The notes beneath the pieces were generated by a model that saw only the letters and a list, made by a program, of their open reading frames with translations, was not told the origin of the DNA and ran no database searches. Positions 1 to 64,000 of a DNA stretch of 64,000 bases are shown here, piece by piece. The DNA lies in the IMG/VR virus record IMGVR_UViG_3300047560_001287, positions 1 to 64,000 of that record; one strand, written 5' to 3'. Numbering within the stretch: the first letter of the stretch is position 1; each line of letters begins with the position of its first letter. Source of the stretch: a virus (lineage: Duplodnaviria > Heunggongvirae > Uroviricota > Caudoviricetes). The position numbers and the translations under genes are program-made.

Positions 1-214
1 AGCGTTGGCTAGAGAAGTTATATTCTCAAGGCACACTAGAGTTGGATTACAAAAGTTGTGAAATGTTGAGCGATGATTTATACAATCAAATCGCACAACG
101 ATATCCCGATCGTGACATTGAGATTACTGTCTCCGAAGATGGTGAGAACGGCGCTACGATTTATTACAATAGAACTAAACCTTATCAACAACTCGCTATT
201 TAAAGGAAAATAAA

Positions 215-421
215 ATGGCAAAACCGCAAATCAAACCCAACGCAAAAGTCAATCAAATCTTTGACGATTTAGACAAATATTTAGATTTTTGCCAAGAGTA
301 TGGTTATAAGTATGACGAAGCAGATTTATACAATCAGCGGAGTTATGTGTATCGTCAATTTACTAAGTTTGCTACTAGCAGACCAGTAAAAAATCAATGG
401 GTGGAACACGCACGTCCATGA
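215..421 (+). CDS. hypothetical small protein (68 aa)
   Basis: ORF with AAGGAAA RBS 7 nt upstream; ends with ATGA overlap into next gene. Confidence 0.45.
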   Translation: MAKPQIKPNAKVNQIFDDLDKYLDFCQEYGYKYDEADLYNQRSYVYRQFTKFATSRPVKNQWVEHARP

Positions 422-1173
422 AAATAGTTTTAGTCACTGGTGGATTTGATCCACTACATAGCGGTCATATTGAATATTTCAAAGCCGCAAAACAGTTAGG
501 CGACAAGTTAGTTGTTGGCGTAAACAGTGACGCATGGTTGGCTCGTAAAAAGGGCCAACCTTTTATGCCTATTGCTGAACGTATGTCAATCATTGAGAAT
601 TTAAAAATGGTAGATCATTGTGTTATCTATAACGATGACGATGGTTCTAGCATCGAAGCTATTCGTAATGTAAAAATGATGTATCCAAATGATGAAATCA
701 TTTTTGCTAACGGTGGCGATAGAAATAAAAACAACATTCCAGAAATGGTATTTGATGATGTTAATTTTGTTTTCGGCGTCGGTGGTGAAAACAAAATGAA
801 TTCCAGTTCTTGGATATTGCAAGAATGGAAGCAACCTAAAATAATGCGACCATGGGGATATTATCGTATACTACACGAAGTATCAGGATGCAAAGTTAAA
901 GAACTAACAATTGAACCTGGTCAACGTCTTAGTATGCAAAAACATTTTAAGCGTAATGAATATTGGCTAGTTACACATGGTATGTGTCATGTCAATAGCA
1001 TGATGCCAAATGGTTATGTTTTGCCAGTAACGTTATTAAATGAACATCATAGTAAACATATTCCTAAAGGTGATTGGCATCAGTTAATTAACCCATATGA
1101 AATTCCTTGTCGTATTGTAGAAATACAATACGGTGAAGAATGTGTAGAAGAAGATATTGAGAGAAAAGAATGA
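418..1173 (+). CDS. nucleotidyltransferase (HldE domain II / RfaE-II-like, HxGH motif) fused to type-II phosphomannose-isomerase cupin domain
   Basis: N-term TGGFDPLHSGHIEYF...LGDKLVVGVNSDAWLARKKG matches ADP-heptose synthase domain II. C-term RPWGYY...GQRLSMQKHFKRNEYWLVTHG...EIQYGEECVEEDIER matches ManC-type PMI cupin. Start chosen at ATG 418 (ATGA overlap). Confidence 0.7.
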   Translation: MKIVLVTGGFDPLHSGHIEYFKAAKQLGDKLVVGVNSDAWLARKKGQPFMPIAERMSIIENLKMVDHCVIYNDDDGSSIEAIRNVKMMYPNDEIIFANGGDRNKNNIPEMVFDDVNFVFGVGGENKMNSSSWILQEWKQPKIMRPWGYYRILHEVSGCKVKELTIEPGQRLSMQKHFKRNEYWLVTHGMCHVNSMMPNGYVLPVTLLNEHHSKHIPKGDWHQLINPYEIPCRIVEIQYGEECVEEDIERKE

Positions 1174-2357
1174 GAACACTATATTACATGGGTCTAGAAC
1201 CCTACAAAGCAAGATACACTCTACAACTCACAGAGTGGAATGAGCGTGTCTTTAAGCGTAGAGGTATTGACTATGTAGTAGTACCCGGTGAAACATTATC
1301 TACAGACCAACAAATCGTAACAGGTCAAGTATTAGATGCACATGGTCGTAGTTATTTTGGCATGAGTCAATTAATGACATTGGTCAAGTGGATGAAAGAA
1401 GGAATTGTTACAAGTGAAGATGTTATCTACTTTGAAGATATGTTTCAACCAGGCTTTGAGAGTTTGCCTTATATTCTTAATCAGGTCCCTCAGTCGCATC
1501 GTCCAAAGATTTTTGTTAGATGCTTGGCTCAGTCAATCGACCCTGATGACTTTGTGCATGTATGGGGGATGTCCAAGTGGATGGGGCTATATGAACAGAT
1601 GGTGTGTGAGGCTGTCAGTCAAAGTGGGGGTGCTATCCTTGCGTCTAACGAAGAAATGGTCATGAACATGAAGATTGCAGGTTGGGAAGTTCCAATCTAC
1701 AATATCAGTGGTCTAGCATTTGGTAAACAAGAAGTAATTGAACGAGTTGGTACAATCAAACCATTCAATGAACGCAAACATCGTGTCGTGTTCTCAGCAC
1801 GATGGGATCAAGAAAAACAACCAGACTTCTATATGGATTTAATTGATGCTTGGCACAAACGTCATCCTGGAAGTGGTGTAGAGTTTGCAATTTGTTCAGG
1901 TGCAAAATTAAAAAGTAACAACGATAGTTATATGCAACGCACCCGAAATATGCAGGCTGCAGGAACCTTAACTTTACATGAGGATTTAAACAAAAATGAT
2001 TACTATAATATTGTCAATGATAGTCGTGTTGTTTTTAACTGTGCTTTACAAGATTGGGTTAGTAACACAGTTTCCGAAGCGGACGCTCTTGGTTGCAATG
2101 TGTTGTATCCTGCTTATAGGAGTTTCCCAGAAACTTTTGCAAATGATTATACCAGACTTTACGTACCATGGTCTATTGATGATGCTTTGGACAAACTTGA
2201 AAAGTTATTGAAGAAGCCCAGTGATAACATGGGTAAAATCAGTGACTGGACTGACTTGACTATTGACCGTATCTGTGATATCATTGAGGGGAAGGGTGAA
2301 CAATACCTTCGTATGTCAACCGATTATCGTAAACATTCTAGAGAAAGCAAATACTAA
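1170..2357 (+). CDS. putative GT-B fold glycosyltransferase
   Basis: 395 aa. C-terminal region VVFNCALQDWVSNTVSEADALGCNVLYP resembles the E-x7-E/GT4 nucleotide-sugar binding segment. ATGA overlap with upstream gene. Confidence 0.5.
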   Translation: MRTLYYMGLEPYKARYTLQLTEWNERVFKRRGIDYVVVPGETLSTDQQIVTGQVLDAHGRSYFGMSQLMTLVKWMKEGIVTSEDVIYFEDMFQPGFESLPYILNQVPQSHRPKIFVRCLAQSIDPDDFVHVWGMSKWMGLYEQMVCEAVSQSGGAILASNEEMVMNMKIAGWEVPIYNISGLAFGKQEVIERVGTIKPFNERKHRVVFSARWDQEKQPDFYMDLIDAWHKRHPGSGVEFAICSGAKLKSNNDSYMQRTRNMQAAGTLTLHEDLNKNDYYNIVNDSRVVFNCALQDWVSNTVSEADALGCNVLYPAYRSFPETFANDYTRLYVPWSIDDALDKLEKLLKKPSDNMGKISDWTDLTIDRICDIIEGKGEQYLRMSTDYRKHSRESKY

Positions 2358-2358
2358 T

Positions 2359-3276
2359 ATGTCAACAGAAGTAGTTAAAAACCCTGAGCATGAAAAACTC
2401 ATTGAGATTTTAAAGTTCACTCCGTGTACTTACAAGATTCAATTGTGGGGATATGGTGGTGAATATGTGATGGGTACAGTAGACCGCAAAATATACGACT
2501 ATTTCAAAAGACGCCGTCTTGACATAAGTGACTATGCCTGGGATAGTGACTATGCTAATGACAATCAAATTCCTGAAGATATGCAACCATTCTATCCAGG
2601 TCAATGGCATGACTGTGATGATATGGGTCATCACTGGGGTGTTGACAGAGGCGCAGGCACGTTGCAAATCTTAGACGAAAACGACAATGTAGTTTATGAA
2701 GCCAGTACTGATAACATTGATGGTTACAGTGAAGATAGCCCTGAATGGCGTGGTGGTGACGAGATATGGATTGACATGAAAGATCCAGGCACTGTTGTAT
2801 TCTTAGGAGTAAGCAGTGAGAAAGGTACGTTCTATGAAGGTCACTTAGAACTAAAATCTCCTTTCGATATCACTAAACTTTCACTCGAATATTCAGAGAT
2901 TGATTGTAACGAAATCATCACCGGTGTGTACTATAACGATGAACAAATTGACAACTACGGTGGTGACACTAGTGGCAAGAGTTCAGACTTTGGTTTCTAC
3001 ATTGCAGGCTCTAACAAGCACGATGGTAAGGGATACGAGAAGTATTCAAACATGGATGACATTGTTTATCCATTGACTGACTGGTTCCCTAAAAAAATCA
3101 AACCAGTCCGTGAAGGTATATATAATGTAAAGACTGCTGGTAAGAATAGTTATACATATCAAGCAAAGTGGACTGGTGATAAGTGGATCAAGACATGGAA
3201 TGATGAAGAAGTGAAAATTAAAGAGTGGCAGGGAATTAGTATCGATCCAGATTTAGAGGAGACAACAAATGGCTGA
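2359..3276 (+). CDS. hypothetical protein (305 aa), acidic, Trp/Tyr-rich
   Basis: Long ORF. Start set to first ATG after upstream stop. Confidence 0.5.
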   Translation: MSTEVVKNPEHEKLIEILKFTPCTYKIQLWGYGGEYVMGTVDRKIYDYFKRRRLDISDYAWDSDYANDNQIPEDMQPFYPGQWHDCDDMGHHWGVDRGAGTLQILDENDNVVYEASTDNIDGYSEDSPEWRGGDEIWIDMKDPGTVVFLGVSSEKGTFYEGHLELKSPFDITKLSLEYSEIDCNEIITGVYYNDEQIDNYGGDTSGKSSDFGFYIAGSNKHDGKGYEKYSNMDDIVYPLTDWFPKKIKPVREGIYNVKTAGKNSYTYQAKWTGDKWIKTWNDEEVKIKEWQGISIDPDLEETTNG

Positions 3277-3775
3277 GTGGAGCGTAAAACCCCAGTGGAA
3301 GAAATCAATTATTGAGCGCCAAGAATGGACTAAAGATGGACAATCATTCATCTATGAAACAGGTTGGCGCGGTGGTGAGTTTACTGTATACACAGATGAT
3401 GACAATCCCCCAGACATTGAAGCAGGTGTAGATATCTATAACTGTGACTATGAAACTGAACTTGTAGAAACATTTGATGGATGCTGGGACGATTATGATT
3501 TCGACGGTTGTGATGAAGAAACACAAGCGTGGCTAGAAGAATTCCTAGAAGAAAATTCTGTATTTGATTTGGAAGAACACGGTTGGTATAGCAATGATAC
3601 TGAAATGATTATTGATTGCGACTTAATCATTGAACGCATCGACGGTGACGAAGAACAAATTATTCACACTGGTCAACCAGAAGAAGAAGTCTTACCTGAA
3701 CTTGCACCTATTGTAGAAGAAAGAGCAAAATGGCCCTTCACTAGACCACAAGAAGGCACTAAGGAGGAAGAATAA
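3269..3775 (+). CDS. hypothetical highly acidic protein (168 aa)
   Basis: ORF overlapping upstream by 8 nt. About 30 percent Asp+Glu. Confidence 0.5.
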   Translation: MAEWSVKPQWKKSIIERQEWTKDGQSFIYETGWRGGEFTVYTDDDNPPDIEAGVDIYNCDYETELVETFDGCWDDYDFDGCDEETQAWLEEFLEENSVFDLEEHGWYSNDTEMIIDCDLIIERIDGDEEQIIHTGQPEEEVLPELAPIVEERAKWPFTRPQEGTKEEE

Positions 3776-4002
3776 TGGCACGAAAGAAAAAAGAAGTATT
3801 GGCTAACGAACCATCAGGTGGTTGGCCCGTAATTAGTCAAGGTCAACACCTGACCGTAAAGACTTTTGAAGATGGTTCAACTGAACTTGTTTGGGACGAT
3901 GAAGCATTATTGGAAGCAGTAAGAGAAGCAATTGCCTCTGTAGAAACAGAAGAAGCGAAAGCAAAACCAAAACCAAAGCGTAAATCAAAGGAGAAAAAAT
4001 GA
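3775..4002 (+). CDS. hypothetical small protein with Lys-rich tail
   Basis: TAATG overlap start. C-term KAKPKPKRKSKEKK. Confidence 0.4.
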   Translation: MARKKKEVLANEPSGGWPVISQGQHLTVKTFEDGSTELVWDDEALLEAVREAIASVETEEAKAKPKPKRKSKEKK

Positions 4003-4190
4003 GCGCACATAACGATATCAACACACACTTGGAAGCATATTTAGCAGAGAGTGAAAAATTTGAAAAGGGCAACAATGCCGCAGGTACACGTGCCCGCAAA
4101 GCATTAGCAGAACTAGCGAAAGCAGTTAAGGCTCGCCGTAATGAAATTACTGCTGAAAAAACTGCACGTAAAGAAGCGAAGGCAAAATAA
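3999..4190 (+). CDS. histone H1-like / KA-rich small basic DNA-binding-type protein
   Basis: 63 aa. AAGTRARKALAELAKAVKARR...KTARKEAKAK low-complexity basic helix. Confidence 0.4.
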   Translation: MSAHNDINTHLEAYLAESEKFEKGNNAAGTRARKALAELAKAVKARRNEITAEKTARKEAKAK

Positions 4191-4191
4191 A

Positions 4192-4383
4192 ATGTCAAAA
4201 CTAAACAAACTCGCAAAAGTAAATGAATCTATCAGTGTCAATCGGTATGATAACGGTTTTATGGTAGAAATCGGAGGTCGTGATTCAGATTCAGATTGGA
4301 AGAATTGTAAAATTCTTTGCAACACGGAAGAAGAAATGATCGCCGTAATCAAAGAGTGGAATTCTAAAGAACTCGACAACTGA
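4192..4383 (+). CDS. hypothetical small protein (63 aa)
   Basis: Internal ATG immediately after upstream stop. Confidence 0.4.
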   Translation: MSKLNKLAKVNESISVNRYDNGFMVEIGGRDSDSDWKNCKILCNTEEEMIAVIKEWNSKELDN

Positions 4384-4450
4384 GTATAAATACATGTGCT
4401 ACACAACGGTAGCACATTTCAATTTTCATATCCGCGTAAGGAAGGATTCT

Positions 4451-5131
4451 ATGAGTTATAACAAAACAAAAACCGACCCTGAGTTGGGTCAACAAGTGCA
4501 TGAGCACTTAGTCAAAATGGGTGTAGAAACACCAATCAACAAACGCAACATCGACCGCAAGGATCAAATTGCAGGCATCGAAGGTCACTTCACTGAAATC
4601 ATGCGTATCTTAGGATTAGACTTAACTGATGATAGTTTAACTGAAACACCTAAGCGTGTTGCTAAAATGTATGTTAATGAAATTTTCTGGGGTCTAGATT
4701 ATGAAGCATTTCCAAAGTGTACTACAGTTGATAACAAAATGCACTACAACGAAATGGTCGTTGAACGAAACGTTTCAGTCCAAAGTAACTGCGAACATCA
4801 CTTTGTCGTTATTGATGGCTTGGCTACAGTTGCTTATGTTCCTAAGCAGAAAGTCCTTGGCTTATCGAAGATTAATCGAATTGTCGAGTATTTTAGTAAA
4901 CGACCTCAGATCCAAGAACGTCTTACCGAGCAAATCTTCCACACACTTCAGTTCATTCTTGAAACTGAAGATGTTGCAGTCCTCATTGACGCACAACACT
5001 ATTGTGTTAAATCAAGAGGTGTTGAAGATACGGGATCCAGCACAGTTACATGCCGATTGGGTGGCGGTTTCAAAACAGATCCATCTGCACGTGGTGAGTT
5101 CTTACAAATTGCTAACAAAGGATGCAAATGA
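4451..5131 (+). CDS. folE: GTP cyclohydrolase I
   Basis: AAGGAAGGA RBS. CEHHFV catalytic motif, VAKMY, C-terminal STVTCRLGGGFK. Full-length FolE-type alignment by eye. Confidence 0.9.
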   Translation: MSYNKTKTDPELGQQVHEHLVKMGVETPINKRNIDRKDQIAGIEGHFTEIMRILGLDLTDDSLTETPKRVAKMYVNEIFWGLDYEAFPKCTTVDNKMHYNEMVVERNVSVQSNCEHHFVVIDGLATVAYVPKQKVLGLSKINRIVEYFSKRPQIQERLTEQIFHTLQFILETEDVAVLIDAQHYCVKSRGVEDTGSSTVTCRLGGGFKTDPSARGEFLQIANKGCK

Positions 5132-5322
5132 TTGAATTTCTTTCAAACATGAGTTTATTACTTGGAATGATTATTGAACAAGCAGTTTACATATTTTTAT
5201 TTTGTGTGGCGGGCTTGTTCATGTTTTATACTATAAAGAACACACCAGATAGTGCTTGTACAGGTAACTGCAATCAAGGTCGTAACTGTAACTGCAAGGA
5301 GAAGAAAGATGGGATTTCGTAA
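5122..5322 (+). CDS. small membrane protein with Cys-rich tail
   Basis: One predicted TM helix then CTGNCNQGRNCNC. Confidence 0.3.
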   Translation: MQMIEFLSNMSLLLGMIIEQAVYIFLFCVAGLFMFYTIKNTPDSACTGNCNQGRNCNCKEKKDGIS

Positions 5323-5545
5323 ACCAATGGACTACAATCAAGTGCATCATCAAATCTATATGGCAGGTGTAGAAATGAGTAGCAAATACAATGACGGTTT
5401 CACTCAATGGGAAATCAAAAAAGATTTGTATAAACTCAAATGGATGTTGGATCAGATTATGAAAGATAGTCCTACATTCGCTGATGAAGAACAATTCTTA
5501 AAAGAGAATGAACAGCGTGTAATGTGGAAGACTTTAAAGTTATGA
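5309..5545 (+). CDS. hypothetical protein (78 aa)
   Basis: AGGAGA RBS before ATG 5309. Confidence 0.4.
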   Translation: MGFRKPMDYNQVHHQIYMAGVEMSSKYNDGFTQWEIKKDLYKLKWMLDQIMKDSPTFADEEQFLKENEQRVMWKTLKL

Positions 5546-5847
5546 CTAAAACAAGCGTTGAACTAATACAAGAGGCTGCTGAAAGAATCATAAATGATCC
5601 AGTAGAACTTAAAAAGTTCATGCGACATATTCTAGGTCCTAATCGTAGGAAAATCACAGGTCAAGAACATGACCACATGTTAACTGTATTTGCTTTAGTA
5701 GAACCAATTGAATCAAGTAACAATCAAAGATCATGGACAGATGTATATGAACATGCAGGTAAAACTTATCATGTTCATTACTTTGAAGATGAAACAGAAA
5801 TAGAAGAAATACTACCAGATGATATTCAACAAGATAAAACAACTTAA
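5542..5847 (+). CDS. hypothetical protein (101 aa)
   Basis: ATGA overlap start. Confidence 0.45.
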   Translation: MTKTSVELIQEAAERIINDPVELKKFMRHILGPNRRKITGQEHDHMLTVFALVEPIESSNNQRSWTDVYEHAGKTYHVHYFEDETEIEEILPDDIQQDKTT

Positions 5848-6280
5848 AGAAGCAGGCAAAAAGATTGGCATTACATTCTCAACTTTTGACTTACTTCACG
5901 CAGGGCACATTGCTATGTTGGCTGAGGCTAAAAATCATTGTGACTACCTTATTGCAGGACTCCAAACTGACCCCACTATCGACAGACCAGATACGAAGAA
6001 TAAACCTGTACAGTCAATTGTGGAGCGACAAATACAATTGGCATCGTGTCGTTTTGTTGATGAAGTTGTTGTATACTCAACCGAACAAGACCTCATCGAC
6101 CTTCTCCTCATCCTTCCAGTTGACGTTAGAATACTCGGTGTCGAATATCAAAGTCAGGACTTTACTGGTAGAAAAGAAGGGACCGAAAAAGGTATAGAAC
6201 ACGTGTTTAACTCTCGTGACCATAGTTTCTCAAGTTCTAGTTTGAGAAAAAGAGTAGCTGAATCTGAAAATGGTAAATAA
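5819..6280 (+). CDS. cytidylyltransferase, TagD-like (glycerol-3-phosphate cytidylyltransferase family)
   Basis: GITFSTFDLLHAGHIAMLAEAK...YLIAGLQTD...RFVDEVVV aligns motif-for-motif with TagD ITYGTFDLLHWGHIKLLERAK...RYVDEVI. Confidence 0.75.
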   Translation: MIFNKIKQLKEAGKKIGITFSTFDLLHAGHIAMLAEAKNHCDYLIAGLQTDPTIDRPDTKNKPVQSIVERQIQLASCRFVDEVVVYSTEQDLIDLLLILPVDVRILGVEYQSQDFTGRKEGTEKGIEHVFNSRDHSFSSSSLRKRVAESENGK

Positions 6281-6354
6281 CATAAACCGGTCTTATGGGC
6301 TCACCCCGGTATATAAATTCTGCGTCCTATGCTAAAATTAACATAGGAGAAAAT

Positions 6355-6858
6355 ATGCATAATCCAATTACATACAAATACACAAGCACAAAAGAATACC
6401 ACGATGCGTTTCCGTGTGCTTATCGTCAATGGCGTGCAGACAGCCATTGCAACACAATTCATGGTTACAGTTTCAGTATGAAATTCTATTTCGGTACAAA
6501 CGATTTAGATGCCCGTAACTGGGCTGCCGACTATGGTGGTCTAAAAGAATTGAAGAAGTTCTTGGAAGATCAATTCGACCACACACTTATCGTAGCACAA
6601 GATGATCCAGAAATGGAAACATTCAAACTATTACAAGAAAAGAAGATGGCTAAAATCATCGTCTTGCCTGCGTTAGGTTGTGAAGCACTAAGTGATATGC
6701 TATACAAGTATGTCAATGGTGTTTACATTCCTGAGATGTGGGGTGAGGGAGAAGCAAAAAGACTTTGGTGCTACCGTGTAGAAGTACGGGAGACTCAAAG
6801 CAATATGGCTTTCAGAGAAGGTCATAGAGAGTGGAATGAAGATTTATTTAAGGAGTAA
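6355..6858 (+). CDS. queD: QueD-like 6-carboxytetrahydropterin synthase (PTPS/T-fold family), atypical metal ligands
   Basis: AGGAGA RBS. SHCNTIHGYSF matches Cx3HGH motif but second His is Tyr. FDHTLIVAQDD matches the LDHHYLND region. Confidence 0.7.
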   Translation: MHNPITYKYTSTKEYHDAFPCAYRQWRADSHCNTIHGYSFSMKFYFGTNDLDARNWAADYGGLKELKKFLEDQFDHTLIVAQDDPEMETFKLLQEKKMAKIIVLPALGCEALSDMLYKYVNGVYIPEMWGEGEAKRLWCYRVEVRETQSNMAFREGHREWNEDLFKE

Positions 6859-6860
6859 AA

Positions 6861-7481
6861 ATGTTTTCATTATTTAAAGACGTAGATAAGAAAATGATGG
6901 CAATGCTTGCAGTATTGCACGTTATTGTTATTATAATTTCAAACGCATTGGTTTCAATCCCAGTTGAAATCTTAGGTGTTAAATTAACTTGGGCGGCATT
7001 TACCTTCCCATTAGTTATTTTGGCAACAGACTTGACAGTCCGTTTACTAGGTAAAGGTATTGCACGGGCAACTATTGCGGCAGCATATCCATTTGCTATC
7101 TTAGGTAGTATTGCAGTTGTATTGTTAGAGGGAGCACCTCAATCAGTAGCATTGCGTATTGGTTTTGCTAGTGCAACAGCATACTTAGTAGGTACACTAC
7201 TTGATGTATATGTATTCCAATATGTCCGTGAGAAGTTCACTAAGCAATGGTGGGCGGCTCCTGCATTATCAATGATTGCCGCAAACTTTATTGATAGTTA
7301 CACATTCTTCAGTGTTGCATTCTATCAAAGTGCAGACGAATACATGGCGGCTAACTGGAGTGAAATTGCATTGAGTCAAACTATCCTAAAGATTGCAGTA
7401 GGTATTATTGTGTTCTTACCAGCATATGGTGTTCTATTGAACTTCTTAAAGAAGCGTATACACGATACTGACCAAGGATAA
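6861..7481 (+). CDS. yhhQ: YhhQ/DUF165-family queuosine-precursor (preQ0/preQ1) transporter
   Basis: AGGAG RBS. About 6 TM helices. N-terminal LAVLHVIVIIISNALVSIPVEILG typical of the family. Confidence 0.75.
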   Translation: MFSLFKDVDKKMMAMLAVLHVIVIIISNALVSIPVEILGVKLTWAAFTFPLVILATDLTVRLLGKGIARATIAAAYPFAILGSIAVVLLEGAPQSVALRIGFASATAYLVGTLLDVYVFQYVREKFTKQWWAAPALSMIAANFIDSYTFFSVAFYQSADEYMAANWSEIALSQTILKIAVGIIVFLPAYGVLLNFLKKRIHDTDQG

Positions 7482-7639
7482 TGAAGAACATTTGGCGTTT
7501 ATGGGCGAAAGCCCTTGGCGAAAAATCAGGTGATACGGATCAGGAAGCTGACCGTATCGCTTTGATTAGAACCTGCATTGTGCTAACATATATAGTCACA
7601 AATATTTTTATTGTTGCAGGCGTTATAAGGCATTGGTAA
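7481..7639 (+). CDS. small hydrophobic protein (52 aa)
   Basis: Fills otherwise empty gap. TAATG start and TAAATG end couplings. Not in supplied ORF track (<60 aa). Confidence 0.3.
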   Translation: MKNIWRLWAKALGEKSGDTDQEADRIALIRTCIVLTYIVTNIFIVAGVIRHW

Positions 7640-8194
7640 ATGAATATAGTAATTACAGGGCATATGGGTGGTATTGGTTTAGAATTTGCCACTCAGTTAA
7701 GAAATGCAGGTCATGTGATACATGGTTATGATTTGCTAAATGGCTATAATGTAGTTGACAGTCACACGCAAGATTTAATACTTGAACAGTTAAAATCGTG
7801 CGATGTGTTTATTAATAATGTTTATGGTGAATCACAACTTGAATTATTAAAGAAGGCAACAGCATCTTGGTTGGGTTTTAAAAAGTTAATAGTAAACATG
7901 AATAGTAAAAAGGTGTTAAAGGATCCTTCATTGATTGTTCCGGGCACACAAGAATCAAAATATTATACGGAAAAAATGAATCAAATGGTTTTCGCTAGAC
8001 AACATGCTAACACCAAAAAGACACCATTGATAATGTCAGTTTTTCCAGGATGGATTGATACAAAAGCCGCAGATACGTCTGGCGAAAATCCAACTGATAG
8101 AATGAAAGTAAGTACACTGGTAAAAACAATAGTACCATATATTGAAGATTTTTCCGAGTTCTATTTACAAGAAATGGTTATTGATTTATCATAA
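7640..8194 (+). CDS. short-chain dehydrogenase/reductase-like (compact, 184 aa)
   Basis: N-terminal ITGHMGGIG Rossmann motif. YYTEK fits YxxxK. Confidence 0.55.
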   Translation: MNIVITGHMGGIGLEFATQLRNAGHVIHGYDLLNGYNVVDSHTQDLILEQLKSCDVFINNVYGESQLELLKKATASWLGFKKLIVNMNSKKVLKDPSLIVPGTQESKYYTEKMNQMVFARQHANTKKTPLIMSVFPGWIDTKAADTSGENPTDRMKVSTLVKTIVPYIEDFSEFYLQEMVIDLS

Positions 8195-8213
8195 AGAATT
8201 ATGAAAGAAAGAA

Positions 8214-9056
8214 ATGGCAGAGTTAAAAATAGCTGAATTATTTTATAGCATTCAAGGTGAAGGACGTTATATGGGCGTTCCTTCTGTGTTTTTGAGAACA
8301 TTTGGGTGCAACTTCAAATGTGAAGGCTTCGGTATGCCTAGAGGTCAAACTAGTAATGAAAGGTTTACAATTGATGCAGATAGTATTACAGAGTATAAAA
8401 ATTTACCGTTGGTGTCTACGGGCTGTGATTCATATGCTTCATGGGACCCTCGTTTCAAGCATCTTAGTCCTATGCTCAATGTTAATACTATTGCCGATAG
8501 CATTATTGATTTACTTCCTCATGGTCGTTGGATGGATGAACACTTGGTTATTACTGGGGGTGAGCCACTTCTTGGATGGCAAAGAAGCTATCCTGAATTA
8601 CTTTCGAACGAAAAAATGAGGGCTCTCAAAGAGTTAACATTTGAGACTAACGGAACACAACATTTGAGTGAAGAATTTAAAGAATTCTTGCAACTTTGGA
8701 AAAGAAATAGAGAAAAGAATGCACTAACTTTTAGTGTAAGTCCTAAATTATCAGTAAGTGGAGAAAAGTATAATGAAGCAATTTTGCCTAATGTTATACG
8801 TCAATACCAAGATGTGGGTTTTGTATACCTTAAGTTCGTGGTGGCTTCAGAAGAAGATGTATTGGAAGCTGAAAAAGCTACACAAGAATACAAAAACTGC
8901 GGATTCAAAGGTCCAGTCTACTTGATGCCCGTTGGTGGTGTTGAAAGTGTTTACGAAATGAACGCAAAGAATGTAGCATTGGCAGCAATGAAACGTGGCT
9001 GGCGTTATAGTGATAGATTGCAAGTGCCATTATTTAAAAATGAATGGGGAACATGA
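8214..9056 (+). CDS. queE: 7-carboxy-7-deazaguanine synthase (radical SAM)
   Basis: ELFYSIQGEGRYMGVPSVFLRTFGCNFKCEGF matches QueE N-terminus and Cx14CxC-type cluster motif. Confidence 0.85.
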   Translation: MAELKIAELFYSIQGEGRYMGVPSVFLRTFGCNFKCEGFGMPRGQTSNERFTIDADSITEYKNLPLVSTGCDSYASWDPRFKHLSPMLNVNTIADSIIDLLPHGRWMDEHLVITGGEPLLGWQRSYPELLSNEKMRALKELTFETNGTQHLSEEFKEFLQLWKRNREKNALTFSVSPKLSVSGEKYNEAILPNVIRQYQDVGFVYLKFVVASEEDVLEAEKATQEYKNCGFKGPVYLMPVGGVESVYEMNAKNVALAAMKRGWRYSDRLQVPLFKNEWGT

Positions 9057-9262
9057 TGGCAGAGACACACAAACGAACAGTAGTTAGAATGATTACCTAT
9101 CGCTTATCAGCGTGGTTACTCACAATACCAATAATGTATTGGCTTACTGGTAACTTAGAAGAATCAATCGGGAGTTCAGTTCTGATTCACATACTTCTAA
9201 GTATAGATTACTATATACACGAACGCATATGGCTCAAAGTTAAATGGGGTAAAATTGAATGA
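9053..9262 (+). CDS. small membrane protein
   Basis: ATGA overlap with queE. Two hydrophobic segments. Confidence 0.35.
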   Translation: MMAETHKRTVVRMITYRLSAWLLTIPIMYWLTGNLEESIGSSVLIHILLSIDYYIHERIWLKVKWGKIE

Positions 9263-9498
9263 TCGATGTTCCAGAATATCAAGAAATCGACCTTAATGAG
9301 TACGAACGCAAAACTCGTGCTTGGGAACTGAAGTTCTGTTGGTTACCACAACGTTGTATTGAAACAATGCAGGTTATGTGGCTACAGTTTGCTTATCGTG
9401 GTTATAAGGCTCGTAGATATGATACGCAAATTATCGATTCGTATAAATGGATGTGCAAAGAAGAATTTATTATTTTGAGATTAAAAGGTGAGGTATGA
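9259..9498 (+). CDS. hypothetical protein (79 aa)
   Basis: ATGA overlap couplings on both sides. Confidence 0.35.
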   Translation: MIDVPEYQEIDLNEYERKTRAWELKFCWLPQRCIETMQVMWLQFAYRGYKARRYDTQIIDSYKWMCKEEFIILRLKGEV

Positions 9499-10850
9499 AA
9501 ACATATAAGAAAAGAATTGCGTTTTTAATTAGTGACCAACATTTTATCCCGCATGGTGGCATTGGTAGTTTCTGTAAGAGTTTTACAGAAATGTGTGGTC
9601 GGATTGGTTGGAAAGTAGATATTCTTTTAGACAAGGCTCCTACAGGTGGGTTTGATAAAGTGATTGAGGCTGCTGGTGCCAACATTATTTGGCCACTAGA
9701 ACCACTACGTTATAGTGACCACACTGCTACATTTGCGTTTAGTGATACAATCAACTTTGAAAAGATTATTAATTTCCGTAACAGCATCTTAGAAGCATTT
9801 GAAGAAAATCTCTATGACATGATTTTGTGCAACACGCAGGAAGCAATGAGTGCGGCTTATGCGATGACTTTGAATAAAGATATCCCTGTGATTTTCTATA
9901 CTCATTTACACAGTATGATTTTCCGTTCAGGTCAAGGTAGTGATGTGTTCTTAGATAGTTATCACAACTTCTACAACAAACATATGGAATTTCCTGATAT
10001 CTTTATCGGCACTCAATCACTGAAAAACAAAATAGAATTAGAAAGTCATGGTTCAAAATATGTAAGTATTTTACAGATGCCATTGAGTGAGCGTGGGTTA
10101 CTAGAGCCTAGTTATAAGAAACGCAGGGGTGTATTGTTTATTGGTCGATGGGAAGAAGGTAAGAACCCAGAAGCATATATCAAAGCGATGAAAGAATCAG
10201 GATTACCCTGCAAAGTTATGACTAACAGTAACGGACAAAAGAAGTTCGAGAAGGCTTTTGCAGAGAATGGTATCACTGACTACGAAATCAAAGCAGGGAT
10301 TACTGGACAAGAGAAAGTAGACTTTATTAAAAGTTGTGCAGTATTTTTTATGCCTAGCTTGCGTGAAAACTTTCCGTTCGCATTCTATGAATGTTTAGGA
10401 CACATGCCTAGCGTAGTGTTAGACACACAAGATTGGTCTGAGAATTTCCTACACATCTACTATTATAGAACTAACATGGATGAAGTTTCTGACACGTTAA
10501 AAAGATTACACGACACATCTAATCCAGAAAAATATTACAAAACAGGAGCGTTAGAATATGTCAAGTCTATTGACACTGATACTGTTCAGTCTTGGATTGA
10601 TTTTATTGACGGGTATGAAGGTAGAAAAGCAAAATCTAATCAAGCTAAAATCAATGAATACGAAACAGTGAAATACGCTGACTATATCAAAGAGTTAAAT
10701 CGTAAACATTTAGCGAGAGAAGATTTTGAAAGTGTGTTAACCAATAGACATAAATTCAACGTCATTTATACGGACAATCACACTTATCTATCAAAAGATG
10801 CTACCTTTGTACCAGACGAAGAAGAAACTAACTTATTTGAGGGACTATGA
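9495..10850 (+). CDS. GT-B glycosyltransferase (GT4-like)
   Basis: GGTGAGG RBS. RGVLFIGRWEEGKN...SLRENFPFAFYECLGHMPSVVLD resembles GT1/GT4 donor-binding segment. Confidence 0.65.
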   Translation: MKTYKKRIAFLISDQHFIPHGGIGSFCKSFTEMCGRIGWKVDILLDKAPTGGFDKVIEAAGANIIWPLEPLRYSDHTATFAFSDTINFEKIINFRNSILEAFEENLYDMILCNTQEAMSAAYAMTLNKDIPVIFYTHLHSMIFRSGQGSDVFLDSYHNFYNKHMEFPDIFIGTQSLKNKIELESHGSKYVSILQMPLSERGLLEPSYKKRRGVLFIGRWEEGKNPEAYIKAMKESGLPCKVMTNSNGQKKFEKAFAENGITDYEIKAGITGQEKVDFIKSCAVFFMPSLRENFPFAFYECLGHMPSVVLDTQDWSENFLHIYYYRTNMDEVSDTLKRLHDTSNPEKYYKTGALEYVKSIDTDTVQSWIDFIDGYEGRKAKSNQAKINEYETVKYADYIKELNRKHLAREDFESVLTNRHKFNVIYTDNHTYLSKDATFVPDEEETNLFEGL

Positions 10851-11671
10851 AAAAGATTTTAATTACAGGCAACTCGGGATATATCGGTAGTCATCTGACT
10901 AAGATGTTACAAGATGAATATGAAGTTCATGGGCTTGACATTAATCCACCGCAACTACTCCCCAAGACGCATCACACGATTGACATTCGTAAATTGTTTA
11001 ATATTGAAGAAGAATATGATGCCGTTATTCACTTAGCCGCATTAGTTAATGTGGGTGAGAGCGAACAAATACCCATTCAGTATTACATCACAAACTTGAA
11101 TGGTACAATGAATGTGATTAACAAAATCAAGACAAAGAACTTTATCTTTGCTAGTACAGGTGCCGCAGTTGGATGTGAGAGTGCATACGGTATTAGCAAA
11201 AGAGCCGCAGAAGATGTAGTTGGAGAATATTGTACAACCCATCGCCCGACACCATATACAATCTTTAGATTTTATAATGTTATTGGAAGCACCGTCGTGG
11301 CTCCCACTAACCCCGATGGATTAATGTACAATTTAATGAAGGCCCGAGAAACAGGAGAATTCACTATTTTCGGTAAGGACTATGATGCAAGTCCTGATGG
11401 AACTTGTATTCGTGACTATGTACATGTCAATGAGATTTGTGATGCATTAAAGCAAGCAATAGAGAAACCAAGTAATAGTGTTGAATCATTGGGACATGGT
11501 GTTGGATATACTGTTCGTGAAATTGTCAATAAATTTATGGAAGTAAACGATTGTGACTTTGATGTAAAGTATGGACCTAGAAGAAAAGGTGATCTTGCTG
11601 TTTCTGTATTAGAAGATGTTTCACCTTATATGCGTAACTTGTATACGATGGAAGAGTTGTTAAAAGTTTAA
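10847..11671 (+). CDS. NAD-dependent nucleotide-sugar epimerase/dehydratase
   Basis: ILITGNSGYIGSHL Rossmann motif. YGISK catalytic YxxxK. Extended-SDR length. Confidence 0.8.
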   Translation: MKKILITGNSGYIGSHLTKMLQDEYEVHGLDINPPQLLPKTHHTIDIRKLFNIEEEYDAVIHLAALVNVGESEQIPIQYYITNLNGTMNVINKIKTKNFIFASTGAAVGCESAYGISKRAAEDVVGEYCTTHRPTPYTIFRFYNVIGSTVVAPTNPDGLMYNLMKARETGEFTIFGKDYDASPDGTCIRDYVHVNEICDALKQAIEKPSNSVESLGHGVGYTVREIVNKFMEVNDCDFDVKYGPRRKGDLAVSVLEDVSPYMRNLYTMEELLKV

Positions 11672-12360
11672 CGATAATATTGATTCATAACATTGCTGTT
11701 GAATCCCACATCAACTACAACTGGTTTACCTTGATACATGCCCCAATTAGCGGCTCTGTTAAAATCACCCAATTCAACATCAAACGAATTCTTCAAGTCA
11801 GCGAAGTCGTTAACATATTGCAGGAAGATTTCATTGTCATCTTCACTGTTACCATAGAACTGATTTTTTTCAAGAATGTCGTCCAGTACACTACGTGAAC
11901 GTTGTCCATATTCATTTAATTGAGCTTGTGCGGCCATAACTAAATCAACAAGACCATAACATTTCATTATGTTACACAATTGTTTCTCACTAGCTTTAGT
12001 GGCCATTTCAGTGTGAATCCAACTAGGTTCACGATTTTCTTCATCATAGTCAATGATTGGTATTAGTATACCTAACTGTTTTGCATATCCATCACTAAGA
12101 ATATCTGCCTCAACACTGTTCTGTGCTAGACCTTTTTGATTCTTAGCAATCTTTAATACAGTAGGACGACCTTCATACTCAATAACAGTAGCAACACGAC
12201 TTGATCCGGTGCCTAATTTTTTAGCACGTTCTAACGCATAGGCTAAACGACTTTTGAACGTAGTAGCTTGCTGACGCATTGATGCAGGATCCCAATCCGC
12301 AGGTAGCGGCATCTCATCGATAATTCTAGCTTCTTCTTTGATAAACTCACTTGCTCTCAT
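11668..12360 (-). CDS. protein-kinase-like fold protein (atypical)
   Basis: LGTGSSRVATV glycine loop, VLKIAK (VAIK-like), VVVDVGF (DFG-like). Catalytic loop not canonical. Confidence 0.4.
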   Translation of the reverse strand: MRASEFIKEEARIIDEMPLPADWDPASMRQQATTFKSRLAYALERAKKLGTGSSRVATVIEYEGRPTVLKIAKNQKGLAQNSVEADILSDGYAKQLGILIPIIDYDEENREPSWIHTEMATKASEKQLCNIMKCYGLVDLVMAAQAQLNEYGQRSRSVLDDILEKNQFYGNSEDDNEIFLQYVNDFADLKNSFDVELGDFNRAANWGMYQGKPVVVDVGFNSNVMNQYYR

Positions 12361-12367
12361 CTAGTAT

Positions 12368-13663
12368 TTATCTAAAAAACGTTTCAAAGTCCGAATATTC
12401 AGGAAAAATTTCAACGAAGGACTCGTTCCTATTCGCATCGAGCCATTTATCTACTTCCCAGTAACTAGTAAAATCTTCTGCATCAAGGTTCAATCTACCT
12501 AAAATACCATTAAATGACTGTATCGTAAAGTCCGGGTGTGTATTACTATTAAATTCAGGAAAATACCAATTAGTATTGGCACTGGGTAATGTACGTAAGT
12601 ATTCAATATGGTCTTTGTATATTTTAGACAAATTATCTTTATGATGTTTTGGTAGATTTTTAATATCGTAATGTTCAGGGTTAGACACAATAGAATATAT
12701 GAAAAAATCATAAGGTCCTATTAATTTTTTATCTATCCATTCACGATGGAAATCAACTATGTTATATGCGTTGAATATGTTTATAGTAGAATTTATTGAA
12801 AATTTTACATTAGGTAGTTTTTCAATCATAAGTTCTCTGTTTTTTACAATATCATTCCATACTAGATTTTTTCGTATGTATTCTCCTCGCTTGTAATTAG
12901 CATCTAAACTAGCACCCACACGTAAATTTGTAAATTTACTCCAATAATTTATTACTCTTTTGATATTTGTAAAATTTGTAGAATAGTTTATTTCTACATC
13001 AGTTTTTCCGTTGTCAATTAAATATTCCAAAATTTGATAATGAACGTCATTTACAAGCGGTTCACCACCTGCAAAGTATATTTTTTCAACAGTTCGTAAG
13101 TCGTTTTTGATTGATTCAATATTTTCTAAACCAGTTAACCTTTTCATATGAATAGGTCTACGCATTATTTTTTTAAAAACAGGTATTTCTTTGAATAGTG
13201 ATGCTGTCTCATTACTCCAACTAGAACTAAACACACTGCTACAGTATCTACATCTGAGATTACATGTATTATCAATCATTAAATCCAAATATAATATTTT
13301 TGGATTGTCTAAAGAATAATCAAGGTTGATATTATCTTTGGTATTTTTTATAAAATCTTTTTTGAATTGTTCTACCATACCTTGACGGTAAGACCTAATT
13401 CCAGTGCGTTCTGTTTCGTAGCATCTTTTGCACTCTACAGATGGTTTGATGTTAATTATATTTTCCCTCATCTGTTTTATCTGATTAGAATTATAAGAAT
13501 TCGGGTCTGAATAATGTAGTAGAGGTTGGGTTCTATTTATTACACAACATGGGCTAACAGTGCCATCTGTGTTTATGTGTTTATTTGAGAACGGGGCTGG
13601 GCAGAAATATTCGCTATTGGTTATTAAATTACAGTCATCTTCCGAAATTGATAATTTATTCAT
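12368..13663 (-). CDS. radical SAM enzyme with N-terminal SPASM-like cysteine domain
   Basis: Central CNLRCRYC (Cx3Cx2C) and GGEPLV. N-terminal CPAPFSNKHINTDGTVSPCC...CKRC matches SPASM CxxPW..DG.V.PC consensus. Confidence 0.75.
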   Translation of the reverse strand: MNKLSISEDDCNLITNSEYFCPAPFSNKHINTDGTVSPCCVINRTQPLLHYSDPNSYNSNQIKQMRENIINIKPSVECKRCYETERTGIRSYRQGMVEQFKKDFIKNTKDNINLDYSLDNPKILYLDLMIDNTCNLRCRYCSSVFSSSWSNETASLFKEIPVFKKIMRRPIHMKRLTGLENIESIKNDLRTVEKIYFAGGEPLVNDVHYQILEYLIDNGKTDVEINYSTNFTNIKRVINYWSKFTNLRVGASLDANYKRGEYIRKNLVWNDIVKNRELMIEKLPNVKFSINSTINIFNAYNIVDFHREWIDKKLIGPYDFFIYSIVSNPEHYDIKNLPKHHKDNLSKIYKDHIEYLRTLPSANTNWYFPEFNSNTHPDFTIQSFNGILGRLNLDAEDFTSYWEVDKWLDANRNESFVEIFPEYSDFETFFR

Positions 13664-13693
13664 AAAATTATTTATTGCGGATAAATTACTATT

Positions 13694-14248
13694 TTATAAA
13701 CTCTTACCCCATCGTGTGTTGACAACGTTCCAGTTAATAATCTTCCACTGTTCTTTCAGATACTTTTTCTTGTCTGAGCCATAATCAAGTATCCAAGCAT
13801 GTTCCCACCAATCAACTAAAAGTAGTATGTCGTTGCGAACTTCATGGTTTTTAATGGTCTTGATTGAACCGTCGTATGCTAAGTAGACCCAACCACTACC
13901 TTCAATTTTCATTGCTTCTTCTTCAAATTTGTCTTTGAAATCTTCCCATGAACCAAAATGTCTTTTAATAAATCCTTCGATAGGACCGTTTGGTTTGTTG
14001 TTGTTTCTTAACTCGCGGAATTGAGGGAACAATGTATTATGTAAGAATGCTCCTGCATAATTAAATTCTCTGTCGCCTTCTTTTTTGTTATATCGTTCAG
14101 CATAACCATGCGCTAACTTGCCATAGTGCAAATCAAGTGTGTCTTTAGACATAACCGGACTTACTTCTTTTGGCTCAAAGTTCAGAGCAATGATTTCTAT
14201 ATCTTGAGGTTTACTTTTATCCTCAAGTAACTGAATAATATCACGCAT
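13694..14248 (-). CDS. sod: Fe/Mn superoxide dismutase family protein (compact)
   Basis: LHYGKLAHGY, FLHNTLF, GSGWVYLAY, DWWEHAW. All four metal-ligand positions (H, H, D, H) present. Confidence 0.75.
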   Translation of the reverse strand: MRDIIQLLEDKSKPQDIEIIALNFEPKEVSPVMSKDTLDLHYGKLAHGYAERYNKKEGDREFNYAGAFLHNTLFPQFRELRNNNKPNGPIEGFIKRHFGSWEDFKDKFEEEAMKIEGSGWVYLAYDGSIKTIKNHEVRNDILLLVDWWEHAWILDYGSDKKKYLKEQWKIINWNVVNTRWGKSL

Positions 14249-15819
14249 TAGTGTTTCAATAATAGTGTCGCAATGATGTTAGGATCGTTAGCACTGATAT
14301 CACCTTCACCTGGTGCTACGATTACGTTGTATTTCATACCAGCAGGTATTGACTTACGTTTAGCCATGTACTCATCATAACTCAATATAGAGTTAGCACT
14401 CAATCCATACTGTTTAGCAAGACGTTGTTTTAGTTCAGGTAACTTGTCAGGTTGCACTTGCCATTGGCCTTCTGGCCCCTTAACCAAGTTCTTCTTTGCG
14501 TCCTTAACTAATAAATCTTGGAACAATTCATCTGGAACGATGCGACTGTTCTTTGTTGTATCTAATGATGGATCTTGTGCCTTAACTTGTTTCTCTTGTG
14601 AAGTGTGGGCACCTTCACTCCAGTTGATAATGAAGTTGGCTGGCTTCTTAGCTAATGCGGCACCGGCCATCTTTGTGTACGCATAGAACTTAGTATCAGG
14701 GTGCTTTGCGGCCATCTTTAATGCTAAGTCTAAATATTCTGGACTAAAGAAGTCACCGGCGTCATGCCAACGAATTGTTGTTTGCCAACCATTAGGAAAC
14801 TTTTTATCACCCTTTTTACCTGCGGCTTCTTCCGCGGAAATCTCATTACTTAATTGATTGAAGAAACCGTCTGGGTCATTCAATAGATATGTTAAGATAC
14901 GACCATCACTTAACCAAGCGGCTTTGAATTGAACTTTACCGCCCTTCATAGCGAAACAATCAACTTTACATGAACCAGCTCCAGGACATGTATTAACAAT
15001 GATTAGTTTGTTTGTATCTTCATCTAATGCAATACCTGTTAATGCCGCAAAGCCAACGTTGAAGAATTGTTCAAACTCTCCATTACTGTGCTTCATCTTT
15101 TCGTTTTGTTTTAGTAACTTCTTTGGACGTTCTGCTAATGCTTGTTTGATTTTATCTTCACTGTATGTCTTTCCATCTGGTCCTAAGTATTCAATTACGC
15201 TTGAACGATGGATATAAGGCATTTTATATCTGTCTGATTTTGTTTTACCAGATTTATATTTTTCAATGCCCTTCTTATCTACTTTAACGTTACCTTCTTT
15301 GTCAAGATCAGGTGTACCAACGATACGTTTCATGTAGTCTTGAAATTCATCACCACCAAATTCACGACTTTGTGCTGGTAGTTTAGTTGCTTCATCTAAG
15401 CCAGATAGTTCGCGGATTCTTAATAGATGTTGTTGACCTTCATCTAAATCTAATTCACTATGTCTAAATGCTATTGTATCTCTACCGTCATCGTCCCCAA
15501 TACGATATACATATACTCCGGCATCATCATCACCGGACTCATCAGGGCCAATTTCCCAACCCATTACTTCTAATGTTTTTTGGGCTTTATCCATTTGTTG
15601 TTCGGTACCGTTCCACCACTGTGCGGCTAATTTGCGTAATACTTCTTCCTCGTCAGGTTCACGGTCATCGCCACCAGGAGGTGCAAATTCGTCTATCTTT
15701 TCTTCTCCGGGCATATCACCAGCTTTAGCAACGAATTGCTGAGGTGTCATAATTTGGATGCCTTTTGGGGCTCCTGGCATGTTTGGCTCAGTGCCTTCCA
15801 TTAATTGTCTGATTTTCAT
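14248..15819 (-). CDS. large hypothetical protein (about 524 aa) with CPGAGSCKVDC segment
   Basis: Long ORF. Start set to internal ATG 15819 because the called start 15885 overlaps the divergent promoter. Function unrecognised. Confidence 0.5.
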   Translation of the reverse strand: MKIRQLMEGTEPNMPGAPKGIQIMTPQQFVAKAGDMPGEEKIDEFAPPGGDDREPDEEEVLRKLAAQWWNGTEQQMDKAQKTLEVMGWEIGPDESGDDDAGVYVYRIGDDDGRDTIAFRHSELDLDEGQQHLLRIRELSGLDEATKLPAQSREFGGDEFQDYMKRIVGTPDLDKEGNVKVDKKGIEKYKSGKTKSDRYKMPYIHRSSVIEYLGPDGKTYSEDKIKQALAERPKKLLKQNEKMKHSNGEFEQFFNVGFAALTGIALDEDTNKLIIVNTCPGAGSCKVDCFAMKGGKVQFKAAWLSDGRILTYLLNDPDGFFNQLSNEISAEEAAGKKGDKKFPNGWQTTIRWHDAGDFFSPEYLDLALKMAAKHPDTKFYAYTKMAGAALAKKPANFIINWSEGAHTSQEKQVKAQDPSLDTTKNSRIVPDELFQDLLVKDAKKNLVKGPEGQWQVQPDKLPELKQRLAKQYGLSANSILSYDEYMAKRKSIPAGMKYNVIVAPGEGDISANDPNIIATLLLKH

Positions 15820-15838
15820 ATCGTTAATCCGTAAATAG

Positions 15839-15867
15839 TTGACTTTATTGCGTAATTGTGATACACT
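15839..15867 (+). promoter_or_regulatory. sigma70-like promoter (TTGACT-17-TACACT) for uvdE
   Basis: Seen in divergent intergenic region 15820-15896. Confidence 0.4.
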
Positions 15868-15896
15868 ATATCTATTATTTATCATTCCATTATCTT

Positions 15897-16931
15897 ATGC
15901 ACTCTTTTGACATTGCACACAAACGTATTGGTTTCGCTTGCAAGTGGGCCGAAATCAACAAAAAGGGCGAAATCGCTAGTACTGAGGGTCTCAACACTGG
16001 CGGTACTACTATGGCATGGGCAAAGCGCAACAATCACAATGTAGTAGAAGAAAAAATTATCGATGTTGCTAAAACTAACATTGTCAACACACACAACTTA
16101 ATCAAAAAAGTTGCAACACTACCGACCGAACTACGCATGTTGCGTATCACTAGTGATATGCTTAGTTTTTACACACACGAAGATTACACTGACTTCTGGC
16201 AAAGTCAAAATACACAGGATATGCTAGCTCGTTGGTTTGCACCGCTAGGTGAGACTGCACGACAAAACAATGTGCGTTTGTCCTTTCACCCTGACCAATT
16301 TGTAGTTCTTGCAAGCGACCGTCCTGAGGTAGTAAATAAGAGTATTGAGGAGTTTGAGTACCATGTCGATATGGCTAAGTGGATGGGATACGGCAGAGAA
16401 TTTCAGGATATTAAAATCAATGTCCATATCTCAGGTCGTAAAGGCCCCCAAGGCATTAGAGATGTATTTGGACGTTTATCGCCTGAAGCACGAAACTCAT
16501 TGACACTAGAAAACGAGGAATATACATATGGTCTCGATGATTGCCTTAGCCTTTCTGACTTGGTCCCTACTGTGTTGGACATACATCACTTTTGGGTGCG
16601 TGAAGGGTCATACATACAATCATCTGATGACAGTGTTCAGCGTGTGGTGGATAGTTGGCGCGGTATTAGGCCTACTCTCCATTATAGTGTTAGTCGTGAA
16701 GATGTACTTGTCGGTCATGCCACTAACACTAGCCCAGTCATGGAGTCTTTGCTTCTAGAAGGTTTTAGCAAACAAAAACTACGTGCCCATAGTGATTACT
16801 ATTGGAACGACAGTGTTAACGATTGGGCTTTGACATTCTTAGATAACTTTGATATCATGTGCGAATCAAAGGCTAAGAACCTTGCAAGTTATAAAGTATA
16901 CGAAAGAGCAAAACAAAATGGGATTATTTGA
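15897..16931 (+). CDS. uvdE: UV damage endonuclease
   Basis: KRIGFACKW, LRITSDMLSF, LSFHPDQFVVLAS, LTLENEE, LDIHHFW match UvdE TIM-barrel motifs. Start moved to first ATG downstream of promoter (called start is GTG inside promoter). Confidence 0.8.
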   Translation: MHSFDIAHKRIGFACKWAEINKKGEIASTEGLNTGGTTMAWAKRNNHNVVEEKIIDVAKTNIVNTHNLIKKVATLPTELRMLRITSDMLSFYTHEDYTDFWQSQNTQDMLARWFAPLGETARQNNVRLSFHPDQFVVLASDRPEVVNKSIEEFEYHVDMAKWMGYGREFQDIKINVHISGRKGPQGIRDVFGRLSPEARNSLTLENEEYTYGLDDCLSLSDLVPTVLDIHHFWVREGSYIQSSDDSVQRVVDSWRGIRPTLHYSVSREDVLVGHATNTSPVMESLLLEGFSKQKLRAHSDYYWNDSVNDWALTFLDNFDIMCESKAKNLASYKVYERAKQNGII

Positions 16932-17328
16932 CAGACTATTTAAAAAGAAGGCATTACCTGATCCTCAGAAGACCCCACCAGCGCCCAAGAAAGAAAAGAA
17001 ACTTTCTCCTAAAGAGTTAGCGACACAAGCAGGTGAACCATACGTCACTGTAGTGAGTATGGATATTGATCCTAGTGATATTAACTCAGGAGCGTTTGAA
17101 CTTGACTTCAATGAAATTTTTGTAGCACGATTGGTTAAAGCAGGCTACATGATGAAAAAGGAAGATACGGATGCTGAGATAGTAGACCGCTGGTGGACTC
17201 AGGTATGTCGCAATGTTGCACTTGAAATGTATGAACAACAGCAAGCGGATCCAGAGAACCGTTATCGTGCTGAAATGAGAGTGGTTCAGACTAGAGACAT
17301 AGGCGATGGTAGGACGGAAGTGAGCTAA
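16918..17328 (+). CDS. hypothetical protein (136 aa)
   Basis: Internal ATG overlapping uvdE end. Confidence 0.4.
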   Translation: MGLFDRLFKKKALPDPQKTPPAPKKEKKLSPKELATQAGEPYVTVVSMDIDPSDINSGAFELDFNEIFVARLVKAGYMMKKEDTDAEIVDRWWTQVCRNVALEMYEQQQADPENRYRAEMRVVQTRDIGDGRTEVS

Positions 17329-17347
17329 TCTATTGCCCAAAAATCAT

Positions 17348-17376
17348 TTGACAATAAATCAAAATAGTAGTATACT
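17348..17376 (+). promoter_or_regulatory. sigma70-like promoter TTGACAATAAATC...TATACT (diverged copy of cassette family)
   Basis: -35 TTGACA 17348-17353, 17-bp spacer, -10 TATACT. Confidence 0.5.
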
Positions 17377-17382
17377 TAACGC

Positions 17383-18399
17383 ATGAAAAAATACGCTCTC
17401 ATTGATACTGCTAATACTTTCTTTCGTGCCCGTCACGTTGCATCACGTAACAGTGATACTTGGGAAAAGATTGGCATGGCACTACATCTAACGTTCGCAT
17501 CAGTTAACATGGCTGTGCGTAACTATGGAATCGATCACGTTGTATTCTGTCTTGAGGGTCGCTCATGGCGTAAGGATGTGTACGAACCTTACAAGAAAAA
17601 TCGTATCGTTGATGCTATGTCTGTTACCCAGGCTGAAAAAGAAGAAAATGAAATGTTCTGGGAAACATACGAGGCTTTTACTACCTTTCTCAAAGAAAAA
17701 ACCAACGTTTCTGTTCTTCGGCACGAACGTGCTGAGGCAGATGACTTGATTGCCCGTTTTATTCACTTACACCCAAATGACACGCATTACATTATTTCTA
17801 CTGATTCCGATTATGTTCAGCTTGTTAGTGATAAGGTGTTCCAATACAATGGAGTCACAAATGAACTTATCACGCTCAATGGATATTTCAAAGATAACGG
17901 CAAACCAGCATTAGACAAACAAAAGAATCCTAAACTATTAGAAGACAGTCCTGAATATCTCTTGTTTAAAAAGATTATTCGAGGCGACGGTGGCGACAAC
18001 GTATTCAGTGCATATCCAGGTGTGCGTGAGGTTGGTACTAAAAACAAAATTGGCATCAAAGAAGCATTTGAGGATCGTAACAAACAAGGTTTTAATTGGA
18101 ATAACTTCATGTTGCAAACTTGGGTTGACCACAATAATGTTCAACACAAGGTTCTTGATGATTACAAACGCAACAGAATGTTAATTGATTTGACTGCACA
18201 GCCTGATGACATTAAGGCTGAAGTTGACCAACGTATTCGTGATTCTGTTAGAACACAAAATACACCACAAGTAGGCATTCACTTTATGAAATTCTGCGGA
18301 AAATATGACCTTAATAAAATTGCTGAAAATGCTCAAACTTATAGTAAGTGGCTCAATTGCACATACGAAGGCGCATTACATGAATCACATACTACATAA
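17383..18399 (+). CDS. 5'-3' exonuclease / flap endonuclease (T4 RNase H / T5 D15-like)
   Basis: LIDTANTFFRA, EADDLIA, ISTDSDYVQL, RGDGGDNV acidic-cluster motifs of the PIN/FEN family. Confidence 0.85.
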   Translation: MKKYALIDTANTFFRARHVASRNSDTWEKIGMALHLTFASVNMAVRNYGIDHVVFCLEGRSWRKDVYEPYKKNRIVDAMSVTQAEKEENEMFWETYEAFTTFLKEKTNVSVLRHERAEADDLIARFIHLHPNDTHYIISTDSDYVQLVSDKVFQYNGVTNELITLNGYFKDNGKPALDKQKNPKLLEDSPEYLLFKKIIRGDGGDNVFSAYPGVREVGTKNKIGIKEAFEDRNKQGFNWNNFMLQTWVDHNNVQHKVLDDYKRNRMLIDLTAQPDDIKAEVDQRIRDSVRTQNTPQVGIHFMKFCGKYDLNKIAENAQTYSKWLNCTYEGALHESHTT

Positions 18400-18610
18400 A
18401 CAAATCTACGCAGGGCTATTTGAGATTATCAAAGACCGAGAAATGTACTATCACAGTGCTGTTGGTAGAGATTATAGCCACTTAACTGATAAAGGCAAAG
18501 AAGCATTAGCAAAATGGATGAACGTCATGGCATGGGAAATGCTTGACCTTGAGAAAAAAGAGTTAGATGCTCGTGCTAAAAAGTTAATGTGGGACGAATT
18601 AAAAAAATGA
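18380..18610 (+). CDS. hypothetical protein (76 aa)
   Basis: Internal ATG near FEN stop. Confidence 0.35.
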   Translation: MNHILHKQIYAGLFEIIKDREMYYHSAVGRDYSHLTDKGKEALAKWMNVMAWEMLDLEKKELDARAKKLMWDELKK

Positions 18611-18795
18611 AATCAATCACACTTAATCGCAAACAAGTTCAAGACTTAATTGATATTGTTCTACATTTTAAAGAAGTGGAAGAATTTACCATTGAGCAAG
18701 ATAACTCAAGTGGTATCGGCCCTATCATCAAAGTAAAATGTGAATTGCTTAATAAGCCCACAACTGTGGATATCACTGATGTGGAGAGTTGGTAA
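18607..18795 (+). CDS. hypothetical protein (62 aa)
   Basis: ATGA overlap start. Confidence 0.35.
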   Translation: MKSITLNRKQVQDLIDIVLHFKEVEEFTIEQDNSSGIGPIIKVKCELLNKPTTVDITDVESW

Positions 18796-19022
18796 TGACC
18801 TTTGTTGAAAACGACACTAAGATTAGAGCGATTCGTCAAGGTGATTATGACTTCTACATAACCGACGGTACTAAGTTGTCACCTCGTGCATACATTGAAA
18901 TCTCAGATGTGTGTCCTGCTAATCTTAAATTAGCTATTCAGAGAGCAATGACTGATGGTTACCTTAAAACAGTAGCGTGTGTCAAAGAAAAAGATTACGT
19001 TTGGGAAAAACTAAGCGGTTGA
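18789..19022 (+). CDS. hypothetical protein (77 aa)
   Basis: TAATG overlap start. Confidence 0.4.
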   Translation: MVMTFVENDTKIRAIRQGDYDFYITDGTKLSPRAYIEISDVCPANLKLAIQRAMTDGYLKTVACVKEKDYVWEKLSG

Positions 19023-19047
19023 CAAATGCCGCACCCCGTTGTATACT
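19019..19047 (+). promoter_or_regulatory. sigma70-like promoter TTGACA-17-TATACT
   Basis: -35 overlaps upstream stop GGTTGA. Upstream of SPFH gene. Confidence 0.45.
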
Positions 19048-19084
19048 GTAGTTTCTTTATTATCAACCTTTAAAAGGATTTTTC

Positions 19085-19936
19085 ATGTTTTTAATTTTTA
19101 TCAGCATTCTTGTATTGATTGCCGCAACAGTAGCAAGTAAATTGTTTTTACAAAAAGCGAGCCCTGGCTTTGCAGGTGGTCTTTTGTTTATGATTGTTGT
19201 AATTGCGTTTGAATCAATCACTGTTGTTCCAGCCGGTCATCGTGGTGTTCAAGTAACAATGGGTACTGTTAACCCAGTTGTTTTAGAAAGTGGTTGGCAG
19301 TTTGTTAACCCTATCTCAAGTGTTAAAAACGTGAACGTACAAATTCAACGTGCAACGTATGAAGGTGCGGCGGCAGGTACTAAAGACTTGCAACAAGTTC
19401 ACACTGATATCACAACCAACTATCACTTGAGTCCAGAGAAGGTAGCTGTTATCTATCGTGACTTTGGTCTTAACGTAGTTGACAAGGTTCTTGCACCTAG
19501 CTTGAACGAAGCATTCAAGTCTATCACTGGTCACTATACAAGTGAGGAATTGATTACAAAACGTGATGAAGTATCACAGAAAATCCTTGAACATGTTCGT
19601 GTGAAGGTTGCACAGTTTGACATTCAAATTGATAACGTAAGTCTAGTTAACTTTGGCTTTAGTAAGAGTTACCAAGAAGCTATTGAGCAAAAAGTTATTG
19701 CAACACAGCAAAAACAAAAGGCTGAACAAGACTTGGAACGTATTAAAGTTGAAGCCGCAAGTCGTATCGCACAAGCTGAAGGTGAAGCCAAAGCTATTGC
19801 AATTCAAGCAAGTGCTATTCAAAGTCAAGGTGGTCAACAATACGTGCAACTACAATGGATCGAAAAGTGGGACGGCAAAATGCCCAACACAGTGGTCAAT
19901 GGTAGTCAAGGTATGATGCTCAACGTAGGTAAGTAA
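19085..19936 (+). CDS. SPFH/band-7 (prohibitin/HflK-like) membrane protein
   Basis: N-terminal TM then ITVVPAGHRGVQVTMG and coiled-coil QQKQKAEQDLERIKVEAA. Confidence 0.8.
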   Translation: MFLIFISILVLIAATVASKLFLQKASPGFAGGLLFMIVVIAFESITVVPAGHRGVQVTMGTVNPVVLESGWQFVNPISSVKNVNVQIQRATYEGAAAGTKDLQQVHTDITTNYHLSPEKVAVIYRDFGLNVVDKVLAPSLNEAFKSITGHYTSEELITKRDEVSQKILEHVRVKVAQFDIQIDNVSLVNFGFSKSYQEAIEQKVIATQQKQKAEQDLERIKVEAASRIAQAEGEAKAIAIQASAIQSQGGQQYVQLQWIEKWDGKMPNTVVNGSQGMMLNVGK

Positions 19937-19937
19937 A

Positions 19938-20120
19938 ATGAGCGGACTAGGCATTATTCAAGAGGAATCCCCGCAACGTTGTGAAATGTGTGGGGTGATT
20001 GAAGAATGTCGTCCGTATGGCCCAAACAACGAAGAAATTTGTTTTGATTGCGCCATGAAGGACGAAGAAACAACAGAACGCAAAATGAAAGCGTATATTT
20101 TCGGAGAAAGTAATGATTGA
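19938..20120 (+). CDS. small zinc-ribbon protein
   Basis: CEMCG...CFDCAM CxxC pairs. Confidence 0.4.
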   Translation: MSGLGIIQEESPQRCEMCGVIEECRPYGPNNEEICFDCAMKDEETTERKMKAYIFGESND

Positions 20121-20487
20121 TTCAATCTTGTTTTTGCTAGCACTGCTTTTTATTAAACATTGGTATATTGACTTTGTGGATCAAACCAACGAAGAAGTAG
20201 CAAGCAAAGGCATTTATGGTGATCCTATCGGAATCGGACATTCAGCAAAACATGGTATTGCTACTGTTATGTGTATTCTCGCAATCACTGGTGGTTCTGC
20301 TTATAACTACTTTGCATACGCAATGGCTCTAGGATTCTTAGATTTCACTATTCATTATCATGTTGATTGGATCAAAATGAATTACGGTAATCGTGATATT
20401 AAGACCCCTGCTTTTTGGAATCATTTAGGTCTTGACCAACTTGCACATTACTTAACATATCTATTAATCGCACGGATGGTTGTATGA
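20113..20487 (+). CDS. membrane protein (124 aa)
   Basis: ATGA overlap. 3-4 hydrophobic helices. Confidence 0.4.
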   Translation: MIDSILFLLALLFIKHWYIDFVDQTNEEVASKGIYGDPIGIGHSAKHGIATVMCILAITGGSAYNYFAYAMALGFLDFTIHYHVDWIKMNYGNRDIKTPAFWNHLGLDQLAHYLTYLLIARMVV

Positions 20488-20771
20488 GTGGTGGACATTT
20501 TCAATACAAGCAATGGGAAATAGGTTACATTGCTGACGAAGTTGAACAGTTAATCATTGATAATGACAATGATGAAAAAGACCGTTACGGTGATATTAAG
20601 GGCTGTCATTTTTCTCCAGAAACAATAAAAGAATTCAAGCAAGGTTTACTTATCTTAAGACAAGCACATATCTATGCTCAACGCATTGACTGGCTTGTAT
20701 CAGGAGATGACGGAGAAGATTCTTTTCGCAACCGCTTAAAATCTGAACTAGAGAAATTAAATGTTGAATAA
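20484..20771 (+). CDS. hypothetical protein (95 aa)
   Basis: ATGA overlap. Confidence 0.4.
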   Translation: MSGGHFQYKQWEIGYIADEVEQLIIDNDNDEKDRYGDIKGCHFSPETIKEFKQGLLILRQAHIYAQRIDWLVSGDDGEDSFRNRLKSELEKLNVE

Positions 20772-21066
20772 ATTTAGACCACAAGATTTGTCAAAAACGT
20801 ATGTTATGAAGCAACGCCTTAAGACCGGGCGCTCAGAAAACTACAATTGGCAAACACGGGTAGAATGGTATCCGGCAATTTGGTCTACTCACCAGCAACA
20901 ACTTTCTAAACGTTTTACTAGATTGCATTATCTTGCATGCCATGCTCCTGCCCCAATAAGAAAACAATGGGCAAATGCCTATAAGATGTTTTACAAACGT
21001 CATTTTGGTACGGACAATGCAAGTATGAGATACCTTAACAAGTATACCTGCCACAACTGGATGTAA
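20761..21066 (+). CDS. hypothetical protein (101 aa)
   Basis: ORF in early-gene-like run. Confidence 0.35.
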   Translation: MLNKFRPQDLSKTYVMKQRLKTGRSENYNWQTRVEWYPAIWSTHQQQLSKRFTRLHYLACHAPAPIRKQWANAYKMFYKRHFGTDNASMRYLNKYTCHNWM

Positions 21067-21067
21067 C

Positions 21068-21403
21068 ATGACACTTACAGAATATTTTGCCCAAAATAGA
21101 TACCATGCTAAATATGAATTCGGTGAAAGAGTATTTGGTCATTGGAATAAAATTCCATTTATAGGTAGTGTTGGCAACGACACACTTGTAAGTGAATTGG
21201 AGGGTCCTAGACTCAGCATACATTTGGATTTACCAATCATGTATGAAAATGAAGTGCGTACAGTTATAATTGTAAAGCACAAAGACGTTAAAAAACTAAC
21301 GTCATACGACAAAGAGGAAATAGATGACAAACACACTAATAGCAAAACCAGTAGTAAAAAACCAGTTTTGGATAGTAACAAACGGAAAAGAAAAAGTAGG
21401 TAA
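21068..21403 (+). CDS. hypothetical protein (111 aa)
   Basis: ORF. Confidence 0.35.
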   Translation: MTLTEYFAQNRYHAKYEFGERVFGHWNKIPFIGSVGNDTLVSELEGPRLSIHLDLPIMYENEVRTVIIVKHKDVKKLTSYDKEEIDDKHTNSKTSSKKPVLDSNKRKRKSR

Positions 21404-21782
21404 TGTTATTGCTGATGGATCAGGTTTTGAAGTAAAACTGAACGGCAATAAGTCTCATTACAAGAACACATCCGCTATCCAAAAGCAAGTTCATATTGAA
21501 TTTCAAACAGCTAAGAAAGAAAAGGTAACTCCTGCCACGCCTTTCAGTGAATTTCCAACAACTAAGAAAGTTTATAACTCAGTGTTGGATATTAAACGCA
21601 AAATACATTTATTCACTAAAACACCCAAATCAAAATGTTATCATGCGGCAGGTTGGTATTCTTTACAACAAGGTACTGAACCTTCTGTAGTTTTTTGCCC
21701 AAAATACATTTTTATCCAGCGTTATCCATACGAGGGGCCTTTTAAAACCGAAAATGAAGCAAAAAATAGCATAAATAAGTAA
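21324..21782 (+). CDS. hypothetical protein (152 aa)
   Basis: AGAGGA RBS. Overlaps upstream ORF by 80 nt. Confidence 0.4.
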   Translation: MTNTLIAKPVVKNQFWIVTNGKEKVGNVIADGSGFEVKLNGNKSHYKNTSAIQKQVHIEFQTAKKEKVTPATPFSEFPTTKKVYNSVLDIKRKIHLFTKTPKSKCYHAAGWYSLQQGTEPSVVFCPKYIFIQRYPYEGPFKTENEAKNSINK

Positions 21783-21979
21783 TGATTCAAATAAAGAAGT
21801 TCATCGATAAAGTTAGCTATATTGAGACTAGACAAGGTAAGGATGTTGTGATACCTATGTCTGATGCCCGTGGCTTACGTGATGAACTGGCTAAGTTGTT
21901 AGCAGACCAGTTAGAATCAATGAAAGATGCCCCTGAGGAGGTAATACAAATATCAGTATCAGGGGGAACGTTTAAATGA
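21782..21979 (+). CDS. hypothetical protein (65 aa)
   Basis: TAATG overlap. Confidence 0.35.
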   Translation: MIQIKKFIDKVSYIETRQGKDVVIPMSDARGLRDELAKLLADQLESMKDAPEEVIQISVSGGTFK

Positions 21980-22269
21980 GTAGAACACAACCAAAAGTAT
22001 TACTAGAAATAGTAGATAAGCAAACATACAAATGTGACCAAATTGTTGAAGCGTCAGGTATTTGGGCAGTGTTCTATGACGGTCAACCAATCAATCTAAA
22101 AAGCCAACATTACTTAGATAGTGAAGCAACACCTAAGTATAAGAAAACAAGTTTCAGTAATCCAGGTCATGCTAGAAACCTCTGTAGAAAATTAAACAGA
22201 CAGTTTAAAACAGACAAGTTCACTGTTGTGTTTATGAATAATGGTACAGTCGTGTACCCAGATGAGTAA
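21976..22269 (+). CDS. hypothetical protein (97 aa)
   Basis: ATGA overlap. Confidence 0.4.
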   Translation: MSRTQPKVLLEIVDKQTYKCDQIVEASGIWAVFYDGQPINLKSQHYLDSEATPKYKKTSFSNPGHARNLCRKLNRQFKTDKFTVVFMNNGTVVYPDE

Positions 22270-22651
22270 AAAATCAGTCAAACAGACTATTACCGAGGCA
22301 GTATTAGCACAGCTAGTGCCTACAAACGAGCCTATTGAAAGAATAATAAACGAGTGGTGGTTCACTAAGTCAAGCGAAGGGCTTAGGTTAAGTCCATTGG
22401 GCGACTTGTGTTTTCGTCAAGCAGAGATAGAATACTTTGATTTACCAATCACAGTAACTCAATCAAACTGGCACAAGTTTATTATGGACTGTAGTAAGAA
22501 AATAAAATGTCCATATTATATAGGTGTGAACAAAGACGAACTAAAAAAGAGTAAAGCATACATTAGACTTTACGATAGTAAAATTGCAATGCTAATGCAA
22601 ATTTACGGAGACATTCACAGTTACTTAGAATCAGTAAAATCTAGGAATTAA
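22262..22651 (+). CDS. hypothetical protein (129 aa)
   Basis: ATGA overlap internal start. Confidence 0.4.
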   Translation: MSKKSVKQTITEAVLAQLVPTNEPIERIINEWWFTKSSEGLRLSPLGDLCFRQAEIEYFDLPITVTQSNWHKFIMDCSKKIKCPYYIGVNKDELKKSKAYIRLYDSKIAMLMQIYGDIHSYLESVKSRN

Positions 22652-23130
22652 TACCAGGCACCTTCATTACGCATACGTTTGATGAAATTCAAGTATGTAC
22701 TACAAACACCATAGCATCGTAAATGAACTGTACTTAGCATTCCACGGTCTTCAATTTCTGGTAATACTACAATACTTGATTCGTTAATTGCTACCGTACC
22801 TGGTGTCCATAACTGACCACTACTAACTGTAGTAGGTTCATTTGGTGTAGTGAACCAAAAGTAATGTGGATATAATTTTGCAGGTTGTGTAGATAACCAT
22901 TCTTGCATGTCAGTGTTTCTAGCGTTTAACCAAAATCTATTACCTTGAATGTAGTGTTCGGTAACCTCTATGGTTGGTTCATAAGAACCTAAGTACACTT
23001 TATTATCTACACGCCATACGTCAACCATGCAGGAATAACCCGAATTGAACGCTTTGCCGATTTGGTTTGGTGTGTTCGCATCTTCATAGTTTGTACCATC
23101 GAAAATACCTTGATAAGAAATGTATAACAT
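22648..23130 (-). CDS. hypothetical protein, weak GDPD-like (glycerophosphodiester phosphodiesterase) N-terminal resemblance
   Basis: ISYQGIFDG...DANTPNQIGKAFNSGYSCMVDVWRVDNKVYLG loosely parallels HRG...ENT..AF..G.D.E.DV..TKDG. Catalytic His/Arg not conserved. Confidence 0.35.
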   Translation of the reverse strand: MLYISYQGIFDGTNYEDANTPNQIGKAFNSGYSCMVDVWRVDNKVYLGSYEPTIEVTEHYIQGNRFWLNARNTDMQEWLSTQPAKLYPHYFWFTTPNEPTTVSSGQLWTPGTVAINESSIVVLPEIEDRGMLSTVHLRCYGVCSTYLNFIKRMRNEGAWY

Positions 23131-23214
23131 CTAGTATTTATGTCAACGCTAACGATACCTGTAGCGTTAAATATATACTACAGATAATTGTAGTATTTTT
23201 AAAAGGAAATTACC

Positions 23215-23472
23215 ATGAAATCAATCGTTACTCTAATCGCTTCTTTAGTTGCAGTATCAGCGTTCGCCGCAGAACCTGCTAAAAAGGAAGAAAAGAAAGT
23301 AGAAGCCAAACCTGCTGTTACTGCCCCTGCGGCCGCACCAGCAACTGCACCAGCACCCGCTAAAGCAGAAGCACCAAAGACAGAAATGAAATTGGCTAAG
23401 AAGAAAGAGGACAAGTCTGCCACTAAAGCAGACGCTACCAAAAGTCCCCAAGCCGAAACTCCTAAGAAGTAA
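23215..23472 (+). CDS. secreted Ala/Pro/Lys-rich low-complexity protein
   Basis: Signal peptide MKSIVTLIASLVAVSAFAA then AAPATAPAPAKAEAPK repeats. Confidence 0.45.
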   Translation: MKSIVTLIASLVAVSAFAAEPAKKEEKKVEAKPAVTAPAAAPATAPAPAKAEAPKTEMKLAKKKEDKSATKADATKSPQAETPKK

Positions 23473-23764
23473 TCCTCTTAGAAAATCTCTAATCATCAGT
23501 GGTGCTGACCCAAACAGCACTATTGATGACGAGGATCTAATAACGTTCTATCGCAGAGAACACCGATTCAATGAATTGGAAGATGAGATAGACGATATGG
23601 AACTCTCAGATGAGATTAAATTTCGACTATTTTTGGCTAGAGTCAAAGCTCTAAAAAAATATAAAGAAATATATTATAATAGAGTTACATAGGCACTAAA
23701 TACTATGTCAGTTACAGTTCTGTAAAAACTGATTTTTAAACACACATTAACACAGGAGAAAATT

Positions 23765-24049
23765 ATGTTTAATTCATTCGCATTCCAAGCCGTAGACGGC
23801 GTTCAATCTGCTAAAAAGCAATTCGTTTCCACTTTCGTTCCACAAGAGCAAATCAAAAGTGCTTTGAACAGTTTCGTTGACGCACAAACTCAATACACAA
23901 AAGACGCTATCACTGCTGGCTCTGTTGCTTTCACTAAAGTAACTGAAGTTTTCACAGACCGCACACCTTATGTAAAGTTTGCTGAGACATTGCAATCATA
24001 CTTCCCTACAGCCGCTTGCGCTAAGCCAACAAGTAAGAAGGCTAAGTAA
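23765..24049 (+). CDS. hypothetical protein (94 aa)
   Basis: AGGAGA RBS. Confidence 0.4.
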   Translation: MFNSFAFQAVDGVQSAKKQFVSTFVPQEQIKSALNSFVDAQTQYTKDAITAGSVAFTKVTEVFTDRTPYVKFAETLQSYFPTAACAKPTSKKAK

Positions 24050-24050
24050 T

Positions 24051-24236
24051 ATGTTCATCATCCTACTAATGCTAGTCTTAGCAGTAGCCGGGGTGTATGT
24101 GGCAAAGTCTGCTAAGGCTAGTTCTTATGGTTCTAGCCTTGAGCAATATATCGCAGATAACAATCCACAACATTCAGGTGATGTTGACCGTTTGACTGCT
24201 GAATACAACCTCAAAGTTTCTAGAGGTGAAATTTAA
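24051..24236 (+). CDS. small membrane protein (61 aa)
   Basis: MFIILLMLVLAVAGVYVA hydrophobic N-terminus. Confidence 0.35.
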   Translation: MFIILLMLVLAVAGVYVAKSAKASSYGSSLEQYIADNNPQHSGDVDRLTAEYNLKVSRGEI

Positions 24237-24815
24237 ATGATTACTGTTCAGCACGGCAACATCTATAAGATTAGTGACTATGCTAGACACTTGAAGAACC
24301 TTAGTGAAGAGGATCGTTATTCTCGCTTTGGTTATCACGCAAGTGACTATAACATAGACCAATTTATCTTACAGATGTGTTATCATCCTAAAGACCACGA
24401 ATTGTGGTTTGCTAGAAATGATGATAGTCGTGTTGGCTGGGGTCACATGGCAAAGAATCAAGATGGTTCATGGGAACTTGCAGTGTCAGTTGATGTTGAA
24501 TATCAACGTCAAGGCGTTGCAAACATGTTGATGAAAGAAATGCTTGTATGGTCTAAGTTTCATTCAATACCAGAAGTTTACATGCACTGTATTGAGAACA
24601 ACAGAGTTATTCAACACCTTGCTCAAAAGCATGAGTTGAAAACTAGAGACAAAGGTGATGGTGAAAGAACGGCAGCTATTGAAGTTCCAGAGCCTAACTT
24701 TGTAGAAGTGAACACACAGTTGTTCAAAGAGCAGGCTGAGATAGTAAGTGAGATTAATAGACTACGAGGTAAACTCGCAAGTTTGTGGATCAATCCTTCT
24801 CACCATTTCGATTGA
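24237..24815 (+). CDS. GNAT-family N-acetyltransferase
   Basis: VEYQRQGVANMLM matches GNAT motif A (Q/RxxGxG/A). Confidence 0.6.
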   Translation: MITVQHGNIYKISDYARHLKNLSEEDRYSRFGYHASDYNIDQFILQMCYHPKDHELWFARNDDSRVGWGHMAKNQDGSWELAVSVDVEYQRQGVANMLMKEMLVWSKFHSIPEVYMHCIENNRVIQHLAQKHELKTRDKGDGERTAAIEVPEPNFVEVNTQLFKEQAEIVSEINRLRGKLASLWINPSHHFD

Positions 24816-24858
24816 TTAAAAATCGTAAAACAGACATAATTACACACAGGAGAAAAAA

Positions 24859-25128
24859 ATGTCAGACTTAACACCAAAACTACCAGAAGTAAAATTCAAC
24901 AAAAACGGATATGAAATCCGCACAGACATTCTAGCAATGGCTAAAGACATGGTTCAATCAGAATACTCTATGAAGTATCAAGGTTGGGAAATGACTGCTA
25001 CACGTGACGAAAAGACAGGTCAAATTGTTAATACAGTTGCAATGCCAGAGTTTCCTGGTCTAGATAAGATCCTAGAAACTGCTGAAAAAATGTATACATT
25101 TGTAAACCAAGGACAAAGTAAAAAGTAA
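24859..25128 (+). CDS. hypothetical protein (89 aa)
   Basis: AGGAGA RBS. Confidence 0.4.
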   Translation: MSDLTPKLPEVKFNKNGYEIRTDILAMAKDMVQSEYSMKYQGWEMTATRDEKTGQIVNTVAMPEFPGLDKILETAEKMYTFVNQGQSKK

Positions 25129-25141
25129 TACTTTTTATTAT

Positions 25142-25171
25142 TTGACAATAAACCCCATAGTGTGTCATAAT
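25142..25171 (+). promoter_or_regulatory. sigma70-like promoter TTGACAATAAACC...CATAAT (diverged cassette copy)
   Basis: -35 TTGACA, 18-bp spacer. Confidence 0.4.
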
Positions 25172-25187
25172 GCAATACAGACACACT

Positions 25188-26435
25188 ATGGGTTTTCCTA
25201 TGCGTACATTATTTTTAATTGCTACTCTATTACTTTCAGCATGCGGTGGAGGCGGTGGTGGCACTTCAGGTGCAGTTGCAACATCAGTTGTAAGTTGCAC
25301 ACTTAAAACATATTCAACGACTTATCCCAATGACTACAATGGGTCAAATTTAATTCCCACACCCACCCAACGTTTTGCTAATAACGTGATGCGTAGCATA
25401 GGTGTGAAAGATTATTACCCTGGTGATAATAACGGATGTAATACAGTAGCAGAACATTCACGTTTACTTTACAAGAAAACACTAGACAAACTTCAAATTG
25501 ATAATGTCGATACTGTAGAGATTTACCAATATGGTCCGGTAACTAATTTCAATGACGCTGTTTGGACTAGCAATGAAGCTAGTTGGCAAATTCCCAAGAA
25601 TGAATTGATTTGGTTTATTCAAGAGGCTCACAGTAGAAATATTAAAGTAACATTAGTATGGCAGTTGTGGCCGAATGACAGTCTCGGTAATCAAATCAAT
25701 ACAACGAACCCGACCGAGGCTGAAATGCTCAGAGTATTACGTGGCTGGCATAATATCATTATGGACATGGCTAGATTCAGTAATACGAATAGTGTTGACA
25801 ATTTGTATATTCAATGGAGTGCGTTTCATTATCCTATCGTCACCACATATACTGAATCAGCTACATTAGAGTTTATCAGTATCATTGATGACATTCGCAC
25901 AGTATTCAACGGAAAACTATTCATGGGTACTCCTCGATTCTATGACAGACGCATCATTGAAAAAGTTGATGCTATTGTAATTCCATTGAGTCCTAGTAAT
26001 TGGAGTTTTGTTGACGATAGTAATATCTCAGTTAGTCTATTGAAAGATAGATACCGTGATGCGATTATCGGGAAGTATTTAGATTTTAGTTTGTACTCAA
26101 ATATGCTTCCTGCTAATATCCCTGTCATTTGGGACTTTAACATTCAAAGCCGAGATAAAGCATTAAGTCAAGGTTGGGTTGAAGATGGCTTTTGTGTTAA
26201 TAATTGTATTCAGAATACTTACGTAACTGATTTTAGTATTCAAGCATTAGCAGTTGAAGGTGCATTTCAAGCTATCAAAGAACAAACATATTTCAAAACG
26301 TATGGAGTTAATTTCAGTACAGGATATTGGCATACTGATACATTGACTGCTGGATCAGAGGGATTTCCTAATCTATCACAAAGCATTAGAGGAAAGCCTG
26401 CTGAGAATATTGTTAAATATTGGTTCGCTAAATAA
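25188..26435 (+). CDS. lipoprotein (about 415 aa), function unknown
   Basis: MRTLFLIATLLLSAC lipobox followed by GGGGG linker. Start placed downstream of the -10 element (called ATG 25170 lies inside the -10). Start is uncertain (25188 vs 25200). Confidence 0.5.
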   Translation: MGFPMRTLFLIATLLLSACGGGGGGTSGAVATSVVSCTLKTYSTTYPNDYNGSNLIPTPTQRFANNVMRSIGVKDYYPGDNNGCNTVAEHSRLLYKKTLDKLQIDNVDTVEIYQYGPVTNFNDAVWTSNEASWQIPKNELIWFIQEAHSRNIKVTLVWQLWPNDSLGNQINTTNPTEAEMLRVLRGWHNIIMDMARFSNTNSVDNLYIQWSAFHYPIVTTYTESATLEFISIIDDIRTVFNGKLFMGTPRFYDRRIIEKVDAIVIPLSPSNWSFVDDSNISVSLLKDRYRDAIIGKYLDFSLYSNMLPANIPVIWDFNIQSRDKALSQGWVEDGFCVNNCIQNTYVTDFSIQALAVEGAFQAIKEQTYFKTYGVNFSTGYWHTDTLTAGSEGFPNLSQSIRGKPAENIVKYWFAK

Positions 26436-26438
26436 TGC

Positions 26439-27065
26439 ATGGAACAGTACTCAATAATAGGTATCAGTGGTGCCGTCGATCCTTTTCTAGTTGAAACATT
26501 TCACAAGCTAGGAGTTTCAGCTACATACAACGTGAGCAAACCATTATCTGACCATCAAACTGCAATCATTGTTTCATATGGTCATGGAGGTTTTGCTTGG
26601 ACGATGACCTCACATTTTCTTTCACACGTTCGTAAATTAACACCCTCTAACTTCACTGATTGGAAAAGACATTGGGTCGGTGAAGGTGACATATCATGTA
26701 AAGAAGATATCACGCCCGAACGTTGGGCTAGACATGTTTTAGTCAGTCATAAACATATTGGTGCAAAAGAACCATTGAACGGGTTGTTTGTTGAATTAGA
26801 AAAACGAATCAACAATGATAATTGCCCTAGACATGAAATCAAACTTGAAGATATCGTAACAGACCCTGAGAAAGTTTTGTCACAGATTAGTCAAATTCTC
26901 AACAAAGAAATACCCGATGATGTACGTTCCTTCTTCCTGTCAGCGTTGAAAAACAAGAAGGAAATCATGGCTCCCTGGATGAATACTTTAGTACTACAAA
27001 ATAATAATTCCCGAAACTTGACAATAAATCACTTTGGCTATACAATTGACTTATTGATTGATTAA
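26439..27065 (+). CDS. divergent member (H) of the sulfotransferase-fold-like paralog family
   Basis: N-terminal IIGISGAVD Gly-rich strand. C-terminal DPEKVLSQISQILNKEI...FF..L....EIMAPW shares the family motif. Confidence 0.45.
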   Translation: MEQYSIIGISGAVDPFLVETFHKLGVSATYNVSKPLSDHQTAIIVSYGHGGFAWTMTSHFLSHVRKLTPSNFTDWKRHWVGEGDISCKEDITPERWARHVLVSHKHIGAKEPLNGLFVELEKRINNDNCPRHEIKLEDIVTDPEKVLSQISQILNKEIPDDVRSFFLSALKNKKEIMAPWMNTLVLQNNNSRNLTINHFGYTIDLLID

Positions 27066-27076
27066 AGGAGCATCAC

Positions 27077-27403
27077 ATGGTTGTAACTGAAACAGAACAC
27101 AAATCAGCTGGTCGTTTTGCATTCTTTGCCGCACGTGATGCAAGTATGAAAAGCGCAGTCAATGCAAGTCGTTTTACTGATAGTCAAAAACTAAAAGCCG
27201 AACGTGTCAAGCTAGCCCTTGAAATGGTCTATGCTTGCGAAGCCGTTACTATTGATAACTGTCAAAAATGGATTCGTGTGAAAGTTCACAAGCCAATGAT
27301 ACGTGACCGTAAGAATTTGCGTTTGCTTGAGCAAGATTGGCATTTGGAAGGTATTGAAAAAGTTCAAACCAAGCAAGATGCTATCATTTATCGTGTAAAA
27401 TAA
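27077..27403 (+). CDS. hypothetical protein (108 aa)
   Basis: AGGAG RBS. Confidence 0.45.
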   Translation: MVVTETEHKSAGRFAFFAARDASMKSAVNASRFTDSQKLKAERVKLALEMVYACEAVTIDNCQKWIRVKVHKPMIRDRKNLRLLEQDWHLEGIEKVQTKQDAIIYRVK

Positions 27404-27404
27404 T

Positions 27405-27433
27405 TTGACAAATAATCATTTTGGGCGTATAAT
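27405..27433 (+). promoter_or_regulatory. conserved promoter cassette TTGACAAATAATCATTTTGGGCGTATAAT
   Basis: Near-identical to cassettes at 46251, 46779, 47051. The conserved leader ATTGA..AAAAGGA follows. Confidence 0.6.
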
Positions 27434-27459
27434 ACTTGTATTGAATGAAAAGGAATTAT

Positions 27460-27660
27460 ATGTTGTTAAAAGGTCGTGTTGTTGTTGATGTTGAGATTGA
27501 CGGTGTTGATAGCCGTGATTACCCAGATTTTTGTGATGCATATTTTTCTCATGCTGTCTTTAAAGATACGCTAGAAGAATTGTCCGATGAAGAACTCGAA
27601 CAACTCACCGAAGACAATCCGGATGTAGTCAACGAAATGGCTTACGAACACTATCTGTAA
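27460..27660 (+). CDS. hypothetical acidic small protein (66 aa)
   Basis: Start at second ATG, which carries the AAAAGGAA RBS shared by cassette genes. Confidence 0.45.
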   Translation: MLLKGRVVVDVEIDGVDSRDYPDFCDAYFSHAVFKDTLEELSDEELEQLTEDNPDVVNEMAYEHYL

Positions 27661-27669
27661 GGAAATAAG

Positions 27670-28440
27670 ATGCCTGGTTTTATTGACGTATCAAACATGA
27701 CTAGCGAAGAAGTTCGCCGTCTTGGTCACGCCGATGACTATGACGAGGAAACTAATAAAAAGACTTACCTCTATCGTAACAAAAGTGCGTATCGTAGAGC
27801 CGCACCCAAGAAACCAGCTTTCAGCTATGATGCCGACCGAGTGTGGGGTGCGGCTGTTGTTGCGTTTCGTGCCAACAAAGGTTATGTAAAAGCAATTGCA
27901 CCAGGCACTAATCAAAGCACTAATAGGCAATTGATGGAACAACTGTTGCAAGACAATGTTCCACTACTTGAAGCTGACCTTGAAGAAGGTCGCAAGATGC
28001 GCTTATACTTCAAGGGCATTACTTTTAAACTACTTGAAGGTCAAACTCTCAGTCCCTTCTTGCGTAATACAATGGAAATTGCGGGTAATGAAACGATTAC
28101 CAACAATCTAGGCATCGGCACGATTGCAAGTTTACCTGCAACATACGCAAAGATGACCGAACGTGATAATGTTGAACGTAAAATCAAATGGGCACAAGGT
28201 GGACTAATCGGTGCAGAAGGTGACACGGTTAATGAAACCATCGAACTTGTTAAACGCATTTGGTCAGAGAAATGGAACACTTGGTACTACACTGGTTTGA
28301 CTAAAGAAGATCAGGTGTTGTTTTTTGCTCACAAAGGTGAGTTAAAAATCGGAGAGTATGTTACAATTGAGGGGAAGGTTAAATCTCACCGAGATAATGC
28401 AACTCAACTTAATCGTGTAAAGGTAATTGAAAATGTTTGA
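27670..28440 (+). CDS. hypothetical protein (256 aa)
   Basis: AGGAAA RBS. Long ORF. Confidence 0.5.
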   Translation: MPGFIDVSNMTSEEVRRLGHADDYDEETNKKTYLYRNKSAYRRAAPKKPAFSYDADRVWGAAVVAFRANKGYVKAIAPGTNQSTNRQLMEQLLQDNVPLLEADLEEGRKMRLYFKGITFKLLEGQTLSPFLRNTMEIAGNETITNNLGIGTIASLPATYAKMTERDNVERKIKWAQGGLIGAEGDTVNETIELVKRIWSEKWNTWYYTGLTKEDQVLFFAHKGELKIGEYVTIEGKVKSHRDNATQLNRVKVIENV

Positions 28441-28535
28441 AATCTATGATGGTGATTTATTCTTGTTCAATTGCTCTGACCGATACGAGGCAGACATTTT
28501 GGCTGAACAAGGCTTTACTGTAAAGGAGATCGAAA

Positions 28536-28664
28536 ATGCGTAATTTTATTCTTGGTACAATCTTTGGTATCGTTGTGTCTACTGTAGGCTTCTCAGGTAT
28601 TGCTAAAATGCTTGACAACGGCGTAGAGAAAACAAAAGCTATTGCAGTTGAAGGAGCAAAGTAA
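28536..28664 (+). CDS. small membrane protein (42 aa)
   Basis: AAGGAG RBS at 7 nt. MRNFILGTIFGIVVSTVGF TM. Confidence 0.35.
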   Translation: MRNFILGTIFGIVVSTVGFSGIAKMLDNGVEKTKAIAVEGAK

Positions 28665-28815
28665 TGGATAAGTGGGCAATGATTTTTCTCATGGTTCTTG
28701 TTGTAGGTATGTTCTCACCTGTCATAGTGTCCGAGAACGCAAAAGGTACATGTAAGACAGAAGCCATCAAAGCAAGTATGCCTGCTGATGACATTATCAA
28801 ATTGTGCGGCAAGTG
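28664..28815 (+). CDS. small membrane/secreted protein (50 aa)
   Basis: AAGGAG RBS. MDKWAMIFLMVLVVGMF hydrophobic N-terminus, two Cys. Confidence 0.35.
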
Positions 28816-28845
28816 AAGTTCAAACGAAAGCAATTGGAGGATAAA

Positions 28846-29274
28846 ATGGGTTTAGATATGTACGCTTATGTTGGTCGTCCGGGTCAACGTGATGAATTTT
28901 ATGACCAAGATGGTCTTCAGTATGATTCAAAGACAGGTGATTGGATTATACCTGCAGGTGGTGTAAGTAAGCCTATTGAAATCGCATACTGGCGTAAGCA
29001 TCCTAGTTTACATGGTTGGATGGAACAACTTTGGCTAGATCGTGATAACACACGCACTGACAAAGTGTTCAATGGTGTTGAACTTGAATTGACTTGGGAA
29101 GATATTGATAACTTAGAACGTGCTGTACGTTCAGGTAACTTGCCCTTCACTGAAGGTTTTTTCTTTGGTAAGCCTGCTGATAATGTTTATTTTGAAGAAG
29201 ATTTGAAATTCTGTGCTGATGCTAAGGCAGAAATCTTTTTAGGACTCAAAGTATTTTATAACTCAAGTTGGTAA
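28846..29274 (+). CDS. hypothetical protein (142 aa)
   Basis: GGAGGA RBS before MGLDMYAYVGRPG. Confidence 0.5.
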   Translation: MGLDMYAYVGRPGQRDEFYDQDGLQYDSKTGDWIIPAGGVSKPIEIAYWRKHPSLHGWMEQLWLDRDNTRTDKVFNGVELELTWEDIDNLERAVRSGNLPFTEGFFFGKPADNVYFEEDLKFCADAKAEIFLGLKVFYNSSW

Positions 29275-29275
29275 T

Positions 29276-29797
29276 ATGGCATCTAAATTCTCAGTCGATT
29301 CATTCAAGGCAGATGAGATTCTATTGAATCATATCTATAGCCACGCTGGCTACACTAAGCATGAACTACCTATTCTTCTTAAGGCTGTACGGCGTGGTGA
29401 CCTTGCTATGGAAAGTCTTGTAGAAAATGCTATTGCACGTGTAGGTAAAATTAAACGTGTTGATATCACTGGCATGGATTTTGAAGATGGTAGTGACAGT
29501 AAAAAGGTCACTGTCGTTAATCAAGGTACTAAACTTAAACCTAATCGAGGGGCAGGGTTTAGTACAAAAAACAAAAAAGGTGTATTACGTGTAGTCGTAG
29601 TTGAACCCATGACCAGTGAAGTTTTTTACTTCCGTATTCCGCCCGAATTTTACATAGGCGTTTCTCAAAAGCGCCGTGAAACTGCATTACGTATTCGTTT
29701 TAGTAAGCACGGGGGAAAGCCTCAATTGCATCGTAGCACAACGACCGCAGAAGTTTGGGGTTATGAAGTAAAAACATTTAAGAAGTTATGTACATGA
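29276..29797 (+). CDS. hypothetical protein (173 aa)
   Basis: ORF. Confidence 0.45.
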   Translation: MASKFSVDSFKADEILLNHIYSHAGYTKHELPILLKAVRRGDLAMESLVENAIARVGKIKRVDITGMDFEDGSDSKKVTVVNQGTKLKPNRGAGFSTKNKKGVLRVVVVEPMTSEVFYFRIPPEFYIGVSQKRRETALRIRFSKHGGKPQLHRSTTTAEVWGYEVKTFKKLCT

Positions 29798-30006
29798 ATA
29801 TGTTTAAAAATATTATTATTACTATTCTCACTTTGGGAATTATTGTTTTTTGGTTACAAGGTGATGAAGAAGATTTTGACCCTGATAGTGTTACCATCGA
29901 ATATCGTTGTTCTATCCTAGATGCATACGACAACGTGCCGCCTGAAGTGTCCGAGGAATGCAAAAGTCGCAACAAAGATGAACCACAGGAAAACGTTGAC
30001 AAATAA
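29794..30006 (+). CDS. small membrane protein
   Basis: ATGA overlap. NIIITILTLGIIVFWL TM. Confidence 0.35.
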   Translation: MNMFKNIIITILTLGIIVFWLQGDEEDFDPDSVTIEYRCSILDAYDNVPPEVSEECKSRNKDEPQENVDK

Positions 30007-30049
30007 TTTTCAACGTGATATACTATAGGCTAAATTAACAGGAGTAAAA

Positions 30050-31399
30050 ATGTCGGCATCGTGGATTCGTAAGTTGAATGAAAGTGACAGTCGCCTTCAT
30101 AAAGAAGATGTGCTCAAACAAGCACTTGAGGCAACTGTTCTTGGCTCTATCAATGCTAAGATTTTCTTGGGCTTTCTCAAAGCCTGCTACAATCCCTACG
30201 TGACATTTGGTGTTAAGCAAATCCCTGAATCAATTGGAATCACTGGTGCAGAGAATCCTTGGGATCAATTCAATGAGTTAATGTTAGACTTGTCACAACG
30301 TAAGTTGACAGGTCACGCCGCACGTGATGCTATTCAAGCAACAATGGAATTGTTTGATAGTGAAGAATGGAACACATTCTTAGCCCCTGTACTACGCCGT
30401 GACATGCGATGCGGTATTAGTTCTACTACAATCAATAAAATCTGTAAAAAGACTGACTATGAGATTCCAGTCTTTGGTTGTCAACTAGCAACTAACAGTG
30501 AAGGGCGCCCCGAAATGAAGGGCACTAAACGACTTGAGCCTAAGTTGGATGGTGTTCGTGCGTTGTTCATGGTCATCCCTGCTGATGACGGTGAAGTGAC
30601 TGTAATTTGTTTCAGTCGCAATGGTAAAGTGTTTGATAACTTTACTCACATTGAAGAACAACTCCAGAAAAGTTATGTGAAGATTGTTCGTGCTTGCAAC
30701 GGTGTGGATCAAGGTCGCAGTCTCGTTAACGGTTTCGTACTTGACGGTGAAGTGATCGGCAACAGCTTCCAAGAGTTGATGCGACAAGCACGCCGCAAAA
30801 CTGCTGTTCAAGCTGAGGATTCTGTTCTCAATGTGTTTGACATTGTTCCTCTTGATGACTTCCGTCGTGGTCATTGGAATGCTCAGTTGCGTAAGCGTAT
30901 TGCATTGCTTGATGCTATGCGACCAGTCGTTGACAATCTAACCAACGTTGAATTGTTGCCACATATCATGGTTGACTTAGACACTGCCGCAGGTCGTGAC
31001 CAACTTGAACGTTATGCACAAGATAATGTCAAAGCAGGCTTTGAAGGCATTATGATTAAAGAAATGGAAGCACCATATCAGTGCAAACGTTCGACAGACT
31101 GGATGAAGTGGAAGCCTGTTATCACTGTAGATTTGGAGGTGATCGGTGTTGAAGAAGGTACTGGACGTAATGAGGGACGCTTGGGAGCACTTGTTTGTGC
31201 TGGTGTGGATGACGGAAAGGAGATTAGTGTCAATGTTGGTAGTGGTTTTTCTGATGCTGACAGAGATACTTATTGGCGTGATAGCCGTTATGTCATTGGT
31301 CGTACTGCTGAAATCTTGTGCGATGTGATTACACAGAATCAAGACGGTACTTACAGTTTGCGATTCCCTCGCTTTGTAAGATTTAGGGACGATAAATGA
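30050..31399 (+). CDS. lig: ATP-dependent DNA ligase
   Basis: AGGAG RBS. KLDGVRAL (KxDG adenylation motif), EGIMIK, LDGE. Confidence 0.85.
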   Translation: MSASWIRKLNESDSRLHKEDVLKQALEATVLGSINAKIFLGFLKACYNPYVTFGVKQIPESIGITGAENPWDQFNELMLDLSQRKLTGHAARDAIQATMELFDSEEWNTFLAPVLRRDMRCGISSTTINKICKKTDYEIPVFGCQLATNSEGRPEMKGTKRLEPKLDGVRALFMVIPADDGEVTVICFSRNGKVFDNFTHIEEQLQKSYVKIVRACNGVDQGRSLVNGFVLDGEVIGNSFQELMRQARRKTAVQAEDSVLNVFDIVPLDDFRRGHWNAQLRKRIALLDAMRPVVDNLTNVELLPHIMVDLDTAAGRDQLERYAQDNVKAGFEGIMIKEMEAPYQCKRSTDWMKWKPVITVDLEVIGVEEGTGRNEGRLGALVCAGVDDGKEISVNVGSGFSDADRDTYWRDSRYVIGRTAEILCDVITQNQDGTYSLRFPRFVRFRDDK

Positions 31400-31489
31400 T
31401 TCTATTCTATGTGATTATGACATGTTATGCCATATTAAATATTTTGATATTATCAGTATTTACCTTAGAAACTTATTTGGATTTAAAAA

Positions 31490-31720
31490 ATGAATGAACG
31501 AATCCAAGAACTTTCAGACAAGGCAAAGAAAAGTGTGCCACACGGTATTAGTGTAGACAAGTGGATCGAAACCTATAATGAAAAGTTCGCCGAATTGATT
31601 GTTAGGGAATGTGCTAGGGTTTTGACTCAACATGGAACTTATTTTTCCGGTGAAGGTGAACCATATCATTATGCGGCAAGTTTGATTGAAGAACATTTCG
31701 GAGTTAAAAATGAAAACTAA
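31490..31720 (+). CDS. hypothetical protein (76 aa)
   Basis: ORF. Confidence 0.4.
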   Translation: MNERIQELSDKAKKSVPHGISVDKWIETYNEKFAELIVRECARVLTQHGTYFSGEGEPYHYAASLIEEHFGVKNEN

Positions 31721-32144
31721 AACAGTTGAAGCATTTGATTGGCAACAAGATGTTGAGCCTGTTCTCCGTGCCAATTTGAATGAATTACTTGTCGCTAAAG
31801 GTATTGAACCACTTGACCAACTTCACGGCGGTTCATTCTTAGATGGCAAGTGGGTAGGTGTATTAGAATCAAACGACTATCGAAACTATTGGCATGCTTA
31901 CATCGAATTGTGGGGTGAGAAGTTACACAACGATAGTTATCAAACAGTGTGGTTCAATGACCCGACTGATGACACGGAATGGGATTGGTATAAAGGACAT
32001 TTGCGTGAATGGGCTAATCATATCTATCGCAATTACAATCACACTGATCCTAACTGGACAGATGATTTGGTTGATGCTATGCGTAAAGTTGTAGCGGAAC
32101 ATTTTAACCATGATGAACCTGTTGTATTTTGGTGGTGCTGGTAA
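31710..32144 (+). CDS. hypothetical Trp-rich protein (144 aa)
   Basis: GGAG RBS. ATGA-type overlap. Confidence 0.4.
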   Translation: MKTKTVEAFDWQQDVEPVLRANLNELLVAKGIEPLDQLHGGSFLDGKWVGVLESNDYRNYWHAYIELWGEKLHNDSYQTVWFNDPTDDTEWDWYKGHLREWANHIYRNYNHTDPNWTDDLVDAMRKVVAEHFNHDEPVVFWWCW

Positions 32145-32153
32145 GGAGTTAAA

Positions 32154-32261
32154 ATGACAAATGATCCTATTATAAATTATATGTGTGCGGCAATTATCGC
32201 AGTTGGCTTTGGTTATGTTTTGTGGTTCCTACACAAATATTGCGTAATAAGAGATAAATGA
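32154..32261 (+). CDS. small membrane protein (35 aa)
   Basis: TAAGGAG RBS. Single TM. ATGA overlap into next gene. Confidence 0.3.
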   Translation: MTNDPIINYMCAAIIAVGFGYVLWFLHKYCVIRDK

Positions 32262-33031
32262 ATCATAACGGATTTACTATATCGTTTCCAGCGGGTGCTA
32301 GGGGAAGATTGATTGCTAACGTATTAAATGGCATGGTCAATAAAATTGATGATCCAATAGAATACACTGAGTACGGTTCCGCACACGTTCACCAAGAAAA
32401 ATCATATATTAGAAAAATAGATGATCCACTGATATTTAAACCTCAATCTGATATGGTGTATGAATGTGTACCTATATTTATAACACATGACTTTCCTGAC
32501 ATTCCTGTTTGGGATAAAAATATTTATTTTCAGAATAACAAAGTTATTGTTATTAACGTAGATGATGAAGATATCAATGAAATTTTACTGAATCAAATTA
32601 TAAAAAACATTTTTCCAAGAATTGATTCATTCGTAAATGATAAGCCACTTGAGAGCGAGGAACTACAATTATTATATGCATATCGTAGAGTTTTTTCAGT
32701 TCATGGTATAGTTTTTGATAAACAACTATTATCTGATTCTGAACGAATCACATACCTGCTCAAAACAGGATTAACCAATAGGTATTTAAGGGCTAAAATT
32801 AATGCACAATTTTATGGCACTGCGCTACAAGACAGTGAACGTATTTTAAATTTAAAATACAAGCATTTGTTTTCTAAAGAAAACGGTAAATACCGTACAT
32901 TGGAAAAGATGGCTAAATGGTTAAAAATTGAGTATAACGATACAGTTGAAAAATCTTTTGAACATTATGACAATATCAAATACGACATTTTTCAAAAGTA
33001 TTGTCCTTGGTTTTTACAAGAAAACCCATAA
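32258..33031 (+). CDS. sulfotransferase-fold-like paralog A
   Basis: N-terminal ISFPAGARGRLIANVL P-loop-like. GSAHVH. C-terminal family motif. Confidence 0.5.
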   Translation: MNHNGFTISFPAGARGRLIANVLNGMVNKIDDPIEYTEYGSAHVHQEKSYIRKIDDPLIFKPQSDMVYECVPIFITHDFPDIPVWDKNIYFQNNKVIVINVDDEDINEILLNQIIKNIFPRIDSFVNDKPLESEELQLLYAYRRVFSVHGIVFDKQLLSDSERITYLLKTGLTNRYLRAKINAQFYGTALQDSERILNLKYKHLFSKENGKYRTLEKMAKWLKIEYNDTVEKSFEHYDNIKYDIFQKYCPWFLQENP

Positions 33032-33034
33032 ACA

Positions 33035-33062
33035 TTGCTATTAGAATTAATACTGTTACAAT
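33035..33062 (+). promoter_or_regulatory. possible promoter TTGCTA-16-TACAAT
   Basis: In 58-bp gap before 33090. Confidence 0.3.
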
Positions 33063-33089
33063 TTATTAAATATACAGAGGGCTTAAACT

Positions 33090-33653
33090 ATGGTTACAAT
33101 CGTTAAACATGAATGGCATCAACATGATCGCCAATACGCTATTGAACTTGATGAAGCATTGTTGAGTGAGATTTATCCTGATTTGGATGAAGATGAAATT
33201 GCAACCATGCTTAAACAAATCGAAGATGGTGAAGTAGACTTTGAGGAAGTCATCAATGACGCATACGACAATGATGTTGACCTTGAGTGGGACTTTCAAT
33301 ATGATGATTGCTGGACTGACCGCAAGGGCGGTTATGATGTTACTTATGAGTTGGGTGATGAAGATAGTTGGGTAGAACCTGAAAAGGAACCAGAACCAAC
33401 ACATAAATGTACGAAGTGTCGTTGGCAGGGCGGTAAATATGAAACACTTACACAGTATTACCGAGAAGATGGTACAGTGATTGAAGATTATTACAGCAGT
33501 GACGAAGAATCTCACCATGACAAAGAAGTTTGTCCAATGTGTGACAGTGATGTTGAAATGACAGAACACGGCAAAGAAGAAAAAGCACGATATAACAAAT
33601 TGATGGCTGAGTTTGATGCTGAGTTAGAGGCGGCTGGCGAGGATGAGGATTAA
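33090..33653 (+). CDS. highly acidic protein with C-terminal zinc ribbon
   Basis: AGAGGG RBS. CTKCRW...CPMCDSD. Confidence 0.45.
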   Translation: MVTIVKHEWHQHDRQYAIELDEALLSEIYPDLDEDEIATMLKQIEDGEVDFEEVINDAYDNDVDLEWDFQYDDCWTDRKGGYDVTYELGDEDSWVEPEKEPEPTHKCTKCRWQGGKYETLTQYYREDGTVIEDYYSSDEESHHDKEVCPMCDSDVEMTEHGKEEKARYNKLMAEFDAELEAAGEDED

Positions 33654-34368
33654 TAAGTATACGTTAAGATTTTACTTTTTTGCAATTGCTAGTGTTATCG
33701 GATTACTGATGTATGACGGTACACTAGCAAAAGCCATTTCATATTTCATTTTCTTTTTATTCATAGGTAGATTATCGGGTTTAGGATACCATCGATGGTT
33801 ATCTCATAAACAACTAGAACCCAACATATTTGGTCGTATTGTATTATTGTGGTCCATGGTCTTTGTGGGAACAGCAAAGCCAGTTGATTATGTTGTGATG
33901 CATCGTTCACACCACAAATATTCTGACACAGACAAAGACCCCCATCCACGCTCTATCGGACTGTGGAGATTGCTAACATCGCAATATAATGAAATTTCAC
34001 TTACTGTACCCATCAAAGATATCATACGCAAACCAGATGTTATGTTTGTTAACAAATATTATTGGTTGTTATACTTTGTCAATCTAGGGATATTGTTTAT
34101 CATTGATTATCAAGTTGCGTTATTAAGTTTTGCATTGTTTAACTTGTCTGATATAGTATTTTCATCATTTTTTAATTACTATGCACATGACGATAATGGA
34201 CCTGTAAACATGCCACTATGGACTAACTATGCAATTTTTGCAGGTGAGAACTTACACTTAAATCATCACATTGATCCTAGTAATCCCAACTTTGGTTCTG
34301 CATCAAAATACAATATTGATTTGTTGTATTACTTTACTAAAGTATTTTTCAACCCGATTAGTAGATGA
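33643..34368 (+). CDS. membrane fatty-acid desaturase (delta-9 / DesC-like)
   Basis: Three histidine boxes: HRWLSH, HRSHHKYSDTDKDPH, HLNHH. Several TM helices. Confidence 0.75.
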   Translation: MRINKYTLRFYFFAIASVIGLLMYDGTLAKAISYFIFFLFIGRLSGLGYHRWLSHKQLEPNIFGRIVLLWSMVFVGTAKPVDYVVMHRSHHKYSDTDKDPHPRSIGLWRLLTSQYNEISLTVPIKDIIRKPDVMFVNKYYWLLYFVNLGILFIIDYQVALLSFALFNLSDIVFSSFFNYYAHDDNGPVNMPLWTNYAIFAGENLHLNHHIDPSNPNFGSASKYNIDLLYYFTKVFFNPISR

Positions 34369-35114
34369 TTTATATTGTTAACTACCAAGAAGGGTCACGT
34401 GGATCATTCATATCAGATTTATTGGGATTACTGCTCAATGACGATGCAACAGCTATTCTAGAAATTGATCCTATATATGGTACTGCTGGTCGAGTGTTTT
34501 TAGATATCACCGAAATTGCAAATGAAGAATATCCAAACAATTATTTAAAGTTACAATTTGATAACAATTTTGGATTAGTCTCGGGTGTTCCATTAGATTT
34601 GATCGGGTTTGAAAAATTTACAAATGTATATCCTGATTGGGAAGCACTATATATTGTATATGAACCAGAAGAAAAGTTAACAGTGGATGTGTTAAACATC
34701 TACAAAAACTTTTACAAAGACGAGCCAATCATTGCAAATTACTATTGGGCTTTTTATCTAAAAAATAAAAATATTTTAAGTAGAGAAATTGCTAATTTAA
34801 AAGAATTAGATTCCCAAGAACTAAAAAAGTTTATTGAATTATATTGGGAAACGGATAATGGAATTAACAAGTTCAATAAGAAATTTTCAGCAGACTATTG
34901 GGATAGTTTTGTAAGTTCAATCCCAGAACAATATCAAAACAGAATTCATAGAATAAATTTTTCAGATATAACAAACAACAAAGAAAAAATCTTAAATATA
35001 TTAAGTGAGATTACTGGTAAAACCATCACAGCAAATGTAGTTGCTAGTTATGACCGTTATTTGCAGTATCAAAATCTACCCAAAAAATTAATGGATATAA
35101 CATGCACGACTTAG
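34365..35114 (+). CDS. sulfotransferase-fold-like paralog B
   Basis: NYQEGSRGSFISDLL N-terminus. C-terminal FSDITNNKEKILNILSEITG...YDRYLQYQ. Confidence 0.5.
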   Translation: MIYIVNYQEGSRGSFISDLLGLLLNDDATAILEIDPIYGTAGRVFLDITEIANEEYPNNYLKLQFDNNFGLVSGVPLDLIGFEKFTNVYPDWEALYIVYEPEEKLTVDVLNIYKNFYKDEPIIANYYWAFYLKNKNILSREIANLKELDSQELKKFIELYWETDNGINKFNKKFSADYWDSFVSSIPEQYQNRIHRINFSDITNNKEKILNILSEITGKTITANVVASYDRYLQYQNLPKKLMDITCTT

Positions 35115-35311
35115 TAGGCAAATCATACACATTTGATGATGGCAGTAAAATTGAAATCATACAGATAAAACTCACAGATGAAAACCGAGGTAAGTTTCTC
35201 GTTACATATTTAATATCACAGGGTCCTAATTTACCTCGTAAATTGGTAATGGGCATAGATGAGTTTGTAAACTCGTTCGGGCATTTATTTGGAATCATAG
35301 AGAATGAGTAG
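35102..35311 (+). CDS. hypothetical protein (69 aa)
   Basis: ORF between paralogs. Confidence 0.3.
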   Translation: MHDLVGKSYTFDDGSKIEIIQIKLTDENRGKFLVTYLISQGPNLPRKLVMGIDEFVNSFGHLFGIIENE

Positions 35312-35957
35312 AGCCATTATTTTTCCAGGTGGTGCTGGTGGTAATCATTTGCGTTGGTTGTTGTACTTAGATAAGTCAATCGATAGCGATTTATCCATGG
35401 ATAAAAAAATAGATTTTGTATTGAATAAAATCTATTCAGATCAGCGTTCCTTTTATAATTGGTTGCCGTATGAAGCTACATGGAGATTTGATGATAAGTT
35501 TGAATCATTCATTAAAATACTACACGAACCTAAAGACGATAAACCCGAATATAAGTCAGTGTTCTTGTCATATGATGATTGGAATATCCCATTTGAACAC
35601 TATAGTTGCCTAACTTCTTGCTTTTCTTCTAAAAGAAGCTATGATCTATACTATAATTTTCTCAAAGATTTTGACCGCAAGGTTTCAAAACTCATTGTCA
35701 TTGATGAAAATAAATTAGTGATTAAATCAGATGTGTTTTTTAATGAGGTGTTAGACAAGCAATTTTATACACAAATAGTTGATTTTTTTGATTTTGAAAA
35801 TCATTATGATGAAGCCGCAATCTTACACAAGAAATGGTATGATACGAGAAATAGGGCTAAAAAAGAATTCTATGAGTTTTACAGCAGTAAATTCTGGCAA
35901 GATTTTATGGCCCGAATGCGTGGAGATGTACAGAGAAATAAGGGACTACTACCCTAA
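35304..35957 (+). CDS. sulfotransferase-fold-like paralog C (divergent)
   Basis: IIFPGGAGGNHLRWLL N-terminus. ATGA overlap. Confidence 0.45.
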   Translation: MSRAIIFPGGAGGNHLRWLLYLDKSIDSDLSMDKKIDFVLNKIYSDQRSFYNWLPYEATWRFDDKFESFIKILHEPKDDKPEYKSVFLSYDDWNIPFEHYSCLTSCFSSKRSYDLYYNFLKDFDRKVSKLIVIDENKLVIKSDVFFNEVLDKQFYTQIVDFFDFENHYDEAAILHKKWYDTRNRAKKEFYEFYSSKFWQDFMARMRGDVQRNKGLLP

Positions 35958-35969
35958 TAAATATATGTT

Positions 35970-37535
35970 ATGCTTAAAAAAATTATAAATCTTTCCAATC
36001 TTACCTTATTGGTAGCACTGTCATTGAGTACAGTAGCTGCCTATTATAGTATCATAGGCTTAACTGCTATCTTTGCAGGAGCTGTTATCCCTATTATCGT
36101 CATGGGTTCTATCCTCGAAGTAGGCAAAATCACCACGACAGTTTGGTTACGTAAATACTGGCATCGTTGTGGCTGGGTACTAAAGATGTACTTGGTACCC
36201 GCTGTTGTATTGCTTGCGTTATTGACAAGCATGGGTATCTTTGGTTTCCTATCAAAAGCACACATGGATCAAGGTATTGTTTCGGGTGATAGTCAAGCCA
36301 AACTTGCATTGTATGACGAAAAGATTAAGACACAAAAAGATAACATTGAGACTGCACGTAAAGCATTAACACAAATGGATGCACAAGTTGACCAGATGTT
36401 GGGTCGAACTGACAATGATAAAGGTGCAGAACGTGCTGTTGCTATTCGTAGACAACAAGCAAAAGAACGTACTCTATTACAAAATGATATTGCAAACGCA
36501 CAAAAAGAAATCAGTAAACTAAACGAAGAACGTGCTCCTATTGCGGCTGAGAATCGTAAAGTAGAAGCAGAAGTAGGTCCTATCAAATATATTGCGGCTC
36601 TTATATATGGAGACAATGCTGACCAAAACATGCTTGAAGCCGCTGTTCGTTGGGTTATTATCTTGTTAGTTGTGGTGTTCGATCCACTTGCGATTGCGTT
36701 AGTTCTTGCGGCTAACCAAAGTAAGGATTGGGACGATAACGATGATGTTGAAGAAGAAAACAAACTACGTGAAAAAGTTCAACATGAAAAAGAAGTTCAA
36801 ACTATATTAGAAGATGAACCTAAATATGAACCAGATGATGGTCCACTAACAACTGACCAATTAGAGCAAATACAAGAAAGCGCAAAAGAAGAATCTATAT
36901 TAGATAAGCATCCGTATTTGACTAAACCATTCACACATTTTAAAAACACAACACCAATGGTTTATCAACCAGAACCCACACCAATTGATGATGTAGTTGA
37001 AACCCCCGTAGAAGAACCAGAGCCAGAGCCAGAAGTAGTAGCTGATGATGGCAAAAAAATACTTGCCGCAGGTATCGATGATATTGAACGTCCCGGTGAT
37101 TATCTAACTGCTCCAACTGAAATACAAACTGAAGGTGTTACAAAAGAAAAACCATTTAAAGAACTAGAAGGCGGCTATGTAGTCTATGATGGTAAGCACA
37201 TGGCTAAAGATGTATTGCAAGGAATGCATCCTGAGTTATTCAAATTAACTGCGGATTCTAGCAGATCAGTTAACACTAATTTTGGAACAGCATTTCCTGC
37301 TGTTGCACAAAAAGGTGATACTTTCGTTCGTGTTGACGTATTACCAAACCGTGTTTACAAGTTTGACAGCAAACGCTGGATTGAAGTGAACAAACAGGTT
37401 TCGGACACATATTTACACGATGAGGAATATATCAAATATCTTATCGAAATGATAGAAAATGGGCAGTACGACATAGACCTATTATCCGACAAGGAACGTT
37501 CGGAAATAGAACAGCATCTTACCCAAAAGCGTTGA
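35970..37535 (+). CDS. membrane-anchored coiled-coil protein (521 aa)
   Basis: Three N-terminal TM helices. Long coiled-coil. Fourth TM near residue 220. Acidic Pro/Glu-rich linker. Confidence 0.5.
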   Translation: MLKKIINLSNLTLLVALSLSTVAAYYSIIGLTAIFAGAVIPIIVMGSILEVGKITTTVWLRKYWHRCGWVLKMYLVPAVVLLALLTSMGIFGFLSKAHMDQGIVSGDSQAKLALYDEKIKTQKDNIETARKALTQMDAQVDQMLGRTDNDKGAERAVAIRRQQAKERTLLQNDIANAQKEISKLNEERAPIAAENRKVEAEVGPIKYIAALIYGDNADQNMLEAAVRWVIILLVVVFDPLAIALVLAANQSKDWDDNDDVEEENKLREKVQHEKEVQTILEDEPKYEPDDGPLTTDQLEQIQESAKEESILDKHPYLTKPFTHFKNTTPMVYQPEPTPIDDVVETPVEEPEPEPEVVADDGKKILAAGIDDIERPGDYLTAPTEIQTEGVTKEKPFKELEGGYVVYDGKHMAKDVLQGMHPELFKLTADSSRSVNTNFGTAFPAVAQKGDTFVRVDVLPNRVYKFDSKRWIEVNKQVSDTYLHDEEYIKYLIEMIENGQYDIDLLSDKERSEIEQHLTQKR

Positions 37536-37589
37536 TCTTTTTTCCGTTTTGCTTTACACTCTATAAACATTAACTCAACGGAGAAATAA

Positions 37590-38216
37590 ATGAAATCCCT
37601 TATCGCATGTATTGCTACGGTAATGCTTGTTGGTTGCGGCACTGTCAAAACCAACGACAACGAGCCTATTCGCAATCAGAAACTTTCTACCTCATTTGTG
37701 GCAGAAGGAATTAAAATTGAATCTGATTGTGCGTGGTATACAATCGACAAATCAAATTGCAATATTGTTTCCATTGAATCAGTAGGTACTGCTCCTACAA
37801 ATGGTAACACTATCAATAACCGTCAAACTGCATTCACACGTGCAGATTTGCGGGCACGTGCTAACATTCGTCACTTCTTACAAGAAGAAATCACTAGTTC
37901 ACGTGTTACAAACACCATTGCAAAGAACGTAGAGAAAGCTAACGACCGCATTAAGACTAAAATTAATGAAGGCGACAGTGTTTCTATGAGCGATGACGAA
38001 GCTAAAAAGGATACTAACTACGCTATCCGTGAAAATAGTAATGACACTGCCCATCAAGTAACAGAAACTATCCGCGCAAACGCTGTGGGTATCTTGCGTG
38101 GCTTTAGAGTCATTAAGCAGGAAGTAACAGGTCCACAAGAAGTTTCAGTGACTATTCGCTGGGACTTGGATAGCGACCGCACTGCTAGTCAATTACGTAA
38201 ACGTTTCGGTAATTAA
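37590..38216 (+). CDS. lipoprotein (208 aa)
   Basis: GGAGAAATAA RBS. MKSLIACIATVMLVGC lipobox. Confidence 0.55.
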   Translation: MKSLIACIATVMLVGCGTVKTNDNEPIRNQKLSTSFVAEGIKIESDCAWYTIDKSNCNIVSIESVGTAPTNGNTINNRQTAFTRADLRARANIRHFLQEEITSSRVTNTIAKNVEKANDRIKTKINEGDSVSMSDDEAKKDTNYAIRENSNDTAHQVTETIRANAVGILRGFRVIKQEVTGPQEVSVTIRWDLDSDRTASQLRKRFGN

Positions 38217-38218
38217 AC

Positions 38219-39196
38219 ATGCTACGGCTACTAGCAATAGTGGCATGTTTAATCTTGACTTCTTGTGCAAGCACACAAACCGATAGTTATATTCGTGTAA
38301 CCGGTGAAGGTGCAACACAAGAACAAGCAAAACAAAATGCCTTCCGTGAAGCTGTACAGATACGTGTAGGTTCTGTAGTTCTTAGTGAACGTGAGAGTTC
38401 ATTGCGTAAGTTAGAACGTGATGACATTAATGTTTATAGTGCAGGCTATGTTGACGATTACAAAGTTGTTTCGGTAGAACGAACAAATGGAAAAGTCAAA
38501 ATAACACTTGATGTTTTGGTTGCAGACAGTAAATTGGTCAACAACCGTCTAGTCTCAGGTAAAGTTACTAATCAAATCGAAGGTGACCGAGCCAACACAA
38601 ACTATCGCACGTTCATGGATCAAAAACAACGTGGCGATAAATTACTAAATTCAGTACTCAAGACATATCCTGAGTCTGCCTATATAGTTCAACAGAAAAA
38701 CTATAGCGTGAGCGTTAATGCCTATCGCAATATTGTGTTACAAGTTCCATATAAACTAACTTGGAACTATGATTACATCGTTGCATTTAACGAGGCACTT
38801 AACTTAATCCAAGACAATAAATTTGGCTATTTGCAACCAGCACCTAGTAATGTTATCGTCATGGCAAAAGACCCCAAAGATTTTGTATTAGGGGAACGCA
38901 AACATTTTAAATTCAACGATGTGCCATTACTTGACTACATGAAAAGTATGATGACAGACAATCGTGAAATTAGATTGATGATGACATTGCGAGACAGTGA
39001 CAACCGAGTTATGTACAAGGGTTGCTGGCCGATACAATCAACATTTTATGTTATGGGTGAGCCTAGAAATTTATTGATTTACGGTAACACAAAAGAAGAG
39101 GGGATATTGCAATTAGTTATCAATTCAGAGTATAATCAAGTATTAGAGAAATCTAGAAACATAGAGGTGTCAGTTGTTCCACGCATCAAGTGCTAA
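38219..39196 (+). CDS. lipoprotein (325 aa)
   Basis: MLRLLAIVACLILTSC lipobox. Confidence 0.55.
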   Translation: MLRLLAIVACLILTSCASTQTDSYIRVTGEGATQEQAKQNAFREAVQIRVGSVVLSERESSLRKLERDDINVYSAGYVDDYKVVSVERTNGKVKITLDVLVADSKLVNNRLVSGKVTNQIEGDRANTNYRTFMDQKQRGDKLLNSVLKTYPESAYIVQQKNYSVSVNAYRNIVLQVPYKLTWNYDYIVAFNEALNLIQDNKFGYLQPAPSNVIVMAKDPKDFVLGERKHFKFNDVPLLDYMKSMMTDNREIRLMMTLRDSDNRVMYKGCWPIQSTFYVMGEPRNLLIYGNTKEEGILQLVINSEYNQVLEKSRNIEVSVVPRIKC

Positions 39197-39234
39197 AAAT
39201 AACTGACAAAAAATAAAAACGATAAATTAATAAT

Positions 39235-40437
39235 ATGTCACTTGAATCACTAAACCATTGCTCATTTTGCGGAAATCATAAAGATAAAGTTAAAAAACTT
39301 ATAGTAGGTGAGGACGTTGCTATTTGTAGCGACTGTATCGATTTATGCACACAATTAATCGAAGATGACGCTACCGTTGCCGATCCTGACCAAAAGAAAG
39401 AAGAAGTCAAGTATGACCCTATCGCTATCAAGGCGTACTTAGACCAGCATGTTATCGGACAAGATAGTGCTAAAACTGTATTGAGCGTTGCTATCGCTAA
39501 CCACTATAAGCGAATCACACACCCGCCCAAAGACTTAGAAATAGCTAAGGGTAATGTTCTTATTGTGGGGCCCACTGGTAGTGGTAAAACATTACTTGCT
39601 AAGACAGTTGCCAAGTATCTCAAGGTGCCCTTTGTCGTAGCAGACGCAACAAGTTTAACCGAAGCTGGTTATGTAGGTGATGACGTTGAATCAATGATTA
39701 GTATGCTAGTCAATGCCGCAGGTGGTGATGCTAAATTAGCAGAACGTGGAATTGTGTTTGTTGACGAGATTGACAAAATTGCACGTAAGGGCGAATCAAC
39801 TAGCGTTACCCGTGACGTGTCGGGTGAGGGCGTTCAGCAAGCATTACTCAAGTTAGTTGAGGGCACAGTCTGTCGTATTCCTGCAAGCGGTGGTCGCAAA
39901 CACCCAGGTGGTGAAATGCTAGAAATCAACACAAAGAATATTCTGTTCATTGCTGGTGGCGCATTCGTTGGATTGAAGGAAATCATCACAAATAGACAAC
40001 ATGGAACTAGTATTGGCTTTGGGGCAAATATCAGAGATAAGCGCAAAGAGGGTGAGTTAGCACAAGTAAGCCCCGACGACCTAACTAAATTTGGAATGAT
40101 TCCTGAATTTATCGGTAGATTCACGACTACTGTAAGTATTAAAGAACTGTCCAAAGACGAGTTAAAACATGTCCTGACCAATGTGAAAAACAACTACATT
40201 GAGCAATACAAGTACCTGTTCAGCATTGATGAAATTGAGTTGGAGTTTGCTGATGACGGACTTGGCCAGATTGTTGACAATTGCTTGAAACTGAAAACGG
40301 GTGCCCGTGGTCTACACACTGAAATCGAGAGGGTCCTAATGCCCCATATGTTCAATTTGCAGAAATATCGTGAAAGTAAAATCAAAAAGATAAATATTAA
40401 TCAGGAGCAAGTTTTAGAACCAAAAGCATTGATATGA
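39235..40437 (+). CDS. clpX: ATP-dependent Clp protease ATP-binding subunit ClpX
   Basis: Zinc-binding CSFCG...CSDC. Walker A GPTGSGKT. Pore-1 GYVG. ClpP-docking IGFGA loop. Sensor GARGL. Collinear with E. coli ClpX. Confidence 0.95.
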   Translation: MSLESLNHCSFCGNHKDKVKKLIVGEDVAICSDCIDLCTQLIEDDATVADPDQKKEEVKYDPIAIKAYLDQHVIGQDSAKTVLSVAIANHYKRITHPPKDLEIAKGNVLIVGPTGSGKTLLAKTVAKYLKVPFVVADATSLTEAGYVGDDVESMISMLVNAAGGDAKLAERGIVFVDEIDKIARKGESTSVTRDVSGEGVQQALLKLVEGTVCRIPASGGRKHPGGEMLEINTKNILFIAGGAFVGLKEIITNRQHGTSIGFGANIRDKRKEGELAQVSPDDLTKFGMIPEFIGRFTTTVSIKELSKDELKHVLTNVKNNYIEQYKYLFSIDEIELEFADDGLGQIVDNCLKLKTGARGLHTEIERVLMPHMFNLQKYRESKIKKININQEQVLEPKALI

Positions 40438-40655
40438 GTATAAAGGGTAGACGAGTAATAGTACAAGACGGGAATGTTGAAAAAGCATTACGCAAATTCA
40501 AAAAGAAGATTACTGAACAAGGATTGATTCAGGAAGTCCGCGACCGTCAAGAATTCGTCAAACCCACTGTCAAGCGAAAACTTGCTAAAGGACAAGCCAA
40601 GCGTAGATGGCAAAAATACTTGCGTGACCAGAGCTTGCCCAAGAAACTATATTGA
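40434..40655 (+). CDS. rpsU: 30S ribosomal protein S21
   Basis: ALRKFKKKITEQGLIQEVRDRQEFVKPTVKRKLAKGQAKRR matches bS21. ATGA overlap with clpX. Confidence 0.85.
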   Translation: MSIKGRRVIVQDGNVEKALRKFKKKITEQGLIQEVRDRQEFVKPTVKRKLAKGQAKRRWQKYLRDQSLPKKLY

Positions 40656-40762
40656 CCTAAATATTAGATTTTTTTGCGTATTTTTTATAAAATAAATACG
40701 TATTCAGATGCCGATGGTCGGGTCTGAAACATGTCATACTTGCTTATTAAAGGAGAAAACAA

Positions 40763-41200
40763 ATGACAAAAACACTATCCCTTCGTTCCCTCGACATTCC
40801 GTCAATTCACAAATTTGGTATCGGTTTCGATAACATGTTTGACGATTTGATGCGATTAAACAGTCAACAATCACTAAACTATCCCCCATACAACATCGTC
40901 AAAAATACCGAAGACTCCTTCGATATTGAGATTGCTGTATCTGGCTTCAGTGAAGGTGAAGTTGAGGTCAATCTTGACAACCGAGTATTGACTGTTAAGG
41001 GTCAGAAGAAGGAAGACTTGGTAGCCGAATACCTACACAAGGGTATTAGCACACGTGATTTCGTGCGTGAGTTTACGCTAGCAGAGCACGTTGAAGTTAT
41101 CAATGCTTCACAAAAAGACGGCATTCTAACTATTCAACTAGAACGTGTTGTTCCAGAAGAAAAGAAGCCAAAAGCAATTGCTATTAATTACACTAAATAA
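40763..41200 (+). CDS. ibpA: small heat-shock protein (Hsp20/IbpA family)
   Basis: GGAGAAAACAA RBS. Alpha-crystallin domain: PPYNIVK..FDIEIAVSGF..EVEV..LTVKG, GISTRDFVREF, ILTIQL. Confidence 0.85.
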   Translation: MTKTLSLRSLDIPSIHKFGIGFDNMFDDLMRLNSQQSLNYPPYNIVKNTEDSFDIEIAVSGFSEGEVEVNLDNRVLTVKGQKKEDLVAEYLHKGISTRDFVREFTLAEHVEVINASQKDGILTIQLERVVPEEKKPKAIAINYTK

Positions 41201-41210
41201 TATAATAGCT

Positions 41211-41239
41211 GTGAGTAGTCGTTAGGCTACTCACTTTTT
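41211..41239 (+). terminator. rho-independent terminator after ibpA
   Basis: GTGAGTAGTC-GTTA-GGCTACTCAC stem then TTTTTC. Confidence 0.6.
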
Positions 41240-41264
41240 CAACTATTAGATAAGTGATATTAAA

Positions 41265-41576
41265 ATGTCTAAAACGCAAACAGAAACAAAAATCAAAATT
41301 AAACCCAATCTAGCGTTACAAGAACCACCGTTGTACAAAATCATTTATATGAATGACGATGTGACTAGTATGGAATTTGTAGTGGGTAGCTTAATCGATT
41401 ATTTCAACTACACCGAAGACACAGCCTCGAATATCACTGTAAATATTCACGAGCAGGGTTCTGCGGTCGTTGCAGTACTACCATACGAAATTGCCGAACA
41501 AAAGGGAATTGAAGTTACGTTAGATGCACGTAGCCAGGGATATCCGTTACAAGTCAAAATCGAAGCAGAAGGTTAA
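41265..41576 (+). CDS. clpS: ATP-dependent Clp protease adaptor ClpS
   Basis: PPLYKIIYMNDDVTSMEFVVGSL...VNIHEQGSAVVAV matches ClpS core. Confidence 0.8.
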   Translation: MSKTQTETKIKIKPNLALQEPPLYKIIYMNDDVTSMEFVVGSLIDYFNYTEDTASNITVNIHEQGSAVVAVLPYEIAEQKGIEVTLDARSQGYPLQVKIEAEG

Positions 41577-42265
41577 ACTTCTATTCGTTTCGCCCAATAA
41601 GGCTTTCTTCCAAAATAAGAGTTATTGATATAGTTGATACCGTTGATATGTGTATCAACTATTTTTCTATACGTCCCGTAAACCCAATGTGTTACTTTCT
41701 TTTCAGTATCAACTGGTAACACCATGTCTAGGGAAAGTTGAGTTACTGTTGTTTCAGGCTCTTCACCGAAATACAGAACTGGACCTGGAACACTATTAGA
41801 AACTAGGATAACGCTTTTTACGTCCAAGTGTTTCTGTAATCTTTCTAGTGTTGATTTGAGGTAAGATAAATCCTCATGTCTTGCGTTTTCAATTGCTTGT
41901 TCAGAATCAAAATCTGTAGGTACTGTATTTCCGTACCAGCCGTTTGCCCCTGCAATTGCTATACCATCTATGATTACAACGTGATGGTGTAGATACGCTG
42001 TATTCTTTACTCCTCTACATATCTTCTGTAATTCACTAGTTCTTTTATCTATGTCAATTACATTATTATATTCCAGAGATCCAGAGATATAAAATACCCC
42101 TTGATAAAATTTTGACAAATGAAGTAGGGTTTGTCTAATCGTTCTTAATTCGTCACTAATGTTTCCTGCAATTATGCAGTATAGACTAGTAGCTTTACCC
42201 TCCCAATTGAAACTATCCTCAGGGGATAGATTCAAATCGCTGATTACATCAAACCCTATTTTCAT
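41573..42265 (-). CDS. hypothetical protein (230 aa); possibly degenerate metallophosphoesterase fold
   Basis: ISDLNL / AGNISDE / ISGSLEYN loosely echo calcineurin-like motifs but metal ligands are not conserved. Confidence 0.3.
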   Translation of the reverse strand: MKIGFDVISDLNLSPEDSFNWEGKATSLYCIIAGNISDELRTIRQTLLHLSKFYQGVFYISGSLEYNNVIDIDKRTSELQKICRGVKNTAYLHHHVVIIDGIAIAGANGWYGNTVPTDFDSEQAIENARHEDLSYLKSTLERLQKHLDVKSVILVSNSVPGPVLYFGEEPETTVTQLSLDMVLPVDTEKKVTHWVYGTYRKIVDTHINGINYINNSYFGRKPYWAKRIEV

Positions 42266-42585
42266 TACTTTGCGACGGTCATTTTTGGCTTTTTAGGCGC
42301 CTTTGGTTTTGCTGTCTTTTCTGCTTTTGGCTTAGCAGGTGCTTTAGCTTTCTTTGGCTTAGCTGTCATTGCGGCCGCAGGTGCTTTAGTAGCGTTTGGA
42401 TTATCTGCGTGTACAGCCCATTCTTCTGGGGTCAACTTGTGTAGACCTACACAGTTTCCTGTCTGACTGCGACCACACCCACATTTAGCAGGACCAGCTT
42501 GAACCGGCGTTTCTACTTTATATGGTGCTTCAGGTGCAGTTTCAGATGTACCGAAACCAAACAACTTCTTTAGATAGTTTAACAT
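42265..42585 (-). CDS. small Cys-cluster protein with AKPK-repeat basic tail
   Basis: CGCGRSQTGNCVGLH then KPKKAKAPAKPKAEKTAKPKAPKKPK. Confidence 0.45.
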   Translation of the reverse strand: MLNYLKKLFGFGTSETAPEAPYKVETPVQAGPAKCGCGRSQTGNCVGLHKLTPEEWAVHADNPNATKAPAAAMTAKPKKAKAPAKPKAEKTAKPKAPKKPKMTVAK

Positions 42586-42652
42586 GTTATTCTCCTTACA
42601 GTTTATTTATCTACTCATACATTACGTCACTTTAATCTTTAAATAAAATATT

Positions 42653-43144
42653 ATGCTCAGAAAAAACGTGCTTTTAGATTTGATGCAGGAAGAACCCCCT
42701 AGCATTAGTTATCAAAAACGCCTTGGATATCGAACTGATATCTATGAGGTCATATACCTATACCGACTGATAAACAAAGCTGTTTTCAAAAATGCACTAG
42801 AAATGCCAGAAATCGAGGTAGTTCCTAGATGTAGGAAATACTGGGGTATGTGCTATGCATCATGGGAAAGATTACCCGGTCGTAGAAGTTATTGCAAAAT
42901 ACGATTGATGGACAAGTGGTATTCGCATCATTGGTTAATATCAACATTAGCACATGAAATGTGCCACCAGTATCAGTGGGATATACAGGGTGCTCAAAGA
43001 CGTAGTAAGGGCAAAGAGCCTATTATGAGTCATGGTCCCAGTTTCTTTGTTTTCCGAGAAAAATTAAAGAAGCATGGCATTCCACTAAAAAGCGCACACA
43101 GTAAACGCAAATGGTTCAAGACACAAGATTTGTTTAAAACATAA
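42653..43144 (+). CDS. SprT-like zinc metallopeptidase domain protein
   Basis: LAHEMCHQY HExxH motif in SprT-like context. Confidence 0.55.
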   Translation: MLRKNVLLDLMQEEPPSISYQKRLGYRTDIYEVIYLYRLINKAVFKNALEMPEIEVVPRCRKYWGMCYASWERLPGRRSYCKIRLMDKWYSHHWLISTLAHEMCHQYQWDIQGAQRRSKGKEPIMSHGPSFFVFREKLKKHGIPLKSAHSKRKWFKTQDLFKT

Positions 43145-43163
43145 AATCGCATAAATACACATT

Positions 43164-44690
43164 ATGCGTGATATTTTAAACAACCTAGAACTATTAACAG
43201 AAAGTACCGGTTTAGCAGGACGTAAACCAGGTGACTTATTCCGTAACTCACACGGTGATGAAATTGTATTCCAGAGTATTCAATTTTTCCCCGAAGGTGG
43301 TGGCAAATATACGCCTGAACAATTAGACCAAGCAATTGCAGACGTTGAACAACAAGTAGGCGACATTGATTGGCAGAATCAAAAAACTGCACGAGCAGGT
43401 GGATTCGGTATAGCAACATTCACCGGCGCACAAGGTAATATGGTTATAGGTCGTTATTTGCAAGAAATTAATCCAAACATAAAGGATAATTACATTGCAA
43501 ATAAAGTAGGTGATTTCAAGTACGCAGGCAAAGCCGCAGAAAAAATTCAATCAGGTTTAAGCCCGCAAGATTTATTAGGTGATAGAATTGATTTAACTAT
43601 CGCTGATGTTATGAACCAATTAGCAATGAGCTTGGGTACTGATAACCCTCTATACGCTGTAGCACATAGATTAGCGACAGGTAGTCCATTACCAGTAACG
43701 TTCCCGACACCAGAAGGATATAGCTTTACTGCTTTCCGTGATTACTTCTGTGAAATTTTACAACCAATCGCATTACAAAAAGGTCAATACACAGGTAACG
43801 CAGGTGAAGCCGCTGAGAAATTTATGGGTGGTTCATTTGAGAACACATTAATTTCTTTTGACGAAAGCAAAACAGCAGGTTTAAGCGATAGTATATTGAC
43901 TAATGATAGCGGACAATTTATTAAAATTAGTACCAAAGGTGGCAAGGGTGCAACAGCTAGTGCTAAAAATTTGTTAGATACAATTGAAGAATTGAAACTA
44001 ACAAAAGAGGGCAAGAAACTGTTAAGCAAATACAAAGACGTTATTGATATGTTGCAACAAATCAAAGATGCAGGTCAAGCAGGATCACCTTTATTATTAG
44101 GTTTGCGTTATGGCATCATTGATGAGAAAGATGCAAAATCAATTGAAGAATTAAAAGGTGTGGGTCCAGTTAATTTAACACACATTGCTACTATGGGTCT
44201 AAGCAAGAACTTACAAAAACTTGCTAACCAGCGTGGTACAGATAACCCAGATAGTGTTAATTTATTCTATCACTTGATTGCCGCTGTAGCACACAAAGCC
44301 GCAGACGAAGTGAACAAGCATACAAACTTTAGTAAGGCAGCTGCCGAAATTTTAAACAACGGTGCGTTGGTACAAGTTTACACTTCGGCAAAAGAAAATA
44401 AAGATTCATGGACACTAGGTGAATTCGACACAGTTTACCCAGGTGACTCAATCAAAGGTGTTTACCTATCAGCAGGTAAAACATATTACAGTACAGGTAT
44501 CAAAGGAAACTTTACATTCAAAATTGATAAAGGTAAGGGAGTTCCGAAAGATGAAGATGAAGGTGAGAAGGGTGAAGCTACAAAATCAAGTGGCAGATCA
44601 ACTCGCCGTGGATTAGAAAAAGCCGCACAACAAATCACTAATCCACAAAATAAACCCACTGAACGTGGCATGCGTAGCACACGTAAATAA
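43164..44690 (+). CDS. hypothetical protein (508 aa), basic C-terminal tail
   Basis: Long ORF. Function unrecognised. Confidence 0.5.
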   Translation: MRDILNNLELLTESTGLAGRKPGDLFRNSHGDEIVFQSIQFFPEGGGKYTPEQLDQAIADVEQQVGDIDWQNQKTARAGGFGIATFTGAQGNMVIGRYLQEINPNIKDNYIANKVGDFKYAGKAAEKIQSGLSPQDLLGDRIDLTIADVMNQLAMSLGTDNPLYAVAHRLATGSPLPVTFPTPEGYSFTAFRDYFCEILQPIALQKGQYTGNAGEAAEKFMGGSFENTLISFDESKTAGLSDSILTNDSGQFIKISTKGGKGATASAKNLLDTIEELKLTKEGKKLLSKYKDVIDMLQQIKDAGQAGSPLLLGLRYGIIDEKDAKSIEELKGVGPVNLTHIATMGLSKNLQKLANQRGTDNPDSVNLFYHLIAAVAHKAADEVNKHTNFSKAAAEILNNGALVQVYTSAKENKDSWTLGEFDTVYPGDSIKGVYLSAGKTYYSTGIKGNFTFKIDKGKGVPKDEDEGEKGEATKSSGRSTRRGLEKAAQQITNPQNKPTERGMRSTRK

Positions 44691-44703
44691 TTAACCAAAT
44701 CTA

Positions 44704-44732
44704 TTGTAGTTATAAAAACTCTCTGTTATACT
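44704..44732 (+). promoter_or_regulatory. possible promoter TTGTAG-17-TATACT upstream of clpP
   Basis: In 68-bp gap. Followed by TAAGGAGAG RBS. Confidence 0.4.
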
Positions 44733-44758
44733 ATAGGTATCACTAATTAAGGAGAGTT

Positions 44759-45352
44759 ATGAGTTTAGTTCCAATCGTTGTTGAATCAACAAGTAAAGGC
44801 GAGCGTAGTTATGACATTTATAGTCGCCTTCTAAAAGACCGTGTCATTCTCCTAGAGGGTGAAGTTCATGACCACATGGCAAACTTAATTGTTGCCCAAC
44901 TATTGTTCTTGGAAAGTGAAGATGCGACAAAAGACATTTCTATGTACATTAACTCGCCCGGTGGTAGTGTTACCGCAGGCATGGCGATCTACGATTGTAT
45001 TCAGTTTATTAGTCCCGATGTACAGACGATTGTTATGGGTCAGGCATGTAGTATGGGTTCTCTCCTCGCACAAGCGGGAGCGCCAGGCAAAAGGTTTATG
45101 CTCCCCAATGCACGACACATGATTCATCAGCCATCGGGTGGTGCTCGTGGTATGCAAAGTGATATTGAAATCAGTTACAAGGAAATCACTTACTTGAAAA
45201 AGCGACTAACTGAAATCTATGTTAGCCACAATTCAAAGGGCAAAACATACGAGGACTTTGAACGTGACATGGATCGTGATAAGTTCATGTCAGCACAAGA
45301 GGCGTTAGAGTACGGATTGATTGATGAAATCGTAACAAAACGCAATGCTTAA
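44759..45352 (+). CDS. clpP: ATP-dependent Clp protease proteolytic subunit ClpP
   Basis: Ser-His-Asp triad contexts: [45 protein letters not shown]. Confidence 0.95.
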
Positions 45353-46016
45353 ATTCACACCAGTGCCCATCACTGACCATGATTCTATTCTCGGTAAAGA
45401 CTTCAACAAAAACTTTGCCGTAGAAATGCAATCGTATTATGCTCCTTTTCTGTCAAAGAATAGAGATATACAGGTAGCTAAAGAAACTTGGGAATATGCT
45501 GTTACTGATAGCATCACTAATGCAGAGTGGATGGGTGCTGGAAAGAATGTGATTGATGTTAAAGCCCCGATTGCCGATCTTGATGTTAAGGGTCTTAGTA
45601 TAGGGAAGATTACTGATAAGCAATCTACTGAGGCTAGCTTTTTACAAAACAATAAAGAAGAAAATGATGGCTTTAGCAAACTGTTTGAGAGCAAACAATT
45701 CGTTGCGTTGAAGGAAATGTTTGTTGACCCTATGATTGAAAAAACTAAGGGGACAAACAATTTACACTTGCTAGCAATCATTAGAGAGAAAACAACGAAA
45801 AAAGTTTACTACTGTTTGTTGAAGGTTGAACAAAGCACGTTGTCTGATGCTGAATTTGTTTCTCAAATGACAGTAGAAGGTAAGCGTAGCATTTCAATAC
45901 CCATGATTGATGCTGAGTACGGCAAAACATATATCTATATCGCAAAGCGTAGACTTGAGATTCGTTTAAATGGTCTGGGATTGACCCCGTTTTTAGTTTA
46001 TTCACACACATATTAA
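45345..46016 (+). CDS. hypothetical protein (223 aa)
   Basis: Overlaps clpP end by 8 nt. Confidence 0.5.
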
Positions 46017-46017
46017 T

Positions 46018-46254
46018 ATGAACGCAGACCACAATGATTTACTAGGACGTGAGGTCAAAATTGATGACTATGTTGCATTTTGTCATCACAATAGCCTATA
46101 TGTTGGGAAAGTTATTAAAGTGACACCTAAGCAGGTTCGTGTCATTCCCATTGGTGCAGGGCGCTGGCGTGAAGAAGGTATGCTAAAGTATACAACACAA
46201 TGCTGTCTTGTAGGTGGACCTGAACTCACGTTCCATATCTTAAAAAACGGTTGA
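46018..46254 (+). CDS. hypothetical protein (78 aa)
   Basis: Stop TGA lies inside the next -35 TTGACA. Confidence 0.4.
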   Translation: MNADHNDLLGREVKIDDYVAFCHHNSLYVGKVIKVTPKQVRVIPIGAGRWREEGMLKYTTQCCLVGGPELTFHILKNG

Positions 46255-46279
46255 CAATAAATCGTTTTGGGCATATAAT
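46251..46279 (+). promoter_or_regulatory. conserved promoter cassette TTGACAATAAATCGTTTTGGGCATATAAT
   Basis: Perfect -35/-10 consensus with 17-bp spacer. First of three tandem copies. Confidence 0.65.
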
Positions 46280-46306
46280 TCTTCTATTGAGTCAAAAGGA
46301 GTTTGT

Positions 46307-46567
46307 ATGTCTATCAAGCGTTTCAAGCAATCCCAAAATTTTCGTGTTATCATCGGTGGTGGTGTTATCACTAGCGGTGTCTCATTCTACGCAACTGCTA
46401 AACAGATTCGTAGCGGTGTCGGTGACTTTATGACCTGTAACGCCGCAATACAAAAGGCTCTTGACGCCCTCGAATTCACCCGTTCGGGCAAAGGTGCCGC
46501 AGACCAGTGTGCTATGGGTCTCGTAGGTACTTGGGAAGGTCTTCAAGTTCAACTCAACATTGCTTAA
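46307..46567 (+). CDS. hypothetical protein (86 aa)
   Basis: AAAAGGAG RBS in conserved leader. Confidence 0.5.
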   Translation: MSIKRFKQSQNFRVIIGGGVITSGVSFYATAKQIRSGVGDFMTCNAAIQKALDALEFTRSGKGAADQCAMGLVGTWEGLQVQLNIA

Positions 46568-46578
46568 AGGTAATACTT

Positions 46579-46782
46579 ATGAGTTACATTAGTTTCATTC
46601 CAAAACATGACTACAAACCCCGCAAAGGTCTTGAGGGCCCGTTCGCATACCCCTCGGGTAAAGTTTTGTATTACGATCCTAAGGAAGGAAAGTACTACGA
46701 TCCTACTACCGACTTCTATTTGGAGCATGACGAAGCATCCATCTATTTGAATGAGGTGTTTGATATCCTCAGAAAAGGTTGA
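46579..46782 (+). CDS. hypothetical protein (67 aa)
   Basis: Internal ATG after upstream stop. Stop TGA lies inside the next -35. Confidence 0.4.
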   Translation: MSYISFIPKHDYKPRKGLEGPFAYPSGKVLYYDPKEGKYYDPTTDFYLEHDEASIYLNEVFDILRKG

Positions 46783-46807
46783 CAATAAATCATTTTGGGC
46801 ATATAAT
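46779..46807 (+). promoter_or_regulatory. conserved promoter cassette TTGACAATAAATCATTTTGGGCATATAAT
   Basis: Second tandem copy. Confidence 0.65.
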
Positions 46808-46835
46808 ATAGTCTTATTCAGTTGAAAGGGTTCGT

Positions 46836-47054
46836 ATGAGTTTCACACAATACATGCTTGAATTTTATGGTCCAAATGGTATCTATCCTGAGTATGGGTT
46901 TACTGCAACCCAAATCAGTCTCGCTACCCAACTTTATAAATGCCGCTTGCCTGAAGGCGAAGAATTTTGCGGTGATAGTATAGACCGTGAACGTGTCCGT
47001 GACATAATCTTGTCCGCACGTGAATCTGTGGTTCCCGAGTACGCCAAAATTTGA
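46836..47054 (+). CDS. hypothetical protein (72 aa)
   Basis: GAAAGGG RBS in conserved leader. Stop inside next -35. Confidence 0.45.
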   Translation: MSFTQYMLEFYGPNGIYPEYGFTATQISLATQLYKCRLPEGEEFCGDSIDRERVRDIILSARESVVPEYAKI

Positions 47055-47079
47055 CAATAAATCGTTTCGGGTATATAAT
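47051..47079 (+). promoter_or_regulatory. conserved promoter cassette TTGACAATAAATCGTTTCGGGTATATAAT
   Basis: Third tandem copy. Confidence 0.65.
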
Positions 47080-47113
47080 AGAATCTTAAACAGTCAAACA
47101 ACAGGAGTTAAAA

Positions 47114-47638
47114 ATGGGTACTCGTTCAGTTATCGGCGTGATGCATGGCAACAAAGCAAAAACTGTCTACTGTCATTGGGACGGCTATCTTGACCACAAC
47201 GGTCGCATCCTGTTGGAGCACTATAATTCTAGCAAAGCAAATCATCTGGTTGCGATGGGCGGCTTGTCTAGTCTTGGTAAAGAACTCGGTGAAAAGCACC
47301 CCTTCAGCCCGCACGAATGTGACAGCAAAGATCCTCTGGAACAAAAGCGTGTCCAAGACGAATACAATGCCGCTAAAGATAAAGGCTGGTGTACATTCTA
47401 TAAGCGTGACCGTGACGAGGAAGGTAATGAATTCCAAGTGTGTCAATCTGACAAAGAAATGTACGAACAGTATCCTTGGTGCGAATACTTTTACTTGATG
47501 CAAGACGGTGTCTGGTATGTATCACAAGGTGCGGACACTGAGTGGAAAGTTTTGAGTGATGCTATTCGTGAAGAAGACGAGCCCGGCTATAAGGCACCTA
47601 GCGTTACTCGTTTCATTGGCATGTTGGAGTCAGCATGA
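47114..47638 (+). CDS. hypothetical protein (174 aa)
   Basis: ACAGGAG RBS. Confidence 0.5.
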   Translation: MGTRSVIGVMHGNKAKTVYCHWDGYLDHNGRILLEHYNSSKANHLVAMGGLSSLGKELGEKHPFSPHECDSKDPLEQKRVQDEYNAAKDKGWCTFYKRDRDEEGNEFQVCQSDKEMYEQYPWCEYFYLMQDGVWYVSQGADTEWKVLSDAIREEDEPGYKAPSVTRFIGMLESA

Positions 47639-47796
47639 AAGGTGCTATAATCTGTTCATTGACGATGATACTGGCTTGCTTCTTAGTTGAATCATGGCAT
47701 GATATTCCGAATTATGAGAAAGCGTTGGAAACAGGTTGGAATCAAACTGTTGCTATTCTAATTTACAGCTGGTTTTGGGTTAAGGAAGAACGATGA
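47635..47796 (+). CDS. small membrane protein (53 aa)
   Basis: ATGA overlaps at both ends. Hydrophobic N-terminus. Confidence 0.3.
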   Translation: MKGAIICSLTMILACFLVESWHDIPNYEKALETGWNQTVAILIYSWFWVKEER

Positions 47797-48155
47797 AATA
47801 CTATCAAGAGGTAACTAATTGGGGTAGTGATACTGCACCTAATCACATTTATTACCTCAATGATGAAAAGTCCTTCATGGTTGGGTACATCAAGCAAGGT
47901 ACTAAAGAGCTATTCAAGTTTAAAAATCCTATCCGCATCGACATGCGCGGTCGGAAGTTTGAATTATTGAAAACTAAAGGCGAACCCGATAGTGTTTATT
48001 TCGGTAAGAAAGAAGAACCGAATAACGCTATCGAGGTTCAGGGTTCAAATGGAAAGAAGTATTACCTAACTAAAGTAGGCAATAAGTATACATGTACGTG
48101 TCCTGGTTTTACATTTCGTCACACATGTAAACACATTAATGAAGTAAAGATATGA
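47793..48155 (+). CDS. hypothetical protein (120 aa) with C-terminal CTCPG..CKH
   Basis: ORF. Confidence 0.45.
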   Translation: MKYYQEVTNWGSDTAPNHIYYLNDEKSFMVGYIKQGTKELFKFKNPIRIDMRGRKFELLKTKGEPDSVYFGKKEEPNNAIEVQGSNGKKYYLTKVGNKYTCTCPGFTFRHTCKHINEVKI

Positions 48156-48370
48156 GACAAATCATAATTATAGTTTTAGGTTTGACTATTGGGTATTCTT
48201 TTTCCTATGTTACACTTCCCCGTAAGGATGAAATAGTGTATAATTGTGAATTAGTAGAAATTTCCCCTGACTTTCCTATTGAAGTAAAACAGGGTTGTAG
48301 AAAATTAAGAATGGAAAAAATCAATGAAAAGAGAAATATTCAAGGAGATAGCACTACAAGCGGGCGGTAG
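48152..48370 (+). CDS. small membrane protein (72 aa)
   Basis: ATGA overlap. N-terminal TM. Confidence 0.35.
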   Translation: MRQIIIIVLGLTIGYSFSYVTLPRKDEIVYNCELVEISPDFPIEVKQGCRKLRMEKINEKRNIQGDSTTSGR

Positions 48371-48554
48371 TCATTATCCAGAAGTGGGCGGAGAACTTTT
48401 GCAAAAGTATTCCGATCTATTGTTAGCAGAAGTAATCAACACTATCAAGACCACACCAATTCATTGTGCATTTACTACACACGATTTGGGTGTTGTAGAG
48501 TGTACGATTAGCAAAACAATAGAACATGTAAAAAATCATTTTGACGTAAAGTAA
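48324..48554 (+). CDS. hypothetical protein (76 aa)
   Basis: ORF. Confidence 0.35.
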   Translation: MKREIFKEIALQAGGSHYPEVGGELLQKYSDLLLAEVINTIKTTPIHCAFTTHDLGVVECTISKTIEHVKNHFDVK

Positions 48555-48557
48555 TTT

Positions 48558-49409
48558 ATGAAAGTCGCAGTTTGTTCAGACCTACACTTAGAATTTCAAG
48601 ACCTTGACCTTCACAATACAGAAGGTGCAGAGGTATTGATCCTTAGTGGAGACATTATGATTGCTGAGGACTTGCACCAGCATCCAAATGATCCACCAAC
48701 TGTTACTAATCCGTACGCACCTTATATCAATTTAGGTGCCCGTCAACAAGCGGCTATGAGATTTCGTGGCTTCCTACAACGTTGCAGTGAACGATTCCCG
48801 CATGTTGTTTACGTTGCGGGTAATCACGAATTCTATCACGGTAAGTGGAAGGCAAGTCTGCAAGACCTACGTGACACTTGTGCCCAATTCAATAACGTTT
48901 ACTTTTTAGAACGTGATGTAAAGGTCATCAATGATGTAACGTTCATCGGTGCTACATTGTGGACTGATATGAATAAGGGTGACCCTCTTACTCTACATGC
49001 CATCAATGACATGATGAATGATTTCCGTATCATCAAAAATGATGAACATGGATACACTAAGTTGCGTCCTGCTCATGCAATGTATCGTCACCAGCAAACT
49101 ATCGGTTATCTAAACGCAATACTTCCTGATATGAAGGATCGTAAAATTGTTTTCGTAGGACACCATGCTCCTAGTAAAGAATCTACGCATCCAAAATACA
49201 AGAGTGATTACCTGATGAACGGTGGTTATAGTAGTGACTTGAGTGAATTCATTATGGATCACCCTGAGATTGTGTTATGGACACACGGTCATACACATGA
49301 TCCGTTTGACTACATGATCGGTGAAACTCGCATTGTGTGCAATCCTCGTGGTTACGCAGGATGGGATCCTCACGCTGATTTGTTTCAGTTAAAGTATTTG
49401 GACATCTAA
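48558..49409 (+). CDS. calcineurin-like metallophosphoesterase
   Basis: CSDLHLE (DxH), LSGDIM (GDxxD), AGNHEF (GNHE), GHHAP, THGHTHD motifs in order. Confidence 0.8.
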   Translation: MKVAVCSDLHLEFQDLDLHNTEGAEVLILSGDIMIAEDLHQHPNDPPTVTNPYAPYINLGARQQAAMRFRGFLQRCSERFPHVVYVAGNHEFYHGKWKASLQDLRDTCAQFNNVYFLERDVKVINDVTFIGATLWTDMNKGDPLTLHAINDMMNDFRIIKNDEHGYTKLRPAHAMYRHQQTIGYLNAILPDMKDRKIVFVGHHAPSKESTHPKYKSDYLMNGGYSSDLSEFIMDHPEIVLWTHGHTHDPFDYMIGETRIVCNPRGYAGWDPHADLFQLKYLDI

Positions 49410-49508
49410 GTGAAACAAGGTGTCCAATACGTGTTGTATAGTAGAAAATACTATCGTATAATCTATATACGTTGTGAGAGCAACGAATTAACCAAAAGGA
49501 AATCAAAA

Positions 49509-49760
49509 ATGATGACAAAGAGCGAACGCCTAGTTGAGGCACTAAAGAGCGGTGAGAAGCTAACCGCTAAACAAATTGCTTCACGTTTTGGCATTGCTAA
49601 CCCAACTGCCACTGTCAGTGACTTGCGCTTGCGCGGTGGCCATGCAGTTTATGCTAATGAGCATAAAGATGCAAAAGGTAACATCACTGTTAAGTACGAA
49701 TTGGGTCGTCCAAGCCGTAAAGTTGTAGCCGCAGGCTACCGTGCATTGGCACAAGTCTAA
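49509..49760 (+). CDS. small putative DNA-binding (HTH-like) protein
   Basis: AAAGGAAA RBS. LTAKQIASRFGIANPTATVSDLR helix-turn-helix-like segment. Confidence 0.4.
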   Translation: MMTKSERLVEALKSGEKLTAKQIASRFGIANPTATVSDLRLRGGHAVYANEHKDAKGNITVKYELGRPSRKVVAAGYRALAQV

Positions 49761-49775
49761 TCTCGGGAGAGATGA

Positions 49776-49807
49776 GCAAAAAGGGCAATGAGTTGCCCTT
49801 TTCCTAC
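49776..49807 (+). terminator. rho-independent terminator (potentially bidirectional)
   Basis: AAAAA-GGGCAA-TGAG-TTGCCC-TTTTCC. Confidence 0.65.
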
Positions 49808-49825
49808 ATGTACAAATAAATTTTG

Positions 49826-49834
49826 TGTTATAAT
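49826..49834 (+). promoter_or_regulatory. extended -10 promoter element TGTTATAAT
   Basis: TGnTATAAT immediately after terminator. No good -35. Confidence 0.35.
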
Positions 49835-49865
49835 AGTTCTATCAAAAATTTTTTAGGAGTAATGA

Positions 49866-50345
49866 ATGGGTTTCTTTCACAATCTCATGGTCAAGCTAGG
49901 TAGATATAAACTTGTACCCGATCGCACTACAGGCGAAGATTATTTGCATCGTTACTATCTATTGTTTAAGGATCGCAAAGTAGCACCCTTCAACGTGACA
50001 CTTCACAAGATTGTAAAGAGTGACGAACCTATTCTACACGATCACCCTTGGCCTTATTTGACAATCGTTCTCAGGGGTGGTTACTGGGAACATACTCCTG
50101 TTTTTAATAGACAAGGAAAAAAGATTGCTGAATTTCAAGAATGGCGTGGCCCAGGCTCTATCATCAAGCGTAGTGCTAATGAGTTTCACTGGCTTGAACT
50201 TGAAGAAGGCAAGAGTGCTACTACCCTTTTCTTCATGGGACCACAACAACGTGATTGGGGTTTCTTGAAGGGCAACACATGGATGCAATGGCAAGAATAC
50301 TTGTCAGGCAAGACAAAAAAACAACAAGAAAAGAAAGCCGCATGA
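49866..50345 (+). CDS. hypothetical protein (159 aa)
   Basis: AGGAG RBS. Confidence 0.5.
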   Translation: MGFFHNLMVKLGRYKLVPDRTTGEDYLHRYYLLFKDRKVAPFNVTLHKIVKSDEPILHDHPWPYLTIVLRGGYWEHTPVFNRQGKKIAEFQEWRGPGSIIKRSANEFHWLELEEGKSATTLFFMGPQQRDWGFLKGNTWMQWQEYLSGKTKKQQEKKAA

Positions 50346-50464
50346 CTGAACAATTACCAGTAATTGTGACACTACTATCAGTAGTGATTGGCATGTATAT
50401 TGCATTAATAATTGGTTACAGACTAGGTTACAATGACGCAGAAAGAAAGTACAACAATGAATGA
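50342..50464 (+). CDS. small membrane protein (40 aa)
   Basis: ATGA overlap. LPVIVTLLSVVIGMYIALIIGY TM. Confidence 0.3.
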   Translation: MTEQLPVIVTLLSVVIGMYIALIIGYRLGYNDAERKYNNE

Positions 50465-50738
50465 AGACCTCCGAGAAACTCTCATCATATTACAAGAGGA
50501 GCTTATTGAAGCCGCACAAGTTATTTCCAAGTGTTTTAGATTCGGTCCTGACCAGCTTGTTCCAAACACCGACACAACGAACTTACATCGCCTTACGCAA
50601 GAGCTTGGAGATGTTCAAGCGATGATTGAATTGCTTGTTGACTTGAAAGTTGGTATCAACGATCAGGCTTTGTTTGAAGCCAAAATGAAGAAGTTTGAAA
50701 AACTCAAACAATGGTCTAACTTAACTATCGATAAATAA
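50457..50738 (+). CDS. possible MazG-like nucleotide pyrophosphohydrolase domain protein
   Basis: LQEELIEAAQ...LTQELGDVQAMIELL resembles MazG EExxE/helical motifs. Weak. Confidence 0.35.
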   Translation: MNEDLRETLIILQEELIEAAQVISKCFRFGPDQLVPNTDTTNLHRLTQELGDVQAMIELLVDLKVGINDQALFEAKMKKFEKLKQWSNLTIDK

Positions 50739-50742
50739 TTCT

Positions 50743-51123
50743 ATGGATATTATTATTATTTGCAGTATTGCCCTATTAGTGGGTTTTCACTTAGGTGAAT
50801 CAGTTGCTATTTGGCGTGTGAGGAAGAATATACGACAAATTGCAAAAAGTTTGGGTATGGATTTAGACAAAGACCTAGCAGAGTTACAAGAACAGAGAGA
50901 AACAAAGATACTTAAAGTTCGCAGACTTGAAATTGAAAAAGTAAATGATATGTTATATCTATATGACAAAGAAACTAGAGATTTCATTTGTCAAGGTTCA
51001 TCAATGCAAGAACTTGCTAAGTTAGCCAAAGAATATAAAAACATCATCGGTGCAGTTGTGATTGACGGTGACCGCGTGTTTACTTTTACTGACGGGCAAT
51101 CAGAAGAATACAAAGTTCAATGA
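50743..51123 (+). CDS. hypothetical protein with N-terminal TM (126 aa)
   Basis: ORF. Confidence 0.4.
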   Translation: MDIIIICSIALLVGFHLGESVAIWRVRKNIRQIAKSLGMDLDKDLAELQEQRETKILKVRRLEIEKVNDMLYLYDKETRDFICQGSSMQELAKLAKEYKNIIGAVVIDGDRVFTFTDGQSEEYKVQ

Positions 51124-51653
51124 AAGCAAAAATAGGAAAATTTCCTAAACATTCTCGTAGAAAAATTGACGTTCAGATCGACGGGTTTGATACTTGGAGT
51201 TTGGATCACACCCTTGCACTAATAATTTACCCAGCACTATTACAGTTAAAAGAAACTAAGCACGGTGTGCCGAGTGAATTAACCAATGTTGGTGGAGAAG
51301 ATTATGAGGCACAGGATTCATTTGATTTTTACAAAGACACACGCAATGAAGCATTTGATGTTGCATGTGGACGTTGGGACGAAATTTTAGATAAAATGAT
51401 TTGGTCTTTTGAACAAATATTAAAAGATGATTATGACCAGTTATATCATCATGGAAAAAGTGATTACGACTTTGTAGAGTCTGACAAAATGTATCCGAAC
51501 CCTATCACAGGTGTTATGGAAAAAACTTATCAAATGGTTGACAAAGACCCCGATGCACATTGGTATGACCATGAAGGTCACTTGCTACACGAAGCACGTA
51601 TTCAAGAAGGTCTTGAGTTGTTCGGCAAGTATTACAGGAACTTGTGGGATTAA
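51120..51653 (+). CDS. hypothetical protein (177 aa)
   Basis: ATGA overlap. Confidence 0.45.
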   Translation: MKAKIGKFPKHSRRKIDVQIDGFDTWSLDHTLALIIYPALLQLKETKHGVPSELTNVGGEDYEAQDSFDFYKDTRNEAFDVACGRWDEILDKMIWSFEQILKDDYDQLYHHGKSDYDFVESDKMYPNPITGVMEKTYQMVDKDPDAHWYDHEGHLLHEARIQEGLELFGKYYRNLWD

Positions 51654-51654
51654 C

Positions 51655-51882
51655 ATGTTTGAAAATTTAGTATATGATTCCACGTTGAATAAACAGAAAA
51701 AGACTATAGCCAAAAGTGAATACGAAGTCTTTTGTAAAGAATTTATTTTTGATTCATTGTCCGGAGAAACATTTGGTCAATCATTCTGTAGGAAATTTAA
51801 AATTACAGACAACCTTCTTAATTTAGTTTCAAGCGACAGTGAAGCTAAATATCTAATTGAAACACTCGGATATATTAAATGA
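51655..51882 (+). CDS. hypothetical protein (75 aa)
   Basis: Internal ATG after upstream stop. Confidence 0.35.
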
Positions 51883-52205
51883 CACACTTGGTTACAAACA
51901 ATTGCATCAATTGCAAATACACAGATTGTGTTATCGTGTGCCCAGTTGATTGCTTCTACGAAGGTCCTAATTTTCTCACCATCAACCCAGATGAATGCAT
52001 TGATTGCGGTGTGTGTATACCTGAATGCCCAGTAAAGGCTATTGTACACGAAGATGATATTTCACCAGAAGAACAAAAATATTGGTTTGACATAAACACT
52101 GAACTAAGCAAGAAATGGCCCAACATAACTAAAAAGAAACCAGAACTTCCTAGTGCAGATGAATGGGCTAAGAATCCTGATAAAAAAATATTCCTAGAAA
52201 AATGA
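51879..52205 (+). CDS. fdxA: 7Fe ferredoxin ([3Fe-4S][4Fe-4S], Azotobacter FdxA type)
   Basis: [44 protein letters not shown] nearly collinear with FdI/FdxA. Confidence 0.85.
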
Positions 52206-52741
52206 AGCAAAAATATATAGACTATTACATGGACGTTGCAGAACGTACAGGTAAACTCAGCCATGCGATTCGCAGACAAGTTGGTGCTGTCATCGTTAAA
52301 GACAATCGCATTTTGTCATACGGCTATAATGGTATGCCCACTGGTTGGGATAACGAATGTGAGTACAAAGAATACATGAGTATTGACGCAGGTGGTTGGT
52401 TAGCCCCTGAAGAAATACATGAACGTTGGCCGCTCACTGAGGAACAAATCAGACATACAGAAGCAGGTGAGCCTTGGGAATATACTGCTAGATATAAGCT
52501 AGTCACTAAAGACGAGGTGTTACATGCTGAAAGTAACGCAATTGCTAAAGTGTCCGGTTCAACTGAATCCAGTGAAAACGCAACATTGTTTGTAACTACA
52601 GCACCGTGTATTCATTGTGCGAAAATGATATTCCAATCGGGTATCAAAAATGTGTTCTACCGAGATTCATACCGTGATGAATCTGGGATAGAGTTCTTAA
52701 CTAAAGGTGGAGTAAGTGTCACCAAATACGAGAAAAGTTGA
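52202..52741 (+). CDS. deoxycytidylate (dCMP) deaminase
   Basis: HAESNAI and [11 protein letters not shown] zinc-binding motifs (HxE, PCxxC). Confidence 0.8.
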
Positions 52742-52913
52742 TATCGCATTACTGTACGGAGATTTAACACCCATCATAAGCTGGTGCGAAAGAAATTGCA
52801 CAGGTGAGTGGGGTTGGAATCAATTAGAACCAGCGGGGGCTGGTGCTGGCGTTTATGAATTTTTCTTTGACGAGGAGCGTGATGCAGTAGCATTCACGTT
52901 ATGGAAAACATGA
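52716..52913 (+). CDS. hypothetical protein (65 aa)
   Basis: ORF. Confidence 0.3.
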   Translation: MSPNTRKVDIALLYGDLTPIISWCERNCTGEWGWNQLEPAGAGAGVYEFFFDEERDAVAFTLWKT

Positions 52914-53182
52914 AGTACTATACATTTTACCGCGAATCTAATAACTTTGATGATATCCTAAAGGATCCTATTGTTAAACAAATCGTTGATATAAAAATTA
53001 AATGGTTTCGACATTTAATGGTTGGTATTGAATCAGAAAAGAATGAACAGAATTTTAGTTTAATCACGTTAAAGTACGGTGATGACATGATTAATCCCGT
53101 AGCTAAAGACTACACACCCATTGCAGGTGTTGATTATACTCCCAAGAAAGATAAAAATAAGTACGTGAAGAAACAAGTTTAA
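52910..53182 (+). CDS. hypothetical protein (90 aa)
   Basis: ATGA overlap. Confidence 0.35.
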   Translation: MKYYTFYRESNNFDDILKDPIVKQIVDIKIKWFRHLMVGIESEKNEQNFSLITLKYGDDMINPVAKDYTPIAGVDYTPKKDKNKYVKKQV

Positions 53183-53916
53183 TGTAAACTTGCAATCATC
53201 TTTGCTTCAGGAATACGTGTCTTTGTATTCTTGCTTCCCAATAAAACAACTGTTCTAACACCGTTGTTTGTTTTTAACATCATTACAATACATCCGCCAC
53301 TCTTGCGAATAAAGCCTGTCTTGCTCACTATAAAATCAAAGTCATGACCTACAAGTGAATTAGTATTGTTAAACGTTGCGACCTTTTTAGAAGTGATAGG
53401 ATATGTCAATCTCATAGTGTTGCTAGCCTTTGTAATAACATTATACGCACTTGCGGCTGATACTAACTTAATTAAATCCTCTGCTGTACTTACGTTTGTG
53501 TCGTATAATCCAGTTGGATCAGTGAATTCACTGCGAAACATTCCCAATGCCATTGCTTTGTCATTCATTGCCCTTACACAACTTTTATATCCACCTGGAT
53601 AAAAATCGCACAATATCTTTGCCGCACTGTTGTCTGATTTAACAATCGATAGTTCTAGCAATTCTAACCGTGTAAATTTTTTGTTGTGTAATTTTTTTGG
53701 AATTGTTTCTAATAATGATTGACCGCTATCTAACACAACTATAGCAGACATTAATTTAGTTATGCTACCAATCGCACGTACTTCTGCTATGTTTGACCCC
53801 TCAAGAATGTTCCCCGCTTCATCAGCTAGCAACCATGCTTGTGCAGTCAATGGAGTTGCAGTTGCAGATAAAACAACCAAAAAGGAACATATAAATGTTA
53901 CCAATTTTCTAATCAT
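53179..53916 (-). CDS. secreted S11-family D-alanyl-D-alanine carboxypeptidase/endopeptidase (PBP, PbpG/DacA-like)
   Basis: Signal peptide. SITKLM (SxxK), SDN, KTG motifs in order. AGAGGA RBS. Confidence 0.75.
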   Translation of the reverse strand: MIRKLVTFICSFLVVLSATATPLTAQAWLLADEAGNILEGSNIAEVRAIGSITKLMSAIVVLDSGQSLLETIPKKLHNKKFTRLELLELSIVKSDNSAAKILCDFYPGGYKSCVRAMNDKAMALGMFRSEFTDPTGLYDTNVSTAEDLIKLVSAASAYNVITKASNTMRLTYPITSKKVATFNNTNSLVGHDFDFIVSKTGFIRKSGGCIVMMLKTNNGVRTVVLLGSKNTKTRIPEAKMIASLH

Positions 53917-54242
53917 AGAGATTTTCCTCTTGGGTAGGGAACTACATTAAACTCCTTTCCATACCCAATTACACATGATAATGAATTTTTAGTTGCAATA
54001 ATAGACCACGTACTTAAAGTCGGGTGTATCCAAATACTCATTATAGATTCGGCTTCATCATCAGCCTTACCAGTAGCTAACGGTACTTCTCTGTAGCTAC
54101 GGCGTAGTTCTCCGAATAGAACATCAGTGTCAAAACACTGAGCCTCAAACGTGATGGCTTCGGGTTCAATCGGAGGTAATTTTTTAGCGTCTTGTGCATA
54201 AACTGAACTTATACACAATACAAGTAAGAGTTTTTTAAACAT
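53913..54242 (-). CDS. secreted hypothetical protein (109 aa)
   Basis: Signal peptide MFKKLLLVLCISSVYAQ. Confidence 0.45.
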   Translation of the reverse strand: MFKKLLLVLCISSVYAQDAKKLPPIEPEAITFEAQCFDTDVLFGELRRSYREVPLATGKADDEAESIMSIWIHPTLSTWSIIATKNSLSCVIGYGKEFNVVPYPRGKSL

Positions 54243-54245
54243 TAG

Positions 54246-54383
54246 TTATTTAGTCTTTTTAGGTTTAGTCGGTTGTGTTTCTTCCTTCATTTTTTTCATA
54301 ACCTTAACAGACATTGGACTCTGGTGATGAGGTGTTTGTTTTGGTTGCTCTTTTAATCTAGGTCTTCTCATAAACCAACTCAT
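54246..54383 (-). CDS. small basic protein (45 aa)
   Basis: AGGAG RBS 7 nt upstream. Lys/Pro-rich. Not in supplied track. Confidence 0.3.
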   Translation of the reverse strand: MSWFMRRPRLKEQPKQTPHHQSPMSVKVMKKMKEETQPTKPKKTK

Positions 54384-54398
54384 AGTCATTCTCCTATG

Positions 54399-54418
54399 AA
54401 AAAGCCCCTTTCGGGGCT
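54399..54418 (-). terminator. rho-independent terminator (minus strand)
   Basis: AGCCCC-TTTC-GGGGCT stem, with T-run on minus strand. Confidence 0.5.
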
Positions 54419-54421
54419 GAA

Positions 54422-54613
54422 TTATTTGTAAAAGTATTCAAATACTTTTTCTTCTGCCTCTTCATAAGTCAATGCTAATAATCGTACTGTAACAGTTTTG
54501 TTATTAAATTGCATGTCATATGGGACGATTCCCGCAAATGTGAAATCATCAGGCAAAACTAAAGAAACCTCATATTCTTTGAGGTTTCCGTCTGATGGTC
54601 GGGTTATACCCAC
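54422..54613 (-). CDS. hypothetical protein (63 aa)
   Basis: ORF immediately upstream of terminator. Confidence 0.35.
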   Translation of the reverse strand: MGITRPSDGNLKEYEVSLVLPDDFTFAGIVPYDMQFNNKTVTVRLLALTYEEAEEKVFEYFYK

Positions 54614-55149
54614 AACCAGATACCTTGAACTAGCATTAGTACTCCAACGCCCGCAACGTATAAACTGGTCTTATACATTTTATTGTTGACTGCTAAAATA
54701 CTAGCAGACAATAAAACAATCGCTAATTGGAATATCATACTAGCAAACGTTAACCACGGACCATGTTTAGCCGCATCATCTCTTGCTTCTTCAAATGCTC
54801 TAGCCTTTGCAAGCAATTCTTTCTTACCTTCACCTGACTTTGGATCAGATTCGTAGCGGTCGATCTTAGCTTGTAGTTTCTCTATCTTTGCTGTGTCTTT
54901 GCGTTGCATCGCATCGTCTAATTGACCTTCAGCAATTGCTTGCTTGATACTCTTAGATTGATAGAAAGCGTATGTGTCTGTAGCCTTTAACATGTTCTTC
55001 ATTACAGCACCTGAGTGCTTGTTTCCAAAGTACGTAGTTAATGCCATAAACAATGCCATGATAACGATAACTAATCCTGCTTTGTCTTTGATTAATGCTT
55101 CACGCTCTGAACGTGATAATGGTTTAACTTCTTTTTGTTCTTCTGCCAT
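54604..55149 (-). CDS. membrane protein (181 aa)
   Basis: AGGAG RBS before ATG 55149. Two TM helices. Coiled-coil middle. Confidence 0.45.
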   Translation of the reverse strand: MAEEQKEVKPLSRSEREALIKDKAGLVIVIMALFMALTTYFGNKHSGAVMKNMLKATDTYAFYQSKSIKQAIAEGQLDDAMQRKDTAKIEKLQAKIDRYESDPKSGEGKKELLAKARAFEEARDDAAKHGPWLTFASMIFQLAIVLLSASILAVNNKMYKTSLYVAGVGVLMLVQGIWLWV

Positions 55150-55169
55150 GATTTTCTCCTTTAATTTAT

Positions 55170-55325
55170 TTAGTGTTTGTCCCACCATCTAATGAATACG
55201 ATTAATATTGCTATACTAATCGCAAATATAGTTGCTAGCACAAAATTTACAATAATTGATGCTATAAGTATTCCCCTGTTCAACAACCAGTTCCAAAGTG
55301 TGTGGTATTCTCTTATTAAACTCAT
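55170..55325 (-). CDS. small membrane protein (51 aa)
   Basis: TM ILIASIIVNFVLATIFAISIAILIVFI. Confidence 0.3.
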   Translation of the reverse strand: MSLIREYHTLWNWLLNRGILIASIIVNFVLATIFAISIAILIVFIRWWDKH

Positions 55326-55326
55326 A

Positions 55327-56109
55327 TTATCTTCCAGTATACACCTTTGGTTGGGCATCTTTGATGCGTTGTGCTTCTGTCTTTGGAATCCAGTCTTCTC
55401 CCAAATGAGGGTATTTCTTTATTCTATCTTCAACGACTAGAGCTAATCCTAGTCCTATCCCGGCAGCAATAACAACTGCACCCATACCCCAAGCGGCTTC
55501 AAGCCAAAGTTTTTCAATTCTCTTTTTTCTTTTAACTGAGGCAGCGTGGTCTTCACGCATCTTTTTAGAAATTAACACTTGTTGTTCTTTGCCCATCTGT
55601 TCCATCATATCAGAAACTTCAGTGTACAAAGCACCCAACTCAGGTGGCGATTGGTAAATCATAACTTCACGTAATTCTTTACCCATCTCCTCTAATTGTT
55701 TACGCATCAAAATACGTTGCAATGCACGTTTGCCTAAACTAGCATCTCCTGTGTATACTTCTGTTTTGGCACGTTTTTCTTCTTCATCAAAGATAGCAAC
55801 GCACTTGTAATAATTGTCGTAGTATGCGCCTAGTTGTTCACCTATGTCTTTATAGATATCAGTGTGTTGACCGGCATTTGCTTTTTTGTTTAGGTCTACA
55901 ATTTTGTTGCGTTCTTGAACATACTGATTGCGTTGTTCTACTGTAGCAGGCTTTTCTGGGGGATGGAGTTTATGAAACTGGTCGTCAAGGTCTTTGAGGA
56001 CTTCTTTCACTTCCCCAGCGGCACCCTTGATATCTTTATACAGTTTACAACCTGCCTTAACTGCGGATACAGCTCCGTTGGCAAGTGCAAACAGCGTCAA
56101 TGGATCCAT
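55327..56109 (-). CDS. coiled-coil protein with C-terminal TM anchor (260 aa)
   Basis: Start at ATG 56109 (called start 56172 is TTG). TM AAWGMGAVVIAAGIGLGLALVV. Confidence 0.45.
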   Translation of the reverse strand: MDPLTLFALANGAVSAVKAGCKLYKDIKGAAGEVKEVLKDLDDQFHKLHPPEKPATVEQRNQYVQERNKIVDLNKKANAGQHTDIYKDIGEQLGAYYDNYYKCVAIFDEEEKRAKTEVYTGDASLGKRALQRILMRKQLEEMGKELREVMIYQSPPELGALYTEVSDMMEQMGKEQQVLISKKMREDHAASVKRKKRIEKLWLEAAWGMGAVVIAAGIGLGLALVVEDRIKKYPHLGEDWIPKTEAQRIKDAQPKVYTGR

Positions 56110-56203
56110 CCCAAATTGTTCTTTCTTCTTATTATTATTGTATAAATATTTAGCTGTTTTCGGTGAAAACAATCACGCAATATAATGGCCTACTAAATAT
56201 AAC

Positions 56204-56971
56204 ATGAACGACCTGTATATAGTCAGCTTTATTCCAGGAACGTCCGGTAGATTTGTTTCTAGTATCATTTGGAGTCTGATTAACAATCTTGACGTTAACA
56301 TTGAATACACTAAACACAATTCAGCACACACAACATCACATTGGGCTTTAAGTTGGGCCAATCAACCAGTTTTTACCACTGATGTTTATAAAAAAATTGA
56401 GTTTTCTGACAGCCCCAGCCCACTAAATCCATATGGTAACAAACTATTAAACACTCATGTGTTTCCTGATTGGGATACAATTCGTCAACGATTCCCGAAT
56501 GCCAAGATTGTTGTTTTGAGCTATACAGAAAATGATTTTTTAGAAATTACGGGAAATGCATTACTTAAGAATGGGTTTGACGGGCTAGAAAAAACACCAC
56601 CGCACGATACGCTTTATACTCGCTTTATACTCAATTGTCATAGGAAACTATACGGGCGTGAGTACGATTATACCAAAATTACTACCAACGAGATTCGAGA
56701 AATAAGTTTGGAATACTACATATACGAGAAACAATTCTTGCCAACCAGACCTTTTAGAAACCCAGTAATTCCACCTGATTTTGTTGACACTACACTAGTA
56801 CTGAGTTATAATGATTTGTTTACTATGGAATCTGAACAGTACAAAGGGTTGTCAAGTTTAGCCAATTTTACTGACACAATCGTTTCCGATAGTGTGCAAA
56901 AGATGTATGAAAAATACGTTGATGGTAGAGACAAATTAATCAAAGAAAAAATGCCTTGGATATTATTATGA
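56204..56971 (+). CDS. sulfotransferase-fold-like paralog D
   Basis: IVSFIPGTSGRFVSSII P-loop-like. NSAHTT. C-terminal YEKYVDGRDKLIKEKMPW. Confidence 0.5.
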   Translation: MNDLYIVSFIPGTSGRFVSSIIWSLINNLDVNIEYTKHNSAHTTSHWALSWANQPVFTTDVYKKIEFSDSPSPLNPYGNKLLNTHVFPDWDTIRQRFPNAKIVVLSYTENDFLEITGNALLKNGFDGLEKTPPHDTLYTRFILNCHRKLYGREYDYTKITTNEIREISLEYYIYEKQFLPTRPFRNPVIPPDFVDTTLVLSYNDLFTMESEQYKGLSSLANFTDTIVSDSVQKMYEKYVDGRDKLIKEKMPWILL

Positions 56972-57498
56972 ATACAAATAGAGAAAAAATGCCCCACTTA
57001 TATCTAGATATGGACGGAGTCCAAGCTGACTTATTCCATGCTATAGCAAAACGTGAAAATGTACCTCACTGGGACGATATACCGGATCAAAATGAAGCAA
57101 TCACTAGATTGAGTCTAAAAGGCCCGTACGAAGTTTATCAACTATTCCGTGAACTTGATCCATTGCCCGGTGGTCAAGAAATCATCAAATGGTTACATAA
57201 AAACAAGATTCCGTTTACTGTACTTAGTGCTCCTCTTAGGAACGAACCACAAGCTAGTATCGAAGCAAAACGTGATTGGTTAGACCAATATAATCCGGGC
57301 ACCAGCGAAAATGCTATCTTTACAAAGAGAAAATTTAGGTATGCAACGACTGATGGACGACCCAATGTTTTAGTTGATGACTTTAACTATTATCTACAAT
57401 CCTGGGCTGAAGCGGGTGGAATTGCAGTAAAACACAGTGATGCTACCACTGAATATACGATAAAACAGCTAAATAAGATATACGAAAGGTATTTATAA
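56968..57498 (+). CDS. HAD-family 5'(3')-deoxyribonucleotidase (NT5C-like)
   Basis: LYLDMDGVQADLFHA matches DxDG(V/T) HAD motif I of NT5C family. Confidence 0.6.
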   Translation: MNTNREKMPHLYLDMDGVQADLFHAIAKRENVPHWDDIPDQNEAITRLSLKGPYEVYQLFRELDPLPGGQEIIKWLHKNKIPFTVLSAPLRNEPQASIEAKRDWLDQYNPGTSENAIFTKRKFRYATTDGRPNVLVDDFNYYLQSWAEAGGIAVKHSDATTEYTIKQLNKIYERYL

Positions 57499-57499
57499 A

Positions 57500-58261
57500 A
57501 TGAACTATGTAGTTTCTTCCGCACCTGGCACATTTGGGCCCTCATTAGCAATGATTTTATTTAATCTAGCAAATGACTTTGAATATCCAACTGACATTTC
57601 AGTTAATAATCCATCCTACATTCTTGACTCCGGTGTTAATTCATATGATTCAGATGTATTCTCTCATCTGAGTTTTCCACCTAATGCAAATGGAGTATTT
57701 GCAACTAGAACGTTGGTGAACCTAGAAGAAGTAGCAACTAATAGCAATTTGACAAATACCAAGTTTGTGATTATTAAACTATCAGATGCTAATCGTGTAG
57801 AAATCACTAAAAATACTTATTGTAAAGTTATTGAACCTTTGTCAAAACAGTATTTTACACTATCCCAGCAGGAAAAGGACTTACTAAATCCGGAAGCTAT
57901 TGAAAAAATAGAATACACTTTTAACAAGGTCAAAGAAAAGTTTGATGTTACTGTTTCCGCAGAAAACGTGAATAGCACAGACGTTCAGCAAAAATTATTC
58001 GATGTGACAAATAATAAAAACAATGAATTATTATTAGTCAGATATTCCAAGAATGTTTCTATTCCAGCAGGTATGGAAGATAGAGTTTGTGTGATTAACT
58101 ACGATGATATCATCACGCCTTCAACGAACAATTCATACGTTGCATTGGATCAACTGGTTGAATTTACTGGTGGACAACTAAAACCTGAAATTTTACAAGT
58201 ATACACAGACTTAGTTGAAGAACACGAAACAATGCGTTCTACGGTGTATCCAGCACTATAA
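57500..58261 (+). CDS. sulfotransferase-fold-like paralog E
   Basis: VVSSAPGTFGPSLAMIL N-terminus. C-terminal YDDIITPSTNNSYVALDQLVEFTG. Confidence 0.5.
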   Translation: MNYVVSSAPGTFGPSLAMILFNLANDFEYPTDISVNNPSYILDSGVNSYDSDVFSHLSFPPNANGVFATRTLVNLEEVATNSNLTNTKFVIIKLSDANRVEITKNTYCKVIEPLSKQYFTLSQQEKDLLNPEAIEKIEYTFNKVKEKFDVTVSAENVNSTDVQQKLFDVTNNKNNELLLVRYSKNVSIPAGMEDRVCVINYDDIITPSTNNSYVALDQLVEFTGGQLKPEILQVYTDLVEEHETMRSTVYPAL

Positions 58262-58273
58262 AGTGAGGAAATA

Positions 58274-59047
58274 TTGTCAGTAACTTTTCCTAATACAGAT
58301 ACCTATCTGGTAAATTGGACTGGTGGTGCTAGCGGGGCATTTATTTTATCTTTGCTTTATAGTTTTCTATATAATAAAGTTAATGAAGAACATATATCAG
58401 ATAGCGGCAATGCACACGAAGTCGCATTTGAAATAGTTACTAATAATTGGAAAAATCCAGCATTTAGGCGTACCAACTTCAGATTAAATCAAATCAAAAT
58501 TTATGATGTTATAGATCCATTGGACGAAACAAAACCGTTGATTCTATACAATCATGTTCCACCCAATCTAGAAAAATTATTTGCAAAATATCCTAAATGC
58601 AAGCACATTAGAATATCAGTGTGTGATAAAATGTTACCTAGGATTCAAGGTAATTTGTTTTACAAAACAACTTATGAACACTACGATGTTAGCCAATTGC
58701 GCTGGGATCGAATGGTGTTCCAACACTCGTATTTAAATGGGTACACTCCACAAAATTGTCCACAAGAATTAATTAGACGTTACATCGAAGATACATGTAA
58801 GATTTGGCCCGCAATGGCATCTGATAATTATTACACTGAATATTACGAAATTCCATCAGAGTTCCGTGATAGAGTAATCACAGTACCATACTATGACATA
58901 ATTTATAAACGTGACAAAATCTTAGATTTGCTATCTACATTAACAGAAAAACCAATACGACAAGATATTGTTGATTTTTATGATATTTATTTGGCAAAAC
59001 AAAAATGGTTGATGCAAGAAAAGATGCCATGGATCAACGACCAATAA
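58274..59047 (+). CDS. sulfotransferase-fold-like paralog F (TTG start)
   Basis: GTGAGGA RBS before TTG. WTGGASGAFILSLL. GNAHEV. YYDIIYKRDKILDLLSTLTE...YLAKQKWLMQEKMPW. Confidence 0.5.
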   Translation: MSVTFPNTDTYLVNWTGGASGAFILSLLYSFLYNKVNEEHISDSGNAHEVAFEIVTNNWKNPAFRRTNFRLNQIKIYDVIDPLDETKPLILYNHVPPNLEKLFAKYPKCKHIRISVCDKMLPRIQGNLFYKTTYEHYDVSQLRWDRMVFQHSYLNGYTPQNCPQELIRRYIEDTCKIWPAMASDNYYTEYYEIPSEFRDRVITVPYYDIIYKRDKILDLLSTLTEKPIRQDIVDFYDIYLAKQKWLMQEKMPWINDQ

Positions 59048-59802
59048 GTTTCCCCGACACACCTACATATGCAATTACATGGATGGGAGGTTCATGTGGG
59101 GCATTCATTACGTCACTTGTATATCAATTTGTAGAGGTTTCAGTAAACAAGTACAAATTTTCTCAGTATGGGAACGCACATGATGTTGCCCTCAAACAGT
59201 GTGAGAAAAATTGGACTAGCATCAGTGACAAACGTTATGAAGATAACGAACCAATTTATAAAACTATTAATCCATTGTTTAAAAATAGACCATTAATATT
59301 GTTTGGTCATTTGATACCTGATTTTGATGGTTTATTTTACAAGTACCCTCTCTGCAAGCAAATAATAGTGACAGTAGATGAAAACATGGTTCAGAGGATG
59401 AATGGAAACTTCTTCTTTAAAACTATATGTGACACGTTTCCTGGATCAGACATACAATGGAAAAACATTAAAAACACACATCAGTACCTACAAGAATATG
59501 CAGACCCAAGAATATTACCTGTTGATGTTGCACAAGAATACATTATAAACTGTAGCCATAGCTGGCCGTTACAGGGCGCAGAATTCTTTACTGATGATTT
59601 TTCGATTCCAGACAAATATGTTGATAATGTTACTAAAATCAAAATGCATGATTTGATACACGACCCTGATAAAGTTTTGCAAACACTGAGTTCTGTGACT
59701 GGTTCTGAAATCAGACCTGATATTGTAGAATACTACCAAAATTATTTGGATAAACAATCAGAGCTTGTAAAAACAAAAATGCCCTGGTTAGACGATAAAT
59801 AA
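59029..59802 (+). CDS. sulfotransferase-fold-like paralog G
   Basis: WMGGSCGAFITSLV. GNAHDV. MHDLIHDPDKVLQTLSSVTG...YLDKQSELVKTKMPW. Start is uncertain (59005 or 59029). Confidence 0.5.
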   Translation: MDQRPISFPDTPTYAITWMGGSCGAFITSLVYQFVEVSVNKYKFSQYGNAHDVALKQCEKNWTSISDKRYEDNEPIYKTINPLFKNRPLILFGHLIPDFDGLFYKYPLCKQIIVTVDENMVQRMNGNFFFKTICDTFPGSDIQWKNIKNTHQYLQEYADPRILPVDVAQEYIINCSHSWPLQGAEFFTDDFSIPDKYVDNVTKIKMHDLIHDPDKVLQTLSSVTGSEIRPDIVEYYQNYLDKQSELVKTKMPWLDDK

Positions 59803-59816
59803 TCTTACCAAACAGT

Positions 59817-59845
59817 TTGACTAATAGTTAATAAGAAAGTATTAT
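59817..59845 (+). promoter_or_regulatory. possible promoter TTGACT-17-TATTAT
   Basis: In 48-bp gap. Very short leader. Confidence 0.35.
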
Positions 59846-59850
59846 AGAGT

Positions 59851-60036
59851 ATGGCTAACCCCGGACAACACTACACACGTTATGAAGTAATCACACAGGA
59901 AGATCCTGAAACCGGTGATTTAATTGTTCCGATTCCACAAGTATTACTTGACCAACTAGGATGGGTTGAAGGGGACACGATTGATTTTAGTCTCGATGAA
60001 AATGGTCACTACATTATTAGAAAGTTAAACAAATGA
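59851..60036 (+). CDS. small SpoVT/AbrB-like (looped-hinge helix) domain protein
   Basis: LIVPIPQVLLDQLGWVEGDTIDF resembles AbrB/MazE swapped-hairpin motif. Confidence 0.4.
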   Translation: MANPGQHYTRYEVITQEDPETGDLIVPIPQVLLDQLGWVEGDTIDFSLDENGHYIIRKLNK

Positions 60037-60464
60037 ACGATGACATTTCCATAGACACAATCACACTAAATTTAAGTGAAGAAGATGATATGGCATATAT
60101 TATAAATTCACCCACGAGCACATCAGCGGCATCATGGGTTAGTACAGCAGGGACAAGTAGTGTTTGGTTAACAGCTAACAGTGCTGGTTCTGCTTCATGG
60201 GTTGATTCTATATCTGGTTCAACAGTAATAGACAGCAAAGCCCTCACAGTTAAGGGGGACGCAGAATTTGAAGGTGATGTTAAGATACAAGGCAAAAGCC
60301 TTTCCGACACATTAGAGAATATTGAAAAACGTTTGGCTATTCTTCACCCAAACAAAGAACTAGAAGAAAAATGGGAACGTCTAAAGTCTTTGGGTGACAT
60401 GTACCGTGAACTTGAAGCTGAAATTATCGAAAAAGAACAAATCTGGGCTACCCTAAAAAAGTAA
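60033..60464 (+). CDS. hypothetical protein, Ser/Thr-rich N-terminus and C-terminal coiled coil (143 aa)
   Basis: ATGA overlap. Confidence 0.45.
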   Translation: MNDDISIDTITLNLSEEDDMAYIINSPTSTSAASWVSTAGTSSVWLTANSAGSASWVDSISGSTVIDSKALTVKGDAEFEGDVKIQGKSLSDTLENIEKRLAILHPNKELEEKWERLKSLGDMYRELEAEIIEKEQIWATLKK

Positions 60465-60478
60465 TACTTTTTATGTAC

Positions 60479-60506
60479 TTGACAATTTACCACTTTTCCG
60501 TATAAT
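60479..60506 (+). promoter_or_regulatory. sigma70-like promoter TTGACA-16-TATAAT
   Basis: Consensus hexamers. Confidence 0.5.
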
Positions 60507-60538
60507 AGATACTGTATGAACTACATGGATTCAACAGT

Positions 60539-60937
60539 ATGACTATGCACCTCGCACATCCTGCCCTTTCTATGGGCGGCAAACGCAAAGGCAAGCAAAA
60601 GTTTCGCAATGCAGACGAGGCACGTAAAGCACGTGAGCTTGACACCTCTTGGAAAGAATTACAGAAAAAGTGGGGCGTTGAACAACAAGAAAAAAAGCGT
60701 AAGTCCGCATTAGCGGCACCGCCCCTAACATATCGGCTAACTGCTCCTGCTGGACGTGAATCCACACATAAGGCACGTAGTCTGCCTGACACACATTTAG
60801 GTGCAGTCAGTAGCAAGCCCACTCAACAATATACTGGTACTAAGATGTTAGGTATCGGTACACTGCACAAGTCTAATGCTGTGCCTGTGTTCAGTGATGA
60901 CGAAGCTAAAGATATCTCTAGGATGCGCCGTGGCTAA
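60539..60937 (+). CDS. hypothetical basic protein (132 aa)
   Basis: No SD. Locally GC-richer. Antisense ORFs also open. Coding status uncertain. Confidence 0.35.
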   Translation: MTMHLAHPALSMGGKRKGKQKFRNADEARKARELDTSWKELQKKWGVEQQEKKRKSALAAPPLTYRLTAPAGRESTHKARSLPDTHLGAVSSKPTQQYTGTKMLGIGTLHKSNAVPVFSDDEAKDISRMRRG

Positions 60938-61187
60938 TTACTACTGTGAAGTCATTGTGGATCATAGTGTCTACAAGCCGGGTGTTTACACATTTCAGGA
61001 AGATGCCTTCAATCTCGGGTGGGGGAAACGTGCTAAACTAGTTCAAATGTCACATTACGTAATTAAAGAATATGAAGGTGGAAGAACGGTTTGGATAAAG
61101 AATCGTTCCAGAGCTACCCCTGATTTATTAACCCAGGATGAATTGAAACAGTTCATGTGGACAAAACTTAAAGCACAAAATATTTAA
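60897..61187 (+). CDS. hypothetical protein (about 96 aa)
   Basis: Overlaps previous ORF. Start is uncertain (ATG 60897 or GTG 60930). Confidence 0.3.
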
Positions 61188-61206
61188 AGGAGAAAGTAAA
61201 ACCAAA

Positions 61207-61422
61207 ATGGCAAAAGAAGAAGGCATTAAGATGGATGGCAAAGTAGTTGAAGTGTTACCCAACGCCACCTTCAGAGTAACACTAAATGCAGGTCAAACTG
61301 TAATGGGTTATATCTCAGGAAAAATGCGTCAACATGATATTAAAATTCTATTAGGTGACACAGTAGAAGTCGAATTTAGTCCATACGACCTGACAAAAGG
61401 ACGAATTGTAAGGCGTAGATAA
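61207..61422 (+). CDS. infA: translation initiation factor IF-1
   Basis: [60 protein letters not shown] is collinear with bacterial InfA S1-like fold. Confidence 0.85.
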
Positions 61423-62046
61423 ATGCAATTCTGTAATGGATTGCTAGGACACGACCCTAGTGAATATTTCAATACTAGCGGTCATAGGTGTAAAGAACTA
61501 AAAGATGTAGACTTACACAAATACATTTTATTTGTGGGTGACAACGTGGGTGTAGATTTATCTAAACCAGTTGAAGAAACCTACCCTTATTTAATCAGTC
61601 AACGTTTAAAGATGGATTATTATAATCTATGCGTCTTTAACGGTGGGCTGGATGCCATCAAGTTTAACTTGATATCTTGGTTTCAACTAGTCCCCCAGAA
61701 ACCCAAAATGATAATCGTCAGTACAGAGTTTTTAAACTCTATCATAACATCCGATCATAATCATTCGTTTTTTACCCCTGCTGATTATAACAATCAGGTG
61801 ACAAAAGATTTCACTGATGCAGGAAACTTCAATGGATTTTTCACTACACGGAAGCTACTATTTGAAAAGTTAATTAGCAATTTAATCAATATACCTATCT
61901 ACCAAATAGAGTTCAAAGATAAATTACCCGCGTTCACTACAAACGTGATTAACATCAAGTACGACGGGGGCATGTTTGACCATCATTCAATTTCAAAAGA
62001 AGTAATAAACAAAATAAATGAATTAACAGTGAGGATCAAACCATGA
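61423..62046 (+). CDS. SGNH/GDSL-hydrolase-like paralog 1 (nucleophile Ser apparently replaced: GDN)
   Basis: YILFVGDNVG (block I-like), DHHS near C-terminus. Paralogous to next gene: GHRCKELKDVDL / TYPYLISQ / DYYNL. Confidence 0.45.
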   Translation: MQFCNGLLGHDPSEYFNTSGHRCKELKDVDLHKYILFVGDNVGVDLSKPVEETYPYLISQRLKMDYYNLCVFNGGLDAIKFNLISWFQLVPQKPKMIIVSTEFLNSIITSDHNHSFFTPADYNNQVTKDFTDAGNFNGFFTTRKLLFEKLISNLINIPIYQIEFKDKLPAFTTNVINIKYDGGMFDHHSISKEVINKINELTVRIKP

Positions 62047-62780
62047 AATTTTATGAAGATTTCCTAGGAGAAGATTTCGCCAATATTCAAATGATGTTTG
62101 CAGGTGAGGATAGTGAAGAACAGTTTGAAAAAAACAAAAAATCACAGCCACCGGATTGGTATTATATTAACAAACCAATTGAATATGCTTATAACAGCTA
62201 CGGTCATAGGTCAAAAGATTTGCAGGATATAGATTTAGACAATTATGTATTATTCACTGGATGTAGTCATACATCTGGTGTTGGAATAGAATTAGAAAAA
62301 ACATACCCTTACTTAGTAAGTCAGCAATTAAATTGTGATTATTACAATTTAGCAATGCCCGCTACGGGTATAGATGTACTAGAATATAACTTATTAACCT
62401 GGTTCGCTAAAGTAAAAAAGAAACCTAAAATTGTATTCATACAATGGCCCGATTGCAGTAGATATATAACATACAATGATGAATTTAAACACGGTATAAC
62501 TAGCGGGTCTTGGGAAAAAGATCCAGATAAAATGAAATTTATTGCAAGCGGCGATTTATCCGGATTTTTTAATGCTCGGGTAAAATTTACAGTTGATTTA
62601 ATACGTACTGTAGTAGAATCACAAACTAGACTTATAACATGTAATATCAGCGGGCAAGTCCCATACGATATGGAAAATTTTACAATGCGAACGATAGATA
62701 AAGCGAGAGATTTGAGTCATGCAGGAATCAATTCCAATTCTACTTTTGCAAAAGCAATCTTAGAACGACTACAGCAATAA
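62043..62780 (+). CDS. SGNH/GDSL-hydrolase-like paralog 2
   Basis: VLFTGCSHTSG (GxSxT block I-like). DLSHAG (DxxH block V). ATGA overlap. Confidence 0.5.
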   Translation: MKFYEDFLGEDFANIQMMFAGEDSEEQFEKNKKSQPPDWYYINKPIEYAYNSYGHRSKDLQDIDLDNYVLFTGCSHTSGVGIELEKTYPYLVSQQLNCDYYNLAMPATGIDVLEYNLLTWFAKVKKKPKIVFIQWPDCSRYITYNDEFKHGITSGSWEKDPDKMKFIASGDLSGFFNARVKFTVDLIRTVVESQTRLITCNISGQVPYDMENFTMRTIDKARDLSHAGINSNSTFAKAILERLQQ

Positions 62781-62802
62781 ATATCAAATATAGGAAAACA
62801 TT

Positions 62803-63129
62803 ATGAATCTAACAATAACCGAATCAGCACAACAAAAAATAGCCGACGTATTAGCGGAAGAAAACAACCCAAATCTACGACTACGAATGTTCATTCAAGG
62901 TGGCGGATGCGCTGGCTTTAGTTATGGATTTACACTAGACGAAGAACAAAATGAAGATGATTTTGAGGTCTCCGCAGGATCCACAAGTGTACTAGTTGAT
63001 AGTATGTCAGCACAGTATGTAAACGGTGCTGAAATTGATTTTATAGACGATTTGAGTGGGTCGAGATTCAGTATCAAAAACCCACAAGCATCAAGTACCT
63101 GCGGTTGCGGGAGTAGTTTCAGCGTGTAA
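62803..63129 (+). CDS. erpA: A-type iron-sulfur cluster carrier/insertion protein (ErpA/IscA family)
   Basis: LRMFIQGGGCAGFSYGF and C-terminal CGCGSSF. The three conserved Cys are present. Confidence 0.85.
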   Translation: MNLTITESAQQKIADVLAEENNPNLRLRMFIQGGGCAGFSYGFTLDEEQNEDDFEVSAGSTSVLVDSMSAQYVNGAEIDFIDDLSGSRFSIKNPQASSTCGCGSSFSV

Positions 63130-63147
63130 CAGCCCAGACCATTTAGT

Positions 63148-63172
63148 CCTTATTGATAAATACTCAATAAGG
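63148..63172 (+). promoter_or_regulatory. perfect 9-bp hairpin CCTTATTGA-N7-TCAATAAGG overlapping the tail-fibre RBS
   Basis: Inverted repeat seen directly. 3' arm contains AAGGA 9 nt before ATG 63181. Confidence 0.4.
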
Positions 63173-63180
63173 ATTAAATT

Positions 63181-64000
63181 ATGGCAATTTCTGGGCAAGA
63201 ATTAATTAGAATTGGCTTACCAAACGAATCCGCAAACAGTGATTCGTTGTATGTAGCATTTGCTAAGACAAAAAACAACTTTTCAACGCTTTTCAGCACA
63301 GCCAGTCCATTCGTTACATTTACTGGTAATACTGGTATTTCAACATCATCAAATGCTGTAGCGGGAACAGTTGATATAACAAACACCGGTGTAACTAGCA
63401 TCATAGCTGGTACTGGTATCATTGTTGACCAAGCTAACGGAAACGTTACAATTTCAAGTACAGGTGGTGGTAATGGTAGCGGTGGCACAGTTACTAGTGT
63501 AGGCGTGTTATCAGGTACATTAACAGTATCTGGATCTCCTATTGTTAGTGCAGGGAATATAACACTCAACTTACCAGCAATTGCTAACGTACAGGGTTCA
63601 TATTCATACCCAAGCATCACTGTTGATGGATATGGTAGAATCACTAATATTGCAAATGGTGCAACATTAGGTACAGTCACTAGCGTGGGCGTGACTACTA
63701 GTGGCCCTGGACTACAGATTTCAGGAAGCCCTATCACTGGCAACGGTAATATTAATATTATTAACACTGGTGTTACTAGATTGAATGCTGGATCTGGTAT
63801 CAGTTTAAGTTCAAGTAACGGTAACATCACTGTTTCTACAGTTACGTTAGGTGGAACCGTAACTAGTATCGGAATATCTAGTTCAACATTAAACGTCACA
63901 AATAGCCCAATCACAACAACTGGTACAATCAGTGTTGAAATCCCAACAAACCCAACGTTGCCTGGCAACGTTACAATAGGTAATTTAACTGTTACTGGTA
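63181..64000 (+). CDS. tail fibre protein, 5' part (continues beyond window)
   Basis: Open + frame with no stop to the window end. Repeated GTVTSVGV...SGSPI...GNI modules and ITVDGYGRIT typical of phage fibres. The - strand ORF 63174-63968 is its antisense artefact. Confidence 0.7.
   Translation, partial: MAISGQELIRIGLPNESANSDSLYVAFAKTKNNFSTLFSTASPFVTFTGNTGISTSSNAVAGTVDITNTGVTSIIAGTGIIVDQANGNVTISSTGGGNGSGGTVTSVGVLSGTLTVSGSPIVSAGNITLNLPAIANVQGSYSYPSITVDGYGRITNIANGATLGTVTSVGVTTSGPGLQISGSPITGNGNINIINTGVTRLNAGSGISLSSSNGNITVSTVTLGGTVTSIGISSSTLNVTNSPITTTGTISVEIPTNPTLPGNVTIGNLTVTG

Follow-up and report, generated by a model that had tools for sequence, protein, structure and literature searches.

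A gene of a large, uncultured phage, on the minus strand of the window (the whole 64-kb stretch of DNA considered in the current analysis) encodes a radical-SAM enzyme of the N_Twi_rSAM family, in which a predicted auxiliary cluster domain of the twitch type precedes the catalytic core. The explanation that we favour, and regard as probable when taken as a whole, is that of a phage-borne enzyme of three parts, which performs the radical chemistry outlined below with some leaning towards sugar substrates and which is carried in its phage lineage as an accessory insert.

The ORF listing of the window gives a reading frame at 12368..13663 on the minus strand that opens with ATG and encodes 431 residues plus a stop codon. 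For an identical sequence JGI has a public gene call (P0001, 367 residues) that starts at M65 and loses C21, C39 and C40. Since the 64 residues upstream of that start are conserved in all the homologs, the long ORF has the right start and P0001 is too short. The practical gain for the window is a corrected annotation of a public gene call that is N-terminally truncated. The parts of the gene are as follows.

12368..13663, minus strand: radical-SAM enzyme of the N_Twi_rSAM family, complete ORF (ORF listing, NF033640 match of 311.7 bits, AF2 model)
13379..13612, minus strand: N-terminal twitch (half-SPASM) domain, residues 18-95 (Cys motif, invariance, BtrN profile match, Pfam SPASM, AF2)
13601-13603, minus strand: C21, predicted ligand of the auxiliary [4Fe-4S] cluster (motif, conservation)
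13547-13549, minus strand: C39, predicted ligand of the auxiliary [4Fe-4S] cluster (motif, conservation)
13544-13546, minus strand: C40, extra near-invariant Cys beside the ligand C39 (conservation)
13430-13432, minus strand: C78, predicted ligand of the auxiliary [4Fe-4S] cluster (motif, conservation)
13421-13423, minus strand: C81, predicted ligand of the auxiliary [4Fe-4S] cluster (motif, conservation)
13307..13378, minus strand: connector from the twitch to core strand 1, residues 96-119, part of the long helix 92-111, boundaries approximate (AF2 secondary structure)
12764..13306, minus strand: radical-SAM core (partial TIM barrel), residues 120-300
13241..13264, minus strand: CX3CX2C motif CNLRCRYC (C134, C138, C141), predicted ligands of the SAM-binding [4Fe-4S] cluster (sequence, conservation)
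13058..13069, minus strand: GGEP motif, residues 199-202, the SAM-binding 'GGE' element (sequence, conservation)
12371..12763, minus strand: C-terminal helical domain, residues 301-431, without Cys (AF2 helices, invariant columns)

The protein has been assigned to the NCBIfam family NF033640 ('N_Twi_rSAM, twitch domain-containing radical SAM protein') with an E-value of 7.5e-93 and 311.7 bits against a cut-off of 170. The match runs from end to end, with residues 18-425 aligned on profile positions 2-396 of 398, and the same model is matched by all 25 of the 25 aligned homologs. The curated family itself places the twitch at the N-terminus. A sequence-only reading of this DNA had proposed an inverted domain order with a SPASM-like cysteine domain ahead of the core, and this layout is real, yet it is already curated in NF033640. 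The window protein is to be taken as an additional member of that family, and the architecture is less novel than that reading assumed.

The family comprises 5,170 or more clusters at the 50% identity level (E<=1e-30) and is spread over marine and freshwater phages, Bacteroidota, Bdellovibrionota and Elusimicrobiota. Its members have in common the three-part architecture and the invariant Cys set (268 domains). Tandem paralog arrays are frequent in phages and bacteria, with 5-8 paralogs and up to 8 in the loci L008 and L086-L092. Bacterial arrays occur, for instance, in Haliscomenobacter, Reichenbachiella and Ancylomarina, cultured strains being among the sources. Fusions with TPR and Sel1 repeats are common, and one fusion of GT2 with N_Twi has been identified (P0250). 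The window copy differs from these relatives in being phage-borne and single-copy, no second member of the family being found within the 64-kb window, and in that its nearest relatives are just 33-60% identical. The PDB sequence and profile searches and the literature yielded no characterised or solved member of the family, and no relevant paper was found on NF033640 or on radical-SAM enzymes with an N-terminal twitch or SPASM domain.

The 431 residues include nine cysteines, at positions 11, 21, 39, 40, 78, 81, 134, 138 and 141. The stretch CPAPFSNKHINTDGTVSPCC of the translation holds C21, C39 and C40, and CKRC corresponds to C78 and C81, giving the spacing C21-x12-G-x4-C39C40 ... C78-x2-C81. 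All these five come before C134, in the same order in all homologs examined. The complete translation has no cysteine beyond C141, which leaves the N-terminal group as the sole candidate for an auxiliary site.

Conservation was counted over 268 domains of the family in an HMM alignment. C39, C78, C81, C138 and C141 are each present in 268/268, C134 in 267 and C40 in 266, while C21 is found in 255, the remaining 13 being gaps that belong to truncated N-termini. G199, G200 and E201 of the GGEP motif are likewise each invariant (268/268). As judged from the alignment, conservation of the cysteines and motifs is far beyond chance. Many invariant Arg, Asp, Asn and His residues, among them R66, R93, R139, R264 and R412, are also kept across paralogs and suggest that the substrates may share a common polar handle.

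The SPASM motif, which Grell et al. are said to have described in 2015, reportedly reads CX9-15GX4C-gap-CX2CX5CX3C-gap-C and binds two auxiliary clusters. Over the whole window protein the first half of this seven-Cys motif (PF13186 / TIGR04085) is the only part present, CX5CX3C and the further Cys being absent. The Pfam SPASM match covers residues 21-49 at profile positions 1-23 only, and its 18.4 bits lie under the gathering score of 21.5. In ten homologs, Pfam SPASM is always located upstream of Radical_SAM and covers nearly the whole of the 67-position profile; nine of the ten pass the gathering score, with 36-49 bits, and P0129 stops at 20.2. The earlier proposal that residues 20-80 fit the SPASM consensus stands for the twitch half and fails for the full motif.

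When the profile of the N-terminal domain was searched against the whole PDB (hmmsearch), BtrN was the only match, through its C-terminal twitch (residues 168-237, E 0.005). The family Cys columns align on the BtrN cysteines at chain positions of about 169 (SCMVP), 186-187 (LPC) and 232/235 (CKNC). The AF2 model, which is confident as one globule (pLDDT 91.2, pTM 0.89), places a β-hairpin (27-30, 35-37) between C21 and C39 and a helix (76-86) that bears C78 and C81. A simple zinc ribbon had been named as the other possible outcome of structural modelling, and the modelled hairpin-plus-helix arrangement is that of a twitch and not of a zinc ribbon. Twitch domains of the BtrN/MoaA type bind one auxiliary cluster, [4Fe-4S] or [2Fe-2S], close to the active site, and the BtrN-like radical-SAM dehydrogenases oxidise a carbohydrate alcohol by two electrons. 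The N-terminal domain is a twitch (half-SPASM, one predicted cluster) and not a full two-cluster SPASM; its predicted auxiliary [4Fe-4S] cluster would have C21, C39, C78 and C81 as ligands, like the four corresponding cysteines of BtrN.

The radical-SAM core lies in the middle of the protein, as had been noticed from CNLRCRYC and GGEP, and Pfam Radical_SAM (PF04055) matches residues 132-292 with 40.7 bits against a gathering score of 29.5. The C-terminal domain is formed of helices 302-311, 339-358, 378-391, 399-411 and 421-430 in the AF2 model and carries the conserved residues H306, W309, K342, D409, R412, E414, P421 and E422. This domain probably serves as a substrate cap.

SPASM and twitch domains have been described in a review as C-terminal extensions of the radical-SAM core (PMC9012708). 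The window protein departs from this placement, its auxiliary domain being situated at residues 18-95, ahead of the core. BtrN, the archetype of the twitch enzymes (2-deoxy-scyllo-inosamine dehydrogenase, PDB 4M7T/4M7S), shares with it the pattern C...hairpin...C ... CX2C, whereas the BtrN twitch follows the core (about 168-237 of 250-270). The auxiliary cluster of BtrN occupies a single site with four Cys and is a proposed electron acceptor (PMC9012708). The window protein further differs from BtrN in the extra C40 and in the helical C-terminal domain of 130 residues, and no full-length or core similarity between the two is detectable by sequence. When the family profile was artificially permuted to place the core before the twitch, BtrN was matched through the twitch alone (16 bits), with no colinear match.

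The auxiliary domains are also C-terminal in BlsE (cytosylglucuronate decarboxylase, PDB 7VOB), MoaA (1TV7) and anSME (4K36), which share 16-20% identity with the window protein. As the whole-chain TM-scores to these three are 0.4 or lower, there is no solved structure with the full architecture. A phmmer search of the PDB with the full protein gave no match, and the full-family profile gave marginal core matches only, the best being to GDGT-MAS (E 0.004); these marginal PDB and Tes similarities are restricted to the CX3CX2C-GGEP region.

A like fold over most of the chain has been identified in the 'MoaA/NifB/PqqE family protein' of Vibrio phages KVP40 and phi-pp2 (Q6WHP4, I6XCF1). These proteins, together with about 20 BFVD proteins of uncultured phages, are matched by Foldseek with E-values of 1e-15 to 1e-33 and TM-scores of 0.6-0.85, and tblastn covers residues 20-367 of the window protein; the identity is 22-28%. 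The prokaryotic viperins (NF038283) show weak but consistent core similarity (18 of 25 family members; Foldseek E about 5e-5). Unlike the window protein, viperin is without an auxiliary cluster domain. Its score of 31.0 bits against a cut-off of 180, like that of MoaA (TIGR02666; 36.9 against 284), is far below the threshold.

The genes around the radical-SAM gene in the window are the following.

14248..15885, minus strand: GP88-like gene
13694..14248, minus strand: Fe/Mn superoxide dismutase (SOD), upstream of the radical-SAM gene with a 30-nt gap (Pfam Sod_Fe_C, E 1.4e-24)
11668..12360, minus strand: conserved 230-residue phage protein (phrog_4301), downstream of the radical-SAM gene with a 7-nt gap (kinase-like motifs)
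10847..11671, opposite strand: epimerase, convergent to the radical-SAM block
9495..10850, opposite strand: glycosyltransferase, convergent to the radical-SAM block

The minus-strand order is GP88-like, SOD, radical-SAM and 230-residue ORF, with gaps of -1, 30 and 7 nt. The block is convergent to the glycosyltransferase and epimerase genes, as had been pointed out. Glycosyltransferase, epimerase and sugar-nucleotidyltransferase-like genes are all found within 12 kb in the window, and genes for FolE, QueD, QueE and a YhhQ-like transporter lie 3-8 kb away. Counts in a promoter and terminator scan were at chance level. Megablast of 11000-16000 had no match in INPHARED, and the DNA ligase of this phage shares at most 36% identity with that of any cultured phage.

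In related phages (L001, L083, L093 and L095) the slot of the SOD gene is taken by ferritin. The order is GP88, ferritin and a 231-residue gene in L095, where the radical-SAM gene is absent; ferritin, a 227-residue gene, amidoligase and SNase in L093; and ferritin, radical-SAM and SNase in L001 and L083, which are without the 230-residue gene. Nine neighbouring ORFs of the window (the 230-residue ORF, SOD, GP88, glycosyltransferase, epimerase, UvdE, two small ORFs and QueE) were compared by tblastn with 89 homolog loci, and none proved to be a conserved partner. The adjacency of the radical-SAM, SOD and 230-residue genes is lineage synteny and not a functional module. The radical-SAM gene is an accessory of this phage lineage, optional and inserted behind the ferritin/SOD gene at a place that varies. 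An operon with SOD and a kinase-like protein had been suggested; this holds for position only, and the related phages separate the genes, which speaks against a functional unit.

The kinase-like nature of the downstream neighbour could not be substantiated at the level of fold, the 230-residue ORF having Pfam APH at E 0.03 only, no match in the PDB and a poor AF2 model (pLDDT 60, N-terminal half below 50). The idea that SOD or ferritin gives dedicated support to an Fe-S enzyme was also considered and is weakened, ferritin holding the slot in phages without the radical-SAM gene too.

In the mechanism that we propose, the cluster held by C134, C138 and C141 would cleave SAM reductively to a 5'-deoxyadenosyl radical, which would take a hydrogen from the substrate. 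The auxiliary cluster could then accept or relay an electron, resulting in oxidation or dehydrogenation. Alternatively, the substrate radical would be quenched, possibly by C40, with an epimerisation-type outcome. Compared with its place in BtrN, MoaA and anSME, the auxiliary domain has changed sides, from C-terminal to N-terminal of the core, and has kept its internal order.

The substrate is possibly a sugar-containing envelope molecule, such as a nucleotide-sugar, a glycan or a lipid-linked glycan, an assignment to which we give a little less than an even chance. In a census of 148 proteins encoded beside bacterial members, PhyH (10), GDSL/SGNH (6), UbiA (5) and other radical-SAM enzymes (5) were found, and methyltransferases, DegT, NTP_transferase, GT1, GT2 and ABC transporters also recur. 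A separate clustering of the neighbours within 6 kb at 78 loci gave a Wzt-type ABC ATPase family (6), NAD-dependent epimerase (5) and carbamoyltransferase (5). The neighbourhoods are heterogeneous, the top partner making up at most about 7% of neighbours. These bacterial contexts suggest tailoring of envelope glycans or lipids, and the context weakly favours sugar modification over the maturation of peptides or cofactors.

Some further observations on the substrate may be recorded here. Running counter to the leaning towards sugars, the glycosyltransferase/epimerase block of the phage is on the opposite strand. Protein or peptide substrates fit equally with the TPR/Sel1 fusions, the Asp/Arg-hydroxylase neighbours and the tandem paralog arrays, and lipid substrates fit equally with the UbiA and PhyH neighbours and the weak sequence match to GDGT-MAS. 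Pfam detected almost nothing besides an Asp_Arg_Hydrox match among the otherwise unassigned cassette proteins of the phage arrays.

Many SPASM enzymes are maturases of RiPPs (PMC9012708), and a peptide- or protein-modifying maturase, either RiPP-like or one that cross-links or epimerises a phage or host protein, is the alternative that survives best, though we consider it unlikely. Most SPASM and twitch enzymes of established function are of this kind. The common TPR and Sel1 fusions, the Asp/Arg β-hydroxylase-like and PhyH oxygenases recurring beside paralog arrays and the likeness of 5-8-paralog arrays to multi-step peptide tailoring are in line with such a role. On the other hand, the Pfam and NCBIfam scans gave no RRE or leader-binding domain, no conserved small ORF resembling a precursor stood out and all the NCBIfam models of RiPP maturases are far under their cut-offs. 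The structural matches span the generic core alone (TM 0.3-0.4), the sugar-nucleotide neighbours and the fusion with GT2 point elsewhere, and the window copy is single, an obvious substrate gene being absent.

Action on nucleotides or nucleic acids, be it viperin- or MoaA-like NTP chemistry or a step of phage DNA-base modification, appears less likely still. After NF033640, viperin (18/25, best E 3.8e-9) and MoaA (8/25) are the most consistent NCBIfam similarities, but their scores are far under the cut-offs and reflect common core motifs. The five invariant arginines could hold phosphates. The 7-deazaguanine genes of the window are on the other strand with glycosyltransferase and epimerase genes in between, and Que and Dpd genes do not accompany the homologs of other phages or of bacteria.

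There is rather little probability that the enzyme tailors an isoprenoid or alkyl chain as GDGT-MAS/Tes does. There is a weak match to NCBIfam Tes, and UbiA prenyltransferases (5/148) and PhyH (10/148) are among the commonest neighbours, but the Tes/GDGT-MAS matches are marginal and do not extend beyond the CX3CX2C-GGEP region, no lipid-synthesis genes adjoin the radical-SAM gene in the window, and the GT2 fusion and the Wzt/GT contexts suit glycans. Least probable is a structural zinc-binding motif in place of the N-terminal Fe-S domain, with which the partial, sub-threshold SPASM score of the window protein would agree, but against which stand the BtrN twitch profile aligning all four ligands, the full-length above-threshold SPASM in 9/10 homologs tested, the curated family name and the predicted twitch-like topology.

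Returning to the N_Twi_rSAM enzyme with its leaning towards sugars, a broader and more doubtful proposal may be put forward. The N_Twi enzymes may be a radical tailoring system in which the permuted twitch builds an active-site entrance unlike that of BtrN-type enzymes, and whose substrates, modified by a chemistry so far undescribed, would be envelope glycans, lipids or components of the virion. The window gene would then be a single-copy offshoot of the phage arrays that remodels the host surface or a phage glycoconjugate in infection.

The large family breaks the published rule of C-terminal placement for SPASM and twitch domains. Once one member is worked out, thousands of genes would gain an annotation, and the role of an auxiliary cluster that is placed N-terminally would be revealed. 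Such work would also explain the investment of large phages in many oxygen-sensitive Fe-S enzymes.

The radical-SAM protein under study (rSAM) is encoded on the minus strand, in a block of genes listed here with the two genes that it faces:

14248..15885, minus strand: GP88-like protein (545 aa, PF17338) with a CPGAGSCKVDC motif
13694..14248, minus strand: Fe/Mn SOD, upstream of rSAM
12368..13663, minus strand: rSAM ORF, ATG start, 431 aa
11668..12360, minus strand: 230-aa ORF (phrog_4301), downstream of rSAM
10847..11671, opposite strand: NAD-dependent epimerase
9495..10850, opposite strand: glycosyltransferase

The successive gaps from the GP88-like gene to the 230-aa ORF are -1, 30 and 7 nt, and the gene order and the convergence with the epimerase and glycosyltransferase are as the sequence-only reading had described. 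The Cx3Cx2C and GGEP elements that it cited are all found in the translation, as CNLRCRYC (C134, C138, C141) and GGEP (residues 199-202). They are preceded by the Cys stretch CPAPFSNKHINTDGTVSPCC, which holds C21, C39 and C40, and by CKRC (C78, C81). The protein has nine cysteines (11, 21, 39, 40, 78, 81, 134, 138 and 141) and none beyond 141. In public JGI data the identical sequence carries a 367-aa gene call, P0001 ('sulfatase maturation enzyme AslB'), that begins only at M65; C21, C39 and C40, three of the five twitch-domain cysteines, are thereby lost. Since the residues upstream of M65 (codons 1-64, 13472-13663) are conserved in all homologs, the longer ORF is correct and the P0001 annotation is N-terminally truncated.

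The architecture of rSAM is that of an already curated NCBI family, of which it is a divergent phage-borne member. The NCBIfam model NF033640 ('N_Twi_rSAM, twitch domain-containing radical SAM protein') scores 311.7 bits against a cut-off of 170, spans residues 18-425 (profile positions 2-396 of 398) and is matched by all 25 aligned homologs. Next in consistency among the NCBIfam models come prokaryotic viperins, matched by 18 of 25 members, and MoaA, matched by 8 of 25; the scores of rSAM fall far under the cut-offs of both. Homology search identified 2,512 relatives at E<=1e-5, and an exhaustive search of 1.84 billion cluster representatives with the family profile gave 18,193 at E<=1e-3, a number that falls to 5,170 at E<=1e-30. 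When 268 full-length domains from 267 proteins were aligned to the family HMM, C39, C78, C81, C138 and C141 were present in every domain, C134 in 267, C40 in 266 and C21 in 255, the remainder for C21 being gaps in N-terminally truncated entries. C11 is unconserved. The searchable literature yielded no publication on the NF033640 family.

Several lines of evidence bear on the N-terminal domain. Its spacing, C21-x12-G34-x4-C39 ... C78-x2-C81, makes up the initial half of the SPASM signature reportedly given in Grell, Goldman and Drennan 2015. Pfam SPASM matches residues 21-49 of rSAM below threshold (18.4 bits vs 21.5), over profile positions 1-23 only. The same profile is found on this domain in ten homologs, upstream of Radical_SAM every time, and in nine of them with 36-49 bits over nearly the whole of its 67 positions. 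A profile of the N-terminal 85 or so residues alone, built from 22 family members, was compared with 177,635 distinct PDB sequences; BtrN was the sole significant protein (E 0.005), matched over residues 168-237 of 4M7S, the twitch domain at its C-terminus, and the conserved Cys columns of the family fall on the cysteines in the BtrN segments SCMVP, LPC and CKNC. The AlphaFold2 model from the family alignment (mean pLDDT 91.2, pTM 0.89) places a β-hairpin (27-30, 35-37) between C21 and C39, and C78 and C81 on a helix starting at residue 76, while a long helix (92-111) connects to barrel strand 1. The modelled topology is that of a twitch domain and not of a zinc ribbon, the alternative that the sequence-only reading had wished to see distinguished by structure; the N-terminal thiols probably converge close to the SAM cluster. 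The proposal of a SPASM-type Cys domain N-terminal to the core is thus borne out by four independent results (NF033640, the BtrN match, the homologs and the model), with one amendment: as only the first half-motif is present and no further cysteines occur, the domain is a twitch with one predicted auxiliary cluster and not a full two-cluster SPASM.

The core is recognised by Pfam Radical_SAM at residues 132-292 (40.7 bits vs a gathering score of 29.5). PDB sequences include no whole-protein match to rSAM, and the family profile gives marginal core matches only, GDGT-MAS being the best (E 0.004). Structurally, the core is similar to enzymes of the branch that holds SPASM/twitch proteins, MoaA, viperin and NifB: Foldseek matches to CteB, SkfB, SuiB, MoaA, BlsE, viperin and anSME have E-values of 1e-5 to 1e-4 at a query-normalised TM of 0.40 or less. 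No solved structure with the full architecture was found. Residues 301-431 are helical and Cys-free, with invariant H306, W309, K342, D409, R412, E414, P421 and E422, and are most simply read as a substrate cap. The twitch domain is C-terminal in BtrN (168-237), whereas in rSAM it precedes the core. As a permuted profile (core then twitch) gave no colinear match to BtrN, 'circular permutation' is a label for the domain order and not for a demonstrated evolutionary event.

Our analysis demonstrates the family membership, motifs and domain order of rSAM. In BtrN, four cysteines ligate the auxiliary cluster, which has been proposed to act as an electron acceptor (PMC9012708). By analogy with BtrN, the C134/C138/C141 cluster would cleave SAM, the 5'-dA radical would take a hydrogen from the substrate and the twitch cluster (C21/C39/C78/C81) would accept or relay the electron. 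C40, a fifth invariant Cys that neighbours a ligand, might donate a hydrogen atom or serve as an alternative ligand.

The window comes from a large uncultured phage. INPHARED contains no near match to it, and its DNA ligase is at most 36% identical to that of any cultured phage. Relatives of rSAM in the phage collection share 22-25% identity only (KVP40-like and jumbo Vibrio phages, Ralstonia phage RsoM2USA and one uncultured marine virus), and BFVD holds about 24 phage proteins with its fold. The nearest metagenomic relatives (52-60% identity; loci L001-L004 and L083-L085) have a 146-aa ferritin gene directly before rSAM, overlapping its start by 8 nt, and then SNase. Two contigs with homologs of the 230-aa protein lack rSAM, L095 having GP88-ferritin-231aa and L093 ferritin-227aa-amidoligase-SNase. 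The ferritin-like slot has been identified at:

L001, 9568-10008
L083, 7568-8008
L093, 5564-6004
L095, 3575-4015

GP88 followed by ferritin or SOD is backbone synteny of this phage lineage. In the window SOD stands where its relatives have ferritin, and the two are interchangeable; because they share the slot, a gene for iron or oxidative stress belongs to the backbone of the lineage. The rSAM and 230-aa genes are independent occupants of a variable spot, so the operon with SOD and a kinase-like protein that had been proposed is positional. A specific ROS or iron-protection partnership of rSAM with SOD or ferritin is unsupported, as ferritin occurs without rSAM. The GP88-family protein keeps the same position in L095. 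In the window a UvdE-type UV endonuclease gene (15858-16931, plus strand) diverges from the GP88-like gene, and its GTG start region and the GP88-like start overlap.

The 230-aa protein is unusually conserved: at 65-80% identity its homologs run into the hundreds, with over 100 from metagenomes, and many are longer proteins (330-380 aa) that begin with a GNAT or DUF6934 domain. GTGSSRV, VLKIAK, D199...N205 and D217-V-G are invariant kinase-like motifs; the kinase-like fold is only a candidate (Pfam E 0.03, AF2 pLDDT 60).

Other genes of the window include a 7-deazaguanine precursor set and sugar genes, all on the plus strand:

397-1173: cytidylyltransferase-like protein fused to a mannose-6-P-isomerase C-terminal (cupin) domain
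1170-2357: GT1-like glycosyltransferase
4394-5131: GTP cyclohydrolase I (precursor set)
5819-6280: second cytidylyltransferase-like ORF
6295-6858: QueD/PTPS (precursor set)
6861-7481: Vut_1/YhhQ-like transporter (precursor set)
8214-9056: QueE-like radical SAM (precursor set)

The precursor set (4394-9056) may represent a DNA base-modification pathway; the unannotated ORFs (2263-3276, 3269-3775 and 7640-8194) include no recognisable QueC or DpdA. The sugar genes with the glycosyltransferase and epimerase facing rSAM form a sizeable phage glycosylation toolkit. G+C dips locally to 0.307 at 34001-36000 against a window mean of about 0.38 and is also low (0.327) at 12001-14000, the rSAM region. 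Many ORFs in 20-64 kb of the window have no PHROG match.

The window has a single N_Twi copy. On phage-like contigs, distant relatives (33-43% identity) are arrayed in tandem, 5-8 diverged paralogs at a time, and arrays are found in bacterial MAGs as well:

L086, 1180-10606
L087, 2363-9410 and 12838-14139
L091, 671-10051
L092, 102-6944
Further array loci: L008, L005, L014, L025, L027, L041

A conserved block including an Asp/Arg-hydroxylase-like protein follows the array in L086-L092, and one array contig also bears PhoH and a T4 alpha-glucosyltransferase-like gene. The phage arrays are in line with a T4-like marine viral genome for which 12 radical-SAM genes were reported (PMC5332604). One-genome-per-species bacterial data gave 245 loci, mostly of Bacteroidota, Bdellovibrionota and Elusimicrobiota; at least two copies lie within 6 kb in 26 of 77 bacterial loci and at least four in 10, the maximum being 8. 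Fusions comprise tandem duplicates, TPR or Sel1 repeats (P0171, Sel1-N_Twi; P0166 and P0234, TPR at either end) and one GT2 glycosyltransferase (P0250, 873 aa, GT2-N_Twi). Some Elusimicrobia proteins reach 900-1,100 aa as TPR-N_Twi or N_Twi-TPR-N_Twi, and many members of roughly 530-570 aa have a 130-150-aa N-terminal extension without Pfam match.

Among 148 dereplicated neighbours lying within 5 kb, a Pfam census counted PhyH (10), GDSL/SGNH (6), UbiA (5), other radical-SAM proteins (5), short-chain dehydrogenases (3), methyltransferases (3), and two each of DegT aminotransferase, NTP_transferase, GT1, GT2 and ABC transporter. Separate clustering of all neighbours within 6 kb at 78 loci gave a Wzt-type ABC ATPase family (6), carbamoyltransferase (5) and NAD-dependent epimerase (5). 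These neighbourhoods recall gene clusters that tailor envelope glycans or lipids, with no dominant partner. In the window, sugar-nucleotide genes, two glycosyltransferases and the epimerase are near rSAM but on the opposite strand, and none of the sugar genes is conserved beside its homologs. We tentatively favour a sugar-containing substrate (a nucleotide-sugar, glycan or lipid-linked glycan). A peptide or protein is unlikely, a nucleotide or nucleic acid more doubtful still, and a lipid the least probable of these.

The N_Twi family is very large, and in both phages and bacteria its paralogs build up long arrays. Its N-terminal placement of the twitch domain contradicts the description of this domain as a 'C-terminal extension' in the literature (PMC9012708).

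Follow-up and report, generated by a model that had tools for sequence, protein, structure and literature searches.

A diverged, multi-copy sulfotransferase-fold protein family with a probably altered donor site in a tailed phage

Seven ORFs in the window (the whole 64,000 nt stretch of DNA analysed here, from a large uncultured phage) are paralogs that share a predicted sulfotransferase-type fold and a set of conserved residues, lack the canonical PAPS-binding residues and vary in copy number between related phages. These ORFs, A and B and five others, are best explained as a diverged branch of the sulfotransferase fold, the complete members of which are probably sulfotransferases with an altered donor site and an accessory role (probability roughly 0.55). 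A and B lie in a first cluster (32258-35957):

32258-33031, + strand: A, complete member of the sulfotransferase-fold family, 257 aa
33090-33653, + strand: acidic 187 aa protein, C-terminal half Cys-rich (CTKC...CPMC)
33643-34368, + strand: fatty acid desaturase, 241 aa, Pfam FA_desaturase, three His boxes
34365-35114, + strand: B, degenerate family member, 249 aa
35102-35311, + strand: conserved 69 aa ORF between B and C
35304-35957, + strand: C, separate core family, 217 aa

The ORFs of A, the desaturase, B and C have exactly the coordinates and lengths given in the original prediction, and the three Gly-rich loops quoted there are all present in the translations (FPAGARGRLI at residues 10-19 of A, QEGSRGSFI at 8-16 of B and FPGGAGGNHL at 7-16 of C). 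Homologs of the acidic protein occur in the related phages L002, L003 and L004 (53-77 % identity), just upstream of C, either next to it or separated from it by B and the small ORF; no Pfam family above threshold was found for it. The 69 aa ORF likewise has a clearly similar 66 aa counterpart at the equivalent place in L004 and L005. A scan of 31300-37700 for promoters and terminators gave nothing usable.

By sequence comparison, the paralogy of A and B is far beyond chance. In blastp, A matches 56204 at 1.4e-15 and B matches 59005 at 2.4e-7 (members outside the first cluster are named by their first nucleotide), and a family HMM built without B scores B at 8e-30. With the family profile, E values are 5e-45 for A, 8e-30 for B, 1.5e-72 for 56204, 1.9e-25 for 57500, 3.5e-76 for 58274, 1.4e-79 for 59005 and 4.5e-11 for 26439. 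A relationship is thus detectable among A, B and five more ORFs in the window. The predicted grouping of A, B and C stands for A and B but not for C, which has no detectable sequence relationship to them, and the predicted eight copies per 64 kb become seven by sequence, eight being reached only if C is added. Four of the seven copies are complete (A, 56204, 58274 and 59005) and three degenerate (B, 57500 and 26439). The copies outside the first cluster, and the nucleotidase gene among them, are:

26439-27065, + strand: short, strongly diverged family member, 208 aa
56204-56971, + strand: complete family member, 255 aa
56956-57498, + strand: NT5C-like 5'-nucleotidase (HAD family), inserted among the cluster-2 members
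57500-58261, + strand: degenerate family member, 253 aa
58274-59047, + strand: complete family member, 257 aa
59005-59802, + strand: complete family member, 265 aa as listed

The paralogs are old, and each is conserved in its own right. 58274 and 59005 are 38 % identical, and an internal Met near 59029 may be the true start of the latter. 56204 is the commonest type in metagenomes, being the nearest member for 69 of 148 representatives. 26439 can be aligned in its C-terminal half only, and the His-bearing segment is missing; its HMM E value of 3.7e-7 becomes 7e-45 after iteration, and many orthologs of 208-211 aa exist. This member is present in L003 and L016 and missing from L004. The nucleotidase passes its Pfam model (NT5C, 31.4 bits against a cut-off of 24.8) and blastp found no counterpart to it in the ORFs of L006, the syntenic locus. 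A further paralog pair, 61423/62043, with weak DUF6473 matches, was tested as a ninth and tenth member and rejected.

The structure model of A (pLDDT 89.6, pTM 0.88) has a sulfotransferase-type alpha/beta fold. At the sequence level, the links to sulfotransferases are all weak and span no more than some 40 residues. Family profiles match the CurM sulfotransferase (ST) domain at E values of 6e-3 and 1e-3, which supports the predicted sulfotransferase likeness over the very motif proposed, SULT1C2 at 0.13 and the olefin synthase (OLS) ST domain at 1.6; all of these matches fall on one motif, strand-YxD[IL]-helix. The same YEDM motif was the only part aligned by hhalign between the family and human SULT1A1 (an approximate sequence). 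In Pfam searches with 110 members, Sulfotransfer_1 was matched by five and Sulfotransfer_3 by one, all below threshold (E 1e-4 to 1e-2). The family consensus of the C-terminal motif, [IL]-x-[YF]-x-[DE]-[IL], is the counterpart of YEDL/YEDM. The predicted Y/F-x-D-L...L..L segment holds for the A/B family, where it aligns to sulfotransferases, but the Asp is a His in A itself, and in C the correspondence is structural only.

Alignment of the family, as had been proposed as a check, revealed near-invariant G13, G16, H43, H77, N112, K116, Y234 and Y237; these and L215 are conserved in at least 90 % of members, and K95 in 87 %. The set is enzyme-like, and the elements that carry it are those bordering the cleft in sulfotransferases. 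A retains G13, G16, H43, H77, K95, N112, K116 and Y237. In cytosolic sulfotransferases the catalytic base is the His of K-T-H-L-P. H77, present in 104 of 110 members within the motif P-x-[ILV]-x3-H-x2-P, where strand 73-76 ends, is the putative catalytic His, equated by motif position and by an alignment to SULT1C2 that pairs the family tH with K-T-H and KiIiI with KIIYV at a domain score below zero (-0.9 bits). B keeps the Gly loop, K116, Y234 and Y237 and has lost H43, H77 and N112, while 57500 has Tyr for H43, Arg for H77 and Leu for Y237, so that both near-invariant histidines are gone from each. The His-less state of B is kept in its orthologs P0180 and a 240 aa protein of L004. Because both histidines are missing from B and its orthologs, B probably does not work as an enzyme in the way the complete members would.

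A Lys or Arg in the donor loop is nearly universal in PAPS sulfotransferases. In the family, the donor loop consensus is F-x-x-G-[STA]-[SCG]-G-x-F with variable positions before G13, and no conserved Lys/Arg of the type [KR]-x-G-[ST]-[ST] was found in the alignment. The proposed 5'-phosphosulfate-type loop is thus a correctly placed Gly-rich loop, but one without the conserved Lys/Arg. The absence of the 3'-phosphate-binding Arg/Ser, suspected at the outset, was also seen across the family: at the junction of strand 95-101 and helix 103-126 no conserved Arg/Ser was found, N112 and K116 being there instead. Nor was the C-terminal GxxGxxK (RKGxxGDWK) found; Y234, Y237 and Q/R241 occupy this region.

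For catalysis, donor, acceptor and biological role we infer the following. Most probably the four complete members are cytoplasmic enzymes that carry out group transfer and share the layout of sulfotransferases. The loop G13-x-x-G16 after strand 1 would hold an adenosine-based sulfate donor by its phosphosulfate end, the strand-YxD[IL]-helix element would pack against the adenine, and H77, at the end of the inner strand, would act as general base on an acceptor hydroxyl or amine. The donor may be PAPS or else a related molecule, for instance APS, in a site that appears rebuilt since the loop Lys/Arg, Arg130/Ser138 and RKGxxGDWK are replaced by H43, N112, K116, Y234 and Y237. The window ORFs that were scanned yielded neither an APS kinase nor an ATP sulfurylase. 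B, 57500 and 26439, having lost the histidines, are probably non-catalytic partners or have some other role. A more far-reaching version, which we regard as doubtful, would have a virus-restricted branch that discarded all PAPS-specific side chains, rebuilt the donor site around His43/Asn112/Lys116/Tyr234/Tyr237 for a non-PAPS donor, most simply APS, uses the dead paralogs B, 57500 and 26439 as partners, and writes a multi-site sulfate or other anionic code on a nucleotide or on a glycan or lipid of the host surface. APS as donor would explain the missing 3'-phosphate site.

The same residues could be read as the His/His/Asn/Lys/Tyr/Tyr active site of another chemistry on the same fold, with a non-sulfonucleotide donor, or with phospho-, nucleotidyl- or acyl-transfer or elimination as the reaction. 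This is unlikely, as every close structural neighbour still uses PAPS and the parts retained (Gly loop, strand-His, YxD) are those that serve sulfotransfer.

The genes of the family lie in variable islands, and even closely related phages differ by gains and losses of them. The suggested comparison of copy number among relatives bears this out: L002, L003 and L004 all lack A and the desaturase, only L004 has B, and cluster 2 has four copies here against two in L006, both closest to 59005 (39 and 47 % identity). The gene context points to no acceptor. Within the window there are two GT1 glycosyltransferases, an epimerase, two cytidylyltransferase-like proteins, a mannose-6-phosphate isomerase domain and a GNAT protein. 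Given paralogs in variable islands together with sugar-nucleotide and glycosyltransferase genes, the most likely target of the family enzymes would be a host-envelope or virion glycan or lipid, which they would decorate. In marine hosts, sulfotransferases sit among glycan-type genes in surface-polysaccharide islands (10.64898/2026.04.03.716430).

The turnover in presence and copy number among close relatives would also fit a fast-turnover host-takeover or counter-defence family whose substrates would be nucleotides, DNA or a signalling molecule of the host instead of envelope glycans. The NT5C gene within cluster 2, the dCMP deaminase and 7-deazaguanine genes elsewhere in the window and the derivation of the fold from nucleotide kinases point the same way, as does a group of phages (L008-L013) in which a single family copy adjoins primase and helicase genes. 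However, this adjacency to replication genes lies at a module border, the single copy having a DnaB-like helicase on one side and a virion protein on the other. In searches outside PADLOC, none of the known defence or anti-defence families gave a match, and we know of no sulfated nucleic acid or nucleotide signal. A substrate of this kind appears rather improbable.

Two further explanations have little to recommend them. That the proteins are non-enzymatic binding or regulatory proteins is suggested by the JGI name of A (P0001), 'predicted transcriptional regulator', a weak NCBIfam LytR match of 57500 (21.8 bits against a cut-off of 375) and the loss of the conserved histidines in three of seven members, but no DNA-binding domain was found, and the fold with its near-invariant polar His, His, Asn, Lys, Tyr and Tyr is typical of an active site, which makes this very unlikely. 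Membership of the P-loop-type nucleoside/nucleotide kinases (guanylate, dephospho-CoA, shikimate and thymidylate kinases being those compared), whose fold is of a similar type, is just as improbable: the loop reads GxxGxF in family members and GGxGGNH in C, with neither the Walker A GxxxxGK[ST] nor its Lys-Ser/Thr, the structural alignment covers far fewer residues than with sulfotransferases, and the YxD strand-helix near the C-terminus is characteristic of sulfotransferases.

C represents a core family apart from A and B and has a strand-His-x-Pro motif of its own. Against the A/B family, hmmsearch gave E values of 2-4 for C, which the family profile did not report at E <= 0.1, and hhalign between the two families matched 18 N-terminal columns only (probability 57 %). 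C has an invariant FPGGxGGNHxRW loop, an HEP motif following a strand and a predicted sulfotransferase/P-loop-kinase-like fold; its likeness to the A/B family would lie in this predicted fold only. Neither the C family profile nor the sub-family profile A6 found a sulfotransferase in the PDB by sequence. C is retained in all related phages compared, whereas A, B and the desaturase are variable.

The predicted fatty acid desaturase embedded in the cluster is genuine by its Pfam score (35.6 bits against a cut-off of 29.7, E 1.1e-8) and its three His boxes, HRWLSH, HRSHH and HLNHH, which we take to be delta-9 (DesC/SCD)-like; it also has a partial match to the NCBIfam DesA family. Among GenBank phages it matches only a protein of Pelagibacter phage Mosig EXVC030M, at 26.5 % identity across 66 % of the protein. 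Phage-encoded desaturases, in Mosig EXVC030M and in cyanophage, share the FA_desaturase domain and three His boxes with the window protein, which differs in being short and in missing from the locus in related phages. Because it is absent from three of these, it is tied to the family by adjacency alone, and a functional link was rejected.

An exhaustive search recovered 542 cluster representatives at E <= 1e-3, of which 318 were at E <= 1e-10, including two-domain fusion proteins (P0038 and P0041). Every traced representative is of metagenomic origin, and the family has so far been seen in metagenomes only, on phage-like contigs wherever context is known. No window member reaches a curated Pfam or NCBIfam threshold, no family member has a credible PHROGs match, and weak CHGN, YdiH, LytR and HNH matches in these databases were judged to be chance. 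Among 50,697 GenBank phages, tblastn of A, 56204 and 59005 gave zero matches, as did tblastn of a conserved 508 aa protein against GenBank phages, and megablast of 32000-36000 found no match there. A scan of 185,579 species genomes, of low sensitivity because a single peptide pattern was used, found no relative.

Lists of viral auxiliary genes often include sulfotransferases, and we know of no sulfotransferase gene with a known role in any phage. The lack of a described phage role stands for the present family, of which no description was found in the literature, but canonical sulfotransferases (Sulfotransfer_1/3) are already annotated in phages and giant viruses, with unclear function (PMC10580990). 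Canonical viral examples are found in the cyanophages S-SRM01, S-SCSM1 and P-SSM7 and in OM43 phages; no gene is named sulfotransferase in the first 50 kb of the P-SSM7 record, and tblastn of the approximate SULT1A1 sequence against phages gave nothing. Like the present family, these are virus-encoded proteins of the sulfotransferase fold, and in BFVD they match the A model weakly by Foldseek. However, the canonical phage proteins pass Pfam models, which the window family does not, and no multi-copy expansion of them was found described in the literature.

The closest known systems are the cytosolic PAPS sulfotransferases (Sulfotransfer_1), such as AGAP001425 of Anopheles (7r0o), SOT18 of Arabidopsis (9m0l), human SULT1B1 (2z5f) and SULT1C2 (2ad1). 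Compared with these, family proteins are smaller (about 250 aa versus 290-340), fall below Pfam thresholds, lack the donor-loop Lys, the equivalents of Arg130/Ser138 and RKGxxGDWK, and have H43, N112, K116, Y234 and Y237 as near-invariants of their own. The CurM and OLS ST domains (4gbm, 4gox) are parts of polyketide synthases that sulfate a beta-hydroxyacyl-ACP ahead of decarboxylative elimination and have canonical PAPS residues, whereas the family proteins stand alone and resemble them in one motif. To the known sulfotransferases the family adds several hundred unannotated members overlooked by standard models. With the putative catalytic His kept and the PAPS-binding residues gone, it offers a natural test case for donor change within the fold, and four complete and three degenerate copies, with fewer in close relatives, form a compact comparative system for phage sulfation or other chemistry. 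Should the donor be APS or some other molecule, the enzymes would form a new class; with PAPS as donor, the family would still widen the range of sequences known for sulfotransferases.

Seven open reading frames in the window make up a family of predicted sulfotransferase-like proteins: A and B of the first cluster and five others named here by start coordinate (26439, 56204, 57500, 58274 and 59005). The first cluster is organized as follows, the coordinates of the four ORFs originally described there (A, the desaturase, B and C) having been reproduced exactly.

32258-33031, A, 257 aa
33090-33653, acidic protein between A and the desaturase, 187 aa
33643-34368, fatty-acid desaturase, 241 aa
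34365-35114, B, 249 aa
35102-35311, small protein between B and C, 69 aa
35304-35957, C, 217 aa

The family was detected by all-against-all blastp of the window ORFs followed by an iterated HMM, which recovered exactly these seven members and no others. A matches 56204-56971 (1.4e-15), which in turn matches 58274, 59005 and 57500; B and 26439-27065 each match 59005 (2.4e-7 and 1.2e-5, respectively). Additionally, a profile constructed later from A and 110 metagenomic relatives, with B left out, scored B at 8e-30. The original prediction grouped A, B and C as paralogs of one expanded family; this holds for A and B, and the expansion stands as a seven-member set, but C falls outside it. C reached only E = 2-4 in the iterated window search, was not found by the 110-relative profile either, and in profile-profile comparison its own family aligned with the seven-member family over just 18 N-terminal columns, the strand and glycine loop, at 57 % probability. 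Thus, C is a look-alike and no demonstrable paralog of A or B.

The tandem paralog pair at 61423-62780 (207 and 245 aa, 37 % identical, also present in the related contig L006) is unrelated to the family; its two genes, 61423 and 62043, have weak sub-threshold DUF6473 matches. As listed, 58274-59047 shares its last 43 bases (59005-59047) with 59005-59802. Homologs such as P0039 begin closer to the 'FP.T.TY' motif, so the second of these genes probably starts at an internal Met around 59029.

Genes from 33090 to 37535 overlap or are separated by at most about a dozen bases, and on this spacing they look co-transcribed. The G+C content of this stretch is 31-35 %, versus ~38 % for the whole window. 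The embedded desaturase was called correctly, being a genuine membrane desaturase with three His boxes, and its sole GenBank phage relative is a protein of Pelagibacter phage Mosig. A functional tie between desaturase and family is disfavoured, as three related phages lack the desaturase. Immediately downstream of C, at 35970-39196, are three envelope-type proteins kept in the related phage L004: a membrane protein of 521 aa, which matches DUF4407 weakly and below threshold, and two proteins (208 and 325 aa) whose N-termini are lipoprotein-like and end in Cys. They are possible envelope-directed partners of C.

No family member matched Pfam or NCBIfam at curated thresholds, and none had a credible PHROGs match. 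The AlphaFold model of A, computed from the paralogs aligned with the few homologs they have, is confident, with a pLDDT of 89.6 and a pTM of 0.88. Among PDB sequences, the top match of the family profiles is the CurM sulfotransferase (E 6e-3 for the 7-sequence profile, 1.1e-3 for the one of 110 sequences), ahead of SULT1C2 (0.13) and the sulfotransferase domain of OLS (1.6). The three matches cover the same 39-42 residues, a strand-YxD[IL]-helix motif, which is the C-terminal segment first likened to sulfotransferases. A second SULT1C2 domain, scoring below zero, pairs the family 'tH..P' with K-T-H-L-P of the enzyme and aligns the family K-I-I-x-I strand with its KIIYVARN. Pfam Sulfotransfer_1 or _3 was touched by 6 of the 110 relatives (E 1e-4 to 1e-2). 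These links are individually weak, yet consistent with one another and with the fold search. The family is probably homologous to PAPS sulfotransferases, and we infer that it works like them.

A multiple alignment of the 110 relatives, the route originally suggested for defining invariant residues, gave nine positions conserved in at least 90 % (A numbering): G13, G16, H43, H77, N112, K116, L215, Y234 and Y237. K95, P80, an [IL]-x-[YF]-x-[DE]-[IL] strand and a C-terminal P-W are also well conserved. On the model of A, conserved residues lie in the loop that leaves strand 1, in the segment that follows helix 1, at the end of strand 73-76, in strand 196-200, and in two helices, the one that comes after strand 95-101 and the last long one. 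The counterparts of these elements in sulfotransferases line the donor and acceptor cleft, and H77 is a plausible equivalent of the catalytic His. Among the 110 relatives, the strand-helix junction lacks the Arg/Ser pair, and a loop of the RKGxxGDWK type is missing as well. The initial caution about the donor, based on the missing 3'-phosphate Arg/Ser motif, was justified; it also applies to the 5' site, as the glycine loop contains no conserved Lys/Arg.

The full conserved set is kept by A, 56204, 58274 and 59005, except that A has Phe at 234. B has Gly at 43 and is without H77 and N112, 57500 has Tyr43, Arg77 and Leu237, and 26439 aligns to the family in its C-terminal half only. The B orthologs P0180 and a 240-aa protein of L004 are likewise His-less, so B represents a maintained lineage rather than a decaying copy. 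Two metagenomic proteins, P0038 (586 aa) and P0041 (701 aa), are natural fusions of two family domains each, a hint that family members may act pairwise.

The reading with the best support takes the complete members as group-transfer enzymes of sulfotransferase-like build. In such an enzyme the phosphosulfate would sit in the glycine loop, with H77 serving as base; the adenosine would be surrounded by the YxD strand and the tyrosines near the C-terminus, and K116 and N112 would stand in for the lost basic and Ser residues. The donor may be PAPS, APS or another molecule; neither APS kinase nor ATP sulfurylase was found among the window ORFs scanned, with ~40 kb of the 105-kb source contig lying outside the window. 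An envelope or virion glycan or lipid would be the likeliest target, since the phage carries sugar-nucleotide and glycosyltransferase genes and since sulfotransferases occur, together with glycosyltransferases and epimerases, in hypervariable surface-polysaccharide islands of hosts (10.64898/2026.04.03.716430). A role on nucleotide or DNA, or in counter-defence, is a live rival, favoured by the rapid turnover of family members and by nucleotide-metabolism neighbours. The window also encodes a GNAT, and its cargo includes the following.

397-1173, cytidylyltransferase-like protein fused to a mannose-6-P isomerase C-terminal domain
1170-2357, GT1 glycosyltransferase
4394-5131, GTP cyclohydrolase I (FolE), 7-deazaguanine set
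5819-6280, second, paralogous cytidylyltransferase-like protein
6295-6858, QueD/PTPS, 7-deazaguanine set
6861-7481, YhhQ/Vut_1 transporter, 7-deazaguanine set
8214-9056, QueE-like radical SAM protein, 7-deazaguanine set
9495-10850, GT1 glycosyltransferase
10847-11671, NAD-dependent epimerase/dehydratase
12368-13663, minus strand, radical SAM protein
14248-15885, minus strand, GP88-domain protein
15858-16931, UV endonuclease UvdE
19085-19936, SPFH/Band 7 protein
52202-52741, dCMP deaminase
53179-53916, minus strand, D-Ala-D-Ala carboxypeptidase

The queuosine-precursor set at 4394-9056 suggests deazaguanine modification of phage DNA, or preQ supply. A proteostasis/translation block at 39235-45352 is conserved in L004.

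39235-40437, ClpX
40434-40655, ribosomal protein S21 homolog
40763-41200, HSP20 homolog
41265-41576, ClpS homolog
42653-43144, SprT-like protein
43164-44690, conserved 508-aa protein with no match anywhere searched
44759-45352, ClpP

The window has no nucleotide match in GenBank phages, and its conserved proteins reach distant phage matches only (ligase, ~35 % identity to Bacillus, Lysinibacillus and Vibrio phages). Related contigs share core genes at 60-90 % identity, including the ligase, a 421-aa protein, ClpX, S21, HSP20, ClpS and ClpP. Copy number varies among them, as the original prediction proposed checking. Between ligase and C, L002 and L003 carry only a 33090-like acidic protein and C itself, and L004 and L005 have, between these two, a B ortholog (36 % identity) and then a small ORF; A and the desaturase are absent from this interval in all four. 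The 26439 type is found in L003 and L016 and not in L004. The second cluster has four copies and an NT5C-like nucleotidase in the window, versus two copies in L006, both nearest 59005 and placed around the 60033 homolog. In a further phage group (L008-L013) one copy follows a Toprim primase and DnaB-like helicase and precedes a small virion protein. Related loci keep C while family members come and go; C is thus a core gene, and the members, 15-38 % identical pairwise, are old paralogs of accessory type, subject to gain and loss. An Fe/Mn superoxide dismutase gene lies at 13694-14248 (minus strand), ~48 kb from the second cluster, whereas its ortholog in L006 (13130-13690, 82 % identical) directly follows the 62043 homolog, which points to rearrangement between close relatives.

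When 1.84 billion cluster representatives were searched exhaustively with the profile, 542 proteins passed E <= 1e-3, and 318 of them passed <= 1e-10; most are 240-290 aa long, and a few are two-domain fusions of 586 and 701 aa. Every relative that could be traced stems from a metagenome assembly (JGI, ENA, Logan, one NCBI metagenome); apart from one 'predicted transcriptional regulator', the sources name them only 'hypothetical protein'. No match was found by tblastn of A, 56204 and 59005 against 50,697 GenBank phage records, and no relative appeared when 185,579 species genomes were scanned once at low sensitivity. The closest BFVD structures are uncharacterised proteins of uncultured Caudovirales and then, weakly, annotated viral sulfotransferases. 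One member lies at 2307-3080 of a 5.4-kb contig assigned by binning to a giant-virus MAG (IMGVR_UViG_GVMAG-M-3300009164-20_000001); either the family extends to eukaryotic viruses or this contig is misbinned.

Canonical sulfotransferases, without known function, have already been reported in phages, so a phage sulfotransferase as such is not new (PMC10580990). What is new is a sizeable unannotated branch, so far virus-associated, whose donor site has been rebuilt; the expansion of this branch to seven copies within a single genome, conserved His-less members included; and the core look-alike C adjoining it. Its significance would be much greater if the donor proves to be other than PAPS. Compared with PAPS sulfotransferases, the family misses the loop Lys/Arg, the 3'-phosphate residues and the curated model thresholds, but shares the fold and the YxD motif.

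Follow-up and report, generated by a model that had tools for sequence, protein, structure and literature searches.

A conserved island of Clp protease, ClpS adaptor and chaperone genes in an uncultivated lineage of jumbo phages

The 64,000-nt stretch of viral DNA analyzed here (hereafter the window) carries a compact cluster of genes for protein turnover and folding, preceded by an upstream flank of three further genes. Features are listed below, with per-gene conservation counted out of 82 loci.

35970..37535, + strand: 521-aa protein with N-terminal membrane segments, acidic middle and conserved C-terminus; homologue 5' of ClpX in 68 of 82 loci
37590..38216, + strand: predicted lipoprotein, N-terminus MKSLIACIATVMLVGC, with a signal peptide and lipobox-like Cys in its sequence
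38219..39196, + strand: predicted lipoprotein, N-terminus MLRLLAIVACLILTSC, with a lipobox-like signal; kept in 46 of 82 loci
39235..40437, + strand: ClpX AAA+ unfoldase (Pfam zf-C4_ClpX, 1.9e-13; AAA_2, 4.4e-32; ClpB_D2-small)
40434..40655, + strand: ribosomal protein bS21 homologue (Pfam Ribosomal_S21, 1.2e-15); in 60 of 82 loci
40763..41200, + strand: Hsp20 / alpha-crystallin small heat-shock protein (Pfam HSP20, 5.7e-19); in 82 of 82 loci
41211..41234, + strand: terminator-like hairpin between hsp20 and clpS, a 10-bp stem followed by TTTTT
41265..41576, + strand: ClpS N-degron adaptor (Pfam ClpS, PF02617, 2.2e-24, 85.5 bits against a cut-off of 23)
41573..42265, - strand: metallophosphoesterase-like protein (phrog_1649, metallo-phosphoesterase, E 1e-5); in 82 of 82 loci
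42265..42585, - strand: 106-aa protein, Cys-rich in its N-terminal half and with a tail rich in Lys, Ala and Pro
42653..43144, + strand: SprT-like zinc metallopeptidase with an HEMCH motif (Pfam SprT-like, 8.5e-10); in 50 of 82 loci
43164..44690, + strand: 508-aa phage-restricted protein with a basic disordered tail
44759..45352, + strand: ClpP serine peptidase, S14 (Pfam CLP_protease, 1.3e-80, 270 bits)

The identities and coordinates given to ClpX, S21, Hsp20, ClpS and ClpP in an initial annotation made from the sequence are borne out by these Pfam matches, and all five appear functional in full. Four genes between ClpS and ClpP (metallophosphoesterase-like, 106-aa, SprT-like and 508-aa) had not been named there. 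The metallophosphoesterase-like gene is convergent with clpS, overlaps it by 4 nt, and encodes a product with no Pfam match; the 106-aa protein has no Pfam or PHROG family match, and its position is occupied in loci L640-L642 by a gene of 94-101 aa; the 508-aa protein possibly contains a PD-(D/E)XK nuclease-like domain. In the upstream flank, the 521-aa protein has only a weak PHROG match (virion structural protein phrog_11591, E 7e-4) and neither lipoprotein has a family match, the one at 37590..38216 being kept between the 521-aa gene and ClpX in 45 of the 82 loci. The start of the S21 gene overlaps the clpX stop codon by 4 nt (ATGA, read from the sequence), and S21 is probably translationally coupled to clpX. 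Hsp20 displays an I-A-I motif at its C-terminus. The hairpin that follows it is the best terminator-like site within 35.5-46.5 kb; its role as a terminator is only suggestive, because the 11 such sites in that interval are not in excess of the number in shuffled sequences (8.4 +/- 3.1).

The features ascribed earlier to the two protease components were confirmed by Pfam matches and by alignment with their E. coli counterparts. ClpX, which scores 405 bits against full-length E. coli ClpX, consists of an N-terminal C4 zinc finger and a single AAA+ module without any extra domain, and retains Walker A (GPTGSGKT), Walker B (VFVDEIDK), the GYVG pore loop, the RKH loop, the IGF loop for docking ClpP (SIGFGA) and the sensor-2 motif GARGL. 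ClpP (261 bits against E. coli ClpP) begins at the mature N-terminus, without a propeptide, and has the full catalytic triad of Ser (GQACSMG), His (MIHQP) and Asp (DRDKF), aligned with S97, H122 and D171 of E. coli in mature numbering. Homologues are found in 74 of the 82 loci for ClpX (63-84% identity) and in 66 for ClpP (70-92%).

ClpS aligns without gaps to the core of the E. coli and Caulobacter proteins, and matches solved ClpS chains with E values of 1.5e-15 to 3e-12. Its residues N30, D31, D32, T34, M36 and H62 correspond to N34, D35, D36, T38, M40 and H66 of E. coli ClpS, which form the N-degron pocket of that protein. Among 173 unique ClpS sequences of the clade, N34, D35, T38 and H66 are conserved without exception and M40 in 95%, while D36 varies among D, N and E; the further pocket position M62 is Thr in the window's ClpS. 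A degraded pocket had been named beforehand as grounds for abandoning the initial interpretation, and the pocket proves to be intact. The part of ClpS that varies least across the clade is the helix that contacts ClpA, and the segment LPYEIAEQKGIEVT is essentially invariant in the 173 sequences. In described ClpS, residues E79, E82 and K84 of helix 3 contact ClpA, with E28/T81, R86 and E23 as their partners (PMC12493166). All three are present in the window's ClpS (E75, E78 and K80), and in the clade they are conserved at 100%, 100% and 97%, respectively. The core is preceded by an N-terminal extension of about 21 residues, joined to it by an E-P-P junction that is invariant in the clade sequences; the role of such an extension and proline junction has been described (PMC9663308). 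In these respects (core fold, pocket, ClpA contacts, and N-terminal extension with its proline junction), the phage protein matches ClpS from E. coli and Caulobacter.

The island belongs to an uncultivated lineage of jumbo phages, with genomes of about 300-370 kb, from lake metagenomes, in which it forms a conserved accessory module. Its gene order is common to all 80 IMG/VR viral loci fetched, which upholds the earlier view of it as a phage proteostasis module, and in each of the relatives fetched no more than 1 kb separates clpS from clpX, S21 and hsp20. Relatives of ClpS occur on at least 572 IMG/VR contigs of up to 367 kb, and related contigs reach 303-374 kb, exceeding the 200 kb by which jumbo phages are defined. 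Counting these contigs, the lineage has the jumbo-phage proteostasis gene set of Clp ATPases, ClpP, ClpS, small heat-shock protein and DnaJ. That the region is instead a Clp operon of bacterial origin, or a chimera created in assembly, with a spurious phage context, might be proposed from the failure of family searches to identify capsid, portal or terminase genes in the window, and from the 50-65% identity of its Clp proteins to cellular counterparts. We give this explanation almost no credence, in view of the abundance of close ClpS relatives and the shared gene order on viral contigs. The window itself also encodes phage-type DNA ligase, exonuclease and endonuclease families, a GP88 domain gene (14248-15885, - strand) and, at its 3' end, a tail-fibre-like repeat protein; it contains no tRNA gene, its ORFs are dense, short and mostly on one strand, and its GC content (~38%) is uniform. 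Moreover, the closest ClpX sequences in cellular genomes are only ~50% identical, with a single exception at 60%, and that "cellular" sequence sits on a contig bearing the phage island itself.

In the window, ClpS has no ClpA beside it. The largest ORF is no more than 545 aa, and a phage-ClpA profile applied to the six-frame translation matches only ClpX, in agreement with the absence originally reported; the same profile finds only ClpX within +/-10 kb of ClpS in 80 relatives. The corollary drawn from that absence, that ClpS lacks a ClpA partner, does not hold in the relatives, where a clpA elsewhere in the genome, named beforehand as a refuting finding, is indeed present. Four island-bearing contigs encode a DnaJ-ClpA pair on the strand that carries ClpS, 57-66 kb farther upstream, at the following positions.

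IMGVR_UViG_3300023174_002543: ClpS near 207.5 kb, ClpA 271.7-274.0 kb
IMG/VR 3300027736_001324: ClpS 257.2 kb, ClpA 193.1-195.4 kb
IMG/VR 3300044732_000442: ClpS 103.3 kb, ClpA 43.7-46.0 kb
GenBank JBMFGH010001160.1: ClpS 125.4 kb, ClpA 61.1-63.4 kb

The ClpS of JBMFGH010001160.1 is 89% identical to that of the window, and its island is collinear with the window's at protein identities of 57-89%. Both genes are likewise present on a fifth contig, 3300047558_000137, which is more distant and whose ClpS is 58% identical to the window's. Considered as a whole, the earlier interpretation is thus partly supported. The ClpA of these relatives, directly preceded by DnaJ, aligns with E. coli ClpA end to end (586 bits) and shares its Clp_N domain, its two AAA+ rings (D1 and D2) and a ClpP-docking loop, without a ClpB-type middle domain. 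At least 354 IMG/VR contigs encode relatives of this ClpA, and 163 phage ClpAs retain Walker A and B in each ring together with KYR, GYVG and the IGF loop; the residues that face ClpS (E28, T81 and R86) are invariant, and E23 is mostly Gln. The N-domain and loop positions of the E. coli reference in this motif census agree with the separate end-to-end alignment to E. coli ClpA.

Since only 41 kb of the window precedes ClpS, the position held by ClpA in the relatives falls outside it and the absence of the gene is to be expected; the apparent lack of ClpA is most likely a product of the window boundaries, and synteny with the relatives suggests that the source genome carries ClpA. Gene order around ClpA is nonetheless not fixed among relatives. 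On some related contigs, homologues of the window's DUF4337 gene (54604-55188, - strand) and/or of its neighbour (55327-56172, - strand) are found within a few kb upstream of DnaJ-ClpA, and elsewhere ClpA is followed, 2-10 kb downstream, by a homologue of the window's GP88 gene. Because these homologues of ClpA neighbours are present in the window with no ClpA alongside, loss of ClpA from the source genome is possible. Several large contigs with ClpS (3300027969_000039, 3300046787_000200 and 3300043418_000114 among them) were not among the 80 ClpA matches listed of about 354, which counts neither for nor against their having the gene.

These findings bear on which partner ClpS might serve. Phage ClpS genes have been discussed as adaptors handing targets to host ClpAP (Iyer et al. 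2021, PMC7824862), and an inhibitory effect of ClpS on ClpAP turnover of ssrA-tagged substrates is known (PMC9663308). Acting mainly on host ClpA (or ClpC), as the initial annotation also suggested, the phage protein would shift host ClpAP to N-degron substrates at the expense of ssrA-tagged proteins and others, as a form of takeover or as protection for phage proteins. Binding to the N-domain of host ClpA is plausible because phage ClpS shares the contact residues of E. coli ClpS, and in some phages that encode ClpS, such as the Pseudomonas phage PA5oct group, no ClpA has been reported next to it. However, the island-bearing relatives have a ClpA of their own in which the matching contact residues are invariant, so that a host partner is unnecessary to explain ClpS, and the sole hint of a host is a related contig that binning placed in a Bacteroidota MAG. 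We therefore regard a chiefly host-directed role as unlikely, while recognizing that it is compatible with service to a phage ClpA. A ClpS repurposed to act independently of ClpA, whether by working with phage ClpX (for example through its zinc-binding domain) or by sequestering bulky hydrophobic N-termini, is a good deal less probable still. Such a role would accord with the constant proximity of clpS to clpX, S21 and hsp20, and with one sister lineage whose island lacks clpX and whose ClpS pocket is altered (D36E, M40V). It is difficult to reconcile with a clade in which the ClpA-contact helix is the most invariant region of ClpS, with the presence of a ClpA bearing complementary residues on the same contigs, and with a ClpX zinc finger that is ordinary and has no added domain; we also know of no described interaction between ClpS and ClpX.

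Neither the gene repertoire nor the proposed feeding of host ClpAP by phage ClpS is new to the literature. The Agrobacterium jumbo phage Atu_ph07 encodes ClpX, ClpA, ClpB, ClpP and ClpS (PMC6102473), as well as Hsp20 (PMC7824862) and S21 (PMC11242549), and its ClpA adjoins DnaJ. Together with its relatives, Sinorhizobium phages Phosso and AP-J-162, it has a Clp and chaperone repertoire like that of the window lineage, in which, however, no ClpB was seen. Among deposited phages, these are also the source of the ClpP closest to the window's (Phosso, 69% identity; Atu_ph07, 67%), their ClpX being ~50% identical. The window shows no DNA-level similarity to deposited phages, and no ClpS from a deposited phage exceeds 42% identity to its own, with homologues in the PA5oct group and Salicola phage SCTP-2 at 30-32%. 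The organization also differs: whereas the window lineage has one conserved 6-kb island, the Clp genes of Atu_ph07, Phosso and AP-J-162 are scattered over 470-490 kb (Atu_ph07: ClpX 0.9 kb, ClpA 226 kb, ClpP 464 kb; Phosso: ClpP 30 kb, ClpX 381 kb, ClpS 398 kb). Bacteria typically have a clpS-clpA operon, unlike the phage arrangement, in which clpS adjoins clpX and lies about 60 kb from clpA in the relatives. Relative to E. coli, the phage proteins have Thr at pocket position M62, D, N or E at D36, mostly Gln at ClpA E23, and IGF rather than IGL in the docking loop of ClpA. The N-degron pathway of E. coli and Caulobacter is cellular, while that of the window lineage is virus-encoded.

In our judgment, this is probably a phage equipped with its own Clp machinery, comprising ClpXP and a canonical ClpS for which a phage-encoded ClpA is the likeliest partner. 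ClpX and ClpP, having between them all the needed motifs, would assemble into a ClpXP protease. The partner of ClpS would be a ClpA encoded beside DnaJ about 16-25 kb before the window start; ClpS would dock on its N-domain through the helix residues E79, E82 and K84, and the pocket would grip proteins with an N-terminal Leu, Phe, Tyr or Trp. The N-terminal extension of ClpS may then enter the ClpA pore, with the bound protein degraded by ClpA and phage ClpP, docked through the IGF loop of ClpA. Physical pairing of the proteins is in each case predicted. Hsp20 and DnaJ may hold unfolded proteins or pass them on, and S21 may act on host ribosomes. We infer that the module as a whole would serve in quality control of a very large phage proteome, in the breakdown of host proteins, or in both.

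The five genes that the initial annotation had grouped as a phage-borne proteostasis island were all found by Pfam at the positions given for them within 39235-45352, and four more genes occupy the interval between ClpS and ClpP.

Genes of the island in the window
39235-40437, + strand: ClpX (Pfam zf-C4_ClpX, AAA_2 and ClpB_D2-small)
40434-40655, + strand: S21 (Pfam Ribosomal_S21)
40763-41200, + strand: Hsp20 (Pfam HSP20)
41265-41576, + strand: ClpS (Pfam, 85.5 bits against a cut-off of 23)
between ClpS and ClpP, minus strand: metallophosphoesterase-like gene (phrog_1649)
between ClpS and ClpP: 106-aa Lys/Ala/Pro-rich protein
between ClpS and ClpP: SprT-like metallopeptidase (Pfam)
43164-44690, + strand, between ClpS and ClpP: p508, a 508-aa protein with no family match
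44759-45352, + strand: ClpP (Pfam, 270 bits)

The window ClpX aligns with E. coli ClpX over its whole length (405 bits) and keeps Walker A, Walker B, GYVG, the RKH loop, the IGF loop and GARGL, while ClpP (261 bits against E. coli ClpP) has Ser, His and Asp all in position and an N-terminus corresponding to the mature start; these alignments bear out the earlier reading of GYVG and IGF in ClpX and of Ser-His-Asp in ClpP. The intervening genes are not obviously linked to protein quality control, and the predicted structure of p508 (pLDDT 77.6) gave only weak matches, to PD-(D/E)XK endonuclease folds and to uncharacterised phage proteins. The overlap of clpX and S21 as ATGA, together with a strong hairpin and T-run 3' of hsp20, suggests that clpX, S21 and hsp20 form a single transcription unit with clpS partly separate, in a window where promoter and terminator scans overall were not above chance. 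Directly upstream of clpX are two predicted lipoproteins in tandem (37590-39196, + strand) with lipobox-like signals and no family match, which roughly half the related loci retain.

The sequence features of the window ClpS are those of a canonical family member. No gaps are needed to align it with E. coli ClpS, window residue n corresponding to E. coli residue n+4, or with Caulobacter ClpS. Throughout a census of 173 distinct sequences of its clade, the pocket residues N34, D35, T38, H66, F42 and V43 (E. coli numbering) are invariant, M40 is 95% conserved and M62 is Thr, so that the N-degron pocket is intact on alignment rather than degenerate. Window position 32 (E. coli D36) is D in 46%, N in 28% and E in 25% of the clade, with the rest of the pocket otherwise invariant, and this variable position may tune N-degron binding. 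The stretch of the ClpA-contact helix, LPYEIAEQKGIEVT, is essentially invariant in the clade and includes E79, E82 and K84, which in E. coli ClpS touch ClpA residues E28/T81, R86 and E23 (PMC12493166). Some 21 residues precede the core in the 173 sequences, ending at an invariant E-P-P junction, and in the window protein this N-terminal extension matches the one described as going into the ClpA pore (PMC9663308).

At the DNA level the island matched no deposited phage by Megablast, and the ClpS genes of deposited phages (the PA5oct group, SCTP-2 and Phosso) are distant, at most 42% identical. A ClpS relative is encoded on at least 572 IMG/VR viral contigs of up to 367 kb, with identities of 76-86% among the 80 matches listed. 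One order is shared by 80 of the 80 loci fetched: a 521-aa protein (35970..37535, + strand, in the window), (two lipoproteins), ClpX, S21, Hsp20, ClpS, phosphoesterase (minus strand), (SprT and/or p508), ClpP. The context is that of a widespread, uncultivated jumbo-phage lineage from lake metagenomes.

The published gene set of phage Atu_ph07, which encodes ClpX, ClpA, ClpB, ClpP and ClpS (PMC6102473) and whose ClpA adjoins DnaJ, prompted a search for ClpA in relatives of the window. Starting from Atu_ph07 ClpA, only distant ClpAs of marine and soil phages came up, and with an alignment of these the matches listed were unrelated ClpAs. A 281-aa protein neighbouring the island (55327-56172) led to ClpA-bearing contigs, and the ClpA found there to a ClpA family on at least 353 IMG/VR contigs. 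A ClpA-specific degenerate DNA pattern for the motif EKDRALMRRF, used as search key, matched IMGVR_UViG_3300023174_002543, which also has the island and whose 766-aa ClpA scores 866 bits against the ClpA profile; this in-clade ClpA as query yielded two further contigs with both ClpA and ClpS. In each of the four contigs listed here clpA and clpS share a strand, clpA being 57-66 kb upstream.

Contigs encoding both ClpS and ClpA
IMGVR_UViG_3300023174_002543 (367,104 bp): ClpS at ~207.5 kb, ClpA at 271.7-274.0 kb
3300027736_001324 (263,709 bp): ClpS at ~257.2 kb, ClpA at 193.1-195.4 kb
3300044732_000442 (116,115 bp): ClpS at ~103.3 kb, ClpA at 43.7-46.0 kb
GenBank JBMFGH010001160.1 (166,453 bp): ClpS at 125.4 kb, ClpA at 61.1-63.4 kb

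The GenBank contig has DnaJ-ClpA at 60.3-63.4 kb, and its 115-136 kb segment (ligase ... ClpX, S21, Hsp20, ClpS, phosphoesterase on the minus strand, a 94-aa gene on the minus strand, SprT, p508, ClpP) is collinear with window 28.8-50.7 kb, the proteins being 57-89% identical and ClpS 89%. A fifth, more distant contig, IMGVR_UViG_3300047558_000137 (374 kb), encodes ClpA and a ClpS 58% identical to that of the window; several large ClpS contigs were absent among the ClpA matches listed. In the fifth contig the ClpS (2762-3076 of fetched locus L202) carries D36E and M40V in the pocket and an identical ClpA-contact helix, the island runs S21, a 362-aa gene, Hsp20, ClpS without ClpX, and DnaJ-ClpA is ~107 kb from ClpS.

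These relatives encode, on the evidence of alignment and motifs, a real ClpA. The phage protein matches E. coli ClpA over its full length (586 bits), has a Clp_N domain and follows directly on a DnaJ gene. Among 163 sequences both Walker A/B pairs, KYR and GYVG are kept, the ClpP-docking position is an IGF loop, and the ClpS-contact residues are retained, E28, T81 and R86 without variation and E23 as either Glu or Gln.

The initial annotation was correct that no ClpA lies in the window, which contains no ORF longer than 545 aa and in whose six-frame translation a profile built from phage ClpAs matches ClpX only. With ClpS at 41.3 kb and synteny placing ClpA ~16-25 kb before the window start, this absence is expected. 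The adaptor without a partner is thus most likely a window-edge effect, and the source genome, judged by synteny, probably carries its own ClpA. When metagenomes were scanned with the leftmost gene of the window, the best match was only 80% identical and no ClpA turned up within 10 kb. IMG/VR contained no match to an exact 42-mer of the window, and for two window proteins the contig matches listed were Logan contigs of 1-3 kb. Gene order is not rigid: some related contigs have homologues of the DUF4337, 281-aa and GP88 proteins at a distance of a few kb from ClpA, and the window copies have no ClpA alongside. Two of these genes belong to a minus-strand cassette (53179-56172) of a Peptidase_S11 D-Ala-D-Ala carboxypeptidase, a 109-aa gene, the DUF4337 protein and the 281-aa protein; in some related contigs homologues of either or both of the last two precede DnaJ-ClpA by no more than a few kb, and the lack of a ClpA beside the window copies suggests that the ClpA module has been rearranged relative to its surroundings.

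The best-supported reading is that the phage would supply two Clp proteases, ClpXP and ClpA-ClpS-ClpP, with Hsp20 and DnaJ adding holdase and co-chaperone functions. The earlier proposal, in which ClpS redirects or inhibits host ClpAP, is less probable as the main account, although ClpS may act on host ClpA as well; the idea is already in print (PMC7824862), and against it as the main account stands the phage ClpA of the relatives. That ClpS works with ClpX finds no support. ClpS is not orphaned in the relatives, and the sharper puzzle of the initial annotation falls away; in practical terms, a partner gene missing from a 64-kb window of a ~350 kb genome is weak evidence.

The window otherwise has phage-type genes (DNA ligase, 5'-3' exonuclease, UvdE and a GP88 domain), an even GC of ~38%, and no tRNA, capsid or terminase gene. 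A sugar-modification and repair block spans 397-16931.

Genes of the block
397-1173: cytidylyltransferase-like gene
1170-2357 and 9495-10850: glycosyltransferases
10847-11671: NAD-dependent epimerase
12368-13663, minus strand: radical SAM gene
14248-15885, minus strand: GP88-domain gene
15858-16931: UV endonuclease UvdE

Near the 3' end, a 71-aa IF1 homologue (61207-61422, + strand; Pfam eIF-1a label on an identical Logan gene) makes, with S21, two translation factors in the window; in other jumbo-phage contigs, IF1 homologues of 45-58% identity precede ClpA by 1-1.5 kb. The phage also encodes an iron-sulfur cluster assembly protein of the HesB/IscA type (62803-63129, + strand; Pfam Fe-S_biosyn), with two DUF6473-like genes nearby (61423-62780). 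The gene downstream of this region, considered as a ClpA candidate, was rejected: it encodes a Gly/Thr/Ser/Asn-rich repeat protein (63181-64000, + strand, running past the window end; >371 aa, longer in a Logan contig) that looks like a tail fibre, and which the ORF listing misses, being open at the window end, in favour of a spurious 264-aa minus-strand ORF. No clear donor lineage or host emerged when cellular genomes were scanned for ClpX. Counterparts of the 521-aa protein, ClpX, Hsp20, ClpS and phosphoesterase, at 32-63% identity, are encoded on NZ_JBBAKG010000031.1, a 70 kb contig (GC 45%) binned with a Haliscomenobacter sp. (Bacteroidota) MAG; this is either a weak host hint or a binning error.

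ClpP, ClpS, ClpA, ClpX, SprT-like peptidases, Hsp20 and DnaJ have already been described in jumbo phages, and delivery of targets to host ClpAP by phage ClpS already suggested (PMC7824862; PMC6102473; PMC11242549). New here are a lake-metagenome lineage that is uncultivated and very abundant, the compact and conserved island uniting ClpX, S21, Hsp20, ClpS and ClpP, and the ~60 kb between clpS and clpA. It is conceivable, though we consider it improbable, that this cosmopolitan lineage carries a complete, self-contained system of two unfoldases, ClpXP and ClpA-ClpS-ClpP, with its own DnaJ and sHsp, its N-degron arm serving as a programmed degradation pathway. If so, a phage peptidase, such as the SprT-like one, could expose destabilising N-termini, host proteins being destroyed and amino acids recycled in nutrient-poor hosts, and the tight linkage of clpS with clpX, S21 and hsp20, instead of with clpA, would be a sign of translation takeover co-regulated with proteolysis. 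Among very abundant, uncultivated giant phages of lakes there is a near-complete Clp degradation system of bacterial type, including an N-degron adaptor and a ClpA of their own; part of it is packed with a ribosomal protein into a conserved 6-kb island. This makes the lineage well suited to asking what giant phages gain from protein quality control genes of their own.
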